Assembly (NCBI GenBank): GCA_964406005.1
Contig: CAYOPZ010000005.1
Span: 5,370 to 69,369 of the forward strand
Source: an uncultured Bacteroidaceae bacterium
GTDB taxonomy: Bacteria > Bacteroidota > Bacteroidia > Bacteroidales > SM23-62
DNA: 64,000 bases
Direction: 5' to 3'
How positions within the stretch are numbered: position 1 is the stretch's first letter; each line of letters begins with the position of its first letter. Made by a program: the position numbers and the translations under genes. Below, one piece after another: positions 1 to 64,000 of this stretch. The notes beneath the pieces were generated by a model. It saw only the letters and a program-made list of their open reading frames with translations. It did not search any database and was not told the DNA's origin.

Positions 1-176
1 CATATTACCCGATAGAACAATACAGAAAAAAATGCAGGGAGCTGGGGGCGGATTATTTCTTCGATAAATCAAACGATTTTGAGAAAATGACAGGGACGGT
101 AAAAAAACTGGCAAAAAAAATTAAAAATAATCATAATCCATCCGGCTGGAACAACCGGAATAACAATTATGCATAA
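1..176 (+). CDS. 3' end of a response-regulator receiver (CheY-like) gene, cut by the window edge
   Basis: Frame 3 is open from the window edge to TAA at 174-176. The translated tail ...YRKKCRELGADYFFDKSNDFEKM... resembles the C-terminal end of REC domains. Its stop overlaps the next ATG (ATGCATAA at 169-176). Confidence 0.5.
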   Translation, partial: YYPIEQYRKKCRELGADYFFDKSNDFEKMTGTVKKLAKKIKNNHNPSGWNNRNNNYA

Positions 177-765
177 AGGTAATTTATCTGATTTACCCGA
201 TCATTTTCTGGTCTTTGCAATTGACCGGAATTTCTTCGCAATACCGGTAAAAATGGTTAAAAGGATTATTCCTTCGATAATAATAACCAGGGTGCCCGGT
301 TTTCAGGAACATATTCTCGGGGTGGTTAATGTTTTAGGCGAGGCCGTACCTGTTTTCAATATCAGGAAAATCTTCAAGCTTCCCGCAAAAGATACTGAGC
401 TGACCGATTTGTTTATTCTTTTGACCGTATCGGGACAAACCATATCGTTTGCGGCCGATTCCGTTCAGGGAATCATGAACCGGACAGACCGGAAAATGAT
501 TCCCGCCGGGGAAGTAGCTCCCGGACTGGAAAAGATCCTCGAAGGACTGATATTCCTGGATGACGGTATGATCCTGATCTATGACCCCGGGAAGCTGTTC
601 GTCTATGACAATATGATAAAGATAGATATCAAAAAGCTGGGGCAAACGATGAGGGGTTTGCAGGAATCCGGGAAAAAAAGAGCTGCCAGGGCAAAAAAAC
701 CGGCGGGCCGGAAGACCAGCAAGCCATTAACCGATAAACCAACAGGACCGGTCAAGAAGAATTAA
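169..765 (+). CDS. cheW: CheW-like coupling protein with a basic Lys/Pro-rich C-terminal tail
   Basis: 198-aa ORF with CheW-type segments (FLVFAIDRNFFAIPVKMVKRIIP, VPGFQEHILGVVNVLGEAVPVFNIRKIF). The last ~40 aa (KKRAARAKKPAGRKTSKPLTDKPTGPVKKN) are basic and low complexity. Confidence 0.85.
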   Translation: MHKGNLSDLPDHFLVFAIDRNFFAIPVKMVKRIIPSIIITRVPGFQEHILGVVNVLGEAVPVFNIRKIFKLPAKDTELTDLFILLTVSGQTISFAADSVQGIMNRTDRKMIPAGEVAPGLEKILEGLIFLDDGMILIYDPGKLFVYDNMIKIDIKKLGQTMRGLQESGKKRAARAKKPAGRKTSKPLTDKPTGPVKKN

Positions 766-780
766 ACCCGGGGAATAAGA

Positions 781-2328
781 ATGGTAAAAAGAACATCCGA
801 TAGCAAGAAAATTTCTGCTGATCTGCTTGCCCGCTTTGGCAATTTCATCTCACGGAACCTCGGTTTGTATTTTCCGGAAAACCGTCAGGAAGACCTGTAT
901 GAAAAATGTACCCTTGCAGCAAGGGAATTCGGTTTCGGTAATCCTGAAGACTGTATTCGCCGGCTGTTGTCGGCACCACTGGATCAGGAGCAGATTGAAA
1001 TTCTGTCTTCATATCTGACCATTGGAGAAACACATTTTTACAGGGATAAATCAATTTATGAAAGTCTTGAAAAATATGTCCTTCCTGAACTGTTAGCCAG
1101 GCGAAGAGAACAGGGGAAATACATGAGAATCTGGAGCGCAGGCTGTTCGTCGGGCGAAGAACCCTATTCAGTAGCCATTCTGCTGGCCAGCCTGATAACC
1201 GACATTGAAAACTGGAACATTTCAATTCTTGCAACCGATATCAGTCAAAAGGCCCTGGATAAAGCCAAAAAGGGAATTTACGGGAAGTGGTCCTTCAGGA
1301 GCACGCCGGAATGGGTGAAGGATGAGTATTTTATAAAAAGCCGGAAGGATTCCTATACCATCAGGCCTTTTATTAAGGATATGGTTTCCTTTTCCTATCA
1401 CAACCTGGCCAAAGACCCGTTTCCATCACTGGTCAACAACACATCGGCAATAGATATCGTATTCTGCAGGAATGTGATCATGTATTTTCATCCCGGGCTG
1501 GCACGAAAAATCATCAACCTGTTCTACCGGTCACTTATTGGTGGAGGATGGCTCGTCGTAAGTGGAAGCGAAGGTCATATGGTACATAAATCACGGTTTG
1601 TAACCGTTGCCCTGCCGGACACGATCTTCTTCAGAAAAGACCTGTTAAAATCAAGCGCAACAGAAACCCTGGGAACAACCGAAAAACAAGAAACAACAGA
1701 AACAGAGGTTCTCCATGATCCCGGTTCTGTGTTCAGTGAGGCTGACATTTCACAGGCCAACGGTGTGAAATGTTCTGGCAACTACGATACACAGGAAATC
1801 CAGGCTGTCCCGGAAACAACAACCGACCCGGTTAAAAAAGCCGCTGTGCTGTATGAGCAGGGCAGCTACCGGGAAGCGGAAAGTATCATGGCGGAATACC
1901 TGTCCGGGGATCCGGACAATTCCGGAGCAATAATCCTGCTTGCTAAAATCTTTTCAAACCAGGGAAAATTCATTGAGGCAACAGAATTAATTAGGAAGGG
2001 AATTGAGATTGATAAATGCAACCAGGAATATTACTATCTGCTTGCGCTCATTAATATTGAACAGGGCAGAACGGAGGAAGCAAAATCCGCTCTTCAACGT
2101 TCTATATATATCGATGATCATTCTGTACTCTCACATTATGCCCTGGGGAATATTTTTATGCAGCAGGGCAAAACAAAGCATGCCGAAAAACATTTCAGTA
2201 ATGCCATTTCCATACTGGACAAGTATGACAGAGACAATATCATCGGAGGATCGGACGGTTTGACAGCCGGCAGGTTAACCGAAATAATCAAAATAAAAAA
2301 CCTGGCTTCCCGGGAAAGAATTGTATAA
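781..2328 (+). CDS. cheR: CheR-type MCP methyltransferase with C-terminal TPR repeats
   Basis: 515 aa with CheR motifs ETHFYRD, IWSAGCSSGEEPYS and FCRNVIMYF. A Thr/Glu-rich linker is followed by TPR-like repeats (AAVLYEQGSYREAE, LLAKIFSNQGKFIEA, ALGNIFMQQGKTKHAEKHF). Confidence 0.9.
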   Translation: MVKRTSDSKKISADLLARFGNFISRNLGLYFPENRQEDLYEKCTLAAREFGFGNPEDCIRRLLSAPLDQEQIEILSSYLTIGETHFYRDKSIYESLEKYVLPELLARRREQGKYMRIWSAGCSSGEEPYSVAILLASLITDIENWNISILATDISQKALDKAKKGIYGKWSFRSTPEWVKDEYFIKSRKDSYTIRPFIKDMVSFSYHNLAKDPFPSLVNNTSAIDIVFCRNVIMYFHPGLARKIINLFYRSLIGGGWLVVSGSEGHMVHKSRFVTVALPDTIFFRKDLLKSSATETLGTTEKQETTETEVLHDPGSVFSEADISQANGVKCSGNYDTQEIQAVPETTTDPVKKAAVLYEQGSYREAESIMAEYLSGDPDNSGAIILLAKIFSNQGKFIEATELIRKGIEIDKCNQEYYYLLALINIEQGRTEEAKSALQRSIYIDDHSVLSHYALGNIFMQQGKTKHAEKHFSNAISILDKYDRDNIIGGSDGLTAGRLTEIIKIKNLASRERIV

Positions 2329-2344
2329 ATAAAATCAATATAGA

Positions 2345-2980
2345 ATGGAAGTAAAAGCAGACAGGTCAAAAGAAGGACAGCCATCGTCCATCGACTGGAA
2401 GGAGATTCATTCGCGCCTGGAGGCCGTCCGGGAAAAACTTGAACAGGAACGGTATTTATCTGAGACCGAGAAGGAACAAATCATAAGGGAAAGAACCAGG
2501 AAACTCGGTAAGGCATCACCGGATGAACCATCCTCTTCAACGGAATACCTGAAGGTGACAGAGTTTGTGCTGTCCGATGAAAAATACGGGATAGAGCTGG
2601 ATGCGATCAGCGAGGTTATTTCATTGAAAGACCTGACTCCATTGCCCTGTACCCCGCCTTTTATAACGGGCGTCATGAATATCAGGGGGAAAATAGTAAC
2701 CGTCATTGACATCAGGAAGATGCTCGAGCTGCCTGCCGGAGGCTTAACCGATCTTAACAGGCTAATCATCGTCCATGCGCATGGAATGGAAGCAGGAATA
2801 CTGGCGGATCTCATCTCCGGTGTCAGGCTGATCCGAACAGGCGGCATCCAACCGGCACTGCCGACACTTACAGGAATACGGGCTGAATACATCAAAGGGG
2901 TTACCGGTGACCAGCTGATCATTCTGAATGTCGAAAATATATTTTCCGACGAAAGGATAATTGTAAACGAAATAATTTAA
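2345..2980 (+). CDS. cheW: CheW-like coupling protein (second copy)
   Basis: 211 aa. A charged N-terminal ~70 aa is followed by a CheW domain (KYGIELDAISEVISLKDLTPLPCTPPFITGVMNIRGKIVTVIDIRKML). Confidence 0.88.
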   Translation: MEVKADRSKEGQPSSIDWKEIHSRLEAVREKLEQERYLSETEKEQIIRERTRKLGKASPDEPSSSTEYLKVTEFVLSDEKYGIELDAISEVISLKDLTPLPCTPPFITGVMNIRGKIVTVIDIRKMLELPAGGLTDLNRLIIVHAHGMEAGILADLISGVRLIRTGGIQPALPTLTGIRAEYIKGVTGDQLIILNVENIFSDERIIVNEII

Positions 2981-2992
2981 AAATGCCAAACC

Positions 2993-4723
2993 ATGAAACC
3001 ATCATTTGCGCTTAAAATCGGAGTGTTTTTCGGAGTGATATTGATAATATTGCTCGTCATAGGTAGTATTTCGCTCACAAATATGACAAGGCTCCATGAA
3101 AATGCCGATCTCGTAATCCGTGCCGATGAAATAAAAACGAAGTTAGAGGAGATCACAAGTGCCATTAAAGACGCCGAGACGGCTGAACGCGGCTACATCA
3201 TAACCGGAGAGGAAGAATACCTGGAACCATACAATAATGTTCTTCCCGGGATCTCCAGTTCTGAAAATGATCTCGAGCAGTTGATATCCGATCCCCAACA
3301 GAAACAACGACTTCTCCGGTTCGAATCCCAGGTTACAGAGAAACTTGATTTTCTTGAGGAAGCGATCAACACACGAAGGGATGCCGGTTTTGATGCCGCA
3401 AGAGCCCTGATATTAACGGATATCGGGAAAAACATGATGCAAAATGTCCGCGATACAAAATTGGAAATGATAAATGCAGAGGATCAAATACTCCAGGAAC
3501 GCCAGCTCAGATCCGACCGGAGTGTCAGAACTGCCAGGCTGACCATTGTACTGCTGACAGCGATCAGTATCATAATAGTCGTTTTAATGGTCATTTACCT
3601 GGTTTACAATATCGCCCTGCCGGTCAGGGAAGTTTCAGGCATCGCGGAGAATATCTCCATGGGAGAATTCAACCGCGAAATCAGGAAAACCGGCAGGAAA
3701 GATGAAGTCGGAGTACTCATAAATGCATTTTCACGCATGATTTCCTATTTAAAGGAAATGACCAATACGGCCAACATGATTGCCGAACGTAACCTGGATA
3801 TTGAGATAAAGCCCCTTTCGGAGCGGGATATATTCGGAAATGCATTCAATTCAATGAAAGAAAACCTGAAGGCCCAGGTTCTTGAAATAACCGAAACGGT
3901 AAATGTCCTTACTTCGATGGTCGCGGAAATCATCACCACAACTTCCCAGTTAACGGCCAGTTCCACCGAGACGGTTTCGGCGATAACAGAAACAACCACG
4001 ACCGTGGAGGAAGTCAAACAAACGGCACAGGTTTCCAATGACAAGGCAAAGGCGATTTCGGAAAGCTCCAGAAAAACCCTGCAGGTGGCCAGAGATGGTG
4101 AAAAAGCGGTGAATGAAACCGGTTCAGGTATGAACATGATTAGGGAGAAGATGGAATTCATTGCAGAAAGTATTATGCAATTGAGTGAACAGAGCCAGAC
4201 CATCGGAGAGATCATGAATTCAATAAATGACCTGGCCGAACAGTCCAACCTGCTTGCGGTTAACGCTTCGATCGAAGCTGCCAAGGCAGGTGAGGAAGGA
4301 AAAGGATTTGCAGTGGTGGCAGAGGAAGTTAAAAACCTGGCCGACCAGTCGAAACAGGCAACCAGGCAGGTGCGGGAGATTCTGACCGAAATACAGAAGG
4401 CCACCGGTACAGCGGTTATGGCAACCGAGGAAGGGAGCAAGGTGGTCGAGTCGGGCACCACCCAGGCCGGTGATGCCGGAGCTTCAATCAAAGCGCTGAC
4501 TGAAGTTGTCAACGAAGCAGTGCAGGCTACCACACAGATCGCAGCATCCGTACAGCAACAATTCGTGGGTATCGACCAGGTTACGGAAGCCATCCGCAAC
4601 ATCAGTGTTGCAAGCAACCAGAACCTGGAGAGCACCAAACAGCTGGAAACAGCTTCGGAAAACCTGGAAGGAGTAGCCAGGAAACTTGATGAACTTGTAA
4701 AACAGTACCAACTCGAAGAATGA
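2993..4723 (+). CDS. Methyl-accepting chemotaxis protein, CHASE3-like sensor + HAMP + MCP signalling domain
   Basis: 576 aa with two TM segments flanking a CHASE3-like region (AETAERGYIITGEEEYLEPY). It has a HAMP domain (EVGVLINAFSRMISYL) and the conserved hairpin tip (DLAEQSNLLAVNASIEAAKAGEEGKGFAVVAEEVKNLA). Confidence 0.92.
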   Translation: MKPSFALKIGVFFGVILIILLVIGSISLTNMTRLHENADLVIRADEIKTKLEEITSAIKDAETAERGYIITGEEEYLEPYNNVLPGISSSENDLEQLISDPQQKQRLLRFESQVTEKLDFLEEAINTRRDAGFDAARALILTDIGKNMMQNVRDTKLEMINAEDQILQERQLRSDRSVRTARLTIVLLTAISIIIVVLMVIYLVYNIALPVREVSGIAENISMGEFNREIRKTGRKDEVGVLINAFSRMISYLKEMTNTANMIAERNLDIEIKPLSERDIFGNAFNSMKENLKAQVLEITETVNVLTSMVAEIITTTSQLTASSTETVSAITETTTTVEEVKQTAQVSNDKAKAISESSRKTLQVARDGEKAVNETGSGMNMIREKMEFIAESIMQLSEQSQTIGEIMNSINDLAEQSNLLAVNASIEAAKAGEEGKGFAVVAEEVKNLADQSKQATRQVREILTEIQKATGTAVMATEEGSKVVESGTTQAGDAGASIKALTEVVNEAVQATTQIAASVQQQFVGIDQVTEAIRNISVASNQNLESTKQLETASENLEGVARKLDELVKQYQLEE

Positions 4724-7050
4724 CCAAAAAAGAGGAAGAATTTAAAAAGCGGTTGCTGGAGACTTTCAGGATTGAAGCCGGTGACCACCTGAAAGCGATA
4801 TCATCCGGCCTGATAAAACTGGAAAAAACAGGCAATCAGGATGAGCGGAGAAAATCAACCGAGAATATCTACAGGGAGGCTCACAGTCTGAAAGGAGCAT
4901 CACGTTCTGTAAACATACGCAGTTTTGAATCCATCTGTAATACTTTGGAAAATGTTCTCGGAAGATGGAAGCGTGAAGAGATAACCCCGTCCCGGGATAT
5001 GTTCGATAAAATGCATACCCTGGTCGATTTTATGTCGGAAAAACTCGGTGATCCCCGGCCCGGGGAGATCGTCCTCGAAAATCATGTTTCAGAGATTCTT
5101 TCTCAATCGTATGAAACGGATTCCGGAACCGAAGATATTTCAGGGCCCGGTTCAGGCAAAGGACTTACTGAAAAGGAGAGTAGTGACCAGTCCGGTAAAA
5201 AAGTTAATCAGCCTTCTGAAAAGGAACAACCCCCTGCAGGTGAAGGAAGGATACTGGAAGGAACCGTAAGGATTTCCAGGATGAAACTCGATTCCCTGAT
5301 GATGCAGACCGAAGAGATGCTGTCTGTTAAACTTAAACTGTATCAGCGATTTACCGAACTTCAGGATCTCGGATCCGTTCTCAGTCAATTGAAAAAGGAG
5401 ATCATGGAAATGATCCGGGAAAATCCTAAGGTATTCCAAATCCAGGTGAATGAGACTAAGAACCCGGATCGTGAAAATAATAAAATCAATCCGGGACAAT
5501 CGGAAAAATATGATAAGAGTTCTGAACTCGTCGAATTAATGGAAGCCAAACTCTCGGTTCTTGTTAAATCAGCCGGAGAAGATCACAGGATGGCAGGAAG
5601 GATGATCGATAATATGCTGGAGGAAATGAGGAATATCTTAATGCTCCCCATTTCTTCAATCCTGGAATTGTTCCCGGGACTGGTCCGCAATCTCTCCAGG
5701 GAGCAGGGCAAGAATGTGGAACTGGAAATGCAGGGAGCTGAGAATGAAGTCGACAGACGGGTCCTTGAAGAGATAAAAGATCCGCTTATCCACCTGGTAC
5801 GGAATTGTATCGATCACGGAATTGAAAAACCCGAAGAAAGAATCAAGAATGGTAAACCTTCATCCGGAAAAATTACCATCAAGGTATCACAATTGCCGGG
5901 GAACAAGGTTGAAATTCTTGTATCCGACGACGGGGAAGGGATTGATCTGGCCGGTATTAAAAAGGCGGCAATCAAAAATGAATTGGTTTCAGAGAAGGAT
6001 GATTTAACGGACGATAAACTGGAAACTCTTGTTTATCATTCCGGGATTACAACCAGTCCCATCCTTACGGATCTTTCCGGCAGGGGACTCGGACTCGCCA
6101 TTGTCAAGGAGAAAGTCGAATCGCTCGGAGGAACCGTCTCCGTCAGGTCCCAACACCTTAAAGGAACAGCCTTTACCATGCAGATACCGCTTACACTTGC
6201 AACATACAGGGGCATCTTCATCGAGGTGGACGGTGCCGTGTTTGTCGTACCCGCTGCCAATGTCGAACGGATCCTGAGAATTAACAGGAGTGACATAAAA
6301 ATGGTCGAAAACAGGGAGACCGTTTCAATGAACGGCAATACCCTTTCCTATGTAAATCTCGGTGACATTCTTGAAACAGCGGGAAGTAACCGTGAAGAAC
6401 CGGAGGTAAAGGACAAAACACCTAACCGGGACGTTCAGAACATACTCATTATGGGAGCAGGAAACAACAGGATCGCTTTTGGTATTGACAGGATTATCAA
6501 TGAGCAGGAAATCCTTGTTAAACATCTTTCAAAACCGCTGGCCCGGGTCAGGAATACAGGTGGTGTGACCATCCTGGGCTCAGGAAGGGTCGTTCCGATC
6601 CTGAACATTTCAGACATTATGAAATCAGCAGTCACCGGGCCTTCTGTAAGTACCGGATCCGCTTCTGAAAAGAAAGCGGAAGAAAAGCAAAGATCCGCCC
6701 TGGTTGCAGAAGATTCCATCACATCCAGGATGCTCCTCAGGGATATCCTCGAATCGGCCGGATTCTTTGTCAAAACAGCCGTTGACGGTGCCGAGGCACT
6801 GTCGCTCCTGCGTGAAGGCGAATTCGATATCCTTGTGTCAGATATCGATATGCCCAGGATGAACGGCTTCGAGCTTACTTTAAAAGTGCGTGCCGATAAA
6901 AAGCTCGGTGAATTGCCGGTCGTCCTTGTAACTGCCCTGAAATCACGCGAAGACCGTGAACACGGAATGGAGGTCGGAGCAAATGCCTATATCGAAAAAG
7001 GCAGTTTTGATCCGCAGCAGCTCCTGGAAGTCATAAACAGGCTCGTGTAA
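4720..7050 (+). CDS. cheA: CheA-type histidine kinase fused to a C-terminal receiver (WspE-like CheA::REC)
   Basis: 776 aa. Domains: HPt (YREAHSLKGASRS), HATPase (IHLVRNCIDHGIE, SDDGEGID, GRGLGLAIV), CheW-like P5 (FIEVDGAVFVVPAANVERIL) and REC (LVAEDSITSR, ILVSDIDMPRMNG). The ATGA start overlaps the MCP stop. Confidence 0.92.
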   Translation: MTKKEEEFKKRLLETFRIEAGDHLKAISSGLIKLEKTGNQDERRKSTENIYREAHSLKGASRSVNIRSFESICNTLENVLGRWKREEITPSRDMFDKMHTLVDFMSEKLGDPRPGEIVLENHVSEILSQSYETDSGTEDISGPGSGKGLTEKESSDQSGKKVNQPSEKEQPPAGEGRILEGTVRISRMKLDSLMMQTEEMLSVKLKLYQRFTELQDLGSVLSQLKKEIMEMIRENPKVFQIQVNETKNPDRENNKINPGQSEKYDKSSELVELMEAKLSVLVKSAGEDHRMAGRMIDNMLEEMRNILMLPISSILELFPGLVRNLSREQGKNVELEMQGAENEVDRRVLEEIKDPLIHLVRNCIDHGIEKPEERIKNGKPSSGKITIKVSQLPGNKVEILVSDDGEGIDLAGIKKAAIKNELVSEKDDLTDDKLETLVYHSGITTSPILTDLSGRGLGLAIVKEKVESLGGTVSVRSQHLKGTAFTMQIPLTLATYRGIFIEVDGAVFVVPAANVERILRINRSDIKMVENRETVSMNGNTLSYVNLGDILETAGSNREEPEVKDKTPNRDVQNILIMGAGNNRIAFGIDRIINEQEILVKHLSKPLARVRNTGGVTILGSGRVVPILNISDIMKSAVTGPSVSTGSASEKKAEEKQRSALVAEDSITSRMLLRDILESAGFFVKTAVDGAEALSLLREGEFDILVSDIDMPRMNGFELTLKVRADKKLGELPVVLVTALKSREDREHGMEVGANAYIEKGSFDPQQLLEVINRLV

Positions 7051-7092
7051 AGGATATTTTGATACAACCCCGGAAAATCAATAAAAACGGCA

Positions 7093-8175
7093 ATGACCGA
7101 GTTTAAAAAAGTAAGAGTTCTCGTTGTCGACGATTCACCGTCGGTTCTCGACCTGTTGACCTACATTCTGAATTCCGACCCCGGAATAGAAGTGATCGGG
7201 ACAGCCCTGACCGGCAAAAGAGCGTTGAAATTTCTTGAGACAACAGCTCCCGACGTTATTACGATGGATATGGAAATGCCTGAGATGGACGGACTGAAAA
7301 CCACGCGCATCATTATGGAAACCAATCCTGTTCCGATTATCATCGTATCGGCTTCCTGGTCCCCGTCAGAAGTTACCGATACCCTCAGGGCCATGGAAGC
7401 AGGTGCCGTTGCCATTCTGGAAAAGCCGCGGGGTATCGGCCATCCGGAGCACAACAGGATGGCCATCGAACTTGTCAATACAGTCAAAAACCTGTCACAG
7501 GTAAAACTCGTCAGGCGATGGCCAAAAATAAGGCAGATCAGGGAAAAGGCCCTTCCTGTGCTTCCTGACTTAGAAAAAGACAGGGAAGAGATCAGGATTG
7601 TCGCTATAGGTTCTTCAACCGGTGGTCCTGTTGCCCTGCAGGCCATACTGTCGGAACTTCCCGAAAATCTTCCGGTCCCCGTACTGATCGTGCAGCATAT
7701 TGCAGCGGGTTTCCTTAATGGATTGAAGGAATGGCTTAACAGATCGACAGGGAAAAAGGTCACTGTCGCATCAGACAGGGAGAAATTATTACCCGGACAT
7801 TATTACCTGGCGCCAAATAATTTCCAGATGGGAATTCAAAATTCCGGAATGATAAAACTGTCTGATTCCGATCCGTTGACAGTTCACTGCCCCTCTGTTT
7901 CATTTCTTTTCCGGTCTGTTGCCGAAACATACGGTAAACATGCAATCGGGGTTTTATTAACGGGCATGGGCAAAGACGGAGCCGGTGAACTCAGGATGAT
8001 GAGAAACAAGGGAGCCGTGACCATTGCACAGGATGAAGCTACCTCGGTCATCTGGGGAATGCCCGGGGAAGCTGTCAGGCTGGGGGGAGCAAAATATATT
8101 TTACCGCCTGTGGCAATTGCCCGTATAATAGCAAAACGGCTGAAAGGAAGTAACAAAGGTCCTGAGCACAGATAA
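7093..8175 (+). CDS. cheB: CheB-type protein-glutamate methylesterase (REC + esterase)
   Basis: 360 aa. REC motifs (VLVVDDSPSV, VITMDMEMPEMDG) plus the methylesterase triad contexts GSSTGGP, VQHI and GMGKDGA. Confidence 0.92.
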   Translation: MTEFKKVRVLVVDDSPSVLDLLTYILNSDPGIEVIGTALTGKRALKFLETTAPDVITMDMEMPEMDGLKTTRIIMETNPVPIIIVSASWSPSEVTDTLRAMEAGAVAILEKPRGIGHPEHNRMAIELVNTVKNLSQVKLVRRWPKIRQIREKALPVLPDLEKDREEIRIVAIGSSTGGPVALQAILSELPENLPVPVLIVQHIAAGFLNGLKEWLNRSTGKKVTVASDREKLLPGHYYLAPNNFQMGIQNSGMIKLSDSDPLTVHCPSVSFLFRSVAETYGKHAIGVLLTGMGKDGAGELRMMRNKGAVTIAQDEATSVIWGMPGEAVRLGGAKYILPPVAIARIIAKRLKGSNKGPEHR

Positions 8176-8187
8176 AAACGATGGTGC

Positions 8188-11100
8188 ATGGGAAAGAACA
8201 ACAACACATCCATTGTCATTGCCGAAGACAGCCATACTCAGGCCGAACAGCTCAGGTTCCTCCTCGAGGAACAGGGGTACACCGTTTTTTGCGGTAAAGA
8301 CGGATCGGAGGCACTGGATATGATAAAAATTCATCATCCGACCCTGGTCATCAGTGATATTCTTATGCCGGAACTGGATGGATACCAGTTATGCAGGAAA
8401 ATTAAAAAGGATCCCGTGCTGAAAAAAATACCGGTCGTACTCCTGACCGTATTATCACATCCAAGGGACATTATAAAGGGATTGGAATGCGGCGCAGACA
8501 ACTTCATAACAAAACCCTATAAAAACGAACATCTTTTATCATTGCTGCACAGGATCATTTCGAATATCCAGCTGAGGCAGGAAACAAAAACGGAGCCCGG
8601 GCTTAAAGTAAATTTTAATAAAAAGACTTACCATATTGATGCAGGCCGTGTACAGATACTCGATACGCTTTTATCCAGTATTGAACATTCAACCGGTGAA
8701 AATGAGAAGTTAAGGCAGTCAAACAAGCATCTGGAAAAAACACGGGAAGAACTGAAACGATCAAATCAGAACCTGGAGAAAGAGGTTGAAAAGCGAACGA
8801 AAAAGATCAAGCGGCTGAATTCACTGCTTACTGCGATAAGGAAAATAGATCAATTGATCGTTAAAGAAAAAAATCCGGGAATCCTGCTTCAAACCGCATG
8901 TGAGCAATTGGTGAGCATCAGGGATTATTATTATGCAGTGTATTTATACCTGGATAAGGACGGGAAAATATTATTTACGGGATATTCCGGTGTGGAAGAT
9001 CATTCTGAAAAATTCTCGGATTACCTTGATAAAGGTATGTTGCCTGCCTGCTGTGAAAAGGCAATGAACCGGGCCGGCGAGCTCACCGAAGGTAAAATAC
9101 AAGATCTGGTGGTCACCGAAGATCATAAGCGGGAATGCGGCGATTGTCCGTTGATTCCTGAAGAAAAAGGACTAAAATCAATAACCATCCCCCTGAAACA
9201 CAATGACCGGTACCTGGGTCTTCTCGTGATACTTGTACCGTTCCGGATATCTTCGATCATGGAAGAGATTGATCTTCTGGAAGGAGCAGCCAACGACCTG
9301 GCTTTTGCGCTTGCCGACATCGAACTCCAGGCTGAAAATAAGAAGGTCAACCGTGAACTGGTCAAAATGGCCCACGACCTGAACAAACGCGTAAAAGAAC
9401 TGAATTGTATTCACGGGATTGAAGAAGCAATGACACTACCCGGCATATCAATCAATGAGATTTTTAATGAGACCATACACCTGATACGGCAGACCTGGCA
9501 ATTCCCGGAATTAACGGCATGCAGGATTGAATACAATGGTGAGACTTTTCAATCGGAGAATTACAGGGAAACAGAACGGTCTTTGAAAACCGACCTGATT
9601 GTCCATGGTAAGAAGAAAGGTCTTCTTGAGGTCTGCTATATTGAAGATATCAATGATCATCCGGGGGATCCGTTTGTCGAAGAGGAGATGCACCTGCATA
9701 GAAATATCGGAAGGCAGCTCGAAAAATTCATTCAGAGAAAAGATACCGAAGAGAGATTAAAGGAACAACATAAACTGTTGTACCAACTCATCAATTCGTC
9801 ACCCGACCTGGTTTCCCTAAAGGACCGGAACGGACGGTATATAATGAATAATACAGCATTCAACAGGATCACAGGACTGAATGACCGGGAAACGACAACC
9901 GGCGAAACGGATTTTGACCTGTTCCCGGAAGAATATGCGGGCCGTTATCTTGAAGAAGACAGAAGGGTACTGGAGAAAGGGAAACCGGACTTAAACCGTG
10001 AAGAGATGATCCCTGACAGGAAAGGAAATGAACGATGGTTCCTGACATCCAGGATACCACTGAAGGATGAATCCGGAAAGATCAGCGGAATAATCAACGT
10101 GAGCCGTGATATTACCGAACGTAAGAAAAATCTTGAGGAATTGAAGCAGGCAAGAGAAAGAGCGGTGAAGGCAGATCAACTGAAAACAGCTTTCCTGATG
10201 AACATGTCCCACGAGGTCAGAACACCGATGAATGCAATAATCGGATTCGCAGACCTGCTTTTAAGTCCATCCGTGTTAAAACAGGATAAGGATTCGTTCC
10301 TGGAGATGATCAAGGAAAACAGCATGCGATTGCTCCGGCTTTTAAATGATATCCTGGATATTTCAAGGATCGAAACCGGGTCGGTTGAAATAATACCGAA
10401 GGCGTTCTCACTACGGAAGCTGGTTATGGACCTTCATAAGGATTTTAATGATCAGAAGATCAGGATGGGAAAAGAAAACGTGAAAATCAGCATTTCGGAA
10501 AAATGCAGTCATCATGATTATCGCATTATAACAGATCCTGAAAGGTTAAAACAAATTATCTCCAATCTGGTGGAAAATGCATTGAAGTTTACCGAATCCG
10601 GATTTATAGAAATGGGCTATGAAATGGTTCAATCGAAATCACCCGGTGAAAAACAATCGGATGCATTAAAACAAAAATTCCTGTGTTTCAGCATTAAGGA
10701 TACAGGGATCGGTATTGACAAGGACAGCCTTGATTTCATTTTTGACCGTTTCAGCAAGGTGGAGAGTAAAATGAAAATATATGACGGTACCGGCCTGGGG
10801 CTGGCGATTTCAAAGGACCTGGTGAAACTCCTTGGTGGTGAAATATGGGTGGAATCCGAACCCGGGAAAGGTTCTGAATTCTTTTTTACAATTCCATTCA
10901 AGGAAGCACGGGGTGAAAAAGAAATCATAACCAGATCAGGAACAGGCATGAGAAAGATCGACTGGAAAAGCAAACTGATCCTGGTTGCCGAGGATGAGGA
11001 AAGCAATTTTGCCCTTCTGAAATTCAACCTGCGCAGGACAGGTGCACAATTGCTCTGGGCCAGGAATGGAAATGAGGCTGTTGACGTCTGCCGTTCAAAT

Positions 11101-11334
11101 AAGGCAATAGACCTGGTTCTGATGGATATTAAAATGCCCGGATTGGATGGATTGCAGGCAGCCAGACTGATCAGGAAAAACAGGAAGGACCTTCCCGTCA
11201 TTGCAGTATCTGCCTTCTCAGCAGAAGAAGATATAAAATCATCAAGGGAGGCAGGCTGTGATGAATTTGTATCAAAACCGATCAATATGGAGGAACTTTA
11301 TAAGAAGATGAATTATTGTCTGGAAAGAAGTTGA
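8188..11334 (+). CDS. Hybrid sensor kinase: REC - conserved linker - coiled coil - Cys-bearing GAF-like - second sensor module - PAS - HisKA - HATPase - REC
   Basis: 1048 aa. N-terminal REC (IVIAEDSHTQAE, LVISDILMPELDG), H-box FLMNMSHEVRTPMNAIIGF, N/G boxes (NLVENALKFT, KDTGIGI, GTGLGLAIS) and C-terminal REC (ILVAEDEESN, LVLMDIKMPGLDG). Starts 12 bp after the cheB stop. Confidence 0.9.
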   Translation: MGKNNNTSIVIAEDSHTQAEQLRFLLEEQGYTVFCGKDGSEALDMIKIHHPTLVISDILMPELDGYQLCRKIKKDPVLKKIPVVLLTVLSHPRDIIKGLECGADNFITKPYKNEHLLSLLHRIISNIQLRQETKTEPGLKVNFNKKTYHIDAGRVQILDTLLSSIEHSTGENEKLRQSNKHLEKTREELKRSNQNLEKEVEKRTKKIKRLNSLLTAIRKIDQLIVKEKNPGILLQTACEQLVSIRDYYYAVYLYLDKDGKILFTGYSGVEDHSEKFSDYLDKGMLPACCEKAMNRAGELTEGKIQDLVVTEDHKRECGDCPLIPEEKGLKSITIPLKHNDRYLGLLVILVPFRISSIMEEIDLLEGAANDLAFALADIELQAENKKVNRELVKMAHDLNKRVKELNCIHGIEEAMTLPGISINEIFNETIHLIRQTWQFPELTACRIEYNGETFQSENYRETERSLKTDLIVHGKKKGLLEVCYIEDINDHPGDPFVEEEMHLHRNIGRQLEKFIQRKDTEERLKEQHKLLYQLINSSPDLVSLKDRNGRYIMNNTAFNRITGLNDRETTTGETDFDLFPEEYAGRYLEEDRRVLEKGKPDLNREEMIPDRKGNERWFLTSRIPLKDESGKISGIINVSRDITERKKNLEELKQARERAVKADQLKTAFLMNMSHEVRTPMNAIIGFADLLLSPSVLKQDKDSFLEMIKENSMRLLRLLNDILDISRIETGSVEIIPKAFSLRKLVMDLHKDFNDQKIRMGKENVKISISEKCSHHDYRIITDPERLKQIISNLVENALKFTESGFIEMGYEMVQSKSPGEKQSDALKQKFLCFSIKDTGIGIDKDSLDFIFDRFSKVESKMKIYDGTGLGLAISKDLVKLLGGEIWVESEPGKGSEFFFTIPFKEARGEKEIITRSGTGMRKIDWKSKLILVAEDEESNFALLKFNLRRTGAQLLWARNGNEAVDVCRSNKAIDLVLMDIKMPGLDGLQAARLIRKNRKDLPVIAVSAFSAEEDIKSSREAGCDEFVSKPINMEELYKKMNYCLERS

Positions 11335-11348
11335 CAGATTTTCACAGG

Positions 11349-13526
11349 ATGCAAAGGAACAAAGGAAATAAACTGATCGTGATTGCGGAAGACAGTCTTA
11401 CGCAGGCAGAAAAAATCAGGTATACTCTTGAGAACAAAGGGTTCAGGGTGGCTTGCGGAAAAAATGGCAGGGATGCCTTAAGGATTATTGAAGAAAAAGT
11501 TCCCGACCTGGTTATCTCGGATATAATCATGCCTGAAATGGATGGCTTTGAATTATGCAGGAGCATCAAAACAAAAAGCCGTCTGCAAGGAATTCCGGTT
11601 ATCCTTCTGACATCACTGGCACATACGGAAGACGTGCTGAAAGGTCTGGAGAGCGGTGCCGATAATTATATCATCAAGCCTTTCAGTGATGAACAACTTG
11701 TTACGCGCATAGAGACCATTCTTTCAGATGATGAAAATGCAGGAAAGGAGAAAAGGATACAGGAGCAAATCGACATTCTGTTCGAAGGGAAAAAGTACCT
11801 CCTGAATTCAACCAAAATCCAGATCCTCAACATGCTGCTTACGACCTACGAGGGAGCCGTACAAAAAACCAGGAAACTGGAGGAAACCCAGTCTGTACTG
11901 AATGAACTGCGAAACTCACTGGAAAGCAAAATCAGTGAAAAGACCAGGGATCTGCATCGGAAAATTCAGGAAAGGCAATCCATAGAATCTGCCATAAGGG
12001 AATCCGAGAAAAAGTATCGCAACCTTGTGGAGAATGCCATTACCGGAGTATTCAGCCTGACCCTGGAGGGGCAGATTGTGTTTGTCAACGAGGCAATGTT
12101 AAACCTCCTGGGTAAGGATCCGGGAACAAAGACGGAAAATCATTCCATACGATCATTCTTCAAACAAACTGCTGAATTTGAAAAATTCCTGGAGCTGATC
12201 AGGAAGCAGGGCCGGATTGTCGATTTTGAATCGGAGCTTGTGACAATAAAGGGTGAATCAAAAAGTGTGATCATCAATGCACGCCTGAAAGAAGACGGTA
12301 TTTCAGGCATTCTGCTGGACATTACGGAACGGAAAAAAATAATCGAACAGGAACAGAAATATCAGGCAGAATTAAAGACTGCAAAAGAGATGGCTGAGGA
12401 ATCGGATCGCCTTAAAACAGCATTTTTATCCAATATGTCCCACGAAATCAGGACTCCGCTCAATGCAATATCGGGATTTTCATGCCTGTTGTCCGATCCT
12501 CATCTGAGGAGAGAAAACAAAGAAGACTATATTGAACGCATTACCGATGGTTGCGATACCCTGCTAAACCTTGTAAACAACATCCTTGATCTGGCTAAAC
12601 TGGAAGCAGGAATAATAAAGCTTAACAAAAGAAAATGCAGGCTGAATAAACTGCTCGAGACGATTTATTCACTCCATTTAAGGTCAAGGGAGAAAATTGA
12701 AAGAAGCTCCCTTTCCTTCAAACTGTCGAAAGCAAATTCCGATGAAGACTTTACAATACTGGCAGATACCGACAGAATATTGCAGGTATTGTCAAATCTG
12801 CTTGATAATGCATTCAAATTTACCGAAAACGGATCGATTGATTTCGGATATGAAATTAAAGACGACCGGTTAATGTTTTTTGTCCGGGATACCGGACCGG
12901 GCATAAATGCCCAGCAGAAGAAAATAATTTTCGAACGTTTCAGAAAAGCAGAGGAAACAGAGACAAAACTGTACGGGGGAGCAGGACTGGGCCTGGCAAT
13001 ATGCAAAAAACTTGTTGAATTGATGGAAGGCGAAATAAGGGTGGAATCCGAACCCGGCCGGGGAACCTCATTCTCTTTCACAATACCCTTTATACCTGCA
13101 GCGGTTGAAAAAGAAACCGGAAAAAAGGAAGAAGCACCTGCTTCCAGACGATCCCTGAAAGGCAGGAAAGTACTTGTTGCTGAAGACAACCAGTTGAATT
13201 ATAATTTAATTGAAGCATTCCTGGCGGGGACCGACCTGGATGTTGTCTGGGTTAAGAACGGAAAGGAAGCCCTGGATTATTGCAAATCACCCGCTGATGC
13301 GGACATGATACTGATGGACCTGCGTATGCCGGTGATGGATGGATTTCAGGCGACAGAGCAAATAAGAAGCTTTAATGAGGACATCCCGGTTGTAGCCGTA
13401 ACTGCATATACCATCAGGGAAGAACAGGAAAAAGCGGAAAGCCTGGGATTTACGGATTACCTTACAAAACCGGTCAACCGGGAGATATTGCTGCAAACAA
13501 TACACAAATATATTTACAGTGGATAA
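11349..13526 (+). CDS. Hybrid sensor kinase: REC - conserved linker - PAS - HisKA - HATPase - REC (paralog 2)
   Basis: The ORF track starts at 11316. I prefer ATG 11349 (MQRNKGNKLIVIAEDS) because it matches the N-termini of the two paralogs. H-box FLSNMSHEIRTPLNAISGF, G boxes RDTGPGI and GAGLGLAIC, C-terminal REC (VLVAEDNQLN, MILMDLRMPVMDG). Confidence 0.9.
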   Translation: MQRNKGNKLIVIAEDSLTQAEKIRYTLENKGFRVACGKNGRDALRIIEEKVPDLVISDIIMPEMDGFELCRSIKTKSRLQGIPVILLTSLAHTEDVLKGLESGADNYIIKPFSDEQLVTRIETILSDDENAGKEKRIQEQIDILFEGKKYLLNSTKIQILNMLLTTYEGAVQKTRKLEETQSVLNELRNSLESKISEKTRDLHRKIQERQSIESAIRESEKKYRNLVENAITGVFSLTLEGQIVFVNEAMLNLLGKDPGTKTENHSIRSFFKQTAEFEKFLELIRKQGRIVDFESELVTIKGESKSVIINARLKEDGISGILLDITERKKIIEQEQKYQAELKTAKEMAEESDRLKTAFLSNMSHEIRTPLNAISGFSCLLSDPHLRRENKEDYIERITDGCDTLLNLVNNILDLAKLEAGIIKLNKRKCRLNKLLETIYSLHLRSREKIERSSLSFKLSKANSDEDFTILADTDRILQVLSNLLDNAFKFTENGSIDFGYEIKDDRLMFFVRDTGPGINAQQKKIIFERFRKAEETETKLYGGAGLGLAICKKLVELMEGEIRVESEPGRGTSFSFTIPFIPAAVEKETGKKEEAPASRRSLKGRKVLVAEDNQLNYNLIEAFLAGTDLDVVWVKNGKEALDYCKSPADADMILMDLRMPVMDGFQATEQIRSFNEDIPVVAVTAYTIREEQEKAESLGFTDYLTKPVNREILLQTIHKYIYSG

Positions 13527-14477
13527 ATGAAGAAACAGATCAGGAAAGAAAGCTCAGGCAACGGAAATTTCCGGAAGCTGTTGGACGAAAAACAAACGGA
13601 GATCAGGAAATTGACCGAAGAAATCAATCATCAGCAGGAAGCCATCGAATCACAGAAAGAGGTGATTGAAACACAACGTGATGTGGCCATTAAACAAAGG
13701 GATGAAATTATATTTCAGAAAAAGGAGATCACCTCCAGTATCAGATATGCGGAACGTATTCAGAAGGCATTGCTGCCGACAGATGAAGTATTTGCAGGGT
13801 CTTTTAAGGATCATTTCATTATGTACAGGCCAAGGGATATTGTCAGCGGGGATTTTTACTGGATAACAAATAAAGGCGGCAGGATCATTCTGGCCGCTGC
13901 AGATTGTACGGGACACGGAGTCCCGGGTGGCTTTATGAGTATCATGGGCATATCATTTTTAAATGAGATCGTTGAAAACCTTGGAATTATCCAACCCGGG
14001 GAAGTCCTGAATGAAATAAGAGACAAGGTGATCCACACATTCAGCCGGGCGGGGAAGAAAGCAGAAGCAATGGATGGTATGGATATCGCTGTTATCTCAT
14101 ATGAACCCCGGGATCAGGTCCTGCAGTATGCAGGTGCATTAAACCCGGTGTTTGTAATCAGGGACGGAGCCATTCATGAACTGACCGCAGACAGGATGCC
14201 TGTCGGATATTATTCCGGTACGGTCATACCGTTTGCCAATATTGAAATGGCGATACAGCCTGATGACTCGGTCTATTTGTTTTCAGACGGATATGTAGAC
14301 CAGTTCGGCTGGAGGACCGATACAAAATATAAAATGAAGAATTTTAGACGTCTGTTGCTGGATATTCAACAGGTACCAATGAGGGCGCAGAAGGTTCTGC
14401 TGGAAAATGAGCTCGATAACTGGAAGGGAGAAATGGAACAGCTGGATGACATCATGGTTATCGGGTTACAGATCTGA
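13527..14477 (+). CDS. PP2C/SpoIIE-family serine phosphatase with N-terminal coiled coil
   Basis: 316 aa. The ATG directly abuts the upstream TAA (13524-13526). A heptad-like N-terminus (LTEEINHQQEAIESQKEVIETQRDVAIKQRDEIIFQKKE) precedes RsbU/SpoIIE-type motifs (YAERIQKALLP, SGDFYW, ADCTGHGVPGGFMS, LFSDGYVDQ, DDIMVIGL). Confidence 0.88.
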   Translation: MKKQIRKESSGNGNFRKLLDEKQTEIRKLTEEINHQQEAIESQKEVIETQRDVAIKQRDEIIFQKKEITSSIRYAERIQKALLPTDEVFAGSFKDHFIMYRPRDIVSGDFYWITNKGGRIILAAADCTGHGVPGGFMSIMGISFLNEIVENLGIIQPGEVLNEIRDKVIHTFSRAGKKAEAMDGMDIAVISYEPRDQVLQYAGALNPVFVIRDGAIHELTADRMPVGYYSGTVIPFANIEMAIQPDDSVYLFSDGYVDQFGWRTDTKYKMKNFRRLLLDIQQVPMRAQKVLLENELDNWKGEMEQLDDIMVIGLQI

Positions 14478-14501
14478 ACTGCACCGGCCTTTTATAAAAG
14501 A

Positions 14502-16691
14502 ATGAAGGAAAAAACAGATAAGCGGATTGTAATTGCAGAAGACAGCCTTACCCAGGCAATGAAACTGAAAGGTATCCTTGAAAATGCCGGGTTTGCCGTT
14601 TACCACGGAGCCGATGGGAAACAGGCCTTGTCACTTGTTTATGAAATCACACCGGTGATCGTTATTTCAGATATAGTAATGCCGGAAATGGATGGATTCG
14701 AACTCTGCAGGAAGATCAAGGAAGATGAAAGCCTCTGCAGGATTCCTGTTATTCTTCTCACATCCCTGTCCGAACTGTCAGATGTCATCAAAGGGCTGGA
14801 ATGCGGTACGGATTCATATATTATGAAACCTTTTTCGGAACAATACCTTTTATCAAGGGTGAACCATGTACTGGAAAACAGCAGCCTGAAACCGGTAAAG
14901 AGTATCCCCAAAGGATTGAACATAAAATTCGGCGGACACGAATTCCAGATCCGTTCCGATCCGTTACAGATTTTAAACCTGTTGATCTCAACATATGATG
15001 CTGCTATTCAAAAGAATATTGAACTCGCTGAAAGAGAGAAAGAACTGATCTTGTTTAACCAGACCCTGCAGCAAAAGGTCGAGGAACGAAAACGCGAACT
15101 GACCGTTCAGCTGGAAGAGAAAATAAAAGCTGAGGAAATCCTTAAAAAATCGGAAGAGAAATACAGGGAACTGGTCGATACCGCACTGATCGGAATTTAT
15201 ATCTCAACCGTTGAAGGAAAATTATTATTTGCCAATGAAGCTTTCAGGGATATGCTTGATTACAGTTCATTTGATGAGTTATATTCAATGAATACAAGTG
15301 ATCTGTATAAAAATCCGGACAGCAGAAATCTGTTTATAGGCAGACTTCTTAAGGAAGGCAGGGTTCCCGACTTCGAGACAGAATTGATAACGAAGAATGG
15401 TTCAACAAAACATGTATTGCTGAATGCAACCCTGGAAGGGGATATCCTTTCAGGAATGATCCTGGATATCAGCGACAGGAAAGCAGCCGAACAGAGAATG
15501 AAGAACTATCAAAAGGAATTGCTGCAGGCAAAACAAAAGGCGGAACAATCAGAAAAACTTAAAACAGCATTTCTTGCAAATATGTCAAATGAGATCCTCA
15601 CTCCCATAAACTCGCTGGTAGGGTTTACAGACCTCCTGACCAGGCCTGGTCTCAGTGCTGAAAGTCAGGCAAAATATTCCGGGCAAATCAACGAAAGCGG
15701 GAATCAATTGCTGAACCTGATAGACAACATTATTGATATTGCAAAATTCGAATCCGGTGAGGTTACCATTAAACTGACAGATTGCAGGATCAATAATTTA
15801 TTGCTGGATCTCTATGCCTATTTTGAGAAGCGATTGCATGAAACCGGAAAGGACCAGGTGAGCCTTTTTCTCAAGAGGGCCAACAAGGATAATGATTTTA
15901 CCATATTAACCGAACCGTACAGGTTGAAGAAGGTACTGTCAAACCTGTTAAACAATGCAATCAAATTTACAGAGACCGGAGCGGTCGAATTTGGATATAA
16001 CATTGTACATGAAGAAGAAAATAATGACGGTTCCCTTATTCAGTTCTTCATCAAGGATACCGGCAGCGGCATTTCACAGGATAAACTTACCATGATTTTC
16101 GACCGTTTCCGCCGGAATGATGAAACCTATACCAAACTCTCCGAAGGAGCAGGATTAGGTCTCCCCGTTTCAAAAGCATACGTAGAACTTCTCGGCGGGA
16201 AGATATGGACGAAATCAGAGATTGATTCGGGCACGGAATTCTATTTCAATCTTCCCTATACACCGGTAAAGCCTGATGAAGGATTCGAAGCAGATGTTGA
16301 AGTGCCCGTCAGTACGCAAAACTGGGAAAACAAAAAAATCCTGATAGCAGAAGATATTGAAAGCAACTGGCGGTACCTGGAGGCCATACTGCAGAAGACA
16401 AAAGCCAGTCTGATCAGGGTGGAAAACGGCAGGCAGGCCATTGAAGCATTCAAGCAGCATCGTGATATCGACATAATCCTTATGGACCTCAGGATGCCGG
16501 TCATGTCGGGATATGATGCGACCATTGAAATAAAGAAAATGAACAGGGATATTCCCATAATTGTTCAGACAGCCTTTGCCCGGGACGAGGACAAGGAAAA
16601 AATCCTGGAGACCGGATGTGACAGCTACATTGTCAAACCGGTAAATAATGAGGTGCTCCTTGATCTCCTCGGCCGCTTTATAAAAAAATAG
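14502..16691 (+). CDS. Hybrid kinase-like protein REC - linker - PAS - degenerate HisKA (His->Asn) - HATPase - REC (paralog 3)
   Basis: 729 aa with the same architecture as 11349..13526. The H-box reads FLANMSNEILTPINSLVGF, with an AAT (Asn) codon at 15588-15590 where the paralogs have CAC (His). N/G boxes are intact (NLLNNAIKFT, KDTGSGI, GAGLGLPVS). C-terminal REC is present (ILIAEDIESN, IILMDLRMPVMSG). Confidence 0.9.
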   Translation: MKEKTDKRIVIAEDSLTQAMKLKGILENAGFAVYHGADGKQALSLVYEITPVIVISDIVMPEMDGFELCRKIKEDESLCRIPVILLTSLSELSDVIKGLECGTDSYIMKPFSEQYLLSRVNHVLENSSLKPVKSIPKGLNIKFGGHEFQIRSDPLQILNLLISTYDAAIQKNIELAEREKELILFNQTLQQKVEERKRELTVQLEEKIKAEEILKKSEEKYRELVDTALIGIYISTVEGKLLFANEAFRDMLDYSSFDELYSMNTSDLYKNPDSRNLFIGRLLKEGRVPDFETELITKNGSTKHVLLNATLEGDILSGMILDISDRKAAEQRMKNYQKELLQAKQKAEQSEKLKTAFLANMSNEILTPINSLVGFTDLLTRPGLSAESQAKYSGQINESGNQLLNLIDNIIDIAKFESGEVTIKLTDCRINNLLLDLYAYFEKRLHETGKDQVSLFLKRANKDNDFTILTEPYRLKKVLSNLLNNAIKFTETGAVEFGYNIVHEEENNDGSLIQFFIKDTGSGISQDKLTMIFDRFRRNDETYTKLSEGAGLGLPVSKAYVELLGGKIWTKSEIDSGTEFYFNLPYTPVKPDEGFEADVEVPVSTQNWENKKILIAEDIESNWRYLEAILQKTKASLIRVENGRQAIEAFKQHRDIDIILMDLRMPVMSGYDATIEIKKMNRDIPIIVQTAFARDEDKEKILETGCDSYIVKPVNNEVLLDLLGRFIKK

Positions 16692-16873
16692 ACAGGAGTT
16701 CAATACAAGCCGTTGCCGGTGGAAATCTGTTAAAAACGGTTCTACCTTCAGGATATTTTCCGGATTGATCTTAATCGCCCTTCCATTTAAACCATCCCGG
16801 GAAGGGGGAAATTACCAGTAAATTTATTAACTTCAGGTTTCAGTGGCTTTTGCCGGGTTAACTTTACATTGAC

Positions 16874-17500
16874 ATGTCGACAATTCTCATTATAGATGAT
16901 CACCCTGTTGTAAGAAGAGGATTGCGGGAAATACTTGAAGAATTGTCCGTTGATATCCGGATAATTGAAGCCGGTACGGCAATTGACGGGTTACGAATAA
17001 TCAGGGAATCGGATATTGATATTGTTTTACTGGATATTAATCTTCCCGGCAGAAGCGGTCTTGATATGCTGAAAGATATAAGAAAGATCAAGGCAGAAAC
17101 CAAGGTTCTGATAATCAGTATGTATCCGGTGGACCAATACGCAGTCCGTGCACTTAAATCCGGTGCAAAGGGATATGTTACCAAGGAAAGTGCACCCGAT
17201 GAATTGCTTGCTGCGGTCGACAGGATACTGAAGGGAGGAAGATACATTACACAATCCATAGCTGAGCATATAGTCGATAATCTTGAGAGTAAAGGCCCCC
17301 TGCACCGTTCTCTTTCAGACAGGGAGTTTGAGGTAATGATCCACCTGGCAAAAGGAAAAAGCATCAGGGTAATTGCCGAAACACTGGCATTGAGTGAAAA
17401 AACCGTCAGTACCTACCGCAAGAGAATTCTTGAGAAAATGCAAATGCATTCAAATGTTGAACTCGCCAGGTATGCCCTGCAGTATAAACTCATTGAATAG
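16874..17500 (+). CDS. NarL/FixJ(LuxR)-family response regulator
   Basis: 208 aa. REC (ILIIDDHPVVRRGL, IVLLDINLPGRSG) plus a LuxR-type HTH (LSDREFEVMIHLAKGKSIRVIAETLALSEKTVSTYRKRILEKM). Confidence 0.92.
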   Translation: MSTILIIDDHPVVRRGLREILEELSVDIRIIEAGTAIDGLRIIRESDIDIVLLDINLPGRSGLDMLKDIRKIKAETKVLIISMYPVDQYAVRALKSGAKGYVTKESAPDELLAAVDRILKGGRYITQSIAEHIVDNLESKGPLHRSLSDREFEVMIHLAKGKSIRVIAETLALSEKTVSTYRKRILEKMQMHSNVELARYALQYKLIE

Positions 17501-17540
17501 AAACTCAGGAATCTGGCAATTTTGTACGGCGGTGGTTAAA

Positions 17541-18335
17541 TCAGGAAGCAGACCTGATCCTTCTGGCTCTCCGGTGTATTTTCTTCCTTATCTTTTCATA
17601 TGAGGGAGGCGGACCGGTACGGAGTTCCCTGCCGTCGATGAATATCCCGTCGGATATCCCCCATTCCTCGAACACCTCCCTGTCAAGTGTATCGTACCGG
17701 GTAAGTTCAACCTTCCCTTCGAACTGCCCGGATGCTCTCAGGGTCCTTTCATAAGCCAGGTTCATTGCGGGACACCAGCCGTTCTTTAGCAAGGTGATGT
17801 CTACAACGCCTTTTCCCTTTGAAGGTTTCTTCTTTGGCTTGACAAACCGCGGAGGGACGGCATCCTCACGGAACGGCTTCCAGACCAGGCGCATCATCCC
17901 GTTTTTATCCACAACCCTGTAACCCTGTTTCCTGAACCAGGAGGCCTTCATCCAGACAGGTATGCCAAGGCCCCATGCAGCCAGCCCGGCGGCCCCCAGT
18001 TCCCTGCAATCCTCCTCGGCAGCCCTGAGAAGCGCCTTACCCATTCCCTTGTTCTGAAAATTGCCCCTGCCTTCCTTATGCCCGTGAACCCATATGCACA
18101 ATACCACGTACAGGTCGCTCCCCCGGAACATGGAGTGTTCGACGGGCAGGTATTGTATCATGCCTCCGATCACACCCTTCCCGTCCTGTGCGAATTTCAC
18201 CCTGACACCCTTGTCCTTCATGCGTTCATACCACTTTTGTTTGTGATCGCCGGCTTCTTTAATATCTTCAGACCAGTCCTCCAGGCAACAGAAATACAGT
18301 TTTTCGTTTTCAGGTGTGATGTCGATTATCTTCAT
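17541..18335 (-). CDS. GNAT-family N-acetyltransferase with YoaP-like C-terminal domain
   Basis: 264 aa. GNAT core (VHGHKEGRGNFQNKGMGKALLRAAEEDCRELG) plus a C-terminal segment resembling YoaP-like domains (ITLLKNGWCPAMNLAYE...GIFIDGRELRTGPP). Confidence 0.7.
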   Translation of the reverse strand: MKIIDITPENEKLYFCCLEDWSEDIKEAGDHKQKWYERMKDKGVRVKFAQDGKGVIGGMIQYLPVEHSMFRGSDLYVVLCIWVHGHKEGRGNFQNKGMGKALLRAAEEDCRELGAAGLAAWGLGIPVWMKASWFRKQGYRVVDKNGMMRLVWKPFREDAVPPRFVKPKKKPSKGKGVVDITLLKNGWCPAMNLAYERTLRASGQFEGKVELTRYDTLDREVFEEWGISDGIFIDGRELRTGPPPSYEKIRKKIHRRARRIRSAS

Positions 18336-18454
18336 GGCGGGATTTTTATGTTAAAGTTAGGAAATTAAACCGGCCGGGCTTGAAAACAGAGATATATATT
18401 TGCAACCATCAACTTAGCAATTAAGTCTATATAAAAGACCAAATAATACAAACA

Positions 18455-19309
18455 ATGAAGAATATACCGTCACTTATATTAATTTCCCTGTTACAGGTTG
18501 TTTCATGCACTGAGGATGACCCTCTCCCGTTAAAAGGGGGAATAACAGACCATGAGTGTATCGACCTTTCGGCAATTCCCGACCAGTGGACAGAAAAGGC
18601 AAAAGAAACATTGCATATAGCATACGGACATACTTCCCACGGAAGCCAGATCACAACAGGAATGACCGGGCTGGCCGGCTTCAAGGGGGATAAATATGCC
18701 TGGAACAACGGCGGGGCAGACGGAGCCCTCGACCTGCATGATTACGCCATGAGCGGCGACCTCGGAAACCCGGACTTCACCAACTGGGAACAGGAAACAA
18801 GAACATACCTTGCGGCCAATACGGATGTTAACGTGATAATATGGTCGTGGTGCGGACAGGTATCATCAGCCACCGAAGAAAATATAAATACATACCTTGG
18901 CCTTATGACAGGACTTGAAGAGAATTTCCCGGATGTCACCTTTGTATATATGACCGGTCACCTCGACGGGACCGGTCCGGCGGGGAACCTGCACATCAGG
19001 AATGAACAGATAAGGGATTACTGCAGGATAAACGAAAAATTTCTTTACGACTTCGCCGATATCGAATCGTATGATCCCGACGGCAACCATTACCTGGATA
19101 AAAACGCCAACGACGGCTGCTACTACGACAGTGATAACGACGGCAGCCCCGATGCCAACTGGGCCATCGACTGGCAGGATTCACATGCAGAGGGTGTCGA
19201 CTGGTATAGCTGCAGCTCGGCACACAGCCAGCCCCTCAACGCCAATATGAAGGCATATGCTGCCTGGCACCTGTGGGCGAGGATAGCGGGGTGGAATCCT
19301 ACTTTATAA
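18455..19309 (+). CDS. Lipoprotein of unknown function
   Basis: 284 aa with a lipoprotein-type signal ending LLQVVSC. No family confidently recognised. The 3' end overlaps the convergent gene by 11 nt. Confidence 0.6.
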   Translation: MKNIPSLILISLLQVVSCTEDDPLPLKGGITDHECIDLSAIPDQWTEKAKETLHIAYGHTSHGSQITTGMTGLAGFKGDKYAWNNGGADGALDLHDYAMSGDLGNPDFTNWEQETRTYLAANTDVNVIIWSWCGQVSSATEENINTYLGLMTGLEENFPDVTFVYMTGHLDGTGPAGNLHIRNEQIRDYCRINEKFLYDFADIESYDPDGNHYLDKNANDGCYYDSDNDGSPDANWAIDWQDSHAEGVDWYSCSSAHSQPLNANMKAYAAWHLWARIAGWNPTL

Positions 19310-21560
19310 AGGTATGCGTATACTTGATTATTATGGTCTTATTGTCGAACGCCGGATTGCCCGGTATCAGGTTCCTGTCCTTAAAGCCGCGCAAATCGTT
19401 ATATACAAGGTACAAATCATTGCCTTCCCGCGGATTGTACCTCAACCGGAAGTTTCCCACGAATTCATCATCAGTGTTTACATACTGGGCAAGTACGCTG
19501 GCAGATAACTTTGTGCTGATCATTATCTGCGCATTCATATTGATTGAATGTATATTGAGAAGGTTATTCGATACTCTGTCAGGAAAGACAATATGATTTA
19601 ATTCGTAACCGGGAGAGAGTATGAAGCTGGATGAAAAATTGAGGTTGAATTCAGCCTCAATACCCATTCTTTTTCCGTCATAGAATTGACCCCCGTACAG
19701 GTTGCCCCTGACTGAAACCCGTTTTGATTCCGAGGTTCCGATTCTGGCCTGAACACCTGTAAATTTGTAATCTGCTGCTCCGATCACAATGCTGTCTGAT
19801 AAATGAAAAGGGAACAGTACACCTTCCTGCTGCATTTCCAGTGAGACTTCTGCATGGATACCCTTCTTCGTATTGAGTTCAAATCCCGGAGATATCTGCA
19901 TTGATTCAAGGTTCCCGTCGTCAAGTCTTGAATACCGTTCACCCCTAACATTGATGTTGTAATTGAAAAATTTTGATTGCTCCCCCGGGATCCAACCGTA
20001 CAATAACAGGCCACTTATTCCCTGCACGTCGTTGCGCCTTACAAATCCGATTCCGGGATTGAATTTGAGCCCTGTATGAGTGTAGTTCAATTGATAGGCA
20101 AATCCTTCCTCCGACCTGCGCTCCCAGTTGACCAAAATAAAAGACGGATCGAGAGATGAGAATTCACTGTCAATCCGGTCATCATAACTCTGGGCCCATT
20201 TGACATTTAAATAATCATCCCCGAAAAGTCTGAATATCCCGTCAACGCCGTATGAAATATTATGCTCCCCGGTCGTTCCTATACGGGAAGTAATGATCCC
20301 TCCCACATAGGAATTGGAATTGATCACCTGCCGCCTCATTCTCATCACGCCGAAATTCTCACTTGATATGTCCTCATGTGCTTCTGTCTGCATATCCAGG
20401 AAACCCATGTCCCAGTTCCCAATCCTTCCCGTAAGCCTGGCCCCTCCAAATATCCTTATCTGTTCGCCCCTGACCAATCCGATGTTCCTGGAGTAAAACA
20501 GGTTGTCGGAACGCCCTCCCAGACTGAAATCAAACAAGCTGGATCTCTCCTGAAAGAATTTCCTCTTTTCAGGGAAGAAAAGAGAATACCTGGTCAGGTT
20601 CACCTGCTGGTTATCCGCTTCGACCTGGGCAAAATCCGTATTGGCCGTAAGATCCAGTGTCAGGTTACTGTTTATATTGTATTTTACATCAAGACCTGCA
20701 TCATATTCGGGATGATCTTCCCTTACGTACTGCGTCTCATCTTCATTTACCGTCCAATCGCGGGACAATCCGCCGATCACGTAAGGTGATATATAAACCG
20801 GCCTGGAAGGCACGGCCCCTTCAATTTCAATTTTCTGAGCCAGCGATGGCTTGCTGGTGGCCGTAAATCCGTACTTCGGATCGATGGACGGATAGGTGTC
20901 GGTTTCGTTGTTTGCACTGATACTGCGGCTTATGATGAGTCCCATTACAGCCACATTGTTTTCCGGTTTGAACTTCAGGCTTGAAAAGGGGATCCTCATT
21001 TCCACATACCATCCCTGATCATCCCTTGTTGTTTTAACATCCCAGAAAGTATTCCAGCTGAGATTCATCCAGCTGAATCCTCCTGGACCTCCGCCGCCAC
21101 CCGCAGCATCATTGGAAATGGCGTAATCGGTCCGCAGCCCTGTCGGCGTCGTGAAGAATGCCAATCCATTCTCGTTATCGTTATAGGAATCAAGCACAAT
21201 CCCCAATGCATCGTATCCAAAAAGCCTCTCGTCCCTTTTCTTTGATGCCGCAAAAATCCTGGATGCGTCTTCCATGTACAGGCTTGCCCCTACCCAAAGG
21301 TATTCATCGTCATAACCTATCCTCACATCGCTGATTTCCGATGGCCGGTTGCCGAAATTCGGCCTGTGCATGGTCAATGGGAAATCATTGAGGGATTTCC
21401 AGGCCGCCTCATCCGGAACACCGTCAAATTCGACTGCAGATGTCAGCCTTTGAATCCTGACCGTTTCCTGGCCTGACAAATTATTTTGAAAAAACAACCA
21501 TAAAACCAGCAATAAATATTTGAAGATACACGTATTCAATCTAAATGATAATTTTCCCAT
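19299..21560 (-). CDS. DUF5916 / CBM9-like domain outer-membrane-associated protein
   Basis: The ORF runs to 21635. I prefer the start at 21560 (MGKLSFRLNTCIFKYLLLVLWLFFQNNLSGQ, a signal peptide). The N-terminal region is CBM9/DOMON-like (VEFDGVPDEAAWKSL...YDDEYLWVGASLYMED) and the C-terminal part is long and beta-rich. Confidence 0.7.
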   Translation of the reverse strand: MGKLSFRLNTCIFKYLLLVLWLFFQNNLSGQETVRIQRLTSAVEFDGVPDEAAWKSLNDFPLTMHRPNFGNRPSEISDVRIGYDDEYLWVGASLYMEDASRIFAASKKRDERLFGYDALGIVLDSYNDNENGLAFFTTPTGLRTDYAISNDAAGGGGGPGGFSWMNLSWNTFWDVKTTRDDQGWYVEMRIPFSSLKFKPENNVAVMGLIISRSISANNETDTYPSIDPKYGFTATSKPSLAQKIEIEGAVPSRPVYISPYVIGGLSRDWTVNEDETQYVREDHPEYDAGLDVKYNINSNLTLDLTANTDFAQVEADNQQVNLTRYSLFFPEKRKFFQERSSLFDFSLGGRSDNLFYSRNIGLVRGEQIRIFGGARLTGRIGNWDMGFLDMQTEAHEDISSENFGVMRMRRQVINSNSYVGGIITSRIGTTGEHNISYGVDGIFRLFGDDYLNVKWAQSYDDRIDSEFSSLDPSFILVNWERRSEEGFAYQLNYTHTGLKFNPGIGFVRRNDVQGISGLLLYGWIPGEQSKFFNYNINVRGERYSRLDDGNLESMQISPGFELNTKKGIHAEVSLEMQQEGVLFPFHLSDSIVIGAADYKFTGVQARIGTSESKRVSVRGNLYGGQFYDGKRMGIEAEFNLNFSSSFILSPGYELNHIVFPDRVSNNLLNIHSINMNAQIMISTKLSASVLAQYVNTDDEFVGNFRLRYNPREGNDLYLVYNDLRGFKDRNLIPGNPAFDNKTIIIKYTHTFIK

Positions 21561-21927
21561 TGTCTTTGATATTGTTGATTTATGACCGGGTTTTATGAAT
21601 TCGGTTCCCTTTGGTAATGAGTGAAAACCTGACAAACGAACAATAAACTGAAATTAAATATAATCTATAATTTTATAAAAGCTTTGGCCCGAATATGAAA
21701 ACAACATCAAAATATTTAGACGCTCCCGGATGACAAGGGTTTAATAGGATCGAGTATAATTTTTTCCCGTTTTTAACAAAAACCGGTACAGGCGTTTCGC
21801 ACTGCAGTGAAATAAAACGACAGAAGGATTTGAGAAAATAATTATAATTTTAACATGAAGCGCATCTTAACTCAGCATCCACATTAATGGGGCAGGTTCA
21901 ATACTTAAACGTTACAATAATACAACG

Positions 21928-22764
21928 ATGAAAATTCTCGTAATCGGAGCAAGCGGATTGCTGGCCCGGCCGGTGATCCGGAAACTGGATGAAGCCGGAT
22001 TTCAGCTGAGGCTGTTTTCCCGCAGTGTAAATCCTTCCATGTTTAACAAAGACCATGAGATTGTCCGGGGCGATCTCTTCAACCGTTCCGATCTCGAAAA
22101 GGCCGTGGATGGCTGTGATGCCATTCATATCTCCGTTTCAACGGCCGATGAGCATAAATCAACCGGGGCCATCGTGAATGTGGCAATACAGAAACAGGTC
22201 AAGCTGATCGGCATTGTATCGGGGTGCACCGTTTCGGAAGAGAACCGGTGGTTTCCATTCATCGACAGGAAGTTCCTGGCCGAACAGCTTGTCATAAACA
22301 GCGGGATACCTTACCTGATATTCAGGCCGACATGGTTCTTCGAATCCCTTGAATTAATGGTCAGGAACGGTAAAGCCACGGTCCTGGGCAGGCAGCCCAA
22401 TCCTTATCACTGGGTTGCAGCCGATGACCTGGGGAGCATGGCAGCCAACGCCTATTCGGGGGAAGAGGCGAAAAACGGCATTTACTACATCTACGGGCCG
22501 GAAAAGTGCCTGATGAAAGATATGCTTGAAAAATATTGCAGGATCATGCACCCTGGGATCAGGAAAGTTTCGGTCACCCCGATTCCCATATTAAAAATAA
22601 TTGCCTTTCTGACCGGAAAGAAGGAGCTCCGTAATGCAACGGCCCTCTTCTCCTATTTTCAAAAGGTCGGGGAACCGGAGATCCCTTCCGAAAAGCTTTC
22701 GGCGCTGGGCGAACCCCGAATTGATTTTAAAAGGTGGGTCGAATTGAAAAAACAGGGAGGATGA
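21928..22764 (+). CDS. NmrA-like / NAD(P)-binding atypical SDR
   Basis: 278 aa with an N-terminal Rossmann motif, MKILVIGASGLLARPVIRKL. Confidence 0.75.
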   Translation: MKILVIGASGLLARPVIRKLDEAGFQLRLFSRSVNPSMFNKDHEIVRGDLFNRSDLEKAVDGCDAIHISVSTADEHKSTGAIVNVAIQKQVKLIGIVSGCTVSEENRWFPFIDRKFLAEQLVINSGIPYLIFRPTWFFESLELMVRNGKATVLGRQPNPYHWVAADDLGSMAANAYSGEEAKNGIYYIYGPEKCLMKDMLEKYCRIMHPGIRKVSVTPIPILKIIAFLTGKKELRNATALFSYFQKVGEPEIPSEKLSALGEPRIDFKRWVELKKQGG

Positions 22765-23067
22765 ACAGGGGATATGTTTCCGAATCCCTGACATGTAAAC
22801 GCAAAGTACTGGCTGCCTGAGCATCGTTTACCCGCAGGAAGAATACGATACATTGTCCTGGCAGAGGCGGATATCATGGAACCGGGGCGGCTGAAAAGTC
22901 AGGTTTTTCTGATCCCGGTAATTCAACAAGAGCCGATCACACGGTTCGAAATTACGATTGAACGTATTAAAATAACTTCCTTAAACCATTGCCATAAATA
23001 AAAACAATTTGTAACTTAATTATTTGTTCCTTAATTATCAACCAGTACCAATTCAAAAAAATGAGAA

Positions 23068-23679
23068 ATGTGTGAAAAAAACAATCATGTAAATCTGGGA
23101 TTTACTTCAGAAAAGTTTCCGGCAGGTACTCACATGTGCTTAATCTATAACAATGAAGATGAAAGAGCAAAGATAATATCACAATTTCTTGAATCAGGTG
23201 TAAATAAAGAAGAAAAGGTATCATATTTTGCATATTCAATGAATAAGGCAGAAATGATCAATTGGCTTGATGAGCAAGGAGTTACAATATCGGAAACTGA
23301 TATTGATGTTTTAAATACAAGTGCCGTATACTGTCCTTCCGGAAAATTTGTTCCTGAGGTTATGCTTGATAATTTGAAAAGCTTTTATAATAGCTCAATC
23401 GAAAACGGTTACCGGGCTTCACGGGTGAGCGGTGAAATGATATGGGCCTTGGATAACATACCTGGCTCAAACAGACTAATGGAGTATGAAGCATTGGTGA
23501 ACCAGGTATTGGAAACCCATCCTGTAACGGCAATTTGCCAGTATGATGCAACTAAATTTGATGGAGCAACCATTCTGGATTGTTTGAAAGTGCATCCTTA
23601 TATGATCGTTGGGAGACAAATAGTGAAAAATCCTTATTTCCTGGATCCTCAGGAATACCTGGAAGAGATAAATTCATAG
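23068..23679 (+). CDS. MEDS-domain (DcmR-like sensory) protein
   Basis: 203 aa. The MEDS-like pattern is HMCLIYNNEDERAKIISQFLESG ... SGEMIWAL ... TAICQYD. Lies in an AT-rich segment. Confidence 0.65.
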   Translation: MCEKNNHVNLGFTSEKFPAGTHMCLIYNNEDERAKIISQFLESGVNKEEKVSYFAYSMNKAEMINWLDEQGVTISETDIDVLNTSAVYCPSGKFVPEVMLDNLKSFYNSSIENGYRASRVSGEMIWALDNIPGSNRLMEYEALVNQVLETHPVTAICQYDATKFDGATILDCLKVHPYMIVGRQIVKNPYFLDPQEYLEEINS

Positions 23680-23681
23680 AG

Positions 23682-25400
23682 ATGCCGGGTGATCAATCTC
23701 CGAAAGAACATATACGTGTTTTAAATCAGATAATTACGTTTGAGAGTGCAATTCATGCCATTCCGTTCGGCGAGAAACTGGTGGAATTCATGCTCCATGC
23801 CATTAAGACCATTACAAAAGTAAATCAATGCAACATATGCCTGCAATTATTGAAGAAACCTCTGGGTAATTTGAATGATGAAAAATGCATGAAATGCAAT
23901 TTTTTCAGCAATCCAGGTGAATATCCATGCCTTCTGGAGGGAAATAAAGACATAAAGATCATACCGGTAGCAACATTATTTAATCAATATGCATGTATTG
24001 TATTGAAATCAAGTTCTTTATTTCCAGAACCACTGTTGGCGGCACTACATAATTTTTCAAACACCTTCGCCATTACAATTGAAAATCATATTCAAAGAAG
24101 CAGATTAGAAAAAATGAATGAAGAACTTGTATTGCATCGTGACAATCTGGAAAAACAGGTAGACATAAGAGCAGGTGAATTAAAAAGACAAAATGAAGAA
24201 TATGCCGCACTTAATGAAGAATACAAAGCACAAAATGAGAAGTTGATATCTGCCAAGGAAAAAGCTGAAGAATCCGACAGGCTGAAATCTGCTTTTTTAA
24301 CAAACATGAGTCATGAAATACGTACTCCAATGAACGGGATACTTGGTTTTGCCAACTTGTTGAAAAAGCCGAAATTATCCGGTGAGCAACAGCAAATATA
24401 TATAAGCATGATCCTGCAAAGTGGTGACCGGATGCTGAACATTATAAACGATCTGGTTGATATATCGAAAGTTGAATCGGGACAGATGGAAACAGATGTT
24501 TCCGAAGTGAATATAATTGAGCAATTGAAATATGTTTATGACTTTTTTAAGTCTGAGGCAGAAAGCAAAGGTTTGCATCTTTCATGCTTTAATGAATTCA
24601 AACAAAAGAAAATTATAATAATAACAGATAAAGAAAAGCTATTAAGGATACTTACAAACCTGATAAAAAATGCCATTAAATTTACAAACAGAGGCAGCAT
24701 AGAATTTGGATTTAAACTCCATGAGAATTTTATTGAATTCATTGTAAAAGATACAGGTATTGGTATTAATAAGGGAGAACAAAAGCTGATATTTAATCGT
24801 TTTGTGCAGGCAAACTCTGAAATTTCAAAAAATTATGAAGGAGCTGGCCTGGGCTTGTCAATTACAAAAGCCTATATTGAAATGCTGGGAGGAGATATAA
24901 GGGTATATTCCAGGCCAAACAAAGGATCAACATTTTATTTTACCTTACCACTCCGGGAAGATATTAATCATGAGATAGAAAATGCTTTTCCTAAGGAAGA
25001 TATAAATACCTCGTTTGACTGGAAAGATAAACAAATACTTATTGTTGAAGATGATAATACAAGCAGGTTATTGTTTAAGGAAGCATTTAAAATAACAAAG
25101 GTAAAATTAATAGAAGCCCGTAATGGTATTGAAGCAATAGAGATTTGCAGGAGAATACCTCAACTGGATTTGGTACTGTTGGACATAAAAATGCCTGAAA
25201 TGAATGGTTACGAGGCAATAAGTGAAATACGGAAATTCAATAAAAAATTACCTATTATTGCCCAGACTGCATATGCTTTACAAGGGGAAAAAGAAAGATG
25301 CCTGAATGCCGGATGCGATGATTTTATATCAAAACCAATAAATAGGGAAGATTTAATATTAAAAGTCAATAAATACTTGGAATACAGGCATAGTCGATAG
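23682..25400 (+). CDS. Hybrid sensor kinase with Cys-motif GAF-like sensor, HisKA, HATPase, C-terminal REC
   Basis: The ORF track starts at 23580. I prefer ATG 23682, 2 nt after the MEDS stop. CxxC-X15-CxxC (CNIC...CMKC) is encoded at 23829-23897. H-box FLTNMSHEIRTPMNGILGF, G boxes KDTGIGI and GAGLGLSIT, REC (ILIVEDDNTSR, LVLLDIKMPEMNG). Confidence 0.88.
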   Translation: MPGDQSPKEHIRVLNQIITFESAIHAIPFGEKLVEFMLHAIKTITKVNQCNICLQLLKKPLGNLNDEKCMKCNFFSNPGEYPCLLEGNKDIKIIPVATLFNQYACIVLKSSSLFPEPLLAALHNFSNTFAITIENHIQRSRLEKMNEELVLHRDNLEKQVDIRAGELKRQNEEYAALNEEYKAQNEKLISAKEKAEESDRLKSAFLTNMSHEIRTPMNGILGFANLLKKPKLSGEQQQIYISMILQSGDRMLNIINDLVDISKVESGQMETDVSEVNIIEQLKYVYDFFKSEAESKGLHLSCFNEFKQKKIIIITDKEKLLRILTNLIKNAIKFTNRGSIEFGFKLHENFIEFIVKDTGIGINKGEQKLIFNRFVQANSEISKNYEGAGLGLSITKAYIEMLGGDIRVYSRPNKGSTFYFTLPLREDINHEIENAFPKEDINTSFDWKDKQILIVEDDNTSRLLFKEAFKITKVKLIEARNGIEAIEICRRIPQLDLVLLDIKMPEMNGYEAISEIRKFNKKLPIIAQTAYALQGEKERCLNAGCDDFISKPINREDLILKVNKYLEYRHSR

Positions 25401-25471
25401 AACATTATATCCGTTAAGCATTGAGGGTTCTTAATTGAAGATGAGAGGCTGATTTTTTGCCTTTCTCAGCA

Positions 25472-25507
25472 TTAACCGGTGAGAAACATTTTTGTCTAAC
25501 CGGTTAA
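25472..25507. promoter_or_regulatory. Two TAACCGGT sites 24 bp apart (9-bp inverted arms TTAACCGGT / ACCGGTTAA)
   Basis: Arms at 25472-25480 and 25499-25507. The second site is a perfect 10-bp palindrome, TAACCGGTTA (25497-25506). It ends 11 nt before the ATG at 25518. Confidence 0.35.
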
Positions 25508-25517
25508 AATCCACATC

Positions 25518-26795
25518 ATGAGAACCCCTATCCTTTTAATGGCCTGTTTCATGACGGCCATTCTGATCTCCTGCCAGAAAGATATGCCTGAACCCGGCAG
25601 GGAAACCGGCAGCCTTCACCTTGACATCGGAATGTCGATGAGCATTCATGAGGTAAGCTGCAAATTCAAGTCGATTCCGGAGACGGACGATTTCAGGGTC
25701 ACCGTTTATAAGGCGGATGGCGCGGTGGTAATGGCATTTGACAGCGCTTCGGCCATTCCCGATACCATCGAGCTCGAAACAGGGAATTATTATGCCGAGG
25801 CGCATTCCGATAACGACCTTCCGGCTGCCTTTGAGAATCCGTATTATTCCGGTGTATCGGATATATTCACCATCAACAGCAACAGTCAACAGTCTGTTCT
25901 GGTGAATTGCACCCTGGCCAACACCATGGTTTCGGTGGGATACACCGATAATGTCAGGGACGGTTTCACGGATTATTCGACAACCGTGTCATCTGAACTG
26001 GATTCACTGGTATTTTCAAAGGATGAGACCAGGACAGGCTATTTCAGGACACTGCCGCTTGAAATCAGGGTCGAGCTGAGCTACCGGCTGCCCGGCGGAT
26101 CGGATTCCGTTAAATTCCTGTCCGGCCAGATACCGGCCCCGCTTCCGAACAGGCACTACGAGATCCTTGTGGATGCTTCCGTTAATGCAGGCATGGCGAG
26201 TTTCCAGGTGCTGCTGGATTCATCGGCAGCACCCGTGGAACTCATCGAAATCACAGATCAGCCAATCCCTCCCCAAAACGGTGAAATCGGGTACGGTGAA
26301 TTGCTTATCACCGAGATCATGTACAACCCTACGGCGCTTTCCGATTCGGAAGGGGAATGGTTCGAGATCCGGAACAACTCGGATCATCCGGTAAACCTTA
26401 AAAACCTTGTACTGGGAAGGGATGATGCCGACCTGCACATCATCACCGATTCCATCGTCCTGTCACCGGACGAATTCTTCGTGTTCGAGCGCAGCCAGCA
26501 GGCAACGGATGCCGCCGGCGCCTGGGTTTACGGTCCGGATATTCAGCTTCCTAATGCCGGGGCCGTTCTGTCGGTATACAACGAGGGCACGGAAACCGTT
26601 CCCGGTGCATTGATCTTCTCTGTAAACTACGGCGGTGCCGGTTTCCCGGACGGTGCAGGTGCATCCATAAGCCTTGACCCGGATATGCTCGATGCAGATA
26701 ACGCCGTACAGGGAACATCCTGGTGCCTGTCCACATCCGTTTACAGTACGGGCGACTGCGGTACCCCCGGCGCGGTCAATGATGCCTGCCCCTAA
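25518..26795 (+). CDS. Lipoprotein with DUF4493-like N-terminal region and C-terminal lamin-tail domain (LTD)
   Basis: 425 aa with signal ILISC. The LTD signature is LLITEIMYNPTALSDSEGEWFEIRNNSDHPVNLKNLVL. The DUF4493 assignment is from memory of similar Bacteroidota lipoproteins. Confidence 0.7.
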   Translation: MRTPILLMACFMTAILISCQKDMPEPGRETGSLHLDIGMSMSIHEVSCKFKSIPETDDFRVTVYKADGAVVMAFDSASAIPDTIELETGNYYAEAHSDNDLPAAFENPYYSGVSDIFTINSNSQQSVLVNCTLANTMVSVGYTDNVRDGFTDYSTTVSSELDSLVFSKDETRTGYFRTLPLEIRVELSYRLPGGSDSVKFLSGQIPAPLPNRHYEILVDASVNAGMASFQVLLDSSAAPVELIEITDQPIPPQNGEIGYGELLITEIMYNPTALSDSEGEWFEIRNNSDHPVNLKNLVLGRDDADLHIITDSIVLSPDEFFVFERSQQATDAAGAWVYGPDIQLPNAGAVLSVYNEGTETVPGALIFSVNYGGAGFPDGAGASISLDPDMLDADNAVQGTSWCLSTSVYSTGDCGTPGAVNDACP

Positions 26796-26879
26796 GATTC
26801 AGGACATAATATCCGTTTCGTAAAAACGGCACTGCTGCTTCCGTTGAAAAGGCTTGAAGAGAAATCCGTGGAAAAGGCT

Positions 26880-26887
26880 TAAATTTG
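26880..26887 (+). promoter_or_regulatory. Bacteroidota-type -7 box TAAATTTG upstream of deoR-family gene
   Basis: TAnnTTTG match 31 nt upstream of ATG 26918. A cTTG lies ~23 nt further upstream. Confidence 0.35.
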
Positions 26888-26917
26888 ATCCGGGTACCGA
26901 ATAAAATCCGGATCACC

Positions 26918-27682
26918 ATGCTGCCAAACCAACGGAGAGAAAAGATCTTCGATCTGATCAGGGAAGACGGACATGCCAAGGTGCTTCAGCTGAGCAAGAT
27001 ATTCAAGGTAACTGAAGTTACGATCAGGCAGGACCTGGAAAAGCTTGAAAAGGACGGATACATCGTCAGGGAGCACGGCGGGGCATATCTTAAGGACGTG
27101 GGACTGAACGTAAAAAACATTACGCTTCAGAACCAGGACAATCTTCCGGAAAAAGAAGCGATCGCCAGGAAAGCGTTCGAGCTGATCAACGACGGTGATA
27201 CCATCATTCTCGATTCGGGATCCACGACGACCGAGATCGCAAAACTTATCAACGGCAGCTTCAGGAATCTCACGGTAATTACCAACGCACTGAACATAGC
27301 CCTGATCCTGGGGGCCAGTCCTGAAATAAGCCTCGTGGTTACAGGGGGAGAGTTCAAGGCCCCCACCCTTTCCCTTACAGGGGAGAAGGCGGCGGTTTTC
27401 TTCAGTGACCTGCATGTCGACAAGCTGTTCCTGGCCACAGCGGGCATTACCCTTAAATCGGGCCTGACCTATCCGAGCATCAGTGATATCTGCGTAAAAC
27501 AATCCATGATCGAATCTGCCGATGTCGTTTACCTGGTTGCCGATTCCAGCAAAATAGGCAAAAGTTCCTTTGCCAGCCTCGGAGCTTTGTCTCTCATAGA
27601 CTATATCATTACAGACCGGAAGATCAAAAAGGAAGATATCCGGATGCTGAAAAACAATGATATAAAACTGATTATTTCATAA
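26918..27682 (+). CDS. DeoR-family transcriptional regulator
   Basis: I prefer the start at MLPNQRREKIFDLIRE (26918) over 26885. HTH region (HAKVLQLSKIFKVTEVTIRQDLEKLEKDGYIVR) plus a DeoR C-terminal sugar-phosphate-binding domain (IILDSGSTTTEIAKLI). Confidence 0.9.
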   Translation: MLPNQRREKIFDLIREDGHAKVLQLSKIFKVTEVTIRQDLEKLEKDGYIVREHGGAYLKDVGLNVKNITLQNQDNLPEKEAIARKAFELINDGDTIILDSGSTTTEIAKLINGSFRNLTVITNALNIALILGASPEISLVVTGGEFKAPTLSLTGEKAAVFFSDLHVDKLFLATAGITLKSGLTYPSISDICVKQSMIESADVVYLVADSSKIGKSSFASLGALSLIDYIITDRKIKKEDIRMLKNNDIKLIIS

Positions 27683-27733
27683 CGGATGACATCCTGACCG
27701 GAAATACCAACTTCTGCAATACAGGAATGGTAT

Positions 27734-27793
27734 TTTCGAATTATTTCTTTTATATTTATAAACGAAAATAAAAGAAAGTATTTTTCTTTCGAT
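27734..27793. repeat. Three TTTCG(A) motifs in the deoR / sugar-operon spacer
   Basis: TTTCGAA at 27734-27740, its inverse AACGAAAA at 27761-27768, and TTTCGAT at 27787-27793. The outer two are 53 bp apart, and the last ends 24 nt before ATG 27817. Confidence 0.25.
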
Positions 27794-27816
27794 TATAAAA
27801 AAATTTTTATCATCTT

Positions 27817-29313
27817 ATGCCTGACAAGGGAAAATACATCATTGCGATCGATCAGAGCACCTCGGCCACCAAGGTAATGCTGTTCGATCATCAGGCGCTT
27901 CTTAAAGATCGCTTAAGTTATCCGCACAAACAGCATTACCCCCGTACGGGTTTTGTTGAGCATGATCCGGAAGAGATCTTTAAAAATACGGTCAGGGGCA
28001 TCCGGGAAATCCTTGAGAATAGCGGGATCCGTCCTGCCGCGCTCTCCTGCCTGTCCATTACCAACCAGCGCGAAACGGCCATGATCTGGGAACGCAAGAC
28101 CGGAAAACCCCTGGGCAAAGCTGCAGTATGGCAATGCCAGCGGGGCGTGGAAATATGCCAGGACCTGAAGGAAAAAGGATACACAGACATGATCCGGGAT
28201 AAGACAGGTCTGATCATCGACCCATATTTTTCGGCGAGCAAACTGCTGTGGATCATGAACAATACTCCGGGAGCGAAAGAAAAATCCCGTAAGGGAGAGC
28301 TGCTGATGGGAACCATGGATACATGGCTGTTGTGGAAACTTACCTCCGGCAGGGTGCATGCCACGGATTATTCGAATGCATGCAGGACCATGCTTTTCAA
28401 TATTCACACCCTGGAATGGGATGAGGAGCTGATCGGTCTTTTTGATCTGCACCCCTCCATGTTCCCCGAGGTAAAATACAGCGACGAGGTTTTCGGGGAT
28501 GCCGGACCTTTTCTGGGTTTCGATTCCCCGCTTCCGGTATCGGGGCTTATCGGCGATTCGCATGGCGCCTTCTTCGGGCAGTATTGCTTTTCTCCCGGTA
28601 TGACCAAGGCCACTTTCGGAACGGGTTCGTCTATCATGATGAACATAGGTAAAAGACCTCAGGCCCCGCCCGGAGGCCTTGTTACTTCAATCGGCTTTAG
28701 CCGTGACAGATCGATCGACTACGTTTTTGAAGGCAATATACATTGTACGGGAGACACAATCAGCTGGCTTGTCAACGGGCTGCAGCTTATCGGTTCTCCG
28801 CAGGAATCCGAAGAGATTGCACGCTCGGTGAAAGACAGCGGGGGCGTTTACCTTGTGCCTGCTTTCGTCGGCCTGGGGGCACCGCACTGGGATCATGAAG
28901 CCCGCGCCTGCATATGCGGCATGGGCCGCGATGCCACAAGGGCACATGTTGTTCGTGCGGCCCTGGAAAGCATTGCATACCAGATAAAGGACCTGATCGA
29001 CCTTATGATCCAGAAATCCGGCATTGAGCTGCATGAACTGCGGGTTGACGGAGGGCCCACGCGCAACGAATTCCTGATGCAGTTCCAGGCCGATATATTG
29101 AGGAAACCTGTGGTTAGATCGGGAATTGAAGAGATATCGGCCCTCGGGTCGGCATTGTTATCGGGCCTGGCCACAGGCTTATGGAAAGACCTCGGTGAGA
29201 TAGAGAAGCTGAGGGTTGTGGACAGGACCTACAGCGGGAAAATGGAGGCATCCAGGATCGAAAGGCTTCACTCGGGATGGCAGCTTGCCATGAAACGCAC
29301 AAGATATAAATAA
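27817..29313 (+). CDS. FGGY-family carbohydrate kinase, glycerol-kinase-like
   Basis: 498 aa with close GlpK-like motifs (ITNQRETAMIWERKTGKP, DPYFSASKLLWIM, GTMDTWLLWKLTSGRVHATDYSNACRTMLFNIHTLEWDEEL). Confidence 0.88.
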   Translation: MPDKGKYIIAIDQSTSATKVMLFDHQALLKDRLSYPHKQHYPRTGFVEHDPEEIFKNTVRGIREILENSGIRPAALSCLSITNQRETAMIWERKTGKPLGKAAVWQCQRGVEICQDLKEKGYTDMIRDKTGLIIDPYFSASKLLWIMNNTPGAKEKSRKGELLMGTMDTWLLWKLTSGRVHATDYSNACRTMLFNIHTLEWDEELIGLFDLHPSMFPEVKYSDEVFGDAGPFLGFDSPLPVSGLIGDSHGAFFGQYCFSPGMTKATFGTGSSIMMNIGKRPQAPPGGLVTSIGFSRDRSIDYVFEGNIHCTGDTISWLVNGLQLIGSPQESEEIARSVKDSGGVYLVPAFVGLGAPHWDHEARACICGMGRDATRAHVVRAALESIAYQIKDLIDLMIQKSGIELHELRVDGGPTRNEFLMQFQADILRKPVVRSGIEEISALGSALLSGLATGLWKDLGEIEKLRVVDRTYSGKMEASRIERLHSGWQLAMKRTRYK

Positions 29314-29341
29314 GTATAAAACCAATCTAAACACGAATACC

Positions 29342-30766
29342 ATGGAAAACAAAAAACAGACATTCGGCGTGATCATCGCAACAAGGAATATATTCAATTT
29401 CCAGCTTGCCGTGGATGCGAGAAAAAAAGTTTTGAAAAAACTTGAGGATATGGGGTTTGGAACCGTTATCCTTCCTGAAAAAGAGACCCCCACCGGCAAT
29501 ATAGAAGGATATCCCGATGCGGTGAAGTGCGCGGAGTATTTCAGAAAGAACGCGGATATCATCGAGGGGATCATCGTTGTCCTGCCCAACTTCGGTGATG
29601 AGCTTGGCGTTGTGAATACCATCAGCCTGAGCGGGCTGGACGTTCCTGTAATGGTGCAGGCCTGTGATGACGACAATGACAAGGTGGATGTCAAAAGCCG
29701 CAGGGATGCATTCTGCGGAAAGATCTCGGTATGCAACAACTTATACCAGTACGGTATAAAATTCACGGATACGATATATCACACCTACAGCCTGGACAGC
29801 AATGAATTTACAGCGGACCTTCAGAAATTTGCAGGTATCTGCCGGGTGGTCAAGGGGTTGAAAGGCCTGAGAGTGGGAGCCATCGGTACCCGTCCCATAG
29901 GATTCCAGACCATGCGGGCAAGCGAAAAGCTGCTTCAGAAATCGGGAATTACGGTGGTTCCCGTTGACCTGTCGGAGATCATTGCAGCAGCAAATAAAAT
30001 AAAGGACGATGATCCGGCAGTTACAAAGAAGGTAAAGGCAATTCGTGAATACGGCGCCTGCGGCCCTGTGGCTGAGGGAAAAATATCCAGGCAGGCGAGG
30101 TTCGGCCTGGCCGTGGAGAACTGGATCGCTGCCAATGACATCAATATCTCCGCGCTGCAGTGCTGGGAGTCCATAGAAAAGAATTACGGGTGTGCCGCCT
30201 GCGTTACAATGAGCATGATGGGAGAAAAGCTTATGCCTTCGGCCTGTGAGGTGGACATTGCAGGCACCGTTTCCATGTATGCACTGGCCCTGGCTGCCCG
30301 GACCCCTTCTGCCATTCTTGACTGGAACAACAATTTCGCTGAAGACCGGAATAAGGTCGTTTGCACGCATTGCAGCAACTATCCGAAATCATTCTTCCAG
30401 AATGAAATAGAGATAGGCAGCCTGGATGTGCTGGGAACCGTACTGGGCAGCGAGGATACCTTCGGTGCGGTGAAAGGAAAAGTGTCGGCCGGGAAAATGA
30501 CTTATTTTAGGATGTCCACCGACGACCGGAAAGGACTGATAAGCTCTTACCTGGGTGAAGGCACGATCACTGACGATCCCTATGGAATGGACGGGGGGAT
30601 CGCCGTATGCCAGGTGAATGAACTGCAGAAACTGATGAAGTTCATCTGTAAGAACGGGTTTGAACACCATGTGGCCATGGTCCGCGGTCACGTGGCCGAT
30701 ATCCTGGATGAAGCCATAGGCAATTACCTTGGCTGGAAGCTCTATAACCATGACAGCCGGCAATAG
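29342..30766 (+). CDS. L-fucose/L-arabinose isomerase-family protein
   Basis: 474 aa. The layout is typical of ~470-aa FucI-family members (FGVIIATRNIF, VLPNFGDE, RRDAFCGKISVCNNL, ACEVDIAGTVSMYAL, FEHHVAMVRGH). Confidence 0.75.
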   Translation: MENKKQTFGVIIATRNIFNFQLAVDARKKVLKKLEDMGFGTVILPEKETPTGNIEGYPDAVKCAEYFRKNADIIEGIIVVLPNFGDELGVVNTISLSGLDVPVMVQACDDDNDKVDVKSRRDAFCGKISVCNNLYQYGIKFTDTIYHTYSLDSNEFTADLQKFAGICRVVKGLKGLRVGAIGTRPIGFQTMRASEKLLQKSGITVVPVDLSEIIAAANKIKDDDPAVTKKVKAIREYGACGPVAEGKISRQARFGLAVENWIAANDINISALQCWESIEKNYGCAACVTMSMMGEKLMPSACEVDIAGTVSMYALALAARTPSAILDWNNNFAEDRNKVVCTHCSNYPKSFFQNEIEIGSLDVLGTVLGSEDTFGAVKGKVSAGKMTYFRMSTDDRKGLISSYLGEGTITDDPYGMDGGIAVCQVNELQKLMKFICKNGFEHHVAMVRGHVADILDEAIGNYLGWKLYNHDSRQ

Positions 30767-30822
30767 AATACCCGGAAGCCAGGCATAGCATAGCATATCA
30801 CTTAAACCCTTAAATAAATACT

Positions 30823-31839
30823 ATGACACTTGTACACAATTACGGACTGGCAATATTTTTCTTTGCCGTTACGATGATCTGCTGGGGATCATGGGCCAAT
30901 ACCCAGAAACTTGCCGCCAAAAACTGGCGTTTCGAGCTTTTTTACTGGGACCTGACACTGGGGCTGCTCCTTACGGCCACACTTGCAGCATTTACCGTCG
31001 GTAGCATGGGTGCCGAGGGCCGTACCTTCCTGCAGGATCTGGCGCAGGCCGATGTTTCGAGCATAGCCAATGCCATGCTGGGCGGCATTGTATGGAACCT
31101 TGGAAACATCCTGCTTGTTGCGGCCATAGCCGTGGCGGGGATGTCTGTGGGCTTCCCCATCGGAGGGGGCATTGCCTGGATACTGGGGATCGTGTTCAAC
31201 TTCATCCTGATACTGATTGACAAGGGCTCCCCCGAAGGCAATGTAGTATTGCTCTGGGCAGGCGTGGCCGTGATCATGGCCGCCATTTACCTGAGCATGC
31301 TTTCCTATAAGCGCTTATCGCAGGAACAGAAAAAACCTTCTGCCAAGGGGATCCTGCTTTCCGTGGCTGCCGGGGTACTGATCGCATTCTTCTACGGTTT
31401 GGTCGTAAAATCCCTTGACAATGCATTCCTATCCGGCGGTGCCGGCACCCTGACACCTTTCACGGGAGTATTTTTCTTCGCCGTAGGCGTGGCGGTGAGC
31501 ACACCTGTGTTCAATCCCTTCTTCATGCGTTTCCCTGTCCAGGGAGAGAGGGTAAGGATGAAGGAATATTTCAAGGGCAGCTTTATGACCCATTCCACGG
31601 GGATCGTCGGCGGATTTATCTGGATGGTGGGAATGGTGGTGAGCTTTATGTCGGCGGGAGCGGCAAATCCGGCCATATCATATGCCCTGAGCAATGCCGC
31701 CCCTGTAGTTGCGATCTTGTGGGGAGTGTTCATTTGGAAGGAGTTCAAGGGTGCGCCGAAAGGTACGAACACATTGCTGGCAACCATGTTCGTGTTCTTT
31801 CTGATCGGCCTGGTATTGATCACGATGTCCAATTCATAG
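30823..31839 (+). CDS. Sugar permease, DMT superfamily (GRP / RhaT-like)
   Basis: 338 aa, about 10 predicted TM helices. The N-terminus AIFFFAVTMICWGSWANTQKLAAKNWRFELFYWD is typical of GRP-family sugar transporters. Confidence 0.75.
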   Translation: MTLVHNYGLAIFFFAVTMICWGSWANTQKLAAKNWRFELFYWDLTLGLLLTATLAAFTVGSMGAEGRTFLQDLAQADVSSIANAMLGGIVWNLGNILLVAAIAVAGMSVGFPIGGGIAWILGIVFNFILILIDKGSPEGNVVLLWAGVAVIMAAIYLSMLSYKRLSQEQKKPSAKGILLSVAAGVLIAFFYGLVVKSLDNAFLSGGAGTLTPFTGVFFFAVGVAVSTPVFNPFFMRFPVQGERVRMKEYFKGSFMTHSTGIVGGFIWMVGMVVSFMSAGAANPAISYALSNAAPVVAILWGVFIWKEFKGAPKGTNTLLATMFVFFLIGLVLITMSNS

Positions 31840-31846
31840 GCTGGGA

Positions 31847-32683
31847 ATGTCCGATCTGAAACAGCTTGAGAAAGAAGCGGTTGAAATCAGAAAACGTACG
31901 CTCGGGATCATTTTCGGTGCTTCCGGAGGCCATACGGGGGGATCGCTTTCATCGATAGACATACTGACGGCACTTTATTTTCATGTGCTGAGGATAGATC
32001 CCCTTCACCCGGATGAGCCTGACAGGGACCGTTTTATAATGAGCAAAGGCCATTCGGTGGAAGGCTATTACTGTGTGCTGGCACGAAGGGGATTCATACC
32101 CGATAACCTGCTGGATACTTACGGAAAATTCGATTCACTCCTTACGGGCCATCCTACCCGGAAGGTGCCCGGGGTCGAGCTCAACTCGGGTGCCCTGGGG
32201 CATGGCCTTTCCGTAGGGGCGGGAATGGCGCTGGCCGCAAAAAGACAAAACAGGAAGTTCAGGACCTTCGTGCTCATGGGAGACGGCGAACACGATGAGG
32301 GATCTGTCATGGAAGCGGCAGCGACGGCCGGGCACTACCGGCTCGATAACCTGACCGCTGTCATTGACCGTAACAGGCTTCAGATCAGCGGTCCTACTGA
32401 AGAAGTGATGTCCATAGAGGATCTGGATAAGAAATATGAAGCCTGCGGATGGAAGGTCCTCAGGGTCGACGGTCATGACATCAGGGAGCTTGTACGGGTG
32501 TTTACTCACCTGCCTGCCCTCAGCGGGAAGCCCACCCTTGTGATCGCCCGCACCGTGAAGGGCAAAGGGGTATCATTCATGGAGAACCGGGCCGGCTGGC
32601 ACCATAAAGTGCCCACCCGGGAACAACTGCAGCAGGCCATCAGTGAACTGGATAAAAGGAAAAAGGAGATAGAGCATGGATGA
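31847..32683 (+). CDS. Transketolase, N-terminal (TPP-binding) subunit
   Basis: 278 aa (GGHTGGSLSSIDIL, RDRFIMSKGH, LMGDGEHDEGSVMEAA). Confidence 0.92.
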   Translation: MSDLKQLEKEAVEIRKRTLGIIFGASGGHTGGSLSSIDILTALYFHVLRIDPLHPDEPDRDRFIMSKGHSVEGYYCVLARRGFIPDNLLDTYGKFDSLLTGHPTRKVPGVELNSGALGHGLSVGAGMALAAKRQNRKFRTFVLMGDGEHDEGSVMEAAATAGHYRLDNLTAVIDRNRLQISGPTEEVMSIEDLDKKYEACGWKVLRVDGHDIRELVRVFTHLPALSGKPTLVIARTVKGKGVSFMENRAGWHHKVPTREQLQQAISELDKRKKEIEHG

Positions 32684-33611
32684 CAAATCCCTGCCCTGCC
32701 GCAGGGCATTTACAAATACCATTCTGGAGGAAGCGAAAAGGGATAAAAGAGTTTTCGTGGTTACCACAGATGCCAGGGGCAGCGTGACCCTGGGTGATTT
32801 TGCCGAAACGCTGCCGGGGCAATTCGTGGAGGTTGGCATCGCAGAGCAGTGTGCCGTCGGGCTGGCCGCCGGAATGGCCCTGACGGGCAATAATGTATTT
32901 GTCTGCGGTCCGGCATGCTTCTATTCTGCACGGAGCCTGGAGCAGATCAAGGTGGATGTGGCCTATACCCATGCAAACGTAAAAATAATAGGGGTAAGCG
33001 GCGGAGTGAGCTACGGCGCTCTGGGCGCATCACACCACAGCCTGCATGACATCGCGGTAATGAGAACATTTCCGGGCCTGCAGGTATATCTGCCGGCAGA
33101 CCGCTTCCAGACCCGGTGGCTGACACGGTTCCTGGTGCAGTCCCCCGAGCCGGCATACGTGAGGATGGGAAGAAATGCAGTACCGGACGTCTATACCCGG
33201 AACGATACCTTCACAGCAGGAAAAGCCAACCTGCTGAACCAGGGTAGGGATGTAGCCATCATTGCATGCGGCGAAACCGTATACCATGCCCTTGAAGCCG
33301 CCAAAATGCTTAAAAGGGAGGGCATACAGGCAAGCGTTACGGACATGCATACCCTGAAACCCCTTGACGGGGACGCAATACTGGAAGCTGCAAGGAATAC
33401 AGGGCACATCGTCACGGTTGAAGAGCACAGCATCTTCGGCGGGTTGGGATCGGCGGTCGCGGAAACCGTATCCCGGCACCATCCGGTAAAAATGAAGATA
33501 CTCGGAATTCCCGATGAGAATGTGATCAATGCAAAACCACTGGAGATATTCTCACACTACGGGCTGACGGCAGATCATATCAGCGCTGCGTCAAGAGAGC
33601 TCCTCGGATAG
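32676..33611 (+). CDS. Transketolase, C-terminal (pyrimidine-binding) subunit
   Basis: 311 aa (FVEVGIAEQCAVGLAAGMALTG, SHHSLHDIAVMRTFPG). Overlaps the upstream subunit by 8 nt. Confidence 0.92.
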   Translation: MDDKSLPCRRAFTNTILEEAKRDKRVFVVTTDARGSVTLGDFAETLPGQFVEVGIAEQCAVGLAAGMALTGNNVFVCGPACFYSARSLEQIKVDVAYTHANVKIIGVSGGVSYGALGASHHSLHDIAVMRTFPGLQVYLPADRFQTRWLTRFLVQSPEPAYVRMGRNAVPDVYTRNDTFTAGKANLLNQGRDVAIIACGETVYHALEAAKMLKREGIQASVTDMHTLKPLDGDAILEAARNTGHIVTVEEHSIFGGLGSAVAETVSRHHPVKMKILGIPDENVINAKPLEIFSHYGLTADHISAASRELLG

Positions 33612-33918
33612 AGTATTCCGGACGATCCCGGGCACCGGGCGACAGCCGGCCTGCGGTACTTTTCAGGCAAACGGGAAGCAGCTGATGCACAAATCCATTT
33701 TTCACCGGTTTTCGCCTGCAGAGGGCAATATCCCGTATGGATGTGCATCGTAATCGACGGCATCGTCATAGGGGATCATAATGTACTCAAAGTCCCGGCG
33801 ACCGGGATTATAGCCTGATTCCCTTTTTACCACCGCGAACGTAAAATAAAAGTTCAAAATAAAGATATAAAGATACAAATTACTTAATTTTACCGTTTCA
33901 ACTTAAAATGATAGCGGA

Positions 33919-34566
33919 ATGAGCAGAAAAACAGGAATCATCGGATCAGGAATCGTTGCCCGGACACTGGGTGAAGGATTCCTCAGACACGGGTACCAGG
34001 TCATGCTGGGTACCCGGGATACCTCAAAATTGACCGGATGGCAGGCAGGCGAAGGCAAAGGCGCACAGGCCGGCTCCTTTGCCGAAGCGGCCCGTTTCGG
34101 AGACATTATTGTGCTGGCGGTCCGGGGAAAGGCGGCGCAAGATGCGCTGGAAATGGCGGGCAGCGAACACCTGGCCGGCAAAACCATCCTTGACGCCACC
34201 AACCCCATTGCAGATTCCCCGCCGGAAAACGGTGTGCTGAGGTTTTTCACCGGACCCGACGACTCGCTGATGGAGCGATTGCAGAGGGCTTTCCCGGAAG
34301 CTCATTTCGTGAAGGCCTTCAACAGCGTGGGCAGCGCACTCATGGTAAACCCGAAATTCGAAAGCGCCCCCACCATGTTCATATGCGGCAACGATGAAGG
34401 CGCCAGGGCGGCAGCCGGGGAGATACTTGCCGGGTTCGGATGGGAGACGGCCGACATGGGAGGCGCCGAGGCCGCGCGCGCCATCGAGCCCCTGTGCATA
34501 CTGTGGTGCATTCCCGGTTTGCTGAAAAACGAGTGGACGCACGCATTCAAGATGCTGAAGCATTAG
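33919..34566 (+). CDS. NADP oxidoreductase, F420-dependent NADP reductase (NpdG)-like family
   Basis: 215 aa (GIIGSGIVARTLGEGFLRHGYQVMLGTR, VKAFNSVG). Confidence 0.7.
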   Translation: MSRKTGIIGSGIVARTLGEGFLRHGYQVMLGTRDTSKLTGWQAGEGKGAQAGSFAEAARFGDIIVLAVRGKAAQDALEMAGSEHLAGKTILDATNPIADSPPENGVLRFFTGPDDSLMERLQRAFPEAHFVKAFNSVGSALMVNPKFESAPTMFICGNDEGARAAAGEILAGFGWETADMGGAEAARAIEPLCILWCIPGLLKNEWTHAFKMLKH

Positions 34567-35993
34567 CCTGCCAGTAAAAGCCAGATCTGGGTTGTAAGGA
34601 AACAGACGATCAGGCCCAGCACAACCGGCAGGAAGGTCGAGACCAATGTCCATTTTGCGCTTCCGGTCTCCCTGAAAATCGTATAGATGGTGGTCGAGCA
34701 GGGATTATGGAGAAGGCTGAACAACATCAGGTTGATGGCTGTCAGAAGGGTCCAGCCGCCCGCATGCAGGATGTCTGCGGTTCCGGCAGCGGAATCCGTC
34801 TCGAACATTACCCCGGCGCCCCCTCCCACCCCGCTCAGGCCTGCAGTGAGCACTGTCAGCATCAGCACCGTGGGGATCACGATCTCGTTTGCCGGTATGG
34901 CAATGATGTAGGCAAGGAATATCACCCCGTTGAGGCCGAATACAAGCGCGACGGGATCGGCCCAGCGGATGAAATGCCCGGCCAGGCTGAGGTCACCGAC
35001 ATCTATGTTGGCGACCAGCCAGATCACGATCCCGGCGGGCAGGGCGAATATCAGGGCCCTCCACAGTACAAAAATGGTCCTGTCTATCAAGGAAGTATAC
35101 AAAGTCTGCAGGAGGCGCGGCGGGCGGTAAGGCGGCAATTCCAAGCTGAAAGCGGAGGCCTCCCCGCGCAGAACGGACCTGCTCAGCCCCCATGAAACGA
35201 CCAGGCTGAACATGATCCCGATCAGGGCAACGGTCACCACGGCTCCGGCTGAGACCAAACCTGCCAGTTGGGCAGGGACAAGCCCCCCTATGAAGATCGT
35301 GGCAATAAGGATCTGGGTGGGCCAGCGGCCGTTGCAGAGCGAAAAGTTGTTTGTGATGATGGCTATCAGGCGTTCGCGCGGACTGTCGATCACCCTTGCG
35401 GCGATCACCCCGGCGGCATTGCAGCCGAAGCCCATGCTGAGCGTAAGCGCCTGTTTCCCGTGCGCTCCCGCTTTCCGGAACAGGCTGTCCATGTTAAAGG
35501 CCACCCTGGGCAGGTAGCCCAGGTCTTCCAGCAGGGTAAAGATCGGGAAAAATATGGCCATGGGGGGCAGCATGACCGAGACCACCCAGGCCATTGAAAG
35601 GTAGGCCCCGTCAATGAGAACCCCGTCGAGCCACCAGGGCATTCCGATAGAAGCCGCCAGGTGTTTCAGGGCCGGATGTATGGTGTCTATCAGAAGCGAG
35701 GCCAGAAGGCCCGAAGGATAATTCGCTCCCGCTACGGTTACCCAGAAAACCAGCGCCAGCAACAGGAACATGATGGGAAAGCCCAGCCACCGGCTTGTCA
35801 CGATCCTGTCTATCTTCAGGTCCGGGTTGGCATGATCTTTCCCCTCTGCCTGAACGGTCTTCCGGGCGATCCTCGATGCATCTTCGTAGATGGTCTCAAC
35901 GACGGTGTCATGCAGATCTATCCCCAGGTCCCAGCGCATGGTATTGGCCATGGACAGGATGTCTTCTGAGTATTTGCCTGTTTCCTTTTCCAT
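34563..35993 (-). CDS. feoB: FeoB membrane (nucleoside-recognition/gate) portion as a separate ORF
   Basis: The ORF track begins at a GTG (36032). The first ATG is 35993 (MEKETGKYSEDIL). The product is polytopic with FeoB motifs (KIDRIVTSRWLGFPIMF, GFGCNAAGV, LCNGRWP). Confidence 0.85.
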   Translation of the reverse strand: MEKETGKYSEDILSMANTMRWDLGIDLHDTVVETIYEDASRIARKTVQAEGKDHANPDLKIDRIVTSRWLGFPIMFLLLALVFWVTVAGANYPSGLLASLLIDTIHPALKHLAASIGMPWWLDGVLIDGAYLSMAWVVSVMLPPMAIFFPIFTLLEDLGYLPRVAFNMDSLFRKAGAHGKQALTLSMGFGCNAAGVIAARVIDSPRERLIAIITNNFSLCNGRWPTQILIATIFIGGLVPAQLAGLVSAGAVVTVALIGIMFSLVVSWGLSRSVLRGEASAFSLELPPYRPPRLLQTLYTSLIDRTIFVLWRALIFALPAGIVIWLVANIDVGDLSLAGHFIRWADPVALVFGLNGVIFLAYIIAIPANEIVIPTVLMLTVLTAGLSGVGGGAGVMFETDSAAGTADILHAGGWTLLTAINLMLFSLLHNPCSTTIYTIFRETGSAKWTLVSTFLPVVLGLIVCFLTTQIWLLLAG

Positions 35994-36003
35994 GATTCCC
36001 GGT

Positions 36004-36795
36004 TTACGCCCCGGCAGGAACGATGTCCGCACTTAACCGCCCCAGGTCTCCCGAGCGGACGGCTTCCATGATCTTCTGGTCGCCTTCCAGCAACCGCAGG
36101 GCCACCCAGTTCAGGTTCGGCAGGCCGGGAAACTGTCCGGCCAGCTTGTCCGCCAGGGCGGAAACGGCATGATTCAGTTTGGCCGAACGGCTCCTGATCC
36201 GGTGGGGCCTGCATACGAACCTGCCGCCGGCCACTTCCTCAATGCCGGAAAGGAGTTCGGTCATGCCTTCTTTTTTACGGGCTGCCGTTTCAATTACCGG
36301 GATGCCCAGCTCTTTCGACAGGGTCCTGCTGTCAATCCCGATATGATTGCGCCGCGCTTCATCCATCAGGTTCAGGCAAAGAACGGCACGGTCGGTAATT
36401 TCAAGGATCTGCAGCACCAGGTTGAGATTGCGTTCGAGGCGGGTGGCATCGCTTACGATCACCGTTACATCGGGACGGCCGAAAAGGATAAAATCCCTGG
36501 CCACTTCTTCATCCTTACTGGTGGAAAGCAAGGAGTAGGTGCCCGGCAGGTCTACCAGTCTGTAACGTTTCCCGCCATACGAGAACCCGCCTTCGGCCCT
36601 GGCGACCGTCTTTCCCGGCCAGTTTCCGGTATGCTGCCGCAGGCCGGTGAGGTTATTGAAAACCGTGCTTTTCCCGGTATTGGGATTCCCGGCCAGGGCT
36701 ACCACATAATCGACCCGGTCCATGGAAATGCCCAGCCGTATGAGGTTTTCCGTATGGTGCACCGGGCAATTTTCACAATTATGCTGACTATTCAT
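36004..36795 (-). CDS. feoB: FeoB G-domain + helical (GDI-like) portion as a separate ORF, with Cys/His-rich N-terminus
   Basis: I prefer the start at [14 protein letters not shown] (36795), which overlaps the upstream stop by 8 nt. GTPase motifs are [27 protein letters not shown] and CLNLMD. It ends at a TAA 10 nt before the ATG of the membrane ORF, in a different frame. Confidence 0.85.
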
Positions 36796-37831
36796 TGTCA
36801 AACGTTTCTTTTTTGTCAATAAAAATAAGGTCGGCCTGGCTTTTCCTAACGCCAATGGTTGCTCCCATGATCCGGTAGCCGACAGGATCACCGGAAGCGC
36901 TTCGCATTTCAGCGGTTACAACGCTTCCGGGTACGACGCCAAGATCCATCAGCCGCCTCCGCTGCTGCCCCATGCAATTGGGAGAGATTCCCGCAATCTC
37001 GGCTTTTTCTCCAATTCGAAGCGAGGAAAGCAATTCGTATTTCGGAGCCGGCCCGGCCTCCCCGGGCAGCGTATCCACGGTGATACTGTTGGCAAACAGC
37101 GGGGTCAGCACGCATTCATCTCCATCGGCGGCAAAAGTGATCTTCCCTTTGTCCGTATCCATGACATATACCTGCATCCCCGGAAAAAGCCCCAGTGCGA
37201 TAAGTTGTTCGAAGATGCTTGCAGGCTCGTCCTCAATGTGCACGATCCGGGCAATGTCGCCTTCTTTCAGATGGCTGAGAGGCAGGCCGCTGTGTTCGGG
37301 AAGCTCGCCCCCCGGGGAAGGAATCGGATCGCCGTGCGGGTCATATACCGGGTTGCCCATACGTGCGGCCAGCCTGTCCGCATCCTCCTGCGAGGTACGG
37401 TGTTCCCGGTAATCCGCTTCACCGTGCCATTCCAACTTGGACATCCCGGTCTCATCGGCCAGGTACCTCTCCCAGATCCGGTGTACCCTGATGATCCTTA
37501 AGGAATACGACCTGCCTGTGTCGGTCAGGCGGATGGCCTGCTCCTTCATTTCAGTCAGGCCCATGGAATGCAGGCGGTCCAGCAGCTTTGCCGCCTTATC
37601 TGTGGAAACGGACAGGTTCCCGGCAACGCTGTTGAGGTCGCAGGGAATATTCCTGTATTCGCAGTCATAGATGAACTTGAGCGCGTCTTCCAGCAGCACC
37701 CGCCGGCTGATCATGCGGGCCCTGGTCAGAAGGGAAAGCAGGCCCTTTCCGGGCCAGAAGATCCATACCAGCACCACTGCGGAAAGTGTGCCGGCCAGAA
37801 GCATGATACCCGGATGGACGGTTGATAACAT
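36788..37831 (-). CDS. Membrane-anchored DtxR-family HTH protein fused to two FeoA/SH3-like domains
   Basis: 347 aa. An N-terminal hydrophobic helix ([19 protein letters not shown]) is followed by DtxR-like HTH/dimerisation ([26 protein letters not shown]). Two FeoA-like modules follow ([17 protein letters not shown]..., [38 protein letters not shown]). Confidence 0.75.
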
Positions 37832-37846
37832 AAGTTTCGTATAACT

Positions 37847-38509
37847 TCAGGATTTGCTTTTCACGTAAATGATATTTGAGAATGCCGCGTTTAAGAGCAG
37901 CTTTATATCCCCGACCCTGATCTCGGTCATATTGTTTGCGGTGTATTGTTTCTCGACCCTGATCATCGAACCGACCGTGAGCTGATTGCGGTTGCAGAAT
38001 TCAAAAAATTCCTTATCCGAACTGTACAGCCTCGCTATTTCATATACTTTCCCGGCTTCGGCTGACGATAGAGGGGTTTGCTCTTTATCGAAAGAGGTCT
38101 CTCCATCGGCGCCCGGGATCGGGTCCCCGTGGGGGTCAAACTGCGGATTACCCAGGAATGCGGAAATTTTTTCAGCCAGGAACTCCGATGTCTGATGCTC
38201 CAGCAATTCCGCTTCACGATGGATCTCATGCAGTGACATATCGAACACCTTGTGCAGGAAAGTTTCCCATAACCGGTGTTTCCGGATGATGTTCAATGCG
38301 ACGTTCCTGCCTTCGGGGGTGAGTTTCAATGCCTTGTATTTTTCATAATCCACCAGCTTTTTCCCTGCAAGCTTGCGCGCCATGTCCGTTGCGGCGGCAT
38401 GGGTAATGTGCAAAGCCTTTGCAATAGAGCCGGGGCGGGTATCATGGCCTTTGCCCTGGTCATAATTATAAATTACTTTAATAAAATTTTCAGTGGCTAT
38501 TGAAATCAT
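37847..38509 (-). CDS. DtxR/MntR-family metal-dependent repressor with C-terminal FeoA/SH3-like domain
   Basis: 220 aa ([53 protein letters not shown]). Confidence 0.88.
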   Translation of the reverse strand: MISIATENFIKVIYNYDQGKGHDTRPGSIAKALHITHAAATDMARKLAGKKLVDYEKYKALKLTPEGRNVALNIIRKHRLWETFLHKVFDMSLHEIHREAELLEHQTSEFLAEKISAFLGNPQFDPHGDPIPGADGETSFDKEQTPLSSAEAGKVYEIARLYSSDKEFFEFCNRNQLTVGSMIRVEKQYTANNMTEIRVGDIKLLLNAAFSNIIYVKSKS

Positions 38510-38531
38510 TTCGTATAATTAAAATAATTTG

Positions 38532-38545
38532 TTAAGTATACTTAA
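38532..38545. promoter_or_regulatory. Perfect 14-bp palindrome TTAAGTATACTTAA, candidate DtxR-family operator
   Basis: Read directly from the sequence. It lies 23-36 nt upstream of the dtxR-like ATG (38509) and 10-23 nt downstream of a TATATTTG -7-like box. Confidence 0.45.
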
Positions 38546-38554
38546 ATATCAGTG

Positions 38555-38562
38555 CAAATATA
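38555..38562 (-). promoter_or_regulatory. Bacteroidota-type -7 box TATATTTG (TAnnTTTG) for the dtxR-feo operon
   Basis: Exact match to TAnnTTTG on the - strand, 46 nt upstream of the ATG. Confidence 0.4.
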
Positions 38563-38682
38563 TAAAAAAAATTAAGATCAATGCCATATTCAGCTTTGTT
38601 TTGAAAAGAATGGTTTATTACACCTGTTTCCTGCAGGCTTGTTCAGGAATAAGCTGCCGTAAAAAAGAAAAAGGAATATTCC

Positions 38683-39285
38683 CTACTGGGCGAGTTTTAC
38701 GATCCCGTCCACGGGAAGGCTGCCCGCCATGCCGATTACCTCATCTTCATCGGGAATTCCGGAACAATGGAAGGTCAGGAGCAGGTTGTTGTGCGGTATC
38801 TGGATATCATAGGAGACCATTCCCTGCTCATCGCTGTCTTTCGTCAGCAAACCCCTGTAATTGTCAACTTTTATCCTCTTCTGGTTCTGGTCCGAGCCCA
38901 TAAAGGCAGGCATGGCAAGAAGTGAATTTATACCGGCAAGCAGGGGTGAATCGCTGACGATCTCAACAGAGGCTTCCCTGTTTTCTCCGCTGTATTCGCG
39001 GTTTATGTACAGGCCGGCGAATCCGGCCGTAGAGCCGGTAACATTATCGCCAGTTTCAACGATTGTCATGCCGCCCAATTCGGAAGGAAGCAGGTCGAGG
39101 ATCTCATGTCCGATGACCTGGTTTATTTCGTTCAATGCCTCCTGAAGCGAAAAACGGGCATTTTCAAGGTTCCCGGCCTGGTAGGCCGATTTTGCTTCAT
39201 CCAGCCTGGCCTGGACATCCTGGGCAAGCAGCCCGGTCCCCGGGATGAGGATGATTAAAACAATCCCGAATAATGTCTTTTTCAT
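38683..39285 (-). CDS. Secreted protein of unknown function (paralog A)
   Basis: 200 aa with signal peptide MKKTLFGIVLIILIPGTGLLAQ. Alignable by eye along its length to the upstream neighbour. The start overlaps the upstream stop by 4 nt. Confidence 0.7.
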   Translation of the reverse strand: MKKTLFGIVLIILIPGTGLLAQDVQARLDEAKSAYQAGNLENARFSLQEALNEINQVIGHEILDLLPSELGGMTIVETGDNVTGSTAGFAGLYINREYSGENREASVEIVSDSPLLAGINSLLAMPAFMGSDQNQKRIKVDNYRGLLTKDSDEQGMVSYDIQIPHNNLLLTFHCSGIPDEDEVIGMAGSLPVDGIVKLAQ

Positions 39286-40046
39286 TGTTCTCCCAATGTG
39301 TTTTTGATTTTGTCAATATCGAATTCTTCGGCAGCAGACATGATCTCCCCTTCGCCTGCAAAATTGACACCGTTGACGATGAAGATCGACGACTGGCCAA
39401 ACGGAACACTCAGGGTATAACCGGAATTATCGTCGTATTCGAGGACTCCGGGATGCCCCTTGTAGGTTACCCTTTTCTGGTTTTCCTCGGTGGCATACAT
39501 CCCGCTGCTTAAATACATATTCACACCGGCCAGGATGACTGCGTCATTGCCTATGGTCAGCTTCAATTCCTGGTCTCCGGTACGGTATACGCGTTCAATG
39601 GTGAGTCCCGTAAAACCGATGCCCGAACTCGAAACATTGTCTTCTTCGGGAACCTTCGCAAGCCCTTTCACGGATTCCGGGAGGTCACTGAGTATGCTCT
39701 GGCCGATTTCCATCTCAATGCCCAGAACTGCCTGTCTTACCGAATACCGGGCGTTGCTGTAATTCTTATCTGAAAAAGCCGTTTCAGCGCCGGCAATGTT
39801 TTCCATTACATCGGGCGGTTCGGTGGTCAGCCCTCCTCCGCGTACATTGGTAACGGAAGAGGAAGAGGTGGTTTCTTCAGAAGCCGTTTCTTCCGTGCTT
39901 TTCTCCTCCTCTCCAAGGACTTCATCGAGAATTTCTTCAGTGGCTTTCTCTTTAAGCCTTCTCAGTACTCCCTGGGCATGGGAAAACTGACCCGGAGCAA
40001 ACAGCAGGATCAAAACAACGCTTATGAGAATGCGGGGATTTTTCAT
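39282..40046 (-). CDS. Secreted protein of unknown function (paralog B) with acidic Ser/Thr/Glu-rich linker
   Basis: I prefer the start at MKNPRILISVVLILLFAPGQFSHAQG (40046) over 40115. The C-terminal ~170 aa parallel paralog A (NARYSVRQAVLGIEMEIGQSILSDLPE vs NARFSLQEALNEINQVIGHEILDLLPS). Confidence 0.7.
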   Translation of the reverse strand: MKNPRILISVVLILLFAPGQFSHAQGVLRRLKEKATEEILDEVLGEEEKSTEETASEETTSSSSVTNVRGGGLTTEPPDVMENIAGAETAFSDKNYSNARYSVRQAVLGIEMEIGQSILSDLPESVKGLAKVPEEDNVSSSGIGFTGLTIERVYRTGDQELKLTIGNDAVILAGVNMYLSSGMYATEENQKRVTYKGHPGVLEYDDNSGYTLSVPFGQSSIFIVNGVNFAGEGEIMSAAEEFDIDKIKNTLGEQ

Positions 40047-40398
40047 GGATCTTTCAGATTTTGATTTTAAATTCTGTATAATAACTGTGCATCGAAATCT
40101 ATCGGAGAATGGCATGAAACATAAGCGAAAAGAAAGCGGGAACCTTCAACATCAAATGGAAAATAAATTTAGTAAAAACAACGGTCTTTACTGAAGGGAT
40201 AATCAATTTTTTTGAATTCTTTTTTTATTTAAACCAAATAAATATTATTTTAGCCCCGATTAATCCAGCTACCAGAATGACATACATATCCTGCCTTATC
40301 CGCTCCTGCCCCGAAACCTGTCCCTCTCCGGAAGGGGGACGATCGCTCATAGTAAACCTCAGGGGCGCCGCACATTCCTTCGGGCGGCGGTATCGCAG

Positions 40399-40761
40399 AT
40401 GCGAATGCTGATTTGCAGGCATCCCGTTGGTAGATTTTTTCTGCCTGCCACCCCCGCCAGGAAGGTAGCCATACTCATATGCATGGACGCAAGGCTCGAT
40501 CCGCTCCGGTTTGCCGGATACTCCGAGGATAATGCGCATATCACAAGAAATGCAGGAGGCAGGGCCGGTGACGATGCCATTCGTTCCCTGGTCATCAGCC
40601 ATAAGCTGCCCGGAACGGATCAATGGTTTGTCATCCACCATACGGATTGCGGTATGGAATCTTTTACAAATGAGACGATCAGCGGATTGTTGGCCGAAAG
40701 TCTCGAAACCACGGCCCTTGATGAAAACGGCTGGAAGAAATCAATTAATCATTACTACTGA
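40399..40761 (+). CDS. Beta-class carbonic-anhydrase-like ORF, apparently C-terminally truncated (possible pseudogene)
   Basis: 120 aa. It carries the Zn-site motifs of the Rv1284-type beta-CA family ([42 protein letters not shown]). It stops ~34 aa after HHTDCGM, where remembered homologs continue for ~65-70 aa. Confidence 0.5.
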
Positions 40762-40789
40762 ATATCATAACTTTAAAATTTTATCAATC

Positions 40790-41425
40790 ATGGCAATAAG
40801 AATCAACGATGTGGCGCCCGATTTCAGGGCAACGACAACACAGGGCGAAATAGAGTTTCATAAGTGGCTCGGTGACAGCTGGGGGGTATTGTTTTCCCAC
40901 CCGGCTGATTTTACACCCGTATGTACGACCGAACTCGGTGAAGTCGCCAAATTGAAGGACGAATTCGACAAACGGAATGTCAAGGTGGTCGGTTTGAGCG
41001 TAGATCCGCTCGATGCGCACAAAGAATGGATCAAGGACATCAATGAAACCCAGCACACCCAGGTCAATTTCCCGATGATCGCCGACGACAAAAGAGAGGT
41101 GGCCGAAAAATATGATATGATCCATCCGAATGAGGACAGCAAGGCAACGGTCAGATCGGTATTTATCATCGGACCCGACAAGAAGGTTAAGCTGATCATT
41201 ACCTACCCGGCGGCCACGGGGAGGAACTTCAGGGAGATACTAAGGGTGATCGATTCGGTTCAGCTTACGGCAAATTACAGCGTGGCAACACCCGTGAACT
41301 GGCAGCACGGAGAAGACTGTATCATCGTGCCATCCGTACCGGATGAGGAAATCCCGGCCAAATTCCCCAAGGGTGCCAGGAAAATAAAACCCTACATGAG
41401 GTACACGCCGCAACCGAATCTGTAA
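40790..41425 (+). CDS. 1-Cys (Prx6-type) peroxiredoxin
   Basis: 212 aa from ATG 40790 (MAIRINDVAPDFRA). The peroxidatic Cys context is FSHPADFTPVCTTELG. The 304-aa ORF in the track is an upstream in-frame extension. Confidence 0.92.
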   Translation: MAIRINDVAPDFRATTTQGEIEFHKWLGDSWGVLFSHPADFTPVCTTELGEVAKLKDEFDKRNVKVVGLSVDPLDAHKEWIKDINETQHTQVNFPMIADDKREVAEKYDMIHPNEDSKATVRSVFIIGPDKKVKLIITYPAATGRNFREILRVIDSVQLTANYSVATPVNWQHGEDCIIVPSVPDEEIPAKFPKGARKIKPYMRYTPQPNL

Positions 41426-41463
41426 AACAAGCGAACATCATCCGGTAAAATGACTGAAACCCG

Positions 41464-41829
41464 ATGGAAAAAATATACAGGGTAAACATCATTTATTCGA
41501 TACTGCTGGTGGCGGTGGGAGTATTCGGATTGTCCGCCAGGTACCTCGATCAGGGGGACTGGCAGTTCACTTCCCTTATTCCGTCTGCATTCGGGGCAAC
41601 CATGCTTGCCATGACAAACGGGATGAAAAATCATAACAGGATCGTATCTCACATTGTTGTCCTGTTGACCCTGATACTGGCTGTCATGGTTACTGTAATG
41701 CTGGTGATAAACCTGAACGCCGGGACCGGAATAAGCCGGAAGATCATTATATTTCTCATCACGCTCGCAGGATCGCTGGTGGCCCTGGGATATTACGTTG
41801 CAAGCTTTGTCCGGGCCAGAAAGAACTGA
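41464..41829 (+). CDS. Small integral membrane protein (about 4 TM), unknown function
   Basis: 121 aa, strongly hydrophobic, followed by a hairpin terminator. Confidence 0.6.
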   Translation: MEKIYRVNIIYSILLVAVGVFGLSARYLDQGDWQFTSLIPSAFGATMLAMTNGMKNHNRIVSHIVVLLTLILAVMVTVMLVINLNAGTGISRKIIIFLITLAGSLVALGYYVASFVRARKN

Positions 41830-41842
41830 CATCCGGCACTGG

Positions 41843-41890
41843 AAAAAAGGCCTTGCGGTCTGCGGATGTGATCGCAGGGCCCTTTTTATT
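41843..41890. terminator. Bidirectional hairpin terminator between convergent genes
   Basis: GGCCTTGCG (41849-41857) pairs with CGCAGGGCC (41873-41881), with one G-U pair. It is flanked by an A-run upstream and CTTTTTATT downstream, so each strand reads a stem followed by a U-run. Confidence 0.6.
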
Positions 41891-41891
41891 A

Positions 41892-44270
41892 TCAATCCGG
41901 CACATTGCCGAATTTCACGCCGAAATATACGGTCCGGGGCGTAACAGGGCCGTAGATATAGGACGGGTCACGGTCGATGCCTGTGTCAAAATCAGACTGG
42001 TAGGCGTTAAATATGTTCTTGATGCCGCCATACCATTGCAGGGTGGTCCCGTTCAGCCTGACATTGTACCTGAGCTTCATGCCCAGGTCGAAAAAATCTT
42101 CCGATACACGCAGTTCCCCGGCATCCGGATCGGTTTCCGGGCCGAAACAGGGAACGAGCATGCTGCCCGTATAATTGCCGGTTGCCGATAGACACAGAGC
42201 CCGGAGAAAATCCCAGTCAAGGGCAAAATATCCGTAACGGTCAGGCGTCCTGAAAAATCGTTTCTCGTTGAATTCCTGCGGGACATCGTATTTTGCGGAT
42301 TGCATCGTAAAACCGGATGTCAGTGTAAAAGCTTTCCGGGGTTTCAGCTTGAATTCCAGATTGATCCCATGCACGGTTGCTCCATCCTCCGCATTTTTCC
42401 TCGTATAGATCACCGTGCCGTTTTCATCCGGGGTCCCGATCTCGTTCACAAACGGGTCTTCAAGGCGGGTACGGAAACCTTCGACCAGGAAGCCGGTGTA
42501 AACGGTACCTGTCAGCCCGTTATAATCCAGTGACACCATGATGCTGCGGCCGGTTTCCTGTCTGAGGCCGGGGTCGTTGACATTGATCACCTGCCTCGAA
42601 CCGGAGGTCTCTATATGCAGGTCCTCATCGAATATCTGCGGAGCTCGGTAGCCCTGTGAATAGCTTAGCCTGGCTTTCAACTGCCCGGTCAGTCCATACA
42701 TCAGGTTGATGCGGGGGCTGAAAACACTGCCCGTTTTGGCTTCCCCGCTTTCTTTCGAATGGTCTTTCACCCTGTAAATGTCATACCTTCCGCCGACCGC
42801 AATCCCGGCCCGTTCCCACCTGAGCTCATACTGTGCAAAAACACCTGCAGATGTCGATGACTGATCGGCCACAACGGTATTCCCGGTATGAGGCACTTCC
42901 ACAATGGTATCATTATCAATAACAGCATTCTCATAATCAGGATATCCCAGCTTTTTATCGATGAGAAATCCCCCGGTATTCTCGATTCCGGCAACCAGTG
43001 ATGAACTCCCGAACATGGCTTTATACTGGGAACCGACATTGTAGGTATGGTCCCGGGAATTTCCGTAATCGCTCAGAGACCGGTTCGCCCCGTAATACGA
43101 GTCGCGGACGAGATACTGCCCGGATGCATAAACCGAAAACAGATCGTAATCCCTGAAATACCTTTCATATGTAGCAGCCGCTGTTTTCAGGTCATGGTCC
43201 ACGGCTTCGGCAACATCCCGCTCATGCCGCGGATAATCCTGCCTGTTCCCGCCGTCGCGCTGTTCCTGTATCGTGAAAAAATCGAGCGACAGTTCGTCCC
43301 TGTAACCGAAGCTGTGCCGGAGCCTTGTCCCCAGGCTGAGGTTGCCCAGGGGAGCCAGCTCTGAAAACCCGTCTCCATTGGCATCGAACATGCCCCGATT
43401 CCTGGAAAAACCATACAAGGCGATACCGGTTTTTTGATCGTCGGATACCAGCGTTGTATTGAAACTGACTGAATGGTCCGGTACGGCACCGTTCGATCCC
43501 CGGATGCCGGCCCCGGTAAGCGCATAACTCGCACCCGCCTGGTAAGTGTTGCGGACAGGGCTTTTCAGGATCAGGTTTATGGTCCCGGCTATGGCATTGC
43601 TTCCGAAAAGGGCGGAGCCTCCCCCGCGCACTATTTCGATCCTGTCGATCATATTTGAAGGAATGAGCTCCAGCCCGTAGACGCCTGCCAGGCCGCTGAA
43701 GATCGGACGGCTGTTGATCAGTATCTGTGAATAGGGCCCTTCCATCCCGTTCATGCGAACCTGCGTAAAACCGCAGTTCTGGCAGTTGTTCTCCAGGCGC
43801 AGCCCCGGTGAGAAATTCAGCCCCTCACCTACGGTCAACGTCTGCGAAGCGCTTAAAAGTTCCGGGGAGATCGTGTTCACGATCACCGGGGCCTCTGTAC
43901 GCTTTTGTTCGCTGCGGTCTGCAGACACGACAACCTCGTCGAGGCTGAGGACATCTTCCTCGAGCTCGAATTTAACTTCAACGGTTTTATTCATCTCGGT
44001 CAGAACGCTTACCTCCTGCGGTTTGTAACCCAGCGATCTGGCGACCAGGGTAATTTCCCCCACAGGTACGTTGATCAGCTGGTAATGCCCCGTTTCACCG
44101 GTTACCGTCCCCATTGTCGTTCCCTTGATCACCACGCTTACAAAGGGCATATGCTGCCCCCCCGATACGACATACCCGACAATATTGGCGTCGGTCTTTG
44201 TTCTTTGGGCATGGCCGGCTTGCGACAGGGCCATTGAAATTACTGTTAAAATAGGATATATCCTGTTCAT
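41892..44270 (-). CDS. TonB-dependent receptor with N-terminal CarboxypepD_reg-like domain
   Basis: 792 aa. Signal peptide, CarboxypepD_reg-like segment (IVGYVVSGGQHMPFVSVVIKGTTMGTVTGETGHYQL), plug (IEIVRGGGSALFGSNAIAGTINL), and a C-terminal beta-barrel ending ...VYFGVKFGNVPD. Confidence 0.9.
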   Translation of the reverse strand: MNRIYPILTVISMALSQAGHAQRTKTDANIVGYVVSGGQHMPFVSVVIKGTTMGTVTGETGHYQLINVPVGEITLVARSLGYKPQEVSVLTEMNKTVEVKFELEEDVLSLDEVVVSADRSEQKRTEAPVIVNTISPELLSASQTLTVGEGLNFSPGLRLENNCQNCGFTQVRMNGMEGPYSQILINSRPIFSGLAGVYGLELIPSNMIDRIEIVRGGGSALFGSNAIAGTINLILKSPVRNTYQAGASYALTGAGIRGSNGAVPDHSVSFNTTLVSDDQKTGIALYGFSRNRGMFDANGDGFSELAPLGNLSLGTRLRHSFGYRDELSLDFFTIQEQRDGGNRQDYPRHERDVAEAVDHDLKTAAATYERYFRDYDLFSVYASGQYLVRDSYYGANRSLSDYGNSRDHTYNVGSQYKAMFGSSSLVAGIENTGGFLIDKKLGYPDYENAVIDNDTIVEVPHTGNTVVADQSSTSAGVFAQYELRWERAGIAVGGRYDIYRVKDHSKESGEAKTGSVFSPRINLMYGLTGQLKARLSYSQGYRAPQIFDEDLHIETSGSRQVINVNDPGLRQETGRSIMVSLDYNGLTGTVYTGFLVEGFRTRLEDPFVNEIGTPDENGTVIYTRKNAEDGATVHGINLEFKLKPRKAFTLTSGFTMQSAKYDVPQEFNEKRFFRTPDRYGYFALDWDFLRALCLSATGNYTGSMLVPCFGPETDPDAGELRVSEDFFDLGMKLRYNVRLNGTTLQWYGGIKNIFNAYQSDFDTGIDRDPSYIYGPVTPRTVYFGVKFGNVPD

Positions 44271-44374
44271 GATATTATTGTAATGTCTTATAATAAATTG
44301 TATAACAAGGAATTACATACAACCGTATACCCGCATTATACATCGGGCCGGCTGTATTTAAAGCGCCTCGCAGC

Positions 44375-44431
44375 AATCTGCGGGGATCCGGATAAAAACG
44401 GAGCTCGACGAAGTCAATGCGCCCGCAGATT
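44375..44431 (-). promoter_or_regulatory. 10-bp perfect inverted repeat (AATCTGCGGG / CCCGCAGATT) in the spacer upstream of the TonB-dependent receptor
   Basis: Arms at 44375-44384 and 44422-44431 with a 37-nt spacer. It sits between the His-rich membrane protein gene and the receptor gene. No U-run follows it on the - strand. Confidence 0.35.
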
Positions 44432-44460
44432 ACAAAATCAGGCCGGGACAGAAGGCGATG

Positions 44461-44829
44461 TTACAAAACAGGTGGAGACCTGCCTTTTTTAAAGCTTATC
44501 CGGGTGGGCTTAAGCAGGATGATATAATAAACGGGAAGATTCTTCCTTGGTAAGACATTAACCGTGGCCAGGGACAGGAAAACGAAAGGGAAAAGGATGC
44601 CCAGGCTTATGAAAAAAAGAATTTCGGATTGTGAATGATGGTGCGATTTGACAGGCCCGGAATCCTTTTCCTTATGAAAGGGATGCGCATGAATCAGGAT
44701 CCTGTTTCCTTCAAGCCTGTGGGTATGGATGAAAGCCGATTGATTGATGATCTGGATGGCAAACAATGCAATCAAAAGGGAAGCTGCAAAAGAAATGATA
44801 CCTTTCCTTGTTATTTGACTTACCCGCAT
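44461..44829 (-). CDS. Small membrane protein with His-rich loop
   Basis: I prefer the start at MRVSQITRKG (44829). Two hydrophobic segments flank HTHRLEGNRILIHAHPFHKEKDSGPVKSHHHSQSE. Located 190 bp upstream of the TonB-dependent receptor on the same strand. Confidence 0.55.
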   Translation of the reverse strand: MRVSQITRKGIISFAASLLIALFAIQIINQSAFIHTHRLEGNRILIHAHPFHKEKDSGPVKSHHHSQSEILFFISLGILFPFVFLSLATVNVLPRKNLPVYYIILLKPTRISFKKGRSPPVL

Positions 44830-45001
44830 CTTTTTAAATGACAATTTTGAATGGTAATTATCGTAAAAATGCACCAATGGCCTGCATCCCGGAGGATAAA
44901 TTTAATAACTTTTTTTCGGTCCCGGTATTTCTCTGGTACAGGGTCTTGACTTTACCCGTTCTCTTATGTAATTTTAGGATGATCCATAAACCCAATTTGA
45001 C

Positions 45002-45769
45002 ATGAAGCAGTATCTGTATTTATCGGCGACCCCCGAATCACTGGTAGCTTCGCATCTGCCCCCGGTTGAATTCGGGAATTACCTGGCCGTAGGGACACGC
45101 AAAAGGGCACGGGGACAGGCCATTTTCTTTGAGCTGGACATGGAAAAGATTGAAAACCTTCCCGTGGAATACATGAATGAAAGGCTGGTCCCCTATGAAG
45201 ACGGGGAACCCAAACGATCCCTTTTCCTTTCCATTTACAGGGTCCTTGAGAATGTTCCGCTGGATGCCCTGAAAAACCTCTTCCTGGTCACGGATGACGG
45301 GAAGGTTCTCGAACTCCCTCCCGCCGCCTATAAACCTTCCGAAGCGGATATTGTTCACCTCTACCAGCAGTTCAACCCGATTCCCACACGGGTTGCAAGC
45401 AAGCTGTCACCACCGGAATTCATTAAATTCCTCACCGATACCAGCAAACCGGTTTCGGCCCCGAAGATCTTTCTTGCGGAGCTGAAGCTGAACAAACTCT
45501 CAAAAGACTCCTATGCTCCCATACATGACCTCCCCTATCCAAACCCGGACCACCTGAGGGAATGTCTCGACAGGCTGACCTCTTCGAAAGAGCGCCTGAC
45601 CAAAACCGTGATAAGACAGTTCAAAAGGGACCTGTCCTACCGCACCGTAAAAGACGGGTTTTTCATAGGTGCCGGAGATGATTTCATGTTCTACCGGTTC
45701 CCATCCATAGAGGAGCTGGAGGGCCGGTACTATTACTGGTGGAGGTCAGCCCTGGTGCAGTGTTTCTGA
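45002..45769 (+). CDS. Conserved-looking hypothetical protein
   Basis: 255-aa ORF with normal composition and no recognised motif (starts MKQYLYLSATPESLVASHLPPVEFGNYLAVGT). Confidence 0.55.
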   Translation: MKQYLYLSATPESLVASHLPPVEFGNYLAVGTRKRARGQAIFFELDMEKIENLPVEYMNERLVPYEDGEPKRSLFLSIYRVLENVPLDALKNLFLVTDDGKVLELPPAAYKPSEADIVHLYQQFNPIPTRVASKLSPPEFIKFLTDTSKPVSAPKIFLAELKLNKLSKDSYAPIHDLPYPNPDHLRECLDRLTSSKERLTKTVIRQFKRDLSYRTVKDGFFIGAGDDFMFYRFPSIEELEGRYYYWWRSALVQCF

Positions 45770-45793
45770 CCGGGATGATCCCGGAAAAACATT

Positions 45794-48181
45794 TCAGGGT
45801 TCCATTTTGTTGATTTGCTCAACGGGGCTCAGGGCCCTGTTAACCTTTTTCACGACAAGCTGCCTGGGCAATTCGAAATCTGCCGTCAGCCGGATCTGTT
45901 GTGAAGAAGACCCGGCATGAACGGTATAGGTCCCGGGGTCAGCCACCCAGGCCGATGTTTCCGTATCAAAAGACGCCAGGCTTCTCGGGTTCAGCATGAG
46001 CGTAAGCGTTTCTGATTCCCCGGGCTGAAGGAGTTTTGTTTTCGCAAAAGCCTTGAGTTCCTTTTCGGGTTTATTCAGCTTTCCCGGAGGCGCCGAAAGG
46101 TATAGCTGGACAACCTCCCTGCCCGCTGCACTTCCCGTATTGGTAACCGTTACACTTACGGTCAGCTCATCCCTGAACCTTTCCGGACTTAGGTTCAGGT
46201 CGCTGAATTCGAATGTGGTATACGACAGTCCGTAACCGAATTCATAGGATGTTTCCACGTCAAATGCATCATAATAGCGGTACCCCACATATATATCCTC
46301 TTCGTAATTCACATAGGCCACCTCGGGTTCCGTATCGGACAACAAGGATTCCACGGGTACTCCCTCCGGCATGACTATCGTGCCCGGGAAATTCCCGGCC
46401 GAAGGAACATCTTCATAGGAAACGGGGAAAGACATGGGAAGCTTTCCCGAGGGATTCACCCTGCCGCTCAGAATATCTGCAATGGAGTTGCCTGTTTCCT
46501 GTCCTCCCTGCCATGCAAGCAGGATGGCGTCGGGATCGTTTTTCCAGCTTGCCGTTTCCACAACACCTCCCACATTAAGTATTACAACGGCCTTCTTTCC
46601 GGCTGCCCGGAACGCCTGCGAAACGTTCCTTATCAGGGCCTGCTCGGCAGCTGTCAGGTTAAAGTCCCCCTCGACCTTGCGGTCCACTCCCTCTCCTGTG
46701 TTCCTGCCTATGGTTATCAGCGCAATATCGGATTCTCCGGCCATTTCTTCAATGACTTCCGGATCAAGGTCCATTTCAGGTACGGGAATGATTCTGAACA
46801 GGGCATCCATCCCCGTAAGCTGCGGCTGTCCGGCCTTCACCCGCTCTATATATCCGGCGTAAACCTCTTCCAGCGACCGGTTGACGGAATAACCCGCATT
46901 TTCCAGTCCCTCCACAAGGGATACACTGTAGGCTTCGTTCACATCCCCGGAGCCGGCTCCCCCTGTAATGATATCGAAGGATGTCTGGCCGAATACGGCG
47001 ATGCTTGTCACATCACCGGCAAACGGGAGAACTCCCCCGTTTTTCAGCAGTACCATGCCGCCGGTGGCGGCCTGCCTGGTTACCAGGGCATTGGCTTCCA
47101 GATCGGGTTTGTCGGAATACGCATAACCCTGGTACCTGGGTGTTTTTTCAATGATCCCGAGTATGTTTCTGATGTTGCGGTCGAGAACGGCTTCATCCAG
47201 CTCCCCGTTCCGGACAGCCTCCAGGATGGAATCTGTCTGCCATTCACTGCCGGGCATCAGGAGATCGTTTCCTGCAATCATCTGTGCAACGGGATCGCAA
47301 CCCCCGGTCCAGTCGGTCATGACAAAACCTTCGAATCCCCAGTCGTCGCGCAGGATTATTGTAAGCAGGTCCTCACTTTGGGAGGCATAGGTTCCGTTTA
47401 TTTTATTGTATGACGACATCACGGTCCACGGCCGGGCCTCCTGGACTGCAATCCTGAATCCCTCCAGGTAAATTTCGCGAAGGGCCCTTTCACTGACCCT
47501 TGTGTCGATCATGTTCCTTTGGGTTTCCTGGTTATTGGCGGCAAAATGCTTGATGGATGTTCCGACACCGTTCGATTCTATCCCGTTTACCATGGCGGCG
47601 GCAATTTTCCCTGTCAGGTACGGGTCTTCAGAGTAATACTCGAAGTTTCTTCCGCACAGGGGATTTCTGTGAATATTGAGGCCCGGGCCGAGCAGTATGT
47701 TCACACCATATTCCCTGGCCTCGCTGCCCATGGCTTTTCCAACACTGCCGACAAGGCCTGTATCCCATGTCGAGGCAAGCAGCGTGCCTATCGGAAAGGC
47801 GGTGCAATAGTAAGTGTTCAGGCTGTCTCCCTGCCTGAGGGGCGTAATCCTCAAGCCGGCGGGCCCGTCGGCCAGGACGATTTTCGGAATGCCAAGCCTT
47901 TCGATGGCAATTGTGGTACCGGCAGCGCCGGGAACGAGATCCCCGGGGCTTCCCGTCAATGCGGCCATGGCTTCTTCCATGGCTTCGGGATCCCCGCTCT
48001 CCTGAGCGGCAAGCATCTCTTCAAGCCCGGGCATTCCGGCTCCCACAACGAATGCAGCCTTTTCTTCCAGTGTCAGTGAATCGGTCAGTCCTTCCAGGGA
48101 GGATTTTCCGTGCTGGTTTGCCTGGCAGGTAAAAAGCAATGGTATCGCCAGAACCAACACAATGCGATTGAGAGTTTTCAT
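45794..48181 (-). CDS. Glycoside hydrolase family 3 (beta-glucosidase/BglX-like) lipoprotein
   Basis: 795 aa with signal ...LLFTC. GH3 motifs include the nucleophile context GFVMTDW, KHFAANNQE, and a C-terminal Fn3-like region. Confidence 0.9.
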   Translation of the reverse strand: MKTLNRIVLVLAIPLLFTCQANQHGKSSLEGLTDSLTLEEKAAFVVGAGMPGLEEMLAAQESGDPEAMEEAMAALTGSPGDLVPGAAGTTIAIERLGIPKIVLADGPAGLRITPLRQGDSLNTYYCTAFPIGTLLASTWDTGLVGSVGKAMGSEAREYGVNILLGPGLNIHRNPLCGRNFEYYSEDPYLTGKIAAAMVNGIESNGVGTSIKHFAANNQETQRNMIDTRVSERALREIYLEGFRIAVQEARPWTVMSSYNKINGTYASQSEDLLTIILRDDWGFEGFVMTDWTGGCDPVAQMIAGNDLLMPGSEWQTDSILEAVRNGELDEAVLDRNIRNILGIIEKTPRYQGYAYSDKPDLEANALVTRQAATGGMVLLKNGGVLPFAGDVTSIAVFGQTSFDIITGGAGSGDVNEAYSVSLVEGLENAGYSVNRSLEEVYAGYIERVKAGQPQLTGMDALFRIIPVPEMDLDPEVIEEMAGESDIALITIGRNTGEGVDRKVEGDFNLTAAEQALIRNVSQAFRAAGKKAVVILNVGGVVETASWKNDPDAILLAWQGGQETGNSIADILSGRVNPSGKLPMSFPVSYEDVPSAGNFPGTIVMPEGVPVESLLSDTEPEVAYVNYEEDIYVGYRYYDAFDVETSYEFGYGLSYTTFEFSDLNLSPERFRDELTVSVTVTNTGSAAGREVVQLYLSAPPGKLNKPEKELKAFAKTKLLQPGESETLTLMLNPRSLASFDTETSAWVADPGTYTVHAGSSSQQIRLTADFELPRQLVVKKVNRALSPVEQINKMEP

Positions 48182-48233
48182 TTGGTAATTGGGGATTGGT
48201 CCTTAAAACCACACAATTTATAAAGAAATCCCG

Positions 48234-48280
48234 TAAAAATAAAAAAAATAGGGAAAGCTTCTGGCAAAAGGCTTTCCCCC
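48234..48280 (-). terminator. Rho-independent terminator after tonB
   Basis: On the - strand, GGGAAAGC (48278-48271) pairs with GCTTTCCC (48258-48251) around a 12-nt loop. It is followed by TATTTTTTTTATTTTT. Lies ~30 nt downstream of the tonB stop. Confidence 0.7.
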
Positions 48281-48311
48281 GGACATGTGATATTGAATGA
48301 CTTTGGCCTGC

Positions 48312-49094
48312 TTACTCTTCCTGCATCCTGAACTGGATCCGCACGATATACCAGACATTTACAGGCTTTCCGGCCTGCTTCCCGGGTCTCCATTTCGGCA
48401 GTGTATTAACGACCCTCAGTGCTTCTTCGTCAAGGGACGTGTCCACGCCCCTCAAAACCGTAGCCTGGTTAACATCCCCCTGGTAGGTAACACAAAACCT
48501 TACAATGACCGTTCCGGAGATCTCGTTCTCCAGGGCAATGACCGGGTATTCAATATTGCTGTAGATATAGTCATATAAAGCCTCTTCGCCACCCGGAAAC
48601 CTGGGCATTTCCTCAACGAGTACGAGAACGTCCTGCGGAGGCTCAAATTCTTCGACGACCTCCTCTTCCGGTTCTATAATCTCAACGACCTCCTCATCCT
48701 GAATGATATCCATTGCCTCGGTGGCCGTTAACAGGTCCACTTCCTCTTCAGGACTGATGGAATCGACCACTTCGGGAGCAACATATTTAAGCTGCTGGGT
48801 CGTTTCTGTCGGCGGCGGCGGGGGCGGAGCCTCCACATCCAGTTCTTCCGGCTGATCGAGTTCTTCCATGACTGCAATCACTTCCCTTTCTTCCCTTTGT
48901 TCAAACTGCTTCTGTGTTGTGGCCTTGAGAAAAGGATACAGGATCACAGCTGAAACGATGGCTATACCCGTAAGCATGGAAACCAGGAGTACACGGTTGT
49001 ACCTCTTGCGCAGGCGGTATGCTCCGTACAGTTTATTCCGGTTTTTAAAGACGATCTCGTCAAATTCCGGAGCGATTATCGTTTCCTTTGCCAT
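48312..49094 (-). CDS. tonB: TonB-family energy transducer
   Basis: 260 aa. N-terminal anchor, Pro/Glu-rich spacer (EAPPPPPPTE, EPEEEVVEEFEPPQD) and TonB C-terminal domain (MPRFPGGEEALYDYIYSNIEYP...GTVIVRFCV). Confidence 0.9.
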   Translation of the reverse strand: MAKETIIAPEFDEIVFKNRNKLYGAYRLRKRYNRVLLVSMLTGIAIVSAVILYPFLKATTQKQFEQREEREVIAVMEELDQPEELDVEAPPPPPPTETTQQLKYVAPEVVDSISPEEEVDLLTATEAMDIIQDEEVVEIIEPEEEVVEEFEPPQDVLVLVEEMPRFPGGEEALYDYIYSNIEYPVIALENEISGTVIVRFCVTYQGDVNQATVLRGVDTSLDEEALRVVNTLPKWRPGKQAGKPVNVWYIVRIQFRMQEE

Positions 49095-49137
49095 GATTTA
49101 TACTCTATAATTTATTTAGCAAAAATCATTCCAGTAA

Positions 49138-49803
49138 TTATGGATTTCTCGAAGCAGTCATGGCATCATCCTCACCCAGTGCCTTCTCCACCATATCCTC
49201 CTCAATCCAGCTTATATCGACGAATGTATAACGTGCTATTCCGACAATGGACATCTCATCTATAATATCAACGAGATTCCTGTATTTGGAAGTTTTATAG
49301 GCTTTGATAAGGACGATGGGGCCCGTATCGTCTTCCTTTTTGAGCTCTGCAATCGCACTTTCAACAGAATCACGCGGAAGCTCTATATTTCCTGTTAGAA
49401 CATCTTCCTGAAACTGGTTCACCTTTCTGAACAGCGCCCTGTTCCTGTCGAGCAGCACGCTGCGTATACCTTCGGCGCTGAAATCGGTTTCCTGAAGCGG
49501 AGGCGGATTATTGGGATTATCCACACTTCCCGGATACCAGAAAACCCTGTTGTCCGGTCCGAGTATAATATTCAGCGTACGGCTTTTGGCAATTTTCGGG
49601 GGAGCTACATTCTCATCCTTTTTGATCTTTTCAGGCAGAATGATCTGCATGATCTTGGGTTTGCTGAAAGCAGAGGCAAGCATGAAAAATGTGATGAGCA
49701 GACACATCAGGTCTACCATGGGCGTCATATCCACTTGAGCGGGAAGCTTCTTGGGCTTAGTCTTTTTCCCTTGCTGAGGTTGGGCTTCAACAATTTCTGC
49801 CAT
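49138..49803 (-). CDS. exbD: ExbD/TolR-family biopolymer transport protein
   Basis: I prefer the start at MAEIVEAQPQ (49803), 2 nt after the upstream stop. ExbD motif DMTPMVDLMCLLITFFML. Confidence 0.88.
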   Translation of the reverse strand: MAEIVEAQPQQGKKTKPKKLPAQVDMTPMVDLMCLLITFFMLASAFSKPKIMQIILPEKIKKDENVAPPKIAKSRTLNIILGPDNRVFWYPGSVDNPNNPPPLQETDFSAEGIRSVLLDRNRALFRKVNQFQEDVLTGNIELPRDSVESAIAELKKEDDTGPIVLIKAYKTSKYRNLVDIIDEMSIVGIARYTFVDISWIEEDMVEKALGEDDAMTASRNP

Positions 49804-49805
49804 GA

Positions 49806-50444
49806 CTATTCCTCCATTTCTTCTGCTGATACTTCGACAACCCTCAAACTTGTTATCAGGTTGAACCGGTTTACATTCCTGTCCTGAAATATGTCCAGCA
49901 CTTTCTTGACAAGGGGGTATTCCGTATCGGCATCCCCTTTGATGCATGCGTTGATGTTCGGATTTACCTGTCGTGCAACCAGTATCCAGGAGGACAACTG
50001 GTTATCTGTCGAATCGATGGGAATGCCGTTTTGCATTCTTTCCCTTTCGCTGTGGTTCTTCAATGCGAGATACTCTTTCATTCTCTGAATCGGAAGGCCG
50101 AATTCGGAATTGAGGTTACCGAACAGGGTTGTCTCCTCGTCCGTAAATTCAATCCCGTAACGCTTGCCCATTTCCTCCAGCATATGCTTCCTGTACTGCA
50201 GAATTGTATCGGGCCCGTTGTCGACGTTAAAGAATATCCGGTCGTCCTTTGACAGGACTACGGTCATCAGGTTGAAATTGGGGATTGTTTTTTCCGATAC
50301 CGAAAAAGGAACATCGACAGGAGCTGTTTCCGCCGGCCTGATCGTTGCCGTGAGAATGAAAAACGTCAAAATCACGGAAAACAGGTCTACCATAGGCGTC
50401 ATATCGATCCGCGGAGATTTCGGGGCTGTTTTTATCTTTGACAT
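49806..50444 (-). CDS. exbD: ExbD/TolR-family biopolymer transport protein
   Basis: 212 aa with motif IDMTPMVDLFSVILTFFIL. Confidence 0.88.
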   Translation of the reverse strand: MSKIKTAPKSPRIDMTPMVDLFSVILTFFILTATIRPAETAPVDVPFSVSEKTIPNFNLMTVVLSKDDRIFFNVDNGPDTILQYRKHMLEEMGKRYGIEFTDEETTLFGNLNSEFGLPIQRMKEYLALKNHSERERMQNGIPIDSTDNQLSSWILVARQVNPNINACIKGDADTEYPLVKKVLDIFQDRNVNRFNLITSLRVVEVSAEEMEE

Positions 50445-50490
50445 ATTATCAGATCAATTTAACTTAATTCTGATCCTTGACAAAACCAGG

Positions 50491-51312
50491 CTAATTCTCT
50501 TTCAGTGATGCGGCGAATGTCTCTACCAGGCTGAACCCGGCCTCATCTATCTTGTACGAATAGGAATCTATCCTGGCCTGAAAAAAGTTATACCCCAGGA
50601 TGGCCAGGCAGGACCCGAGGATACCGGTGGCCGTGTTGACCAGTGCTTCAGAAATACCCGTTGACAGTGCGAGAGAATCCGGCGCACCCGATTGCGCAAG
50701 GGCGGCGAAAGCCCGGATCATCCCCAGTACCGTACCGAACAGACCGATAAGTACCGACAGCGAGGACAGTGTGGAAAAAATTACCATGTTCCTCGACAGC
50801 ATGGGGATTTCAAGGGCGGTCGCCTCTTCGAGCGATTTTTCAATGGATTCGATCTTCTGGTCATTTGTAAGTGTTTTGTCCTTCTGCAAATCGCGGTATC
50901 GCGACAGGCCTGCATGGACGACATTCGCCAGCGATCCTTTCTGCTTGCTGCAGGCTGCAAGAGCATCCTCGATCTGATCTTCAGCCAGGAGGTTCTGCAG
51001 TCTGTATATAAAAGTATTCAACCTTTTTTTCCCTTTGGCCTTTGCGAGTGTAATGATCCGTTCAACGCCGAATATAAGAACAACCATAACACAGGTCATC
51101 AGTACCGGCACTACATAACCCCCTTTATAAATAATTCCGAGATAATTCCCCTGTATCGGATGTCCTTTGGGATTTCCTCCTTCGAAATTAATGGGGTTTC
51201 CCATAACGCTTATAAACAGATAAAGGGCAATTGCAAAAGCAATAATGATGGCACTAACTGAAAAGGCTGACTGCAGAAAGCCTTTCAGTGCATTTCCACT
51301 TTTTTCACGCAT
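50491..51312 (-). CDS. exbB: MotA/TolQ/ExbB proton-channel protein
   Basis: 273 aa with the C-terminal channel motif LIGLFGTVLGMIRAF...ISEALVNTATGI. Confidence 0.9.
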   Translation of the reverse strand: MREKSGNALKGFLQSAFSVSAIIIAFAIALYLFISVMGNPINFEGGNPKGHPIQGNYLGIIYKGGYVVPVLMTCVMVVLIFGVERIITLAKAKGKKRLNTFIYRLQNLLAEDQIEDALAACSKQKGSLANVVHAGLSRYRDLQKDKTLTNDQKIESIEKSLEEATALEIPMLSRNMVIFSTLSSLSVLIGLFGTVLGMIRAFAALAQSGAPDSLALSTGISEALVNTATGILGSCLAILGYNFFQARIDSYSYKIDEAGFSLVETFAASLKEN

Positions 51313-51368
51313 TTTTCAATGATTTGGTTTAGATAAAGAAATGATTTGCAATATTAATTCGTCAGGAT

Positions 51369-51376
51369 CAAATATA
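51369..51376 (-). promoter_or_regulatory. Bacteroidota-type -7 box TATATTTG upstream of exbB
   Basis: Exact TAnnTTTG match on the - strand, 57 nt upstream of the exbB ATG, in a 130-bp AT-rich spacer. Confidence 0.4.
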
Positions 51377-51442
51377 AAAATTTATAAATGTTTTTTTTTC
51401 TTATTTTTCACGCAAATTTAAAAGAAAATTAACAATCACCCG

Positions 51443-53563
51443 CTATTCCCGCTCGAGTACTTCATTGTAAATCCTTGATTCCGTGATGGGAATTTCTTTT
51501 GTCTGATAGCCTCTTGCTGAAATCAGCAGGGCTTCCGAGCTCATGGGTATTTCGAACTTGAACTCCCCCCTGGCATTTGTAACGGTTTCGGCTGCAGTGT
51601 CCTTGACACGTATGGAAGCCCCGTTGATCGGCTCGCCCGAAGTGGTCCTGATAACCCCCCTCAGCTCATTGGGATTGATATTTTCCCGGGTCCTTCTTCT
51701 GAAATTCATAACCTGCTGCCTGGAAGCCTTGGCCTGGTTGTTATCCGGTTCGAGCTCCAGCACCCTGTCATAGTACCCGATAGACCTGTCAAAATAAGGT
51801 ATTTTCTCATCCGGTTCCTTTGCGTTCTCGCTCCTCATGAACCATACGTTCGCCTTCCCGCTGTACCCGTCAGCCTGGAATTTCTTGTTATCCGGGTCAA
51901 TATGGATCATACGGTCATAATAATGTTCTGCCCTGGAGTATTCCTTATTTATAAGATAATAATATCCCAGATACCCGAAAGCTTCAACCATGGCGGGGGC
52001 ATTTGAAACCGAATCGGCCCTTGCTTTTTCGATCAGGGTCTCGAATTTGGGCCTGGCAAGATTCCTCTTGAAATCGGGATCCATCCTGGAATAGGTCCTG
52101 GCGATCATCAGGTAGTTCTGAATGTTATCGGGGTATTTCTTGCCTACGATTTTGAAAATAGAGTCTGCTTTCGAATAATCCTCTGCCATATAATACGCCC
52201 TTCCAACCTGGAGGTAATCACCAACATCATCCCGTCCGTACCGGATCATTTTTTCCCAGGTCATTGCAGCGCCTTCATACCTTTTATGGGTATAATAAGC
52301 ATTGGCGATCTCATTCATGAGTTTTGTATCCTCCGGGTCCATTGCAAGCGCGCTCTCATAAGCCTCGAATGCACGGTCGATCTCCGCTTCCGCACGGGCA
52401 ATGCTTCCGGGATCCGTGAGATTTTCATAGCCGGCGTTCTTTTTCAGCAGGATCTTTGCAAGGGTGGTATAGTCTCTCTGGATCAGATTCTCGGCCGGAA
52501 GATCCCGGAAAAGCGCATCCAGGTACTCCAGGGCCCTGTCAAGGTCGGAGTCTTCCTTATCGTAGCAGGAGTAGGCTGCGATCCGGTTCAGGTATGCCCT
52601 GGATTTGTCCACTTTGAAAATCTCTTCCACCGTACTGATCACTTCGTCATACTCCTTTGCATAGTACAAGGCATTCACGTACCGGATCTTGGCAGGGATG
52701 TTCCCTGCGGTAAGGTCGAGGTATTTCCTGAAATACTCCTTTGACTGGTCATACCGGCCGGCCAGGGAATACAACTGGCCGAGTTCCCTGTAGGCCGGCG
52801 CAAATGCAGCATCTATGCTGATGGCCTGTTCATAATAAGGGATCGCCGCCATCAGGCTGCGCGCCCTGACATAAATGCTGCCGATTTTCATATTGGCCGT
52901 AGGGGAAGTGGGATCATAGTCCTGTGCAAGGTTATAATACTTGACGGCGTTTGATCCGTCGTTGATTAAATTATATATATCACCGGCAATAAGATATATG
53001 TCGGGGTTTGTCCTGTCAATGCTCAGCGCCTCCCTGATGTAGGGCAGTGCTTTCGATGTATCGACCTTCCCTTCCCGGATATAGGACTCGGCGATTTTGG
53101 CAAGCGCAAAGGCATAATCCCCGGGGTTCTTGATCTTCTTTACTTTCTTGTATGCAGGAAGCTTGCCCCTGGCCTTCTGGCGCAGTTGCTCCGCTTTCCC
53201 GTCCTCACCGAGAAGGAAGGCCATTTTTGCCAGTCCTATGTAATTGAGAGACTCGGTGGAATCTGCCTCCACACCCATTTCATAAATCCCCCTTGCCCGG
53301 TTCACCTCGACGGTTATGGAATTGGAAATGGAATCGGCAAAATAATTCTGAATTGTGTTTTCCCCGTAGTAAAAGTATGTTTTCGGGTTGCCCGGCTCCG
53401 CCTGAATGAGAGCCCGGAATATTGAATCCGCGGCATCGAAACGTTCACTTTTCGTGAACTCTATGGCAGATTCAAGGTCCTGGGTAAATGCGCTGTTGCA
53501 TGACAGCATGCCCGCAATACCCGAAAGAAGAACGATCAAACCTCTGTTTATCCTTTTTTTCAT
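51443..53563 (-). CDS. TPR-repeat protein with C-terminal CarboxypepD_reg-like domain
   Basis: 706 aa with many TPR-like repeats (AIPYYEQAISIDAAFAPAYRELGQLY and others). The C-terminus is LRGVIRTTSGEPINGASIRVKDTAAETVTNARGEFKFEI. Confidence 0.8.
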   Translation of the reverse strand: MKKRINRGLIVLLSGIAGMLSCNSAFTQDLESAIEFTKSERFDAADSIFRALIQAEPGNPKTYFYYGENTIQNYFADSISNSITVEVNRARGIYEMGVEADSTESLNYIGLAKMAFLLGEDGKAEQLRQKARGKLPAYKKVKKIKNPGDYAFALAKIAESYIREGKVDTSKALPYIREALSIDRTNPDIYLIAGDIYNLINDGSNAVKYYNLAQDYDPTSPTANMKIGSIYVRARSLMAAIPYYEQAISIDAAFAPAYRELGQLYSLAGRYDQSKEYFRKYLDLTAGNIPAKIRYVNALYYAKEYDEVISTVEEIFKVDKSRAYLNRIAAYSCYDKEDSDLDRALEYLDALFRDLPAENLIQRDYTTLAKILLKKNAGYENLTDPGSIARAEAEIDRAFEAYESALAMDPEDTKLMNEIANAYYTHKRYEGAAMTWEKMIRYGRDDVGDYLQVGRAYYMAEDYSKADSIFKIVGKKYPDNIQNYLMIARTYSRMDPDFKRNLARPKFETLIEKARADSVSNAPAMVEAFGYLGYYYLINKEYSRAEHYYDRMIHIDPDNKKFQADGYSGKANVWFMRSENAKEPDEKIPYFDRSIGYYDRVLELEPDNNQAKASRQQVMNFRRRTRENINPNELRGVIRTTSGEPINGASIRVKDTAAETVTNARGEFKFEIPMSSEALLISARGYQTKEIPITESRIYNEVLERE

Positions 53564-53592
53564 TACGATAATTTATTGTAAATGTATAATAT

Positions 53593-54549
53593 TTATTGAT
53601 TTTCCAATTGTATCAGCCTGACCGGCATGGTTGCGGGAACAAGTCCCGACTTCAGGACAATCCTCTGACCCTTTTCCCCGGCCAGCCAGGATATAAATCC
53701 TGACCCCAGGCCCGTAAAGGTTTCCCGCGAATGTGCATAAACTTCCCTGGTGAAGGGATACGATTCATCGTATATCGAGCCCTGGTAAGGAAGGTAGTAC
53801 AAACTCTGGTCCAGAAAAGGCCCGGATATGGCAGCCACCTTGATCCTGTTTATGAAACTCATGCTGAGCGAATCCTCGGGGTCGCTGATCCAGTTCACAC
53901 TGACGATCCCCAGACCGTCCGGATTCCCTTCGATATAGTCTATGACTTCCTGATTGCTTTCAACCGCATAAAAATTATCCGGCAGATTCTCCGTGATCTC
54001 GAATTTCTCCTTGAAATACCTTATGTTGCCCGACCTTGTATGGTCGAAAACGACATTGATCCTGCCCAGTTCCGATGCCGGATCTATCTCTTTCCACCGG
54101 GTTATTTTGCCCTGGAATATATCCCTGACTACGTCGTACCTTAACAGCGAATCCATATTCTCCCTGTTGATGACAAGGGCCAGTGCATCATAGGCAAAAG
54201 CAGTCGTGCGAACAACGATAAGCTGGTCCCTGAGATCCTGGATCTGGTCGTCCCTCAGTTTATAACTGGATACTATCATCTGCACGGAATCATTCATGAA
54301 ATCCGATACGACATCGTACTCCGGCTTGTAATCAGCGGTAATTTTCGCGTAGGGATAATACGCAGTAAAGGTCTTGATCTCTGAATCCACCAGCAATTCA
54401 AAGGATTCGTCCACGCTGATGGTAATGTCCCCGCTTGTAGGCGTTTCATTGACCCCGGTTCCGCCGCCCCTGCATGAAATCATCACATACAGCAATCCCG
54501 CCGGGAAAAATATCCGGAAATGGAAGATCGTATGAAATAAGCGGTTCAT
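53593..54549 (-). CDS. PstS-like (PBP type 2) substrate-binding lipoprotein of the Bacteroidota TonB cluster
   Basis: 318 aa with lipoprotein signal ...VMISC. PBP-like segments are AYDALALVINREN, GKITRWKEI and GLGIVSVNW. Confidence 0.7.
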   Translation of the reverse strand: MNRLFHTIFHFRIFFPAGLLYVMISCRGGGTGVNETPTSGDITISVDESFELLVDSEIKTFTAYYPYAKITADYKPEYDVVSDFMNDSVQMIVSSYKLRDDQIQDLRDQLIVVRTTAFAYDALALVINRENMDSLLRYDVVRDIFQGKITRWKEIDPASELGRINVVFDHTRSGNIRYFKEKFEITENLPDNFYAVESNQEVIDYIEGNPDGLGIVSVNWISDPEDSLSMSFINRIKVAAISGPFLDQSLYYLPYQGSIYDESYPFTREVYAHSRETFTGLGSGFISWLAGEKGQRIVLKSGLVPATMPVRLIQLENQ

Positions 54550-54621
54550 AGACTTTGCAATTCGCTCCGGGGTTGTCCTCTGTATGAATTATTTAAAGGC
54601 AAAAATCATTCCAAATATACC

Positions 54622-54858
54622 CTAATTATCTTCGTCATCGTGCCCGGCAAAAAAAACTTCACGCACCTGCTCGTACGTCTGGAACCCCCTTGCCAGGCTG
54701 TAAACGCCCATTGCTGCACCGAAGATGACCCTGATCGTCATTTCAATGTGATCGAACAGGGGTGAAAATACGAATAAGAGTCCGATTCCCATAAAAAAGA
54801 ATACCATTATTGCCCCGAATATTACTTTGGCCCTCTGAATCAGATCATTCCCGCTCAT
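54622..54858 (-). CDS. Small 2-TM membrane protein
   Basis: 78 aa, hydrophobic, with a TATATTTG -7-like box 39 nt upstream. Confidence 0.5.
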   Translation of the reverse strand: MSGNDLIQRAKVIFGAIMVFFFMGIGLLFVFSPLFDHIEMTIRVIFGAAMGVYSLARGFQTYEQVREVFFAGHDDEDN

Positions 54859-54896
54859 AAATGCTTTCTTCTTTCAGGAAATCCGGAAAATTTTCA

Positions 54897-54904
54897 CAAA
54901 TATA
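54897..54904 (-). promoter_or_regulatory. Bacteroidota-type -7 box TATATTTG upstream of the small membrane protein gene
   Basis: Exact TAnnTTTG match on the - strand, 39 nt upstream of ATG 54858. Confidence 0.35.
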
Positions 54905-54940
54905 AAAAGTTCGTTTAAGAATATAATAAAATTGGAGGGT

Positions 54941-56239
54941 TTAGAGAAATTTTCGCCTCAGATCCTGGATTTCGTTGTCCCCGAGGGGTACGAGTTCCCC
55001 GAGAGGTGCGCACATGACAAGTGATTTTGCACTGAATTCCGCGACTTCCAGCCGGTCAAAGGTCTGAAGCAGTTTATCCCCCGTGACCAGTACGGCATCG
55101 TTTTGTATGATCAGGGCGGGGGTGTTCTCATTGAGCAGGTCCGGAATGTCACTGTCGGAAAGGAACTGGTGGCCGAAAGGGACAACGGGGATATCCTGCA
55201 GGAAGATCCAGCTTTCCGGAATGGTCCTGACATCGAGCCTGGTTTTGGTGACCCCGAAAGACATGATGTTGGGCGCCTGTGTATTGATGATTGAATTGAT
55301 ATGCGGGCCTTTCGCGTAAATCCTCTCATGCACCTTCGCCGCCCTGCTGGGAAGCTTTCCTTTTTCGCGTTTCCCGTCCCTGATCAGGACAATGTCCTGA
55401 AGGTCAAGCTCCCACCTCGGAACGCCGGTCGGAGTAATAAGGAAATCATTCCCCTCCAGCCTGACCGATACGGTCCCGTACGAACCGATCATGAGGCCTT
55501 GTTCACAGGCCCTGCGCACCAGGTTGCAGATGTTCCTGCGGCTCGAGAGTTCGTCCGTGGTATGCGTTGTCGCCTCAAATTCAGGCAGATCACCCGGGAT
55601 CTGGCTTTCGAATTCACTTATCTGGTCATCTGTCAGGTAGACGGGCTCCCCGACCGTGGATGCCCCTATTATGGTCCGGCAGGCAAATTCAAAGGTTTCA
55701 AACCTTATGAATGCATCCATAAGGTCGTTGCCTCCCACCACCGTCCCGTGGTTTTCCATCACAACCGCATTGTGCCCTTTTTTGAATTCGGCTGCGATCA
55801 CCTTTCCCAGCCCTTCTCCTCCCGGAATGGAATACTTTGCATACCCGATGGTCCCGCAGATGTGCTTTGCCTGGGGTATGACATTCATATCGGGGACCTT
55901 CCGGACTATGCTGAACGAGACAAGTGCCGGCGGATGTGCATGGATCACCGCCCTGATGTCGGGCCTTGCCTGGTAAACTGCCTTATGGAACGGAAATTCC
56001 GACGAAGGCTTGTGATGGCCCTTCACCGTCCCGTCTTTCCTGACGCAGACAATGTCCTTCCTGTCGAGCGATCCCTTGTCGATGGCAGACGGTGTGACCC
56101 AGATATCCCCGGAGTCATCGATGATGGATATATTCCCGCCCGATGTGGTGGTCATACCGGCATTATAGATCCTGCCGATGATCTCCGTGATCTGGTCACG
56201 GGGATGCATTAATTTCGTATCCAGTTTCTTGTACTGCAT
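54941..56239 (-). CDS. Tandem class II aldolase/adducin-domain protein (second domain degenerate)
   Basis: 432 aa. Domain 1 has SGGNISI, VIHAHPPAL and MENHGTVV. Domain 2 has SYGTVSV, but IINTQAPNI and IQNDAVLV replace the His/metal motifs. Confidence 0.85.
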   Translation of the reverse strand: MQYKKLDTKLMHPRDQITEIIGRIYNAGMTTTSGGNISIIDDSGDIWVTPSAIDKGSLDRKDIVCVRKDGTVKGHHKPSSEFPFHKAVYQARPDIRAVIHAHPPALVSFSIVRKVPDMNVIPQAKHICGTIGYAKYSIPGGEGLGKVIAAEFKKGHNAVVMENHGTVVGGNDLMDAFIRFETFEFACRTIIGASTVGEPVYLTDDQISEFESQIPGDLPEFEATTHTTDELSSRRNICNLVRRACEQGLMIGSYGTVSVRLEGNDFLITPTGVPRWELDLQDIVLIRDGKREKGKLPSRAAKVHERIYAKGPHINSIINTQAPNIMSFGVTKTRLDVRTIPESWIFLQDIPVVPFGHQFLSDSDIPDLLNENTPALIIQNDAVLVTGDKLLQTFDRLEVAEFSAKSLVMCAPLGELVPLGDNEIQDLRRKFL

Positions 56240-56251
56240 GGTTTTAAATCG

Positions 56252-57514
56252 TTAAATCCTTTTTCCGTTTTCCAGCAGGAATGCCTCGGCCTCGGCATTC
56301 CACAGGCCCCTGTGCTTCCTGCATATTTCCGCCAGCCCTGCAAACAATTCGTTTTCCCTGCCTTTTTCCTGAAAATCGCTTATGGCCGTCAAGGGCATAT
56401 CGAGATGGGTATAGATCAGTTTCTTGCCTCCGGGCAGGGTGGGCAGGTTGCGGGTGGCATACATGACCGAATTGAGCCCCCCGACGTGCGTAACCAGGTA
56501 GGCCGGGTTCAGCCTGCCCCCGGCCATCATCCCGATGACCCTCCGGATGTCATCCGTATTCCCTGCATTTGTGGCCACAATGTGTGTGGCATTGTAATGG
56601 GCGTTGTAGAAATTGAATTCCGCACTGAACTTCGGATCGGCCGGACCCGCAAAAAAATTCAGGCAGCCGTCGGTGGCCAGCAGGCGGTCCGCCTGCTCGA
56701 CGAGCGGCTTGACGGGAGCAAAAATGAGGATGTCGTCAAAACCGTTATTTTCGCCCGTTAATGCTCTCAGGCGGGCTTCCGCCTCCGGCTGTCCGGCCGT
56801 ATTGACATATTTCAGATCCATCCCCTGGCCTGCAGCTTCTTCCACGGTGATCAGCCCTGCGATATAATCCAGGCGTTCCTGGTCGATGTCCGTTACAACA
56901 AGCAGGGACGGCCTCCTGTTGGTATGCACTATAAAATCGATGGCTGCCGTTCCCATGGGGCCGGCAGCGCCCAGCATGGCCATTCTGCCTCCTTCCCTGA
57001 TGCCCATTTCATGGACATATGAACCGAAACGGGTATGGTAGTGCGCCTCGAAGGTTCCTGCCACGCAGGAGTAAGGTTCCGCAAGGGAACTGATGAAATA
57101 GGAATCCGCCTCGAAAGGTATGATGCAGTTCCGCTCCAGGTACACTGCCGGTATGATGACATGGGTCGCATCGCCCCCGAAGTATTCGAATGAATAGCCG
57201 GCGGCCTCCAGGGTGAGCTCCCCCAGTGCAGGTTGCACCGTGAACTTGTCTCCCGCCTTGAATGAATCCTTCCACCTGTCCCCGATCTCAAGCATCTTCC
57301 CTGCAAATTCATGTCCGATGATCACCGGCCTGTCCGCGACATTACCGGGCACACGCTTGTGATCCCCGCCCTGTTTGCTTGCCTTGTATGACGACATGCA
57401 AAGGCTGTCCGAAATGACCTCGGCCAGGATCTCGTCATCCCTGATGGCAGGCAGCTCGAACTGTTCCAGCCGCAGATCGTCTTTTCCGTATAGTCTTACT
57501 GCTTTGGTTTTCAC
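56252..57514 (-). CDS. Zn-dependent medium-chain alcohol/polyol dehydrogenase-like protein
   Basis: 420 aa. GroES-like N-terminus (DSLCMSSYK, IIGHEFAG) and Rossmann region (MLGAAGPMGTAAIDF). Confidence 0.8.
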   Translation of the reverse strand: MKTKAVRLYGKDDLRLEQFELPAIRDDEILAEVISDSLCMSSYKASKQGGDHKRVPGNVADRPVIIGHEFAGKMLEIGDRWKDSFKAGDKFTVQPALGELTLEAAGYSFEYFGGDATHVIIPAVYLERNCIIPFEADSYFISSLAEPYSCVAGTFEAHYHTRFGSYVHEMGIREGGRMAMLGAAGPMGTAAIDFIVHTNRRPSLLVVTDIDQERLDYIAGLITVEEAAGQGMDLKYVNTAGQPEAEARLRALTGENNGFDDILIFAPVKPLVEQADRLLATDGCLNFFAGPADPKFSAEFNFYNAHYNATHIVATNAGNTDDIRRVIGMMAGGRLNPAYLVTHVGGLNSVMYATRNLPTLPGGKKLIYTHLDMPLTAISDFQEKGRENELFAGLAEICRKHRGLWNAEAEAFLLENGKRI

Positions 57515-57609
57515 ACGAAAGTATTTAAATTAAACATCATGTTATCAATATGTTATTAACTCCGTTTTTATTACGGATTTTTTTACAGGTACATAATAAT
57601 TATTTCAGG

Positions 57610-59577
57610 TCAACGCAACATATTCTGTCCTCCCGTAACCGGGACGGCCTGACCGGTCTCATACTCCTGCTCCAGGATGTAGAGCACGGCTTTCAGCACA
57701 TCCTCCGTCCGGCATCCCCGGCCCAGGGGCACCTGTTCCTCATAGTGCTTTCTGACATCTTCAATGTTTTTTGCTCCCGGGACCTTTCCCGCCTTCAGAT
57801 ACTGTACGAACAGCCCGTTTTCGGGATCCGACCAGAGCGGGCCTTCAAAAAAATTCCCCGGGCATATGGAATTCACCTTGATCCTGCAGGGCGCCAGTTC
57901 CAGCGCGAAGGACTGTGTCAGGCCTATCCCCCCGAATTTTCCGCCTGCATAGGCAAAATTCTTCCTGCTGCCCGCAAGCCCGGATTTCGAGTTTACCTGG
58001 ATGATGTCCGTGAAATGGTCCTTTTTGTATTCCTGCTGAAGCTTCAGCACCGGAACCGCATATTTAACTCCGTAAAAGTATGCATTGTAGTTGATCCGGG
58101 TTACAAGATCGAACGTGTGCTCGTCCATTTCATCCAGTCCCCCGGCACGCAGTATTCCTGCATTGCTGATGAACACATCGAATCCGCCGAACGACTCCAC
58201 GGTTCTGGCCATCAGGTTCTTCAGGCTGTCCGGGTCCGACACGTCGGTATGTACGAATATGGCCTGGTTCTTCTTTTTCGACTCCATCAGCCTGTCGCGG
58301 AACTTTTCCCCTGCCTTCCCGTTGATGTCTGCGATCACGATGTTGGCACCCTCCTGAAAAAGTCCGCCCGCAATTCCCGAACCGAATCCCATGGCAGCGC
58401 CCGTTACGATCACGGTTTTGCCCCGGACCCTGCCCCCTGCAGCATCCCCTGCGGCCGTTTTCCGCCTGTAATTCTCCACCTCCCAGGTATCGATAAAGCG
58501 GATCTGCGTGTCGGTCATGAAATGCGGTCCGCCGAAAAATCCTGAAAACCAGGAGATCTTCATCATGTCTTCGAATACATCCAGGATGATCTCCGCACCC
58601 GCGGCATTTTCGCCGGCCCCTATCATTCCGATCCCCTTCATCAGGATCACCCTCGGAAGATGCCCGTGCTCTTTCCTGAAGCCGGTGATCCGTGCTTCGA
58701 GGTTCTTCAGCACCCTCCCGGGGGCAGCGGTTCCGTCGCAGTAAATGTAGTTCGATTTGCAGTATACGATGATATCGGGTGTAAAAGGCCTGTCTATCTT
58801 CCGGTAATTCGCTTCAGATTCGAGGAAATGTTCGGTCAGGGCATTTCGCCTGATGCGGAGGGTTTTCAGGCCCTCCCCTGAAAGCAACATCCTCAGGGCC
58901 GGGACGATGCCTGTAACCTCCTGCGGGACCGGTATGTCCTGATCCGGAAGTTTCCCGGAGATCTCCGCTTCAATGGTTTTGAAAACCCTGTCGTACCGGG
59001 ACCTGATTTCCGCCGTTGTATCCGCACCCACAAAGATCCCGTGATTCTGAAGGAAAATGATGGCGGGATCCCCGCCCTCTTTTTTCCTGTAAGCGGCAAG
59101 CTGCCTTTCGATTTCCTTGAAAAGGATGTACCCCGGATCCGTGTAGGGGACATACAGGGCATCCCTTCCGAAAAGCCGCTCCACCTCTTCCTCCGCCCTG
59201 TTGCCGCACATCAGGCCGTTTACCAGGGTCGGATGAAGGTGCACGACGAACCTGAACGGGATCAGGTCATGCAGGGAGGTCTCCACCGAGGGCCTGCGGT
59301 CCTTTGTCAGGCATGCCGCCGTCAGATCGTCCTTGATCTCGCTTTCGCGCCGGAAAGGGTCTTCGGAATACTTCCCTGAAGAGATCTTCTGCAATTTCCC
59401 GCGGTCAAGCACCGCGAAACCTTCCGGGCCTATGCCGGCGAGGGCGTGGCCGCTCGCCTTGACCCATATCCTGCCGGGCGTTTTCATGGATGTGTTTCCG
59501 CCCCCGGCGATCACAAATCGCTTGTCCTTCCCGTACATGCGGGATATATCAATAAGCTGCTGAAGGTCTTTTTCCAT
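57610..59577 (-). CDS. Bifunctional class II aldolase / short-chain dehydrogenase (YuxG/RhaEW-like)
   Basis: 655 aa. N-terminal aldolase-like half (AGGGNTSMK, VVHLHPTLVNG) and C-terminal SDR (VIVTGAAMGFGSGIA, YAGGKFGGIGLTQSFA). Confidence 0.85.
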   Translation of the reverse strand: MEKDLQQLIDISRMYGKDKRFVIAGGGNTSMKTPGRIWVKASGHALAGIGPEGFAVLDRGKLQKISSGKYSEDPFRRESEIKDDLTAACLTKDRRPSVETSLHDLIPFRFVVHLHPTLVNGLMCGNRAEEEVERLFGRDALYVPYTDPGYILFKEIERQLAAYRKKEGGDPAIIFLQNHGIFVGADTTAEIRSRYDRVFKTIEAEISGKLPDQDIPVPQEVTGIVPALRMLLSGEGLKTLRIRRNALTEHFLESEANYRKIDRPFTPDIIVYCKSNYIYCDGTAAPGRVLKNLEARITGFRKEHGHLPRVILMKGIGMIGAGENAAGAEIILDVFEDMMKISWFSGFFGGPHFMTDTQIRFIDTWEVENYRRKTAAGDAAGGRVRGKTVIVTGAAMGFGSGIAGGLFQEGANIVIADINGKAGEKFRDRLMESKKKNQAIFVHTDVSDPDSLKNLMARTVESFGGFDVFISNAGILRAGGLDEMDEHTFDLVTRINYNAYFYGVKYAVPVLKLQQEYKKDHFTDIIQVNSKSGLAGSRKNFAYAGGKFGGIGLTQSFALELAPCRIKVNSICPGNFFEGPLWSDPENGLFVQYLKAGKVPGAKNIEDVRKHYEEQVPLGRGCRTEDVLKAVLYILEQEYETGQAVPVTGGQNMLR

Positions 59578-59579
59578 GT

Positions 59580-60806
59580 TCAGGCCTGTGAAGTGAATTC
59601 TTTAATAACGGCATTGCCGAGGTCTATATGGAATTTACGGCCGGAACGGCCGGTAATCCCCCTGTCATTTACCAGTCCCGTTTTTCCCCTGGCCACCAGG
59701 TACTGGTGGGCCGCCAGTGCGCAGCAGCCTTCCCAGGACACCTTTTTCAGTTCCGGGGTAAGCGCCCTGTTCTTTTCCACGCTTACCGCGATGGGAAACA
59801 GGCCCGGGGAATTGTGTTCGGTCCCGAAAGTTATAATATATTCTTTTCGATGGAAAAAATCCACGAATTCCTTCAGCTTCGCCAGGGAATTTCTTGCGGG
59901 GATCAGTTCCAGGCAGCTTACATTGAGGGATCCCAGGACCTCATCCATCCTGTCCCAGTCACTTTCGAATCCCGTCATTTTTCCATGCCTGTCGTCGAGC
60001 AGTACCGGATAGCACGGAACACCTTCCGCATTGAGAATAAAATCAATGATCCTGCCGATTTCAGGAAATGCCGCAGTATCCTCCGGTACAAAGGCCTTCC
60101 CTCCTTTTTTCAGCAGTACAGAGCGGATCTCGTTCTCGACTGCGGCTTCATCATCAGGAGCGGCGGACAACGGTTTCCCGTCAAAAAGCCTGAGGTAAAA
60201 CCCGTCCCGCGCCTGCTCCCGGGGAAAGGATTCCGCAATGCCTTCCCTTATGGCTTTGGCGATATGCCTTTCGCGGACCAGGTTTTCCGCATATTTCTCC
60301 TTCACCCCTTCATAATCCAGGCCGAACGGCGCACCCGCCGACCGGAGGTGTGCGTCTGCCTTCCGGATCATTTCCCTGACCTGGTCCTGGCTCTTTACCA
60401 TAAGGTCGTCCAGAAACCCTTGATGGCGGCCGGATAATTCAAGGGGATATCTCAGGGCCTTGCCGCTGAAATATACCCTGCCGGGATTGTTGGGATCATT
60501 CACGCGTATATCTTTTTCCTGCAGCTCCTTCATCAATCCCATGAATTCGATGTTGAAAAGGGGGAATATCCTGAATTTCCCGCTCAGCCGGGCGAACTCA
60601 TCGTATCCGTCTACGGTATAGAAATCGTTTATGCCCAACACCTTCACCTTTTCATCCCCGGCCATTTCGAACATCTGGTTTATGCTGCTGAACGCGCAGA
60701 AGGAATAAGGGGAATGAAGGTGCCCGTTCACTTCGGGGACCTCCCCGTCATGCCTCCATTTTCCGATCAGGGTTTCGCTGTCCGGGAATTGTTTGAACCA
60801 TTCCAT
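59580..60806 (-). CDS. PHP-domain-like metal-dependent hydrolase, unknown function
   Basis: 408 aa. N-terminal HLHSPYSFCAF...VLGINDFYTVDGY resembles the PHP HxH start. The start lies 27 nt after the E1 stop and the stop lies 2 nt before the next gene. Confidence 0.55.
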   Translation of the reverse strand: MEWFKQFPDSETLIGKWRHDGEVPEVNGHLHSPYSFCAFSSINQMFEMAGDEKVKVLGINDFYTVDGYDEFARLSGKFRIFPLFNIEFMGLMKELQEKDIRVNDPNNPGRVYFSGKALRYPLELSGRHQGFLDDLMVKSQDQVREMIRKADAHLRSAGAPFGLDYEGVKEKYAENLVRERHIAKAIREGIAESFPREQARDGFYLRLFDGKPLSAAPDDEAAVENEIRSVLLKKGGKAFVPEDTAAFPEIGRIIDFILNAEGVPCYPVLLDDRHGKMTGFESDWDRMDEVLGSLNVSCLELIPARNSLAKLKEFVDFFHRKEYIITFGTEHNSPGLFPIAVSVEKNRALTPELKKVSWEGCCALAAHQYLVARGKTGLVNDRGITGRSGRKFHIDLGNAVIKEFTSQA

Positions 60807-60833
60807 GTTGTTCCCTTATATTCGTTAAATTCA

Positions 60834-63302
60834 TTATATCCCTTTCGAGGCTCTCCACAGCTTCTTCACGCCGGAGAAGTCGTTGGCTGTCTTATGTCCT
60901 TTCAGGGGCAGTATCTTTTCGTGGACTGCATCGATCATCCATGATGCCTGCGGAAAGAAAAAATCCTCCAGTTCGTGTGCGGGAATGATCCAGTTCCTGG
61001 ATCCCACCACTACAGGCGGGGCATCAAGCTCGTCGAAGGCCAGTTCTGTGATGTTCTGTGCCATATCCTTCAGGAATGAACCCCTTTCGTTGGCATCGCT
61101 GGTCAGCAGGATCCTGCCCGTCTTTTTCACGGATTCTATAACGGGTTCATAATTGAAGGGGACAAGGGTCCTCGCATCTATAAGCTCCGCCGACAGGCCG
61201 TATTTTCCCTGCAGTATCCCGACGGCTTCCCTCGCACGGTATAACGTGGCCCCTATGCTCAGTATCGTGATGTCGCTCCCTTCCCTCTTGATATCGGGTT
61301 CGCCCAGGGGGATCTCGTAATATCCCTCAGGCACCCCTTCTGTGTGAAACTCCTCCCCCATCCCGTAAATCCGCTGGCTTTCGAAGAAAATGACCGGGTC
61401 CGTGCCCTGAAGGGCCGCATTCATCAGTCCCTTGGCATCGTAGGGCGTGGCGGGAAACACTACCTTGATCCCGGGGATATGGGCCACCAGGGAGGACCAG
61501 TCCTGGGAGTGCTGCGCACCGTACTTGGAACCCACCGACACCCTCACCACAACGGGCATCCTGATAAGGTTCCCGCTCATGGCCTGCCACTTGGGCAGCT
61601 GGTTGAACACCTCGTCACCCGAGCGGCCCAGGAAATCGCAGTACATGATCTCCGGGATCACCCGCCCGCCGCACATACCGTAACCTATTGCCGTGCCTAC
61701 GATCGCGCCTTCCGATATGGGTGCATTGAACAGTCGGTGGTAGGGCAAGGCCTCCGTCAGACCGCGGTAGACGGCAAAGGCCCCGCCCCAGTCGCGGTTC
61801 TCCTCACCGTATGCCACCAGGGTGGGATCCTTGTAGAAACGGTCGATAATGGCTTCGAATATCCCGTCCCGCAACTGGTATTGCCTGAGCCCGGAAAAGG
61901 GTTTTCCTTCCTTGTCGAATGCATATCTTTCCTTCTTTGCGATCTGCTGCACCCTCGGGTTTTCCTCCATCGGGATGGAAACTTCCGGTTCCCTGTCTTC
62001 CATCCGGTCGAGGGAAGTGTCCGAAAACATCATCTCCCCGATCAGCTCGGGCGACCTGACCAGGTCCATCCGCGGCGATGTCTTTTCGTCGACAACCCGG
62101 TCCACCGTCCATTTTACAATCTTCTCCACCTCCGTTTTGATTTTGTTGATCTCCGGTCTCGAAGCCACCCCGTTATTCATCAGTTCTTCCCCGAAGGTAA
62201 TGATGGAATCCACCTTTTGCCAGGCTTCCAGTTCTTCCTTGCTCCGGTAGGTGGATGCATCGGAAGGCGAGTGCCCGCTGAAACGGTATGTCAGTACATC
62301 GAGGAAAACCGGACCCTGCTTTTGCCTGATTACGTCGATCTTCCTGCGGTAGGCGTCAATGACGGCAAGCGGGTTGTACCCGTCCACCCGTTCGGCATGC
62401 ATGTTATGCTTGTTGAGCGCGGCGCCCGCACGGGCGGCAATCTCGTAACCCATGGTCTCCCCGCAGGTTTGCCCGCCCATGCCGTACTGGTTGTTCACGA
62501 TGTTGATGATCAGGGGCAGCCCCCCCTTCTGGTCTCCTTTCCACAGCTGGGTGAACTGGTCCATCGTAGCGAATGCCATGCCTTCCCATACGGGTCCGCA
62601 TCCCAGGGAGGCATCCCCGATATTTGCCACCACGATACCCGGTTTACGGTTCACTTTCTTGTACAATGCCGCGCCAACGGCAATGTCTCCCGAGCCCCCG
62701 ACTATGGCATTGTTGGGATAAATCCCGAAAGGCGTGAAGAAGGCATGCATGGAACCTCCCAGTCCCTTGTTAAAACCCGTCTCGCGGGCAAAGATCTCTG
62801 CCAGGGTGCCGTACAGCAGGAACCTGACGGCAAGGGAGGGTATATCCCCGCTGTGATCCTTTTCCACGACAGACAGGATCCTTCCCCCGAAATAATTCTT
62901 CATGACATCCGTCAGCGCGGCATCATCCAGCTTCCGGATGGCCGACAGTCCCTTGGCAAGAATTTCGCCGTGAGACCGGTGGGAACCGAAAATATAGTCG
63001 TCCCTGTCCAGCAGATAGGCCATTCCCACTGCCGCGGCCTCCTGTCCGATCGACAGGTGGGCGGGACCCGGGTGATTGTAAGGGATCCCCTTGTATTCTC
63101 CCGTGGTTTTTACCAGGTTCAGCATGGACTCGAATTCCCTGATGATCACCATATCACGGAATATTTGCATGAAATCCTCCTTTGAAAAATTCGATTTTTC
63201 CTCCTCAAAGGCCTTGTCATAAACATTCAGCGGGATCGGATCGATCTTGAGTGATCTGGGTTTCCTTATCTCAACCGGATCGATAAATTGTGTCTTGGGC
63301 AT
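60834..63302 (-). CDS. Fused E1 alpha-beta component of a 2-oxoacid/acetoin-type TPP-dependent dehydrogenase
   Basis: 822 aa. Alpha half (LSIGQEAAAVGMAY, GSHRSHGE, IGDASLGCGPVWEGM, NNQYGMGG) and beta half (LRDGIFEAIIDRF, YGEENRDWGGAFAVYRGL, FNAPISEGAIVGTAIGYGM). Confidence 0.88.
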   Translation of the reverse strand: MPKTQFIDPVEIRKPRSLKIDPIPLNVYDKAFEEEKSNFSKEDFMQIFRDMVIIREFESMLNLVKTTGEYKGIPYNHPGPAHLSIGQEAAAVGMAYLLDRDDYIFGSHRSHGEILAKGLSAIRKLDDAALTDVMKNYFGGRILSVVEKDHSGDIPSLAVRFLLYGTLAEIFARETGFNKGLGGSMHAFFTPFGIYPNNAIVGGSGDIAVGAALYKKVNRKPGIVVANIGDASLGCGPVWEGMAFATMDQFTQLWKGDQKGGLPLIINIVNNQYGMGGQTCGETMGYEIAARAGAALNKHNMHAERVDGYNPLAVIDAYRRKIDVIRQKQGPVFLDVLTYRFSGHSPSDASTYRSKEELEAWQKVDSIITFGEELMNNGVASRPEINKIKTEVEKIVKWTVDRVVDEKTSPRMDLVRSPELIGEMMFSDTSLDRMEDREPEVSIPMEENPRVQQIAKKERYAFDKEGKPFSGLRQYQLRDGIFEAIIDRFYKDPTLVAYGEENRDWGGAFAVYRGLTEALPYHRLFNAPISEGAIVGTAIGYGMCGGRVIPEIMYCDFLGRSGDEVFNQLPKWQAMSGNLIRMPVVVRVSVGSKYGAQHSQDWSSLVAHIPGIKVVFPATPYDAKGLMNAALQGTDPVIFFESQRIYGMGEEFHTEGVPEGYYEIPLGEPDIKREGSDITILSIGATLYRAREAVGILQGKYGLSAELIDARTLVPFNYEPVIESVKKTGRILLTSDANERGSFLKDMAQNITELAFDELDAPPVVVGSRNWIIPAHELEDFFFPQASWMIDAVHEKILPLKGHKTANDFSGVKKLWRASKGI

Positions 63303-63308
63303 TTTTTC

Positions 63309-64000
63309 TTATTGTTTTAATAAATCCTGATCAAAGTCTTCAATTTCTTTTTTAATCCCTGCAAGGAACAGGGTTGCCGGACCGCCGTCCAGTGCCCTGT
63401 GGTCGTAGGTAAGTGAAAGTCCGATGTACGGCACGAACCCGAAGGTGCCGTCTTCCATCCGTGCCGGCCTTTCCATAATGGTATTCACGCCCAGTATTCC
63501 TGCCTGCGGGAGGTTGACGACGGGGGTGAACATCTCCACACCGTAATTGCCCAGGTTGGATACCGTAAAGCTGGCGGCATCCGGCTGCAGAAGGTCAGGG
63601 TCTATCTTTCCGCTATGGCAGGCCTGTGCCAGGCCCTTCAACTGTTCCGACAGGCCCGCCAGTGAATAATCATCCGCATTGCGCAATACCGGTACCATCA
63701 GTCCCCTTTCCGTATCCACCGCCATCCCGAGGTGGACCTTCCGGAAGCGGCGTATGGAATCACCCAGGAAATGAACATTCGCGTCCGGGTGGGATTTAAG
63801 CGCCCTTACGACGGCATAGCAGACCATGTCGTTCAGGGTGATGTTATAGGCATAACTTTCTTCGGACTGCATTTTCTTTACCCTGCTGCGAATCGACAGG
63901 ATCTTCCTGGCGTCTGCGCTGAGATGATGTGTAAGCTGAGCGGAATTCTGCAGGGAAGCATGCATGGCGCCTGCGATCAGCCTTCGGATATTGCTCAGTG
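63309..64000 (-). CDS. E2 dihydrolipoamide acyltransferase, catalytic domain (5' part beyond window)
   Basis: The frame stays open through the window end (...LSNIRRLIAGAMHASLQNSAQLTHH). The catalytic motif is SLTYDHRALDGGPATLFL. Confidence 0.85.
   Translation of the reverse strand, partial: LSNIRRLIAGAMHASLQNSAQLTHHLSADARKILSIRSRVKKMQSEESYAYNITLNDMVCYAVVRALKSHPDANVHFLGDSIRRFRKVHLGMAVDTERGLMVPVLRNADDYSLAGLSEQLKGLAQACHSGKIDPDLLQPDAASFTVSNLGNYGVEMFTPVVNLPQAGILGVNTIMERPARMEDGTFGFVPYIGLSLTYDHRALDGGPATLFLAGIKKEIEDFDQDLLKQ

Follow-up and report, generated by a model that had tools for sequence, protein, structure and literature searches.

The window (the whole 64-kb stretch of DNA analyzed here) opens with chemosensory genes, followed by three hybrid kinase genes (HK1–HK3), with a PP2C phosphatase gene between the second and third, and a LuxR-type regulator gene (Table 1). 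The seven Che features that the first-pass annotation had placed on the + strand at 3–8175 (in order, a REC tail, CheW, CheR-TPR, a second CheW, a CHASE3-HAMP MCP, CheA-REC and CheB) were all recovered in place by open reading frame (ORF) calling and Pfam. With these E values, chance is excluded as the source of seven consecutive Che genes. Both gene overlaps described earlier, ATGCATAA at 169–176 and ATGA at 4720–4723, are genuine, and the remaining gaps within the Che core measure 15, 16, 12 and 42 bp. Downstream, CheB and HK1 are separated by 12 bp, HK1 and HK2 overlap (or lie 14 bp apart if HK2 starts at ATG 11349), HK2 and PP2C abut with a gap of 0 bp and PP2C and HK3 are 24 bp apart. The proposal of a single operon therefore stood but its end at 8175 did not: because the tight packing persists beyond that point, the transcription unit reaches at least 16691 and takes in the three kinases and the PP2C. 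The LuxR-type regulator, 182 bp beyond HK3, probably belongs to the same operon.

Table 1. Genes of the chemosensory cluster and the domain evidence for each.
Feature	Coordinates	Strand	Evidence and remarks
REC tail (C-terminal 57 residues, cut by window edge)	3..176	+	Frame 3, stop TAA 174–176
CheW1	169..765	+	Pfam CheW E = 4e-22, residues 13–144; basic tail ~151–198
CheR-TPR	781..2328	+	Pfam CheR E = 1.2e-52, residues 83–276; several TPR families, residues 350–480
CheW2	2345..2980	+	Pfam CheW E = 4.2e-28, residues 73–203; 70-residue N-terminal extension
MCP	2993..4723	+	Pfam CHASE3 E = 9e-33, HAMP E = 5e-8, MCPsignal E = 3e-37
CheA-REC hybrid kinase	4720..7050	+	Pfam Hpt, HATPase_c, CheW (P5), Response_reg
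CheB (N-terminal REC + methylesterase)	7093..8175	+	Pfam CheB_methylest E = 1.6e-58
HK1: pathway receiver (REC + extension), GAF, PAS, HisKA, HATPase, REC	8188..11334	+	Pfam
HK2: pathway receiver, PAS, HisKA, HATPase, REC	11316..13526	+	Pfam; start TTG 11316 or ATG 11349
PP2C (SpoIIE-family) Ser/Thr phosphatase, SiaA-like	13527..14477	+	Pfam SpoIIE E = 2e-18
HK3: pathway receiver, PAS, HisKA, HATPase, REC	14502..16691	+	Pfam
NarL/LuxR-type response regulator (REC-GerE)	16874..17500	+	Pfam REC E = 1e-28, GerE E = 3e-18

The REC tail aligns with α4-β5-α5 of receivers and retains their conserved Lys. Its identity is 50% to the C terminus of a 148-aa single-domain REC of locus L013 and 43% to a 119-aa REC of locus L008, both encoded at or near the same position 5' of CheW1, and the tail is probably the end of a single-domain CheY-like receiver. 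The basic tail of CheW1, noted before as unusual, was confirmed (16 Lys + Arg, 3 Asp + Glu and 4 Pro in the last 48 residues); comparable tails occur in L007 and L096 (26 Lys + Arg per 73–75 residues), while the tail is short in L013 and missing from L011/L012. The MCP consists of TM1, CHASE3, TM2, HAMP, a second HAMP-like segment and a 40H signaling domain, with hydrophobic segments at residues 1–34 and 177–214. Compared to Tsr (36H) it has two symmetric 14-residue insertions, and 142 residues follow hairpin-tip residue E434 and end without a C-terminal pentapeptide. At E ≤ 1e-20 a search with CheA returned 5207 relatives, and every match listed shares its four-domain composition. Its receiver retains E-D, D57, T87 and K109, and the phosphorylation residues (acidic pair, D57, T/S87 and K109) are intact in all nine complete receivers. 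CheB clears the NCBIfam CheB subfamily cut-off (351 versus 342 bits).

The Wsp/Frz-like (alternative-function) signature recognized at first pass, two CheW, CheR-TPR and CheA-REC, coincides with the published hallmarks of ACF systems, of which CheR-TPR is a marker (PMC3447774). A check of the MCP heptad class gave 40H, as in WspA-type receptors (PMC11253619). By every proxy used here in place of MiST class models (CheA-REC, CheR-TPR, two CheW, a 40H MCP and multidomain receivers), the system is of the ACF type, and the cluster is a member of a widespread, already catalogued class. Ordinary flagellar chemotaxis of a motile Bacteroidales lineage is a most improbable function: the full Che core gene set is present, and the Che genes of one Bacteroidales metagenome-assembled genome have been interpreted in this way (PMC6275135), but CheA-REC, CheR-TPR and multidomain receivers are typical of ACF systems and nearly missing from flagellar classes (PMC3447774), and Pfam scans of the large ORFs across the 64 kb detected no CheZ, CheC, CheD, CheV or flagellar genes. 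Che genes were thus already on record in uncultured Bacteroidales, where they had been taken for motility genes (PMC6275135).

The Bacteroidota-type context was borne out, as relatives of both CheA and a housekeeping E1 dehydrogenase placed the contig in the Bacteroidales. The nearest named relatives of CheA (51–58% identity) come from Bacteroidales or Bacteroidota metagenome-assembled genomes, as do those of the E1 dehydrogenase, which is encoded on this 112-kb contig as well (77–83%). The cluster is not a recent transfer of a characterized operon; the best match among annotated plasmid records shows 31% identity. The block CheB-HK1-HK2-PP2C-HK3 is kept in each of the seven independent Bacteroidales-clade loci that were examined (L007/8, L009, L013, L095, L096, L097 and L098), the CheA proteins of which are 51–60% identical to that of the window, and both of these loci that reach upstream also have the order CheW-CheR-CheW-MCP. 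Gene content was earlier equated with wspB-C-D-A-E-F with the MCP relocated; the core composition is indeed equal, but the MCP position is no peculiarity, with CheW-CheR-CheW-MCP-CheA-CheB being the dominant order in this CheA family, where it accounts for 20 of the 35 metagenome loci that could be assessed, and also found in Gammaproteobacteria.

At the position 3' of CheB, 33 of 53 assessable metagenome loci encode a REC-kinase type, 6 a c-di-GMP enzyme and 2 a REC-PP2C, making the REC-kinase the commonest output of this CheA family. No GGDEF or EAL domain was found in the 64-kb window, and the system is therefore not Wsp proper. A true Wsp-type pathway, with c-di-GMP made by a WspR-like REC-GGDEF encoded elsewhere, would accord with the WspB-C-D-A-E-F core composition, with the REC-GGDEF(-EAL) genes that follow CheB in some relatives of this CheA family and with the control of a diguanylate cyclase by SiaA-type PP2C phosphatases in P. 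aeruginosa (PMC7647112). We nevertheless regard it as very unlikely, given that GGDEF/EAL domains are likewise missing from the genes tabulated for the seven Bacteroidales-clade loci, that kinases hold the post-CheB position and that all three pathway-receiver copies are fused to kinases.

Each hybrid kinase has its own orthologue in other Bacteroidales-clade loci. The best matches of HK1 are the HK1 genes of five such loci, HK2 is 48–53% identical over its full length to other HK2 proteins and HK3 is 53–62% identical to other HK3 proteins; the triplication is therefore old. The N-terminal receivers of HK1–HK3 form a group with the N-terminal receiver of the post-CheB gene in non-Bacteroidales relatives, at a median identity of 49–58% that holds for every output type (REC-kinase, n = 36; REC-GGDEF/EAL, n = 7–9; REC-PP2C, n = 2), compared to 27–39% toward all other receiver classes. 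For HK1, the median identity to the receiver 3' of CheB in distant loci is 55–58%. The shared pathway-receiver module extends about 60 residues beyond the receiver, as a β-hairpin leading into a long helix in a structure model. Because this receiver group accompanies the Che core and is elsewhere fused to GGDEF/EAL or PP2C outputs, CheA most likely phosphorylates the N-terminal receivers of HK1–HK3, by analogy to Rhodospirillum centenum. In that species, experiments have shown that REC1 of the REC-REC-PAS kinase CheS3 is phosphorylated by CheA3-REC and that CheS3 then phosphorylates CheY3 (PMC3868531). Alternatively, HK1–HK3, PP2C and the LuxR-type regulator could be an independent two-component network that merely adjoins the Che core, leaving CheA to signal to its own receiver, CheB and the upstream receiver only. 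Bacteroidota are rich in hybrid kinases, frequently clustered, another MEDS and kinase-REC pair lies at 23068–25400, and the CheA–kinase link is so far a prediction. We consider such independence a slim prospect in view of the gaps of 0–24 bp from CheB through HK3, the retention of the block in seven loci spanning 51–60% CheA identity and the membership of the three N-terminal receivers in a group that follows CheB across phyla, whatever the output.

The PP2C comprises a coiled-coil linker and a catalytic domain, with no receiver or sensor domain. Its closest solved structure is the SiaA PP2C domain (6K4E, E = 3.5e-33), and its sole NCBIfam match is SiaA, at 179 bits, under the cut-off for that family. 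The gene lies between HK2 and HK3 in 7/7 related Bacteroidales-clade loci, and within the window only its position links it to the pathway. The PP2C portion of a REC-PP2C protein from locus L072 is 40% identical to it, which ties the lineage of the window PP2C to the pathway receiver. The window has no gene for a STAS/SiaC-like substrate or a SiaB-like kinase, which, like the missing receiver and the purely positional link, counts against our preferred explanation. PPM phosphatases are known to be controlled by coiled-coil linkers (PMC12143880). The REC-GerE regulator, the probable transcriptional end point, is 65% identical to a REC-GerE gene product 5' of the L008 cluster. Such genes also adjoin related clusters L016, L034, L066, L068 and L070, where the receivers reach a median identity of 44% (up to 48%). 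Against our preferred explanation, the position of the LuxR-type gene varies among loci, and it is missing from some, such as L009.

We judge it fairly probable that the 12 genes at 3–17500 form one operon, which encodes a chemosensory pathway of the ACF (non-flagellar) class in an uncultured Bacteroidales bacterium, and that the pathway operates as follows, its signaling links being drawn from synteny and orthology. The MCP, which has an extracytoplasmic CHASE3 sensor and is accompanied by two CheW couplers, would set CheA activity; CheR-TPR and CheB serve methylation-based adaptation. Phosphorylated CheA would be the phosphate donor for the pathway receiver at the N terminus of every hybrid kinase (compare CheA3 to CheS3 and WspE to WspR) and so switch HK1–HK3 on or off. 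Cytoplasmic inputs would come in through the PAS/GAF domains of the kinases, and the CheA receiver would act as a phosphate sink. The kinases would then phosphorylate the upstream single-domain receiver, the LuxR-type regulator or both, altering transcription. As a second branch, the PP2C, under control of its own coiled-coil linker, may dephosphorylate a phospho-Ser/Thr partner-switch protein encoded elsewhere. The output would be gene regulation or a lifestyle switch, neither motor reversal nor direct c-di-GMP synthesis. One point counting against this scheme is that no separate Hpt protein for onward transfer from the C-terminal receivers of the kinases is encoded in the window.

A Frz-like or Tfp-like pathway would instead steer surface motility (gliding/T9SS or pili) through the upstream single-domain CheY-like receiver, with the kinases as modulators only. 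CheA-REC, two CheW and CheR-TPR are features of Frz too, and a single-domain receiver precedes CheW1 both here and in orthologous clusters; furthermore, a related Sinorhizobium meliloti cluster sits among Tad pilus genes and the contig of one relative encodes a protein with a T9SS sorting domain. However, the 64-kb window has no flagellar, gliding, T9SS or pilus genes and no FrzZ-like REC-REC protein, its MCP is transmembrane with CHASE3 compared to the cytoplasmic FrzCD, the genes conserved alongside the Che core encode kinases, a phosphatase and a DNA-binding regulator, and the acidic pocket of the L008 single-domain receiver is degenerate (D-K replacing D-D). Surface motility is thus an unlikely output, and the cluster most likely acts not on a flagellar motor but on a set of histidine kinases, a protein phosphatase and a transcription factor. 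The controlled function, which the first pass had left undefined, is in part predictable: the output is not WspR-like, as the window has no GGDEF/EAL domain, and the system resembles R. centenum Che3, in which a REC-PAS kinase is fed by CheA-REC (PMC3868531).

Among known systems, the window fits the description of the ACF class (Wuichet and Zhulin classification) and of the CheR-TPR survey, in which clusters contain multidomain receivers joined to histidine kinase, phosphatase, PAS, GAF, extra REC or HTH domains (PMC3447774). Those surveys cover Archaea, Chloroflexi, Cyanobacteria and Proteobacteria, and the term 'Bacteroidetes' does not occur in the main text (PMC3447774). Pseudomonas Wsp (WspA-F, WspR) shares two CheW, CheR-TPR, CheA-REC, CheB, one dedicated 40H MCP and an output receiver gene directly 3' of CheB, whereas the window has kinases replacing the cyclase, no REC-GGDEF output, a CHASE3 sensor and its MCP gene between the second cheW and cheA instead of first. 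The Alteromonas macleodii plasmid pMIT1002 has the order CheW-CheR-CheW-MCP-CheA/REC-CheB and an adjoining large protein that begins with a pathway-receiver module (42% identity), but its output is an EAL response regulator with Hpt and REC proteins. The S. meliloti megaplasmid cluster (RR-CheR-CheW-MCP-CheA/REC-CheB; CheA, 31% identity) differs in its Tad-pilus neighborhood, and neither cluster has the block of three kinases and PP2C. The phosphatase domain of SiaA from P. aeruginosa SiaABCD is closest to the window PP2C, preceding linker included, and in Bacillus cereus RsbK/RsbM/RsbY a CHASE3 sensor and CheR-like methylation likewise occur together with a hybrid kinase and PP2C (PMC4574943); in contrast, the window PP2C has neither the N-terminal sensor found in SiaA nor the receiver found in RsbY, and no SiaB-, SiaC-, SiaD-, RsbV- or RsbW-like genes occur in the window. 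R. centenum Che3, a cascade that controls cyst formation (PMC3868531, PMC4436063), is alike in its parts list, as distinct from sequence orthology (a single-domain CheY, two CheW, CheR, MCP, CheA-REC and CheB), and in having a second kinase with an N-terminal receiver and PAS. That kinase, CheS3, is the only one of its kind in Che3; it is of the HWE type and carries two receivers at its N terminus but none at its C terminus. The window, from another phylum, encodes three kinases of the HisKA type, each with one receiver at the N terminus and one at the C terminus, and additionally a PP2C and a LuxR-type regulator.

The seven chemosensory features that the first-pass annotation had placed at positions 1–8175 were all recovered on the + strand by ORF calling and Pfam searches, in the order REC, CheW, CheR, CheW, MCP, CheA and CheB, with both overlaps and the gaps of 12–42 bp as described there. 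The proposal that they form a single operon held for the tight packing; the end placed at 8175 did not, as the same packing runs on downstream through three hybrid kinases (HK1–HK3) and a SpoIIE-family phosphatase (PP2C). A scan for sigma-70 promoters and terminators gave no usable operon boundary, with counts similar to those in shuffled sequence and Bacteroidota promoters lying outside its models, and tRNA and Rfam scans of the window returned no matches.

Features of the chemosensory cluster and its output block (positions in the window)
Feature	Position	Strand	Evidence	Spacing
Receiver gene, final 57 codons	frame 3, stop TAA 174–176	+	ORF	
CheW1	169–765	+	Pfam CheW, E = 4e-22	
CheR with C-terminal TPR domain	781–2328	+	CheR, E = 1e-52; TPR families, residues 350–480	
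CheW2	2345–2980	+	Pfam CheW, E = 4e-28	
Chemoreceptor (MCP)	2993–4723	+	CHASE3, E = 9e-33; HAMP; MCPsignal, E = 3e-37	
CheA with fused receiver, 776 aa	4720–7050	+	Hpt, HATPase_c, CheW, Response_reg	
CheB	7093–8175	+	Methylesterase, E = 2e-58; above NCBIfam CheB cut-off	
HK1, 1,048 aa	8188–11334		REC-GAF-PAS-HisKA-HATPase-REC	12 bp after CheB
HK2, 736 aa	11316–13526		REC-PAS-kinase-REC	overlaps HK1, or 14-bp gap from ATG at 11349
SpoIIE/PP2C phosphatase, 316 aa	13527–14477			0 bp after HK2
HK3, 729 aa	14502–16691		REC-PAS-kinase-REC	24 bp after PP2C
REC-GerE (NarL/LuxR-type) regulator				182 bp after HK3

The truncated receiver gene at 3–176 is orthologous to single-domain receivers of 119–148 aa. 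The catalytic residues of the CheA-fused receiver are intact, and the acidic pair, phospho-acceptor Asp, Thr/Ser and Lys are kept in all nine complete receiver domains of the cluster. The three kinases are of the HisKA type, each with one N-terminal and one C-terminal receiver. Compared with the 36H receptor Tsr, the MCP carries two symmetric 14-residue insertions and has 142 residues beyond the hairpin tip, which places it in the 40H class. Its CHASE3 domain is flanked by two hydrophobic segments; a second HAMP-like segment is present and the C-terminal pentapeptide is absent. The unusual basic tail noted earlier on the first CheW was borne out, with 16 Lys+Arg and four Pro in the final 48 residues. 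This low-complexity tail (window 619–765, residues about 151–198) is typical of the lineage: across the Bacteroidales clade its character is kept and its sequence is not (16–26 K+R per 48–75 residues; L007 270–1046, L096 146–862 and, in a short form, L013 5036–5536), and proteobacterial-type relatives lack it. Binding to the membrane or to nucleic acid is a possible role.

The exact CheA sequence was found on one NCBI contig (112,168 bp) and in one Logan assembly; a separate scan of genome contigs with the CheA protein alone yielded no close relative. Its closest relatives (51–65% identity) form one clade, the named members of which (51–58%) are all 'Bacteroidales bacterium' metagenome-assembled genomes. 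A housekeeping fused E1 dehydrogenase on the same contig (60834–63302) has named relatives at 77–83% identity in Bacteroidota, Bacteroides and Bacteroidales metagenome-assembled genomes. The remaining gene content of the window, including a SusC-like TonB-dependent receptor with CarboxypepD_reg, DUF5916, DUF4493, an ExbB-ExbD-ExbD-TonB block and sugar catabolism genes, fits the Bacteroidales assignment. No flagellar, pilus or gliding genes were found within the 64-kb window.

Several further features of the contig were recorded. The E1 dehydrogenase has dozens of relatives at 85–87% identity, compared to 65% for the closest CheA; either the cluster is patchy among close relatives or it is evolving much faster. 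The G+C content is 38–49% over the signaling genes (1–26000) versus 46–59% over the metabolic genes (26000–64000), and the coding strand of the Che and kinase genes is strongly purine-rich (AT skew up to 0.25), a contrast that could reflect gene class or an older acquisition. At 23068–25400, a MEDS ORF (203 aa) overlaps a TTG-started HisKA-HATPase-REC kinase ORF (606 aa) by about 100 bp; the overlap may stem from a wrongly placed start between two separate genes or from a frameshift within a single gene. An iron-uptake block on the − strand (34563–38509) contains a split FeoB, with overlapping N-terminal GTPase and C-terminal membrane ORFs, followed by a protein that joins a DtxR-like repressor domain to two FeoA domains, and then by another repressor of the DtxR type. 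The − strand genes at 48312–54549 (ExbB, ExbD, ExbD and TonB, then a PBP-like protein and a large TPR protein with CarboxypepD_reg) are a Bacteroidota-typical energy-transduction block unrelated to the Che cluster.

The cluster was compared with seven more loci of the Bacteroidales clade (L007/L008, counted as one, L009, L013, L095, L096, L097 and L098). As far as the contigs reach, all seven encode, in this order, a receiver, CheW, CheR-TPR, CheW, one or more MCPs, CheA-REC, CheB, HK1, HK2, PP2C and HK3. Each of the three kinases found its best match in its own counterpart at the other loci, so the kinase triplication is older than the clade. Relatives of the PP2C at 50% identity or above occurred only in such cluster contexts in every case examined, while those below 50% were SpoIIE phosphatases of a generic Bacteroidota kind that carry different domains at the N terminus. 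The LuxR-type regulator of the window shares 65% identity with a regulator whose gene lies upstream of the L008 cluster. The MCP sensor differs by locus (CHASE3 in the window and L007, HBM in L013 and dCache in another relative), and the gene tables of these related loci list no GGDEF or EAL domain. The output block is lineage-specific: it comprises the three hybrid kinases, a SiaA-like PP2C that lacks a receiver, and a regulator of the LuxR type.

A rearranged relative was observed on a 96-kb contig (JGI 3300072015) that encodes the PP2C relative P0298. Its Che core lies on one strand, and a weak SpoIIAA-like (STAS) gene adjoins cheW at the usual place of the single-domain receiver. Divergent to the core are a HATPase protein, a PAS-HisKA_3 kinase, REC-GerE, the PP2C, a REC-PAS-GAF-kinase-REC protein, a kinase-REC protein and two single receivers. 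The SpoIIAA-like protein is a possible PP2C substrate.

Outside the Bacteroidales clade, thousands of full-length CheA-REC proteins at about 46–48% identity are encoded in Deltaproteobacteria, Acidobacteria, Latescibacteria, Gammaproteobacteria, ANME-2 archaea and others. A sample of 80 metagenome loci with CheA relatives at 31–53% identity was annotated with HMMs made from the domains of the window, which were checked on loci of known Pfam content. The CheW-CheR-CheW-MCP order upstream of CheA was found at 20 of the 35 assessable loci, and the first gene past CheB encoded a REC-...-kinase at 33 of 53 loci, a c-di-GMP enzyme at six and REC-PP2C at two. The 'relocated' MCP to which the earlier annotation had drawn attention is thus no peculiarity; the CheA family as a rule has both this order and a kinase output. 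REC-GerE genes stood beside five of the annotated clusters, and outputs with several kinases also occur outside Bacteroidales (L038, L068 and L080). In one distantly related locus (L012, 12387–16136), CheB was called as a single 1,249-aa protein fused to REC-GAF-PAS-HisKA-HATPase-REC, the architecture of HK1, which is either a real fusion or a missed stop codon. Named examples included a Gammaproteobacteria metagenome-assembled genome with a REC-GAF-GAF-GGDEF-EAL output and the 103-kb plasmid pMIT1002 of the cultured marine bacterium Alteromonas macleodii (L099, NZ_OX359242.1 72039–94557). The CheA family is mobile, as pMIT1002 carries an ACF-type ('alternative cellular function') cluster beside IS66 and integrase genes; its host is a genetically tractable organism with a related cluster. 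The che cluster on the S. meliloti megaplasmid is a more distant cousin (31% identity).

To relate CheA to its outputs, 284 receiver domains from these loci were compared all-against-all, and median identities were taken between the receivers of the window and those of non-Bacteroidales loci. The medians were 67% for the receiver of CheA itself, 53% for that of CheB, 44% for REC-GerE and 49–58% for the N-terminal receiver of the gene after CheB, whether its output was a kinase (n = 36), GGDEF/EAL (n = 7–9) or PP2C (n = 2); every other pairing gave 27–39%. In this comparison, the receiver domains sort into groups that travel with the Che core. The N-terminal receivers of HK1–HK3 fall in the after-CheB group and their C-terminal receivers do not. 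Of the cognate target of CheA one would expect just this behaviour, a dedicated receiver that stays with the Che core through changes of output domain, and membership of this group points indirectly to the N-terminal receivers of HK1–HK3 as its predicted cognate targets.

This pathway receiver reaches about 60 residues past REC before a coiled coil, with the motif ..I.F.G..h.i....QIlnLLlStYE.Aiqkn.EL. The module was located at 8188–8730, 11349–11900 and 14502–15050 of the window and in relatives at eight other loci (L011, L030, L037, L041, L054, L059, L072 and L089); receiver and extension are common to proteins encoded after CheB with kinase, GGDEF/EAL and PP2C outputs alike. Pfam did not recognize the extension, giving coiled-coil noise only. 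A vestigial OmpR-type winged helix was considered: NCBIfam PhoB and YycF profiles align over about 200 residues of HK1, tblastn matches to OmpR-family regulators cover the extension, and Foldseek aligned 140–156 columns to PrrA, MtrA and RpaA but with high rmsd. Pfam gave no Trans_reg_C match, and the AlphaFold model (mean pLDDT of 85.5) follows the receiver with a β-hairpin and a long helix and nothing more. The best PDB match of the module was the receiver of a Syntrophus histidine kinase (42% identity). Within this CheA family, the dedicated receiver has kinases, c-di-GMP enzymes and PP2C as interchangeable fusion partners. Its signature provides a means of predicting from sequence which protein is the true target of CheA in uncharacterized ACF clusters, which is possibly more useful than the locus itself.

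SiaA, which acts in a partner switch on a STAS-like protein, was the sole NCBIfam match of the PP2C, at 179 bits against an equivalog cut-off of 700 and only over profile positions 350–656. The SiaA PP2C domain is also its closest solved relative (6K4E, E = 3.5e-33; PMC7647112). The protein has a 75-residue coiled coil ahead of its catalytic domain and is preceded in L007, L013 and L095 by a PAS-like segment of about 110 residues; coiled-coil linkers of this kind control PPM phosphatases (PMC12143880). No STAS, SiaC, SiaB or Hpt partner was found among the ORFs or intergenic gaps of the window, which thus lacks the adjacent SiaB/anti-sigma-type kinase and the STAS/SiaC-like substrate of a SiaA or partner-switch module. 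At L072, a 40%-identical PP2C is fused directly to the pathway receiver. From its structure, its likeness to SiaA and the L072 fusion, we read the PP2C as a second output branch, the receiver of which was lost in Bacteroidales.

We regard one fuller account of the cluster as improbable: in a Bacteroidales lineage without flagella, a methylation-adapting chemoreceptor array would have been retained as the input stage of a three-kinase decision circuit, which would act through the phosphatase, now without its receiver, and the LuxR-type regulator to govern a programme of partner-switch or developmental type (dormancy, aggregation or a stress state, for example), with the basic CheW1 tail holding the array to the membrane or nucleoid. 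If true, the ACF design would have been rewired in this lineage so that CheA has three targets in parallel, an arrangement that is not known to have been described experimentally. Che-like pathways that steer functions other than motility are common in genomes, and Bacteroidota are central to gut and sediment ecology; to our knowledge, only a few such pathways (Wsp, Frz, Che3 and some others) have been worked out, none of them from Bacteroidota. The locus is a compact, conserved and testable example: it pairs a single CHASE3 receptor with a single CheA, offers three candidate targets for that kinase that share one type of receiver, and has defined end points. It also cautions against inferring motility from che genes in metagenome-assembled genomes of Bacteroidales, where they have been read that way before (PMC6275135).

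Class membership was assigned by domain and architecture proxies following the Wuichet–Zhulin class definitions as relayed in PMC3447774 and PMC9239204. The cluster fits the class by all testable proxies: CheA has a C-terminal receiver, CheR is fused to a TPR domain (an association with ACF; PMC3447774), three multidomain REC-PAS/GAF-HisKA-HATPase-REC regulators packed at 0–24 bp follow CheB, and there is a dedicated 40H MCP, a receptor type that is not exclusive to ACF and to which a WspA orthologue also belongs (PMC11253619). Kinase, phosphatase, PAS, GAF, extra REC and HTH outputs were already known for the class from a CheR-TPR survey (PMC3447774). The cluster is a new, uncharacterized member of a known, widespread class. 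The initial interpretation as a Wsp-like system of alternative function was right in kind, while it truncated the unit and overstated the oddity of its arrangement.

Among characterized systems, Wsp has the gene order wspA-B-C-D-E-F-R, with the MCP first, and a WspR-type REC-GGDEF output. In the window, the MCP gene lies between the second CheW and CheA and no GGDEF or EAL match occurs anywhere, which together rule out Wsp proper. The Frz system of Myxococcus has a cytoplasmic receptor without transmembrane segments, FrzCD, and a REC-REC output, FrzZ; it is ruled out by the transmembrane MCP, with its two hydrophobic segments around CHASE3, and by the lack of any FrzZ-like REC-REC protein in the window. 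By analogy, the cluster would work most like R. centenum Che3, with which it shares CheA-REC, a second kinase with an N-terminal receiver and PAS, and a single-domain CheY, and in which CheA3-REC phosphorylates REC1 of the REC-REC-PAS kinase CheS3, which in turn phosphorylates CheY3 (PMC3868531). The two differ in kinase type and number, as CheS3 is a REC-REC-PAS-HWE kinase without a C-terminal receiver, whereas the window encodes HisKA kinases with one N-terminal and one C-terminal receiver.

What the first reader, a model, noticed from the sequence alone, without database searches (positions are those of the whole stretch)
8188..17500. Candidate undescribed output stage: chemosensory core hard-wired to three REC-PAS-HK-REC hybrid kinases, a PP2C phosphatase and a LuxR regulator
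Seen: three paralogous proteins follow 12 bp after cheB, at 8188-11334, 11349-13526 and 14502-16691. Each begins with a CheY-like receiver (IVIAEDS(H/L)TQA, (L/I)VISDI(L/I/V)MPE(L/M)DG) and ends with a second receiver. A PP2C gene starts on the base after the second kinase's stop. A LuxR-type regulator follows after 182 bp. All three share a conserved ~60-aa segment just after the first REC (KVNFNKKTYHIDAGRVQILDTLLSSIE / IDILFEGKKYLLNSTKIQILNMLLTTYE / LNIKFGGHEFQIRSDPLQILNLLISTYD) that I cannot assign to a named domain. Established: the Wsp output is REC-GGDEF and flagellar outputs are single-domain CheY. Hybrid kinases with C-terminal receivers normally need an HPt partner. Inference: CheA may phosphorylate the N-terminal receivers and so gate a bank of kinases. 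That would make a chemosensory array the input to a multi-kinase phosphorelay ending at the LuxR regulator. The only HPt I can see in the locus is the P1 domain of CheA itself, which raises the possibility of a closed CheA-HK-HPt loop. I am not aware of a characterised system with this wiring.
Basis: partly seen in the sequence, partly recalled or inferred. Interest (0 to 1): 0.8.

Follow-up and report, generated by a model that had tools for sequence, protein, structure and literature searches.

The report
Chemosensory operon driving three receiver-kinases
A Bacteroidales bacterium carries a non-motility chemotaxis-like operon of an already described type whose outputs are three receiver-gated sensor kinases, one of them a conserved dead kinase, plus a protein phosphatase and a DNA-binding regulator.

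Summary
The claim that the wiring is undescribed does not hold.

This is an ACF-class (Wsp-like) chemosensory operon: CheW, CheR-TPR, CheW, MCP, CheA-REC, CheB. A 2012 genomic survey found that about 40% of the response regulators in such clusters carry a histidine-kinase module. In Rhodospirillum centenum Che3, CheA3 was shown to phosphorylate a receiver of the hybrid kinase CheS3.

New here:
- The unassigned post-REC segment is a conserved beta-hairpin plus helix (QILxLLLSTYE) with no Pfam model. It defines about 1,700 protein clusters. In 62 of 73 loci from many phyla, including archaea, it sits directly after cheB.
- The third "kinase" has Asn in place of the phospho-accepting His. This holds in all 12 orthologues in the homologue list and in the three orthologous loci read directly.
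- The order kinase, PP2C, dead kinase is conserved in Bacteroidales relatives.
- A stand-alone receiver gene is cut by the window start.
- The LuxR regulator recurs in clusters of several phyla.
- No HPt other than CheA P1 is in the locus; a spirochaete relative has one fused.

Verdict: a new variant of a known kind, of moderate interest.

The parts
3..167 (+). C-terminal 55 aa of a stand-alone receiver (single-domain response regulator), cut by the window start. It ends 1 nt before cheW.
   Evidence: Frame +3 translation. 50% identical over 42 aa to the 148-aa REC at L089:155-601 (E 1e-14). 42% identical to the L004 127-aa REC.
169..765 (+). CheW 1
   Evidence: Pfam CheW, E 4e-22.
781..2328 (+). 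CheR methyltransferase fused to TPR repeats (CheR-TPR, a marker of ACF clusters).
   Evidence: Pfam CheR E 1e-52 plus TPR families. PMC3447774.
2345..2980 (+). CheW 2
   Evidence: Pfam CheW, E 4e-28.
2993..4723 (+). Chemoreceptor with CHASE3-HAMP-MCP signalling domains.
   Evidence: Pfam.
4720..7050 (+). CheA with a C-terminal receiver (Hpt/P1, HATPase_c, CheW-like P5, REC). It holds the only HPt in the locus.
   Evidence: Pfam. No Hpt in any other locus gene or in the other window ORFs tested.
7093..8175 (+). CheB (REC plus methylesterase).
   Evidence: Pfam.
8188..11334 (+). HK1: REC, hairpin/helix module (aa 135-175, nt 8590-8712), GAF, PAS, HisKA (His675), HATPase_c, REC (Asp980).
11349..13526 (+). 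HK2: REC (Asp58), hairpin/helix module (aa 137-177, nt 11757-11879), PAS, HisKA (His365), HATPase_c, REC (Asp657).
13527..14477 (+). PP2C/SpoIIE-family Ser/Thr phosphatase with an N-terminal coiled coil and no receiver. Its catalytic motifs are intact (DCTGHG, DGMD, SDGY, DD).
   Evidence: Pfam SpoIIE E 2e-18. NCBIfam SiaA C-terminal half E 1e-52, below the family cut-off. The position between HK2 and HK3 is conserved in L001/L089, L004 and L090.
14502..16691 (+). HK3: same architecture as HK2, but the phospho-acceptor His is Asn363 (AAT, nt 15588-15590) and the Arg at H+3 is Leu. The N, G1 and G2 ATP-binding boxes and both receiver Asp residues (57, 662) are kept. It is a conserved pseudokinase.
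16874..17500 (+). REC-GerE (NarL/LuxR-type, GacA/UvrY-like) response regulator, 182 nt after HK3. It is followed by a convergent gene.
   Evidence: Pfam. NCBIfam UvrY/GacA family E 7e-47, below cut-off. Relatives in other clusters.

Best explanation
This is an ACF-class (Wsp-like in gene content, non-motility) chemosensory operon of an uncultured Bacteroidales bacterium.

The CHASE3 chemoreceptor controls CheA-REC through two CheW proteins, with CheR-TPR and CheB providing adaptation. CheA~P (P1 histidine) most likely phosphorylates the N-terminal receivers of three paralogous output proteins. Each receiver is joined by a conserved beta-hairpin and a long signalling helix to PAS-DHp-CA. Receiver phosphorylation would therefore switch the kinase core on or off, as CheA3 does to CheS3 in R. 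centenum.

HK1 and HK2 are competent kinases. Their phosphoryl groups go to their own C-terminal receivers and, directly or through an HPt not seen here, to the GacA-like LuxR regulator and/or the stand-alone receiver. HK3 cannot autophosphorylate (His to Asn). It most likely acts as a CheA-gated modulator: a receiver-binding or phosphatase-type partner, or a heterodimer partner of HK2. The PP2C adds a Ser/Thr-phosphate branch whose substrate is unknown.

Shown: gene content, domains, catalytic residues, conservation of the arrangement.
Inferred: every phosphotransfer step.
For: - All domains were confirmed.
- A profile of the REC-hairpin-helix module (A2) returned loci from Bacteroidota, Verrucomicrobiota, Acidobacteriota, Desulfobacterota, Nitrospirota, Planctomycetota, Ignavibacteriota, Pseudomonas, Gallionella and archaea.
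- In 62 of 73 loci with enough upstream DNA, a CheB methylesterase ends a median of about 40 nt before the module-bearing gene. 61 of these 62 also have CheA.
- Of 71 such proteins, 48 carry HATPase_c, 45 HisKA, 8 GGDEF and 4 Hpt. The module is therefore a shared input adaptor on varied outputs, mostly kinases.
- Close relatives keep the order cheA-REC, cheB, HK1, HK2, PP2C, HK3.
- Literature: in CheR-TPR/ACF clusters about 40% of response regulators have a kinase module (PMC3447774). CheA3 phosphorylates CheS3 REC1 and CheS3 phosphorylates CheY3 (PMC3868531).
- The AF2 model of HK2 aa 1-215 (pLDDT 87.8) shows a REC, a hairpin at 139-154 and a helix at 156-214.
- Gaps of 0-24 nt, with no intergenic terminator-like site on the + strand between cheB and HK3, fit one transcript.
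- LuxR relatives (41-66% identity) occur in or beside such clusters in Bacteroidales, Syntrophales, Ignavibacteriota, Rokubacteria, Opitutaceae and a spirochaete.
Against: - No phosphotransfer has been measured.
- CheA has six candidate receivers here: its own, CheB's, three N-terminal ones and the stand-alone one.
- The kinases are BarA/TorS/ArcB-like hybrids and the regulator is GacA-like. Such pairs normally need an HPt, and none is in the locus.
- LuxR is absent from most of the 80 loci and from L001/L089.
- The sigma-70 promoter scan is uninformative for Bacteroidota.
- R. centenum CheS3 is not homologous in architecture (REC-REC*-PAS-HWE kinase), so the precedent is one of logic, not of family.
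Confidence: 0.72

Rival explanations
1. Closed loop. The C-terminal receivers of the hybrid kinases pass phosphate back to the P1/HPt domain of CheA, which then phosphorylates the LuxR regulator. CheA would be both the input to the kinase bank and its relay.
For: CheA P1 is the only Hpt domain found in the locus and in the other window ORFs tested. The kinases and regulator resemble BarA/TorS and GacA types that use HPt relays. Reverse transfer from a receiver to CheA P1 is established in Sinorhizobium (my own knowledge, not checked here).
Against: Only 64 kb of the genome is visible, so an orphan HPt elsewhere is the simpler alternative. Related outputs that relay carry their own fused Hpt (4 of 71; L091 REC-PAS-HK-REC-Hpt). 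This points to a dedicated HPt rather than to CheA P1. Many hybrid-kinase receivers act only as sinks or autoinhibitors (PMC3868531 discussion).
Confidence: 0.08
2. The N-terminal receivers are not outputs but phosphate sinks or feedback elements for CheA. The kinases would be driven mainly by their own PAS/GAF sensors. The true CheA output would be the stand-alone receiver or the LuxR regulator.
For: A stand-alone REC gene is conserved at the head of the cluster. Each kinase has its own PAS domain, and HK1 also a GAF domain. Receivers acting as sinks are documented for CheA3-REC.
Against: The receiver is joined through a strictly conserved hairpin/helix to many different output domains. That is the signature of a regulatory input, not a sink. 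About 20 family members are the module alone, which fits either reading.
Confidence: 0.12
3. PP2C and the His-less HK3 form a Ser/Thr kinase/phosphatase (partner-switch-like) branch. HK3 would use its intact ATP-binding domain to phosphorylate a Ser/Thr on a partner such as a STAS-like protein, and PP2C would reverse it, under CheA control.
For: The order HK2, PP2C, HK3(Asn) is conserved in the window, L001/L089, L004 and L090. HK3 orthologues keep the N, G1 and G2 boxes. In L004 and L090 a DUF7793/SpoIIAA-like gene follows HK3. The PP2C resembles the SiaA phosphatase half.
Against: There is no STAS-like gene in the window (tblastn). No HATPase_c_2-type kinase is present. In the spirochaete cluster, the kinase after REC-SpoIIE keeps its His. 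No HisKA-type kinase lacking its His is known to me to act as a Ser/Thr kinase.
Confidence: 0.08

Closest known systems
Rhodospirillum centenum Che3 cascade (CheA3-REC to CheS3 to CheY3), PMC3868531
   Same: An ACF-type cluster with two CheW, CheR, CheB, an MCP and CheA-REC. A second kinase with an N-terminal receiver is encoded in the cluster. CheA phosphorylates that receiver and so controls the kinase. A single-domain receiver is also in the cluster.
   Different: CheS3 is REC-REC(degenerate)-PAS-HWE kinase with no C-terminal receiver. There is one such kinase, not three. There is no pseudokinase, no PP2C and no LuxR regulator. It has not been shown that CheS3 carries the hairpin/QILxLLLSTYE module.
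ACF-class chemosensory pathways with CheR-TPR and multidomain response regulators (Wuichet & Zhulin 2010, as cited in PMC3447774; Munoz-Martinez et al. 2012, PMC3447774)
   Same: CheR-TPR, CheA-REC, and a response regulator whose REC is fused to HisKA+HATPase, PAS, GAF or an extra REC. PP2C and HTH regulators occur in the same clusters.
   Different: Those surveys list architectures only. They do not describe the hairpin module, the tandem triplication, the His-less paralogue or a Bacteroidales example.
Pseudomonas Wsp system (WspE to WspR)
   Same: Gene content: MCP, 2 CheW, CheR-TPR, CheA-REC, CheB, and an output with an N-terminal REC and a helical stalk.
   Different: The Wsp output is REC-GGDEF and the gene order begins with the MCP. 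Here the output is kinases and the MCP is the fourth gene. 8 of 71 relatives of the module do carry GGDEF.
BarA/GacS-UvrY/GacA, TorS and ArcB tripartite phosphorelays
   Same: HisKA-HATPase-REC hybrid kinases and a NarL-family regulator. These are the best NCBIfam similarities.
   Different: There is no HPt domain in the kinases or the locus. Input is through an N-terminal receiver rather than a periplasmic sensor. All scores are far below the family cut-offs.
Histidine pseudokinases: DivL (PMC4211667) and PsmA (PMC12963549)
   Same: A kinase fold kept under selection without the phospho-accepting His. It may have been repurposed as a sensor or binder of a phosphorylated receiver.
   Different: DivL has Tyr at that position, HK3 has Asn. 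HK3 keeps both receivers and its ATP-binding motifs. No homology beyond the shared kinase fold was tested.

Membership tests
ACF-class chemosensory system | Core of MCP, CheA, CheW plus CheR and CheB in one cluster | tested here: met
   Pfam hits for all, 169-8175.
ACF-class chemosensory system | CheR fused to TPR repeats | tested here: met
   CheR plus TPR_1/2/8/19 in 781-2328. Criterion from PMC3447774.
ACF-class chemosensory system | CheA with a C-terminal receiver and no detected P2 domain | tested here: met
   Hpt, HATPase_c, CheW and Response_reg only. Trend described in PMC10542144.
ACF-class chemosensory system | Multidomain response regulator(s) in the cluster | tested here: met
   Three REC-...-HK-REC proteins and REC-GerE.
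ACF-class chemosensory system | Assignment by the class-specific CheA/CheW/CheB profile models of MiST | not testable with these tools
   Those models are not in any library offered.
Wsp system | REC-GGDEF output (WspR) | tested here: not met
   No GGDEF in any locus gene.
R. centenum Che3-type cascade | Output kinase of REC-REC*-PAS-HWE_HK architecture | tested here: not met
   HisKA (PF00512), a single N-terminal REC and an extra C-terminal REC. CheS3 architecture.
R. centenum Che3-type cascade | CheA phosphorylates the N-terminal receiver of the second kinase | not testable with these tools
   Needs in vitro phosphotransfer. Only conserved adjacency supports it.
Hybrid-kinase/HPt/NarL-type phosphorelay (BarA-UvrY type) | HisKA-HATPase-REC kinase and NarL-family regulator | tested here: met
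Hybrid-kinase/HPt/NarL-type phosphorelay (BarA-UvrY type) | A dedicated HPt domain or protein | tested here: not met
   The only Hpt is CheA P1. The rest of the genome is not available.
Histidine pseudokinase | Phospho-acceptor His replaced, and the replacement conserved in orthologues | tested here: met
   Asn363 in HK3. 12 of 12 orthologues read SN(E/D)IL(T/A)P, as do the copies in loci L001, L004 and L090.
Partner-switching module (PP2C / anti-sigma-type kinase / STAS) | STAS-domain substrate and HATPase_c_2 kinase next to the PP2C | tested here: not met
   No STAS-like gene in the window. A DUF7793/SpoIIAA-like gene occurs only in relatives L004 and L090.

The most novel reading that the evidence does not exclude
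The conserved trio HK2, PP2C, His-less HK3 is a new kind of chemosensory output. In this reading, a receiver-gated histidine-kinase fold that has lost its His works with a PP2C as a Ser/Thr phospho-switch, or as a dedicated CheA-gated phosphatase or decoy for the LuxR regulator. Alternatively, CheA P1 doubles as the relay HPt for the hybrid kinases.
Probability: 0.15. Interest if true: 0.7.

Novelty: new variant of a known kind. Interest (0 to 1): 0.42.

Why it matters
ACF chemosensory systems are common, but almost none have a known output mechanism. This locus and its relatives show three things.
- One unnamed 40-residue hairpin/helix element couples the CheA-targeted receiver to kinases, cyclases and other outputs in many phyla. 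That gives a concrete handle for annotation (a missing domain model) and for mutagenesis.
- The Bacteroidales version adds a conserved dead kinase and a PP2C. This suggests push-pull or cross-chemistry control of a GacA-like regulator.
- It occurs in an order for which a full-text search found no paper mentioning Bacteroidales together with the che gene names.

It does not overturn current understanding.

Tried and rejected
- Foldseek of the AF2 model against the PDB found only receiver domains. Nothing matched the hairpin plus helix. 3gt7 is the closest receiver (43% identity), and its 132 ordered residues stop before the hairpin.
- Pfam at E up to 10 on the segment alone gave only coiled-coil noise.
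- P0039, an apparent REC-PAS-HisKA-SpoIIE fusion, turned out to be an in-frame junction. It joins HK2 residues 1-512 (mid ATP-binding domain) to the middle of the PAS-like N-terminus of the PP2C. I read it as a probable deletion or assembly artefact, not a Rosetta-stone fusion.
- Looking for DNA upstream of the window failed. The CheW product is not on record, and the CheR and HK3 look-ups returned only short Logan contigs.
- The sigma-70 promoter scan gave 40 hits against 30.6 expected. It is not applicable to Bacteroidota promoters, so it was not used.
- The idea that a His-less kinase always follows the PP2C was tested in the spirochaete cluster and failed. That kinase has AHEINNP.
- PMC3401578 (Wuichet & Zhulin 2010) is not held, so it is cited only through PMC3447774.


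Full report
**1. Observation**

The + strand of window 1-17500 carries a tight gene row:

| Gene | Coordinates | Content |
|---|---|---|
| CheW | 169-765 | |
| CheR-TPR | 781-2328 | |
| CheW | 2345-2980 | |
| MCP | 2993-4723 | CHASE3-HAMP-MCP signalling |
| CheA | 4720-7050 | Hpt-HATPase_c-CheW-REC |
| CheB | 7093-8175 | |
| HK1 | 8188-11334 | REC-GAF-PAS-HisKA-HATPase_c-REC |
| HK2 | 11349-13526 | REC-PAS-HisKA-HATPase_c-REC |
| PP2C | 13527-14477 | SpoIIE/PP2C |
| HK3 | 14502-16691 | REC-PAS-HisKA-HATPase_c-REC |
| LuxR | 16874-17500 | REC-GerE |

A convergent GNAT-like gene follows at 17541-18335.

- The gaps from cheB onward are 12, 14, 0, 24 and 182 nt. The PP2C ATG abuts the HK2 TAA stop.
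- No terminator-like site on the + strand falls in an intergenic gap.
- The three kinase-like proteins are 36-42% identical.

**2. Corrections**

- HK3 has Asn363 (AAT, 15588-15590) where HK1 and HK2 have the phospho-accepting His (CAC). The Arg at H+3 is Leu: SNEILTP against SHEVRTP and SHEIRTP.
- All 12 HK3-type orthologues among the homologues read SN(E/D)IL(T/A)P. Most keep the N, G1 and G2 ATP-binding motifs and the C-terminal receiver Asp.
- The HK3-position genes in L001, L004 and L090 show the same substitution.
- HK3 is therefore a conserved pseudokinase, not a sequencing error.
- Bases 3-167 encode the last 55 residues of a stand-alone receiver. It is orthologous to a 148-aa REC at the head of a related cluster (50% identity). 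The locus therefore begins upstream of the window.

**3. The unassigned post-REC segment**

- It has no Pfam or NCBIfam model.
- An AlphaFold2 model of HK2 residues 1-215, built from 24 homologues, has pLDDT 87.8. It gives a receiver, then a beta-hairpin (139-145 and 148-154), then a long helix from 156 that starts with the motif QIL(N/D)xLL(S/T)(S/T)Y(E/D).
- Foldseek finds only receivers. The nearest solved receiver, 3gt7 from Syntrophus, stops before the hairpin.
- A 41-residue profile of the hairpin plus motif finds 1,734 cluster representatives (614 at E <= 1e-10) among 1.84 billion. Nearly all hits lie at residues ~140-180, that is, right after an N-terminal receiver.

**4. Context in other genomes**

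- Close Bacteroidales relatives (44-59% identity) keep cheA-REC, cheB, HK1, HK2, PP2C, HK3 in that order.
- A genome-collection scan with the REC-hairpin-helix profile returned 80 loci. They come from Bacteroidota, Verrucomicrobiota, Acidobacteriota, Desulfobacterota, Nitrospirota, Planctomycetota, Ignavibacteriota, Spirochaetota, Pseudomonas, Gallionella, Nitrosospira, and archaeal Methanospirillum and ANME-2.
- In 62 of the 73 loci with enough upstream DNA, a CheB methylesterase ends a median of about 40 nt before the module-bearing gene. 61 of these 62 loci also have CheA. The usual order is cheW-cheR-cheW-mcp-cheA-cheB.
- Several of the 11 exceptions are second copies in tandem, or cases where my start-codon call was wrong.
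- Of 71 such proteins, 48 have HATPase_c, 45 HisKA, 8 GGDEF (6 with EAL), 4 Hpt, and one each SpoIIE, HD and GerE. About 20 are the module alone.
- Of the first two downstream ORFs, 29 of 95 carry a receiver.
- Most loci have one module-bearing gene and a few have two. Only the Bacteroidales group has three.

**5. What it is**

The module is the dedicated output receiver of a widespread ACF-type chemosensory system, and a histidine kinase is its commonest output. This is a known kind.

- Munoz-Martinez et al. 2012 reported that most CheR-TPR genes lie in clusters with multidomain response regulators. About 40% of those regulators contain HisKA+HATPase, alongside PAS, GAF, extra REC, PP2C and HTH. 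They proposed that receiver phosphorylation modulates the autokinase (PMC3447774).
- He et al. 2013 showed for R. centenum Che3 that CheA3 phosphorylates REC1 of the hybrid kinase CheS3. They also showed that only CheS3 phosphorylates CheY3 (PMC3868531).
The mechanistic inference itself is well supported.

**6. Output end**

- By NCBIfam the kinases are most similar to TorS, BarA, ArcB and LuxQ. The regulator is most similar to UvrY/GacA, and the PP2C to the phosphatase half of SiaA. All scores are below the family cut-offs.
- No Hpt other than CheA P1 was found in the locus or in ten further window ORFs.
- LuxR regulators 41-66% identical to this one lie inside or beside related clusters:
  - Bacteroidales: L004, L026.
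  - Syntrophales: L014.
  - Ignavibacteriota: L022.
  - Rokubacteria: L024.
  - Opitutaceae: L050.
  - A Rectinemataceae spirochaete: L091.
- In these clusters the order is often LuxR, small REC, cheW.
- In L091 the first output is REC-PAS-HK-REC-Hpt. The family therefore uses a dedicated HPt where it relays.
- For this genome, three options remain open: an orphan HPt elsewhere, direct DHp-to-LuxR transfer with the C-terminal receivers as sinks, or use of CheA P1. I rank them in that order.

**7. HK3 and PP2C**

- HK3 keeps the Thr at H+4 that is specifically needed for HisKA phosphatase activity (PMC3510030). It lacks the His, whose chemistry also contributes to that reaction (PMC7005713).
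- A phosphatase, binder or heterodimer role is therefore plausible but unproven. DivL and PsmA are precedents for repurposed histidine pseudokinases.
- The PP2C has intact catalytic motifs but no receiver. Relatives carry an extra PAS-like N-terminus on it.
- In L004 and L090 a DUF7793/SpoIIAA-like gene follows HK3. None is present in the window.
- A partner-switch-like reading is possible but weak. The spirochaete kinase after REC-SpoIIE keeps its His.

**8. Verdict**

- The system is a new variant (three outputs, a pseudokinase, a receiver-less PP2C, a Bacteroidales host) of a described class.
- The useful new items are the unnamed hairpin/helix input module and the conserved His-less paralogue.

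Noticed in passing
window 3-167 (+): C-terminal end of a stand-alone receiver gene, cut by the window start. The order LuxR, small REC, cheW recurs in L014, L022 and L091; in L026 the output kinase lies between LuxR and the small REC.
   Followed up: partly
window 23068-23679 and 23580-25400 (+): A MEDS-domain protein followed by a HisKA-HATPase_c-REC hybrid kinase without an N-terminal receiver. This is a separate sensor pair, 6 kb downstream of the locus.
   Followed up: partly
window ~26000-38000: GC content rises from 0.38-0.45 to 0.50-0.59. A DeoR regulator at 26885-27682 was confirmed. By eye, and not tested, the following genes look like sugar/glycerol catabolism and split transketolase genes. 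This may be an acquired island.
   Followed up: no
P0025 (homologue of HK2, 46% identity): Its H-box reads SQEIRTT. This is a second, independent loss of the phospho-accepting His in an HK2-like protein.
   Followed up: no
P0121-P0125, P0132: Some proteins carry the hairpin/motif element twice, with the best match at residues ~320-380 in most of them. This suggests tandem REC-hairpin units.
   Followed up: no
L091 (Rectinemataceae, GCA_049513895.1) 1-21355: A spirochaete cluster with the same parts list: LuxR, small REC, CheW, CheR-TPR, 2 MCP, CheW, CheA-REC, CheB, REC-PAS-HK-REC-Hpt, REC-HD, two REC-PAS-HK, REC-SpoIIE, PAS-HK.
   Followed up: partly
L004 16342-16722; L090 12942-13322: A DUF7793/SpoIIAA-like 126-aa gene lies directly after the HK3 orthologue, followed by a ~1000-aa multi-PAS protein and, in L004, a REC-HisKA-HATPase gene (the corresponding L090 ORF is cut at the locus end). 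All three are absent from the window.
   Followed up: partly
window 13527-14477 compared with L001 12166-13464 and L004 12291-13646: The window's PP2C (316 aa) lacks the ~120-aa PAS-like N-terminal region present in orthologues (427-451 aa).
   Followed up: no

Follow-up and report, generated by a model that had tools for sequence, protein, structure and literature searches.

Three paralogous hybrid kinases are encoded in the window, the 64,000-nucleotide stretch of DNA that was analyzed here. The third of them, HK3 (14502..16691, + strand, 729 aa), carries an asparagine where the phospho-accepting histidine is expected, which raises two questions: is the substitution a defect or a feature of a family, and what does a hybrid kinase without its histidine do? 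HK3 almost certainly belongs, intact and maintained by selection, to a histidine-less REC-PAS-HisKA-HATPase_c-REC clade, found in uncultured Bacteroidales and in Rikenellaceae-like genomes. Its role is probably in non-kinase signaling.

Domain Architecture and H-Box of HK3

The translated open reading frame and the Pfam matches (Response_reg twice, PAS, HisKA and HATPase_c) give the order REC1-coiled coil-PAS-HisKA-HATPase_c-REC2, and a database protein (P0001) is 100% identical to HK3 (14502-16691). By Pfam and alignment, the N-terminal receiver REC1 (14523..14876, aa 8-125) is intact, with E13-D14, D57 (14670-14672), T87 and K109, as is the C-terminal REC2 (16338..16667, aa 613-722), with E617-D618, D662 (16485-16487), T690 and K712: the acidic pocket, the phospho-accepting Asp, the T/S and the Lys are present in both. 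Between them lie a PAS domain (15156..15473, aa 219-324), the HisKA or DHp domain (15561..15758, aa 354-419) and the HATPase_c or CA domain (15915..16262), all on the + strand. HisKA (PF00512) is still recognizable by Pfam, with 51.8 bits for a cutoff of 26.9, and HATPase_c (PF02518) reaches 88.6 bits. The N box NNAIKFT (N485, codon at 15954-15956), the G1 box DTGSG (D519-G523, 16056-16070), the F box FDRF (aa 533-536) and the G2 box GAGLGL (G549-L554, 16146-16163) are intact. With all these boxes kept in the clade, the CA domain is a putative nucleotide binder.

The H-box reads FLMNMSHEVRTP in the first paralog, HK1 (CAC at 10210-10212), FLSNMSHEIRTP in the second, HK2 (CAC at 12441-12443), and FLANMSNEILTP in HK3 (15570..15605). 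Translation and ortholog alignment place Asn363 (AAT, 15588..15590) at the phospho-acceptor position. At H+3, the invariant Arg, encoded by AGA/AGG in HK1 and HK2, is replaced by Leu366 (CTC, 15597..15599). The E/DxxT/N motif is retained as E364-I-L-T367 (15591..15602). The preliminary description had read the three acceptor codons in this way, with the Arg lost in the third paralog, whose ATP-binding boxes N, G1 and G2 are retained, as is the Asp of each receiver, and these readings and their coordinates proved correct.

No His occurs in the DHp region of the window protein (aa 335-425), and a search for a substitute conserved His, across the DHp and the rest of the HK3 clade proteins, found none. 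As HK3 has neither an acceptor nor a substitute His, it should be capable of neither autophosphorylation nor phosphate relay through its DHp; autophosphorylation at the canonical site, which the preliminary description had already discounted, is predicted to be impossible.

In NCBIfam, HK3 has no equivalog; its highest-scoring families, TorS, LuxQ and BarA, fall far under the cutoff. An AlphaFold2 monomer, built from a 19-sequence clade alignment (pLDDT 79, pTM 0.37), has the expected REC-coiled coil-PAS-DHp-CA-REC fold, in which the ATP lid and the DHp are, as usual, of low confidence; it favors none of the mechanisms considered below. In the databases, members of this family go under the names 'response regulator' and 'PAS domain S-box protein'.

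Gene Neighborhood

The genes from 169 to 16691 all lie on the + strand, separated by very small gaps. According to Pfam, they start with CheW (169-765), CheR-TPR (781-2328), a second CheW (2345-2980), an MCP with CHASE3-HAMP (2993-4723), a CheA-REC composed of Hpt-HATPase_c-CheW-REC (4720-7050) and CheB (7093-8175). Then follow the His-bearing HK1 (8188..11334), with an extra GAF region, the His-bearing HK2 (11349..13526), with the composition REC-PAS-HisKA-HATPase_c-REC, and a PP2C/SpoIIE-family phosphatase with an N-terminal coiled coil (13527..14477), which precedes HK3. The HK2 frame spans 11316-13526, and its probable ATG is at 11349. All three kinases begin with a REC domain. The best NCBIfam match of the PP2C is the phosphatase part (C-terminal domain) of SiaA, at 1.2e-52 and under the family cutoff. 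Beyond HK3, a NarL/GacA-type response regulator (REC-GerE; 16874..17500, + strand) is a possible transcriptional output; a copy with 66-68% identity lies directly upstream of HK2 in two Rikenellaceae MAGs. A promoter and terminator scan of 7000-18000 gave counts no higher than in shuffled sequence, with no sign of a separate transcription of HK3, and Rfam gave no matches in the whole window.

The order HK2-PP2C-HK3 recurs in L003, L004, L005, L006, L007, L008, L010, L011, L018 and L084, and partially in L009; the intervening PP2C, found in at least 10 genomes, is 53-59% identical to the window copy. Che genes lie upstream of the HK3 orthologs, in the gene order of the window, in L003, L004, L010, L018 and the contig of P0030; in the latter, HK2 adjoins HK3 and the PP2C is absent. 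HK2(His)-PP2C-HK3(Asn) is a fixed module, usually placed behind CheW-CheR-CheW-MCP-CheA(REC)-CheB. A STAS or SiaC-type substrate and a stand-alone Hpt were sought in the conserved module, and none was found. The Che-like cluster appears to be of the alternative-cellular-function type.

Conservation of the Substituted H-Box

Asn and Leu occupy positions 363 and 366 in all 35 closest database relatives of HK3 (45-73% identity), and His and Arg occupy them in all 42 other relatives. Among the H-boxes of 256 retrieved relatives, 225 pairs (His,Arg) and 35 pairs (Asn,Leu) were counted, the latter exclusively within one clade: this distribution is far beyond chance. The clade has 100% bootstrap in a tree that was built with the two diagnostic columns removed. 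Leu at H+3 is a shared derived change of the whole clade, including two outliers at the His position. One is the nested ortholog P0122, which has His again (codon CAT); the other is the basal member P0138, which has Asp there, together with a pseudo-REC1 and a lost N box. Apart from these two, Asn-for-His is an old, strictly kept, family-wide feature.

The preliminary description had raised the possibility that the third paralog is a pseudo-kinase and not a mutated kinase, and the orthologs bear this out: instead of a uniform His, Asn is kept throughout the 35 relatives, with synonymous codon turnover (AAT nine times, AAC four times; CTC, CTT, CTG or CTA for Leu). As for the base call at 15588, two sequencing runs (Logan SRR14802572 and SRR14802573) gave, in independent assemblies, the same HK3 protein.

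Around the Asn, the +1 position is E or D and position 368 is Pro in 35/35 sequences of the clade; the +4 position (367) is Thr in 31, Asn in one, Ser in one and Ala in two of the 35. In the CA domain, N485 and G523 are present in 35/35, D519 and G521 each in 33/35, and the G2 box is mostly intact. Where a sequence covers them, the phospho-chemistry residues of REC1 and REC2 never vary. In the divergent lineage L005, HK3 has no REC1 and has lost the G1 and G2 motifs, and the His of HK2 is lost too.

In all genome pairs, and domain by domain, conservation is higher among HK3 than among HK2 orthologs (DHp 66.7 vs. 58.8%, CA 61.3 vs. 48.8%, REC2 60.0 vs. 54.7%), the DHp being the most conserved domain of HK3. 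This constraint, stronger than that on the His-bearing neighbor, and the synonymous codon turnover at Asn and Leu indicate that the HK3 gene is under purifying selection and is no decaying pseudogene.

Possible Functions of HK3

The preliminary description had proposed three roles for the third paralog, as a trans-phosphorylating partner in heterodimers, a phosphate sink or a scaffold, each of which is compatible with the sequence; a kinase-dead but phosphatase-competent protein is a fourth. The function ranked first, tentatively and at somewhat less than even chances, is that of a protein that is dead as a kinase and works, with nucleotide, as a receiver phosphatase or phosphate sink; it would be a natural counterpart of NtrB H139N. 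This rank reflects the retention of both the E/DxxT/N motif and the nucleotide pocket. The two catalytically complete receivers would be phosphorylated from outside: REC1 probably by CheA, as CheS3-REC1 is by CheA3 in Rhodospirillum centenum, and REC2 by the CheA-Hpt or by the His~P of HK1 or HK2. The DHp, with its E/DxxT/N motif and an Asn whose amide could position a water but cannot accept phosphate, would, together with the nucleotide-loaded CA domain, dock a receiver~P and dephosphorylate it. The net effect would be a phosphate sink or reset branch, regulated by PAS and REC1, setting the share of phosphate that passes from the Che-like pathway and from HK1/HK2 to the output, for which the NarL-type regulator and/or the PP2C branch are candidates. 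The model leaves the invariant Arg-to-Leu change without explanation and does not cover what the co-conserved PP2C does.

The HisKA phosphatase motif, acidic at +1 and Thr or Asn at +4, is present in HK3 as E364 and T367. This motif is required for HisKA phosphatase activity (PMC3510030, PMC7005713): the T/N at +4 activates the water, and the His merely enhances the reaction (PMC7005713). NRII (NtrB) H139N, with the same His-to-Asn exchange at the acceptor site and an intact CA domain, 'only functions as a phosphatase' (bioRxiv 10.1101/122606). [quoted passage not shown] Moreover, CA-bound ADP stimulates the phosphatase activity of HK853 and EnvZ (PMC7005713), which would give a phosphatase-only protein a reason to keep its nucleotide pocket. 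As to the supply of phosphate, CheS3 is a REC-HK protein whose N-terminal REC is phosphorylated by CheA3, and this controls its kinase core (PMC3868531); from this pair, we infer a phosphotransfer from CheA to REC1 of HK3.

Several observations count against the phosphatase. Two of the 35 orthologs (P0008 and P0030) have Ala at +4, where HisKA phosphatase activity would be expected to be abolished. The phosphatase activity of PleC, as cited in PMC3510030, needs the His, so the dispensability of this residue is not universal. No separate Hpt is encoded in the cluster as a source of phosphate for REC2. Finally, HK3 of L005, which lacks REC1 and the G1 and G2 motifs, would have to work without nucleotide, at least in that lineage.

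Somewhat unlikely, in our estimate, is the alternative that HK3 dimerizes through its DHp with HK2 (or HK1), so that its CA domain phosphorylates the His of the partner in trans; the PAS and REC1 of HK3 would then gate the output of HK2, in an asymmetric half-of-sites kinase. The nucleotide-binding motifs of the HK3 CA domain are kept and its conservation exceeds that of HK2 (61 vs. 49%), both as expected of such a partner. HK2 and HK3 are always neighbors, share one architecture and are 43% identical overall. The His is kept in nine of the ten HK2 orthologs whose H-box is visible beside an HK3, and in the sole lineage where it is lost, L005, HK3 has lost G1 and G2. Mixed dimers of NtrB H139N/G313A reportedly phosphorylate in trans, and CheA4 of Rhodobacter sphaeroides is said to phosphorylate CheA3. 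Heterodimerization was also suggested for a His-less hybrid kinase of Caulobacter, CCNA_03265 (PMC11481889). Paralogous kinases, on the contrary, usually evolve away from heterodimerization, and the DHp domains of HK2 and HK3 are 44% identical, with clade-specific changes. A complementary decay of the CA domain of HK2 was looked for, but the HK2-type CA motifs are fully intact. Furthermore, the HK2 homologue of L005 has an intact CA domain in a pair with no His anywhere, so a retained CA domain is, taken alone, no proof of a His target. The strict retention of Asn, Leu, E/D364 and T367 also finds no explanation in a heterodimer.

It is unlikely that HK3 is a sensor or scaffold like DivL, with a dead DHp-CA core that binds a receiver~P (REC2~P or REC1~P of HK3, or a receiver of another protein), leaves it unaltered and conveys a conformational change to, for example, HK2, HK1 or the PP2C. 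The precedent is DivL itself, which has Tyr at the His position and binds DivK~P with neither kinase nor phosphatase activity (PMC4211667). The DHp as the best-conserved domain would suit a binding protein, as would L005, where the module persists with no phosphorylatable His in either kinase and with degenerate ATP motifs in HK3; the basal P0138 likewise looks purely non-catalytic. However, the main clade keeps its ATP-binding motifs and the catalytic residues of both receivers, which a pure binder would not need. DivL also keeps, and depends on, the +3 Arg that HK3 has lost (R553A phenotype, PMC4211667), and the two are neither orthologous nor alike in architecture.

It is improbable that the HK3 core is an enzyme new to bacterial two-component proteins, either an ATP-dependent Ser/Thr kinase opposed by the PP2C or a dedicated receiver phosphatase using the invariant Asn as a water-positioning amide. 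Asn and Gln have this function in CheX and CheZ. Either enzyme, if real, would be a new catalytic class derived from a histidine kinase, inside a chemotaxis-like pathway. As for kinases, it is very improbable that HK3 was repurposed as a Ser/Thr (or other) protein kinase, using its intact GHKL ATP site on a hydroxyl target in itself or a partner, with reversal by the PP2C. The conserved position of the PP2C between HK2 and HK3 and its match to the SiaA phosphatase part are in favor of it: the antagonist of SiaA is a protein kinase. Ser/Thr phosphorylation by proteins of the histidine-kinase fold is known from the mitochondrial BCKDK/PDK kinases, the plant ethylene receptor subfamily 2 and phytochromes, and BCKDK is among the weak PDB matches of HK3. 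Against it, neither a STAS nor a SiaC-like substrate is encoded in the conserved module, HK2 adjoins HK3 without any PP2C on the P0030 contig, and the PP2C is no less linked to HK2 and HK1, which keep their His. Apart from S669 in REC2, the surroundings of the active site show no conspicuous Ser/Thr whose conservation is clade-specific.

An artifact or decay (base-call error, strain-specific loss-of-function mutation or incipient pseudogene) has a negligible probability: one A-for-C change would turn CAT into AAT, and P0122 does read CAT, but the H-box carries two substitutions (His to Asn, Arg to Leu) in a full-length frame with all other motifs intact, and a sequencing error or strain-specific mutation is rejected by the Asn of 35/35 orthologs, their codon variation, the two independent assemblies and a conservation above that of HK2.

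Comparison with Known Systems

DivL of Caulobacter crescentus (PDB 4q20) resembles HK3 in its HisKA/HATPase_c core, where the acceptor His has given way to a residue that cannot be phosphorylated and that the orthologs share, in its upstream PAS and in working within a multi-kinase network (PMC4211667). This residue is, however, Tyr instead of Asn, and DivL is a weak nucleotide binder that lacks phosphatase activity (PMC4211667). It has several PAS domains, no receivers, no linkage to a Che cluster or PP2C and an alphaproteobacterial partner, CckA; in HK3, on the contrary, no ATP motif is missing, and the E/DxxT motif and two complete receivers are present. Among the PDB sequence matches of HK3, DivL has an E-value of 3e-23, and the canonical kinase 7z8n is far better at 3e-41. 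Since canonical kinases score so much better, HK3 is not a DivL ortholog; architecture, residue and taxon differ as well.

NtrB H139N and CrdS H371A are engineered point mutants of single-output kinases. In HK3, the substitution is natural, ancient and fixed, the +3 Arg is lost too, and receivers are located at both ends.

The Che3 system of R. centenum is, like the cluster of the window, Che-like with an alternative cellular function, and comprises a CheA-REC hybrid and a kinase with an N-terminal REC. The window has MCP, CheW, CheA, CheR and CheB, and its CheA-REC and N-terminal-REC kinases are in the same operon-like array. CheS3, however, possesses its His and phosphorylates CheY3. The window differs by three REC-HKs, each with an extra C-terminal receiver and one of them histidine-less, by its PP2C and by having no stand-alone CheY.

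PsmA of Streptomyces and CCNA_03265 of Caulobacter are hybrid kinase homologues without the H-box His that have a receiver, like HK3. For CCNA_03265, the receiver Asp was reported to be retained, and heterodimerization or an Hpt-driven phosphorylation of the receiver was suggested (PMC11481889). In PsmA, the His position is variable (E, D, Q, V, Y), the ATP motifs have degenerated and D/ExxT/N is absent (PMC12963549); its receiver Asp is dispensable. HK3 has an invariant replacement in the 35 relatives and keeps everything else.

RetS of Pseudomonas aeruginosa (PDB 6dk7/6dk8; match at E 2e-23) is also a hybrid sensor kinase with two receivers. Unlike HK3, it retains the His, sits in the membrane with a sensor in the periplasm and carries its two receivers at the C-terminus; it is no close relative. 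RetS acts on GacS by heterodimerization and phosphatase-like mechanisms, not by its own autophosphorylation.

Significance

The HK3 family adds to an already known class, the pseudo-histidine kinases. To our knowledge, few of these have been studied (DivL, PsmA), with a decayed ATP site and a replacement residue that is lineage-specific or variable. The HK3 family differs from both: a single, invariant residue replaces the acceptor in 35/35 relatives, the rest of the catalytic equipment (nucleotide pocket, E/DxxT motif, two full receivers) is all kept, and the kinase core is more tightly constrained than that of the active paralog. Such a pattern would be expected if a natural kinase subunit acted only as a phosphatase, or in trans. 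These activities have so far been studied mainly in engineered mutants, such as NtrB H139N. For genome annotation, the family is a pitfall, as automatic pipelines would tally these histidine-less proteins as kinases. For the biology of the pathway, HK2-PP2C-HK3 is a defined, cloneable three-gene module, in which kinase and phosphatase may be split between paralogs downstream of Che-like receptors.

Phospho-Acceptor Site of HK3

HK3, the third hybrid sensor kinase homologue of the window, is encoded on the forward strand at nt 14502–16691, an uninterrupted reading frame translated into 729 aa. Two Response_reg domains, a PAS, a HisKA (DHp) and a HATPase_c (CA) domain are recognized by Pfam, the HisKA match reaching 51.8 bits vs. 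a cutoff of 26.9. The H-box, FLANMSNEILTP (nt 15570–15605), has an Asn codon, AAT, at the phospho-acceptor site (15588–15590; Asn363) and, three residues further, a Leu codon, CTC (15597–15599; Leu366). The preliminary description had reported Asn for His in this paralog and His in the other two, and every coordinate and residue is confirmed: HK1 (8188–11334) has the H-box FLMNMSHEVRTP with the His codon CAC at 10210–10212, and HK2 (ORF 11316–13526) has FLSNMSHEIRTP with CAC at 12441–12443. The mechanically predicted HK2 ORF starts at a TTG (11316) and overlaps the end of HK1 (11334). In an identical Logan contig, the HK2 gene call is 725 aa long, so that translation probably begins with the ATG at 11349.

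The reported retention of the N, G1 and G2 boxes and of both receiver aspartates also holds in the translation and the alignments. The nucleotide motifs are present as N485 (N box), D519-T-G-S-G523 (G1), FDRF (F box) and GAGLGL (G2), and both receiver active sites are complete (D57/T87/K109 in the N-terminal REC1 and D662/T690/K712 in the C-terminal REC2). Two sequencing runs, assembled independently, give the same HK3 protein. Given these assemblies and the further substitution within the H-box, a CAY codon at 15588–15590 is very unlikely. No substitute His is present in the DHp of HK3 in the window, nor does the clade alignment contain a column of conserved His; judged by its sequence, this DHp cannot be phosphorylated.

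Conservation of the Substitution

A search of 5.8 billion proteins gave 120 listed relatives of HK3. The closest group (P0001–P0031, P0034, P0044, P0050 and P0053; 45–73% identity) comprises 35 clusters at 90% identity. Among the matches listed, all 35 members of this group read N-[E/D]-I-L-x-P at the acceptor site, and all the more distant relatives H-E-[I/V]-R-T-P, except for one H-E-I-Q-T-P. In the joint alignment, Asn363 and Leu366 occur in 35/35 of the close group, and His and Arg in 42/42 of the second group. A strain-specific loss among orthologs uniformly carrying His, considered in the preliminary description, is thus not what the alignment contains, and its proposal of a conserved, designed pseudo-kinase is supported. 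At the 13 loci compared at the DNA level, Asn is encoded by AAT (nine) or AAC (four) and Leu by CTC, CTT, CTG or CTA; hence, the codons have drifted under unchanged amino acids. A scan of GTDB gave the Asn form in seven or more species representatives, each of them an uncultured Bacteroidota, Bacteroidales or Rikenellaceae MAG.

Neighbor-joining trees were built on DHp-CA-REC2 or on linker-PAS-DHp-CA from alignments stripped of the two diagnostic columns. With either region, the Asn proteins group in a single clade, apart from the HK2-like and HK1-like clades. Two informative proteins, P0138 and P0122, came from a profile search across 1.84 billion cluster representatives, and the HK3 clade including them has 100% support (200 bootstraps). 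P0138 (728 aa), basal in the clade, has Asp at the acceptor site (FLANMSDRILQP), a pseudo-REC1 (D57 to A) and Ser instead of the N-box Asn; it is a pseudo-kinase far more decayed than HK3 of the window. P0122 (L084, 3306–5501; GCA_043797815.1) has His (CAT) at the site and Leu at +3 (FLANMSHDILTP). It is a positional ortholog, found in the order HK2-PP2C-P0122, and its sister sequence, in 100% of the bootstrap replicates, is the Asn-bearing P0028. The REC2 of P0122 looks degenerate. Given the tree with these two proteins, Leu366 is a derived character common to the entire HK3 clade, and the replacement of His by Asn is an old event that occurred once, or almost only once. The simplest explanation for the His of P0122 is a single-base reversion from AAT to CAT, or else an error in that MAG.

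For each pair of genomes examined, the HK3 orthologs are closer to each other than the HK2 orthologs (52.0 vs. 41.6, 53.9 vs. 48.7, 45.0 vs. 42.4, 49.0 vs. 40.7, 47.5 vs. 42.1 and 43.5 vs. 37.7% identity). Averaged over six genomes, the identities of the HK3 and HK2 orthologs are 64 vs. 60% in REC1, 52 vs. 51% in the linker, 50 vs. 48% in PAS, 67 vs. 59% in DHp, 61 vs. 49% in CA and 60 vs. 55% in REC2. The "dead" core is, hence, the best-conserved part of HK3 and under more constraint than the neighboring live core. Among the nucleotide-binding residues, N485 and G523 are retained in 35/35 members of the clade, D519 and G521 in 33/35 each, G549 in every aligned member and G551 in 33/35, with a mild relaxation at K488 (26/35) and G553 (26 Gly, 8 Ser). 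Fixed clade-specific changes are few: E351, N363, L366, R459, E471, P555, E579, K197, S308 and S669; outside the clade, positions 471 and 669 (the latter in REC2) are Asp. As far as sequence conservation can show it, HK3 is a functional, conserved protein in which the DHp, the nucleotide pocket and both receivers matter.

Genomic Context

The genes between 169 and 16691 lie on a single strand (+) throughout, with very small gaps. Those assigned by Pfam encode a CheW (169–765), a CheR-TPR (781–2328), a second CheW (2345–2980), an MCP with CHASE3-HAMP (2993–4723), a CheA-REC (4720–7050) and a CheB (7093–8175). They are followed by HK1 (REC-GAF-PAS-HK-REC), HK2 (REC-PAS-HK-REC, 11349–13526), a PP2C/SpoIIE phosphatase (13527–14477) with an N-terminal coiled coil of ~100 aa and without receiver domain, and HK3. 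A NarL/GacA-type response regulator (16874–17500) comes after a gap of 182 nt. The cluster is Che-like, of the "alternative cellular function" type, including kinases with an N-terminal receiver, and contains no stand-alone CheY. A studied parallel is the Che3 pathway of R. centenum, where REC1 of the REC-HK protein CheS3 is phosphorylated by CheA3 (PMC3868531).

In NCBIfam, the PP2C protein best matches the phosphatase portion of SiaA, a biofilm regulator, at 1.2e-52, which does not reach the cutoff of the family. Its conservation is similar to that of HK3 or higher (47–58% identity between the genomes compared), and no STAS-type partner lies near it. Elsewhere in the window, a MEDS-domain ORF (23068–23679) overlaps a HisKA-HATPase_c-REC ORF (23580–25400; H-box FLTNMSHEIRTP at 24294) by ~100 nt in a different frame, which could reflect a TTG start called too far upstream or a frameshift that splits a fusion of MEDS and kinase.

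The order HK2(His)-PP2C-HK3 is found at loci L003, L004, L005, L006, L007, L008, L010, L011, L018 and L084 and, in part, at L009, with orthologs of 41–59% identity. The module is preceded by CheA-CheB-(HK1) or by a complete CheW-CheR-CheW-MCP-CheA-CheB array; in two Rikenellaceae MAGs, an HK1 fragment and a NarL-type regulator, 66–68% identical to that of the window, precede the trio. On the contig of P0030, HK2 adjoins HK3 and PP2C is absent.

At L005 (688–5366; GCA_003704715.1, RCNC010000891.1), Arg occupies the His site of the HK2 homologue (FLSNISREIKNP), which has no REC2; the related P0194 has Ser at that site. In the HK3 homologue of L005 (P0050), REC1 carries an internal deletion, and the G1 (HTDRGI) and G2 (GAHMGF) boxes are degenerate. 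Complementary receivers are thus lost from the pair, with the gene order still kept, a hint that HK2 and HK3 may work as one unit, able to function without any phospho-His. An HK2 ortholog in the Bacteroidota MAG CSMAG_1309 (L023, ~6017; JAUWBB010000197.1), 55% identical to HK2 of the window, has Leu at the His site with Arg kept (FLSNMSLEIRTP); the contig ends soon after, before the rest of the module, and this Leu may be erroneous or mark another loss that arose independently.

Putative Function of HK3

The features kept by HK3 appear to be those of a phosphatase-competent HisKA protein. A His-to-Ala mutant of CrdS keeps its phosphatase activity (half-life of CrdA~P of 2.6 min vs. 0.7 min with the wild type and 53.5 min without CrdS), which is lost when the +4 Asn is changed to Ala (47.6 min) (PMC3510030). 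NRII H139N, the identical substitution, was used as a phosphatase-only protein (bioRxiv 10.1101/122606). For HK853 and EnvZ, water is activated by the +4 Thr/Asn and the His only helps; furthermore, CA-bound ADP strongly stimulates the phosphatase (PMC7005713), which would be a reason for HK3 to keep its nucleotide pocket. By analogy with these proteins, the preferred, if tentative, reading is that HK3 is a kinase-dead phosphatase of receivers, or a phosphate sink, under the control of PAS and REC1. The receivers of HK3 would be charged by CheA and/or HK1/HK2, the candidate donors, and discharged by its DHp-CA core. Against a phosphatase speak the Ala at +4 in two HK3 orthologs and the +1 E/D, invariant in the clade, which is a kinase, not a phosphatase, residue in CrdS (PMC3510030). 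Other weak points are that the Arg-to-Leu change is not accounted for and PP2C is left without a role.

A trans-kinase subunit in a putative HK2:HK3 heterodimer could also fit the conservation of the CA domain and the unvarying association with a twin that has its His, but the CA domain of HK2 is wholly intact, and this role is somewhat unlikely. Slightly more doubtful is a DivL-like sensor of a phosphorylated receiver, or a scaffold: the persistence of the L005 trio despite its lost HK2 His, degenerate G1/G2 and lost or deleted receivers argues for it, as does P0138 with its Asp, pseudo-REC1 and missing N-box Asn, but the main clade keeps the ATP motifs and the receiver chemistry. A Ser/Thr kinase opposed by PP2C, an idea prompted by the conservation of this phosphatase, is very improbable; no substrate is encoded nearby. 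Sequencing error or decay is refuted by the Asn and Leu in 35/35 relatives, the codon drift, the independent assemblies and the second H-box substitution.

Comparison with Known Systems

In terms of homology, HK3 is a member of the HisKA/HATPase_c hybrid kinase superfamily, but the acceptor His, the defining functional feature, is absent from it; it can be classed as a pseudo-histidine kinase. In DivL, the site is occupied by Tyr instead of Asn; DivL also keeps and needs the +3 Arg that is Leu in HK3, binds ATP weakly, with a nucleotide Kd of ~57 μM vs. 0.5–3 μM in real kinases, and is without receivers (PMC4211667). HK3 has ATP motifs and two receivers. In PsmA, the residue at the His site is variable, whereas Asn is invariant in the close HK3 orthologs; moreover, unlike in HK3, the ATP motifs of PsmA are degenerate, the D/ExxT/N motif is absent and the receiver Asp is dispensable (PMC12963549). 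The solved structures nearest in sequence belong to ordinary kinases (7z8n, ShkA 6qrj and HK853), with DivL and RetS scoring lower.

Outside the HK3 clade, a membrane-bound hybrid kinase without N-terminal receiver from a Colwellia MAG (L075, 9308–11251) reads FLANMSNEIRTP, with Asn at the His site and Arg kept. The same motif was noted, from the motif alone, in a Gemmatimonadota MAG (L080, ~3657). These appear to be independent His-to-Asn cases, picked up only because the scan pattern included NMSN. The N-terminal receiver signature IAEDSxTQA, common to HK1, HK2 and HK3, is also found at kinase N termini (L019–L083) in numerous phyla, among them Proteobacteria, Acidobacteriota, Verrucomicrobiota and Planctomycetota, and in archaeal MAGs of the Methanosarcinales. 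Either scan pattern was matched by 598 stretches, 537 of them confirmed as relatives, mostly via the receiver pattern, which suggests that REC-first sensor kinases may be a widespread class.

No description of an Asn-type histidine-less kinase family or of the Bacteroidales module was found in the part of the literature covered, which does not prove novelty. Pseudo-histidine kinases are an already established concept, and the hosts of HK3 are uncultured. HK3 provides a clean, testable, natural kinase core that has lost its His, yet is held tighter than its active paralog.
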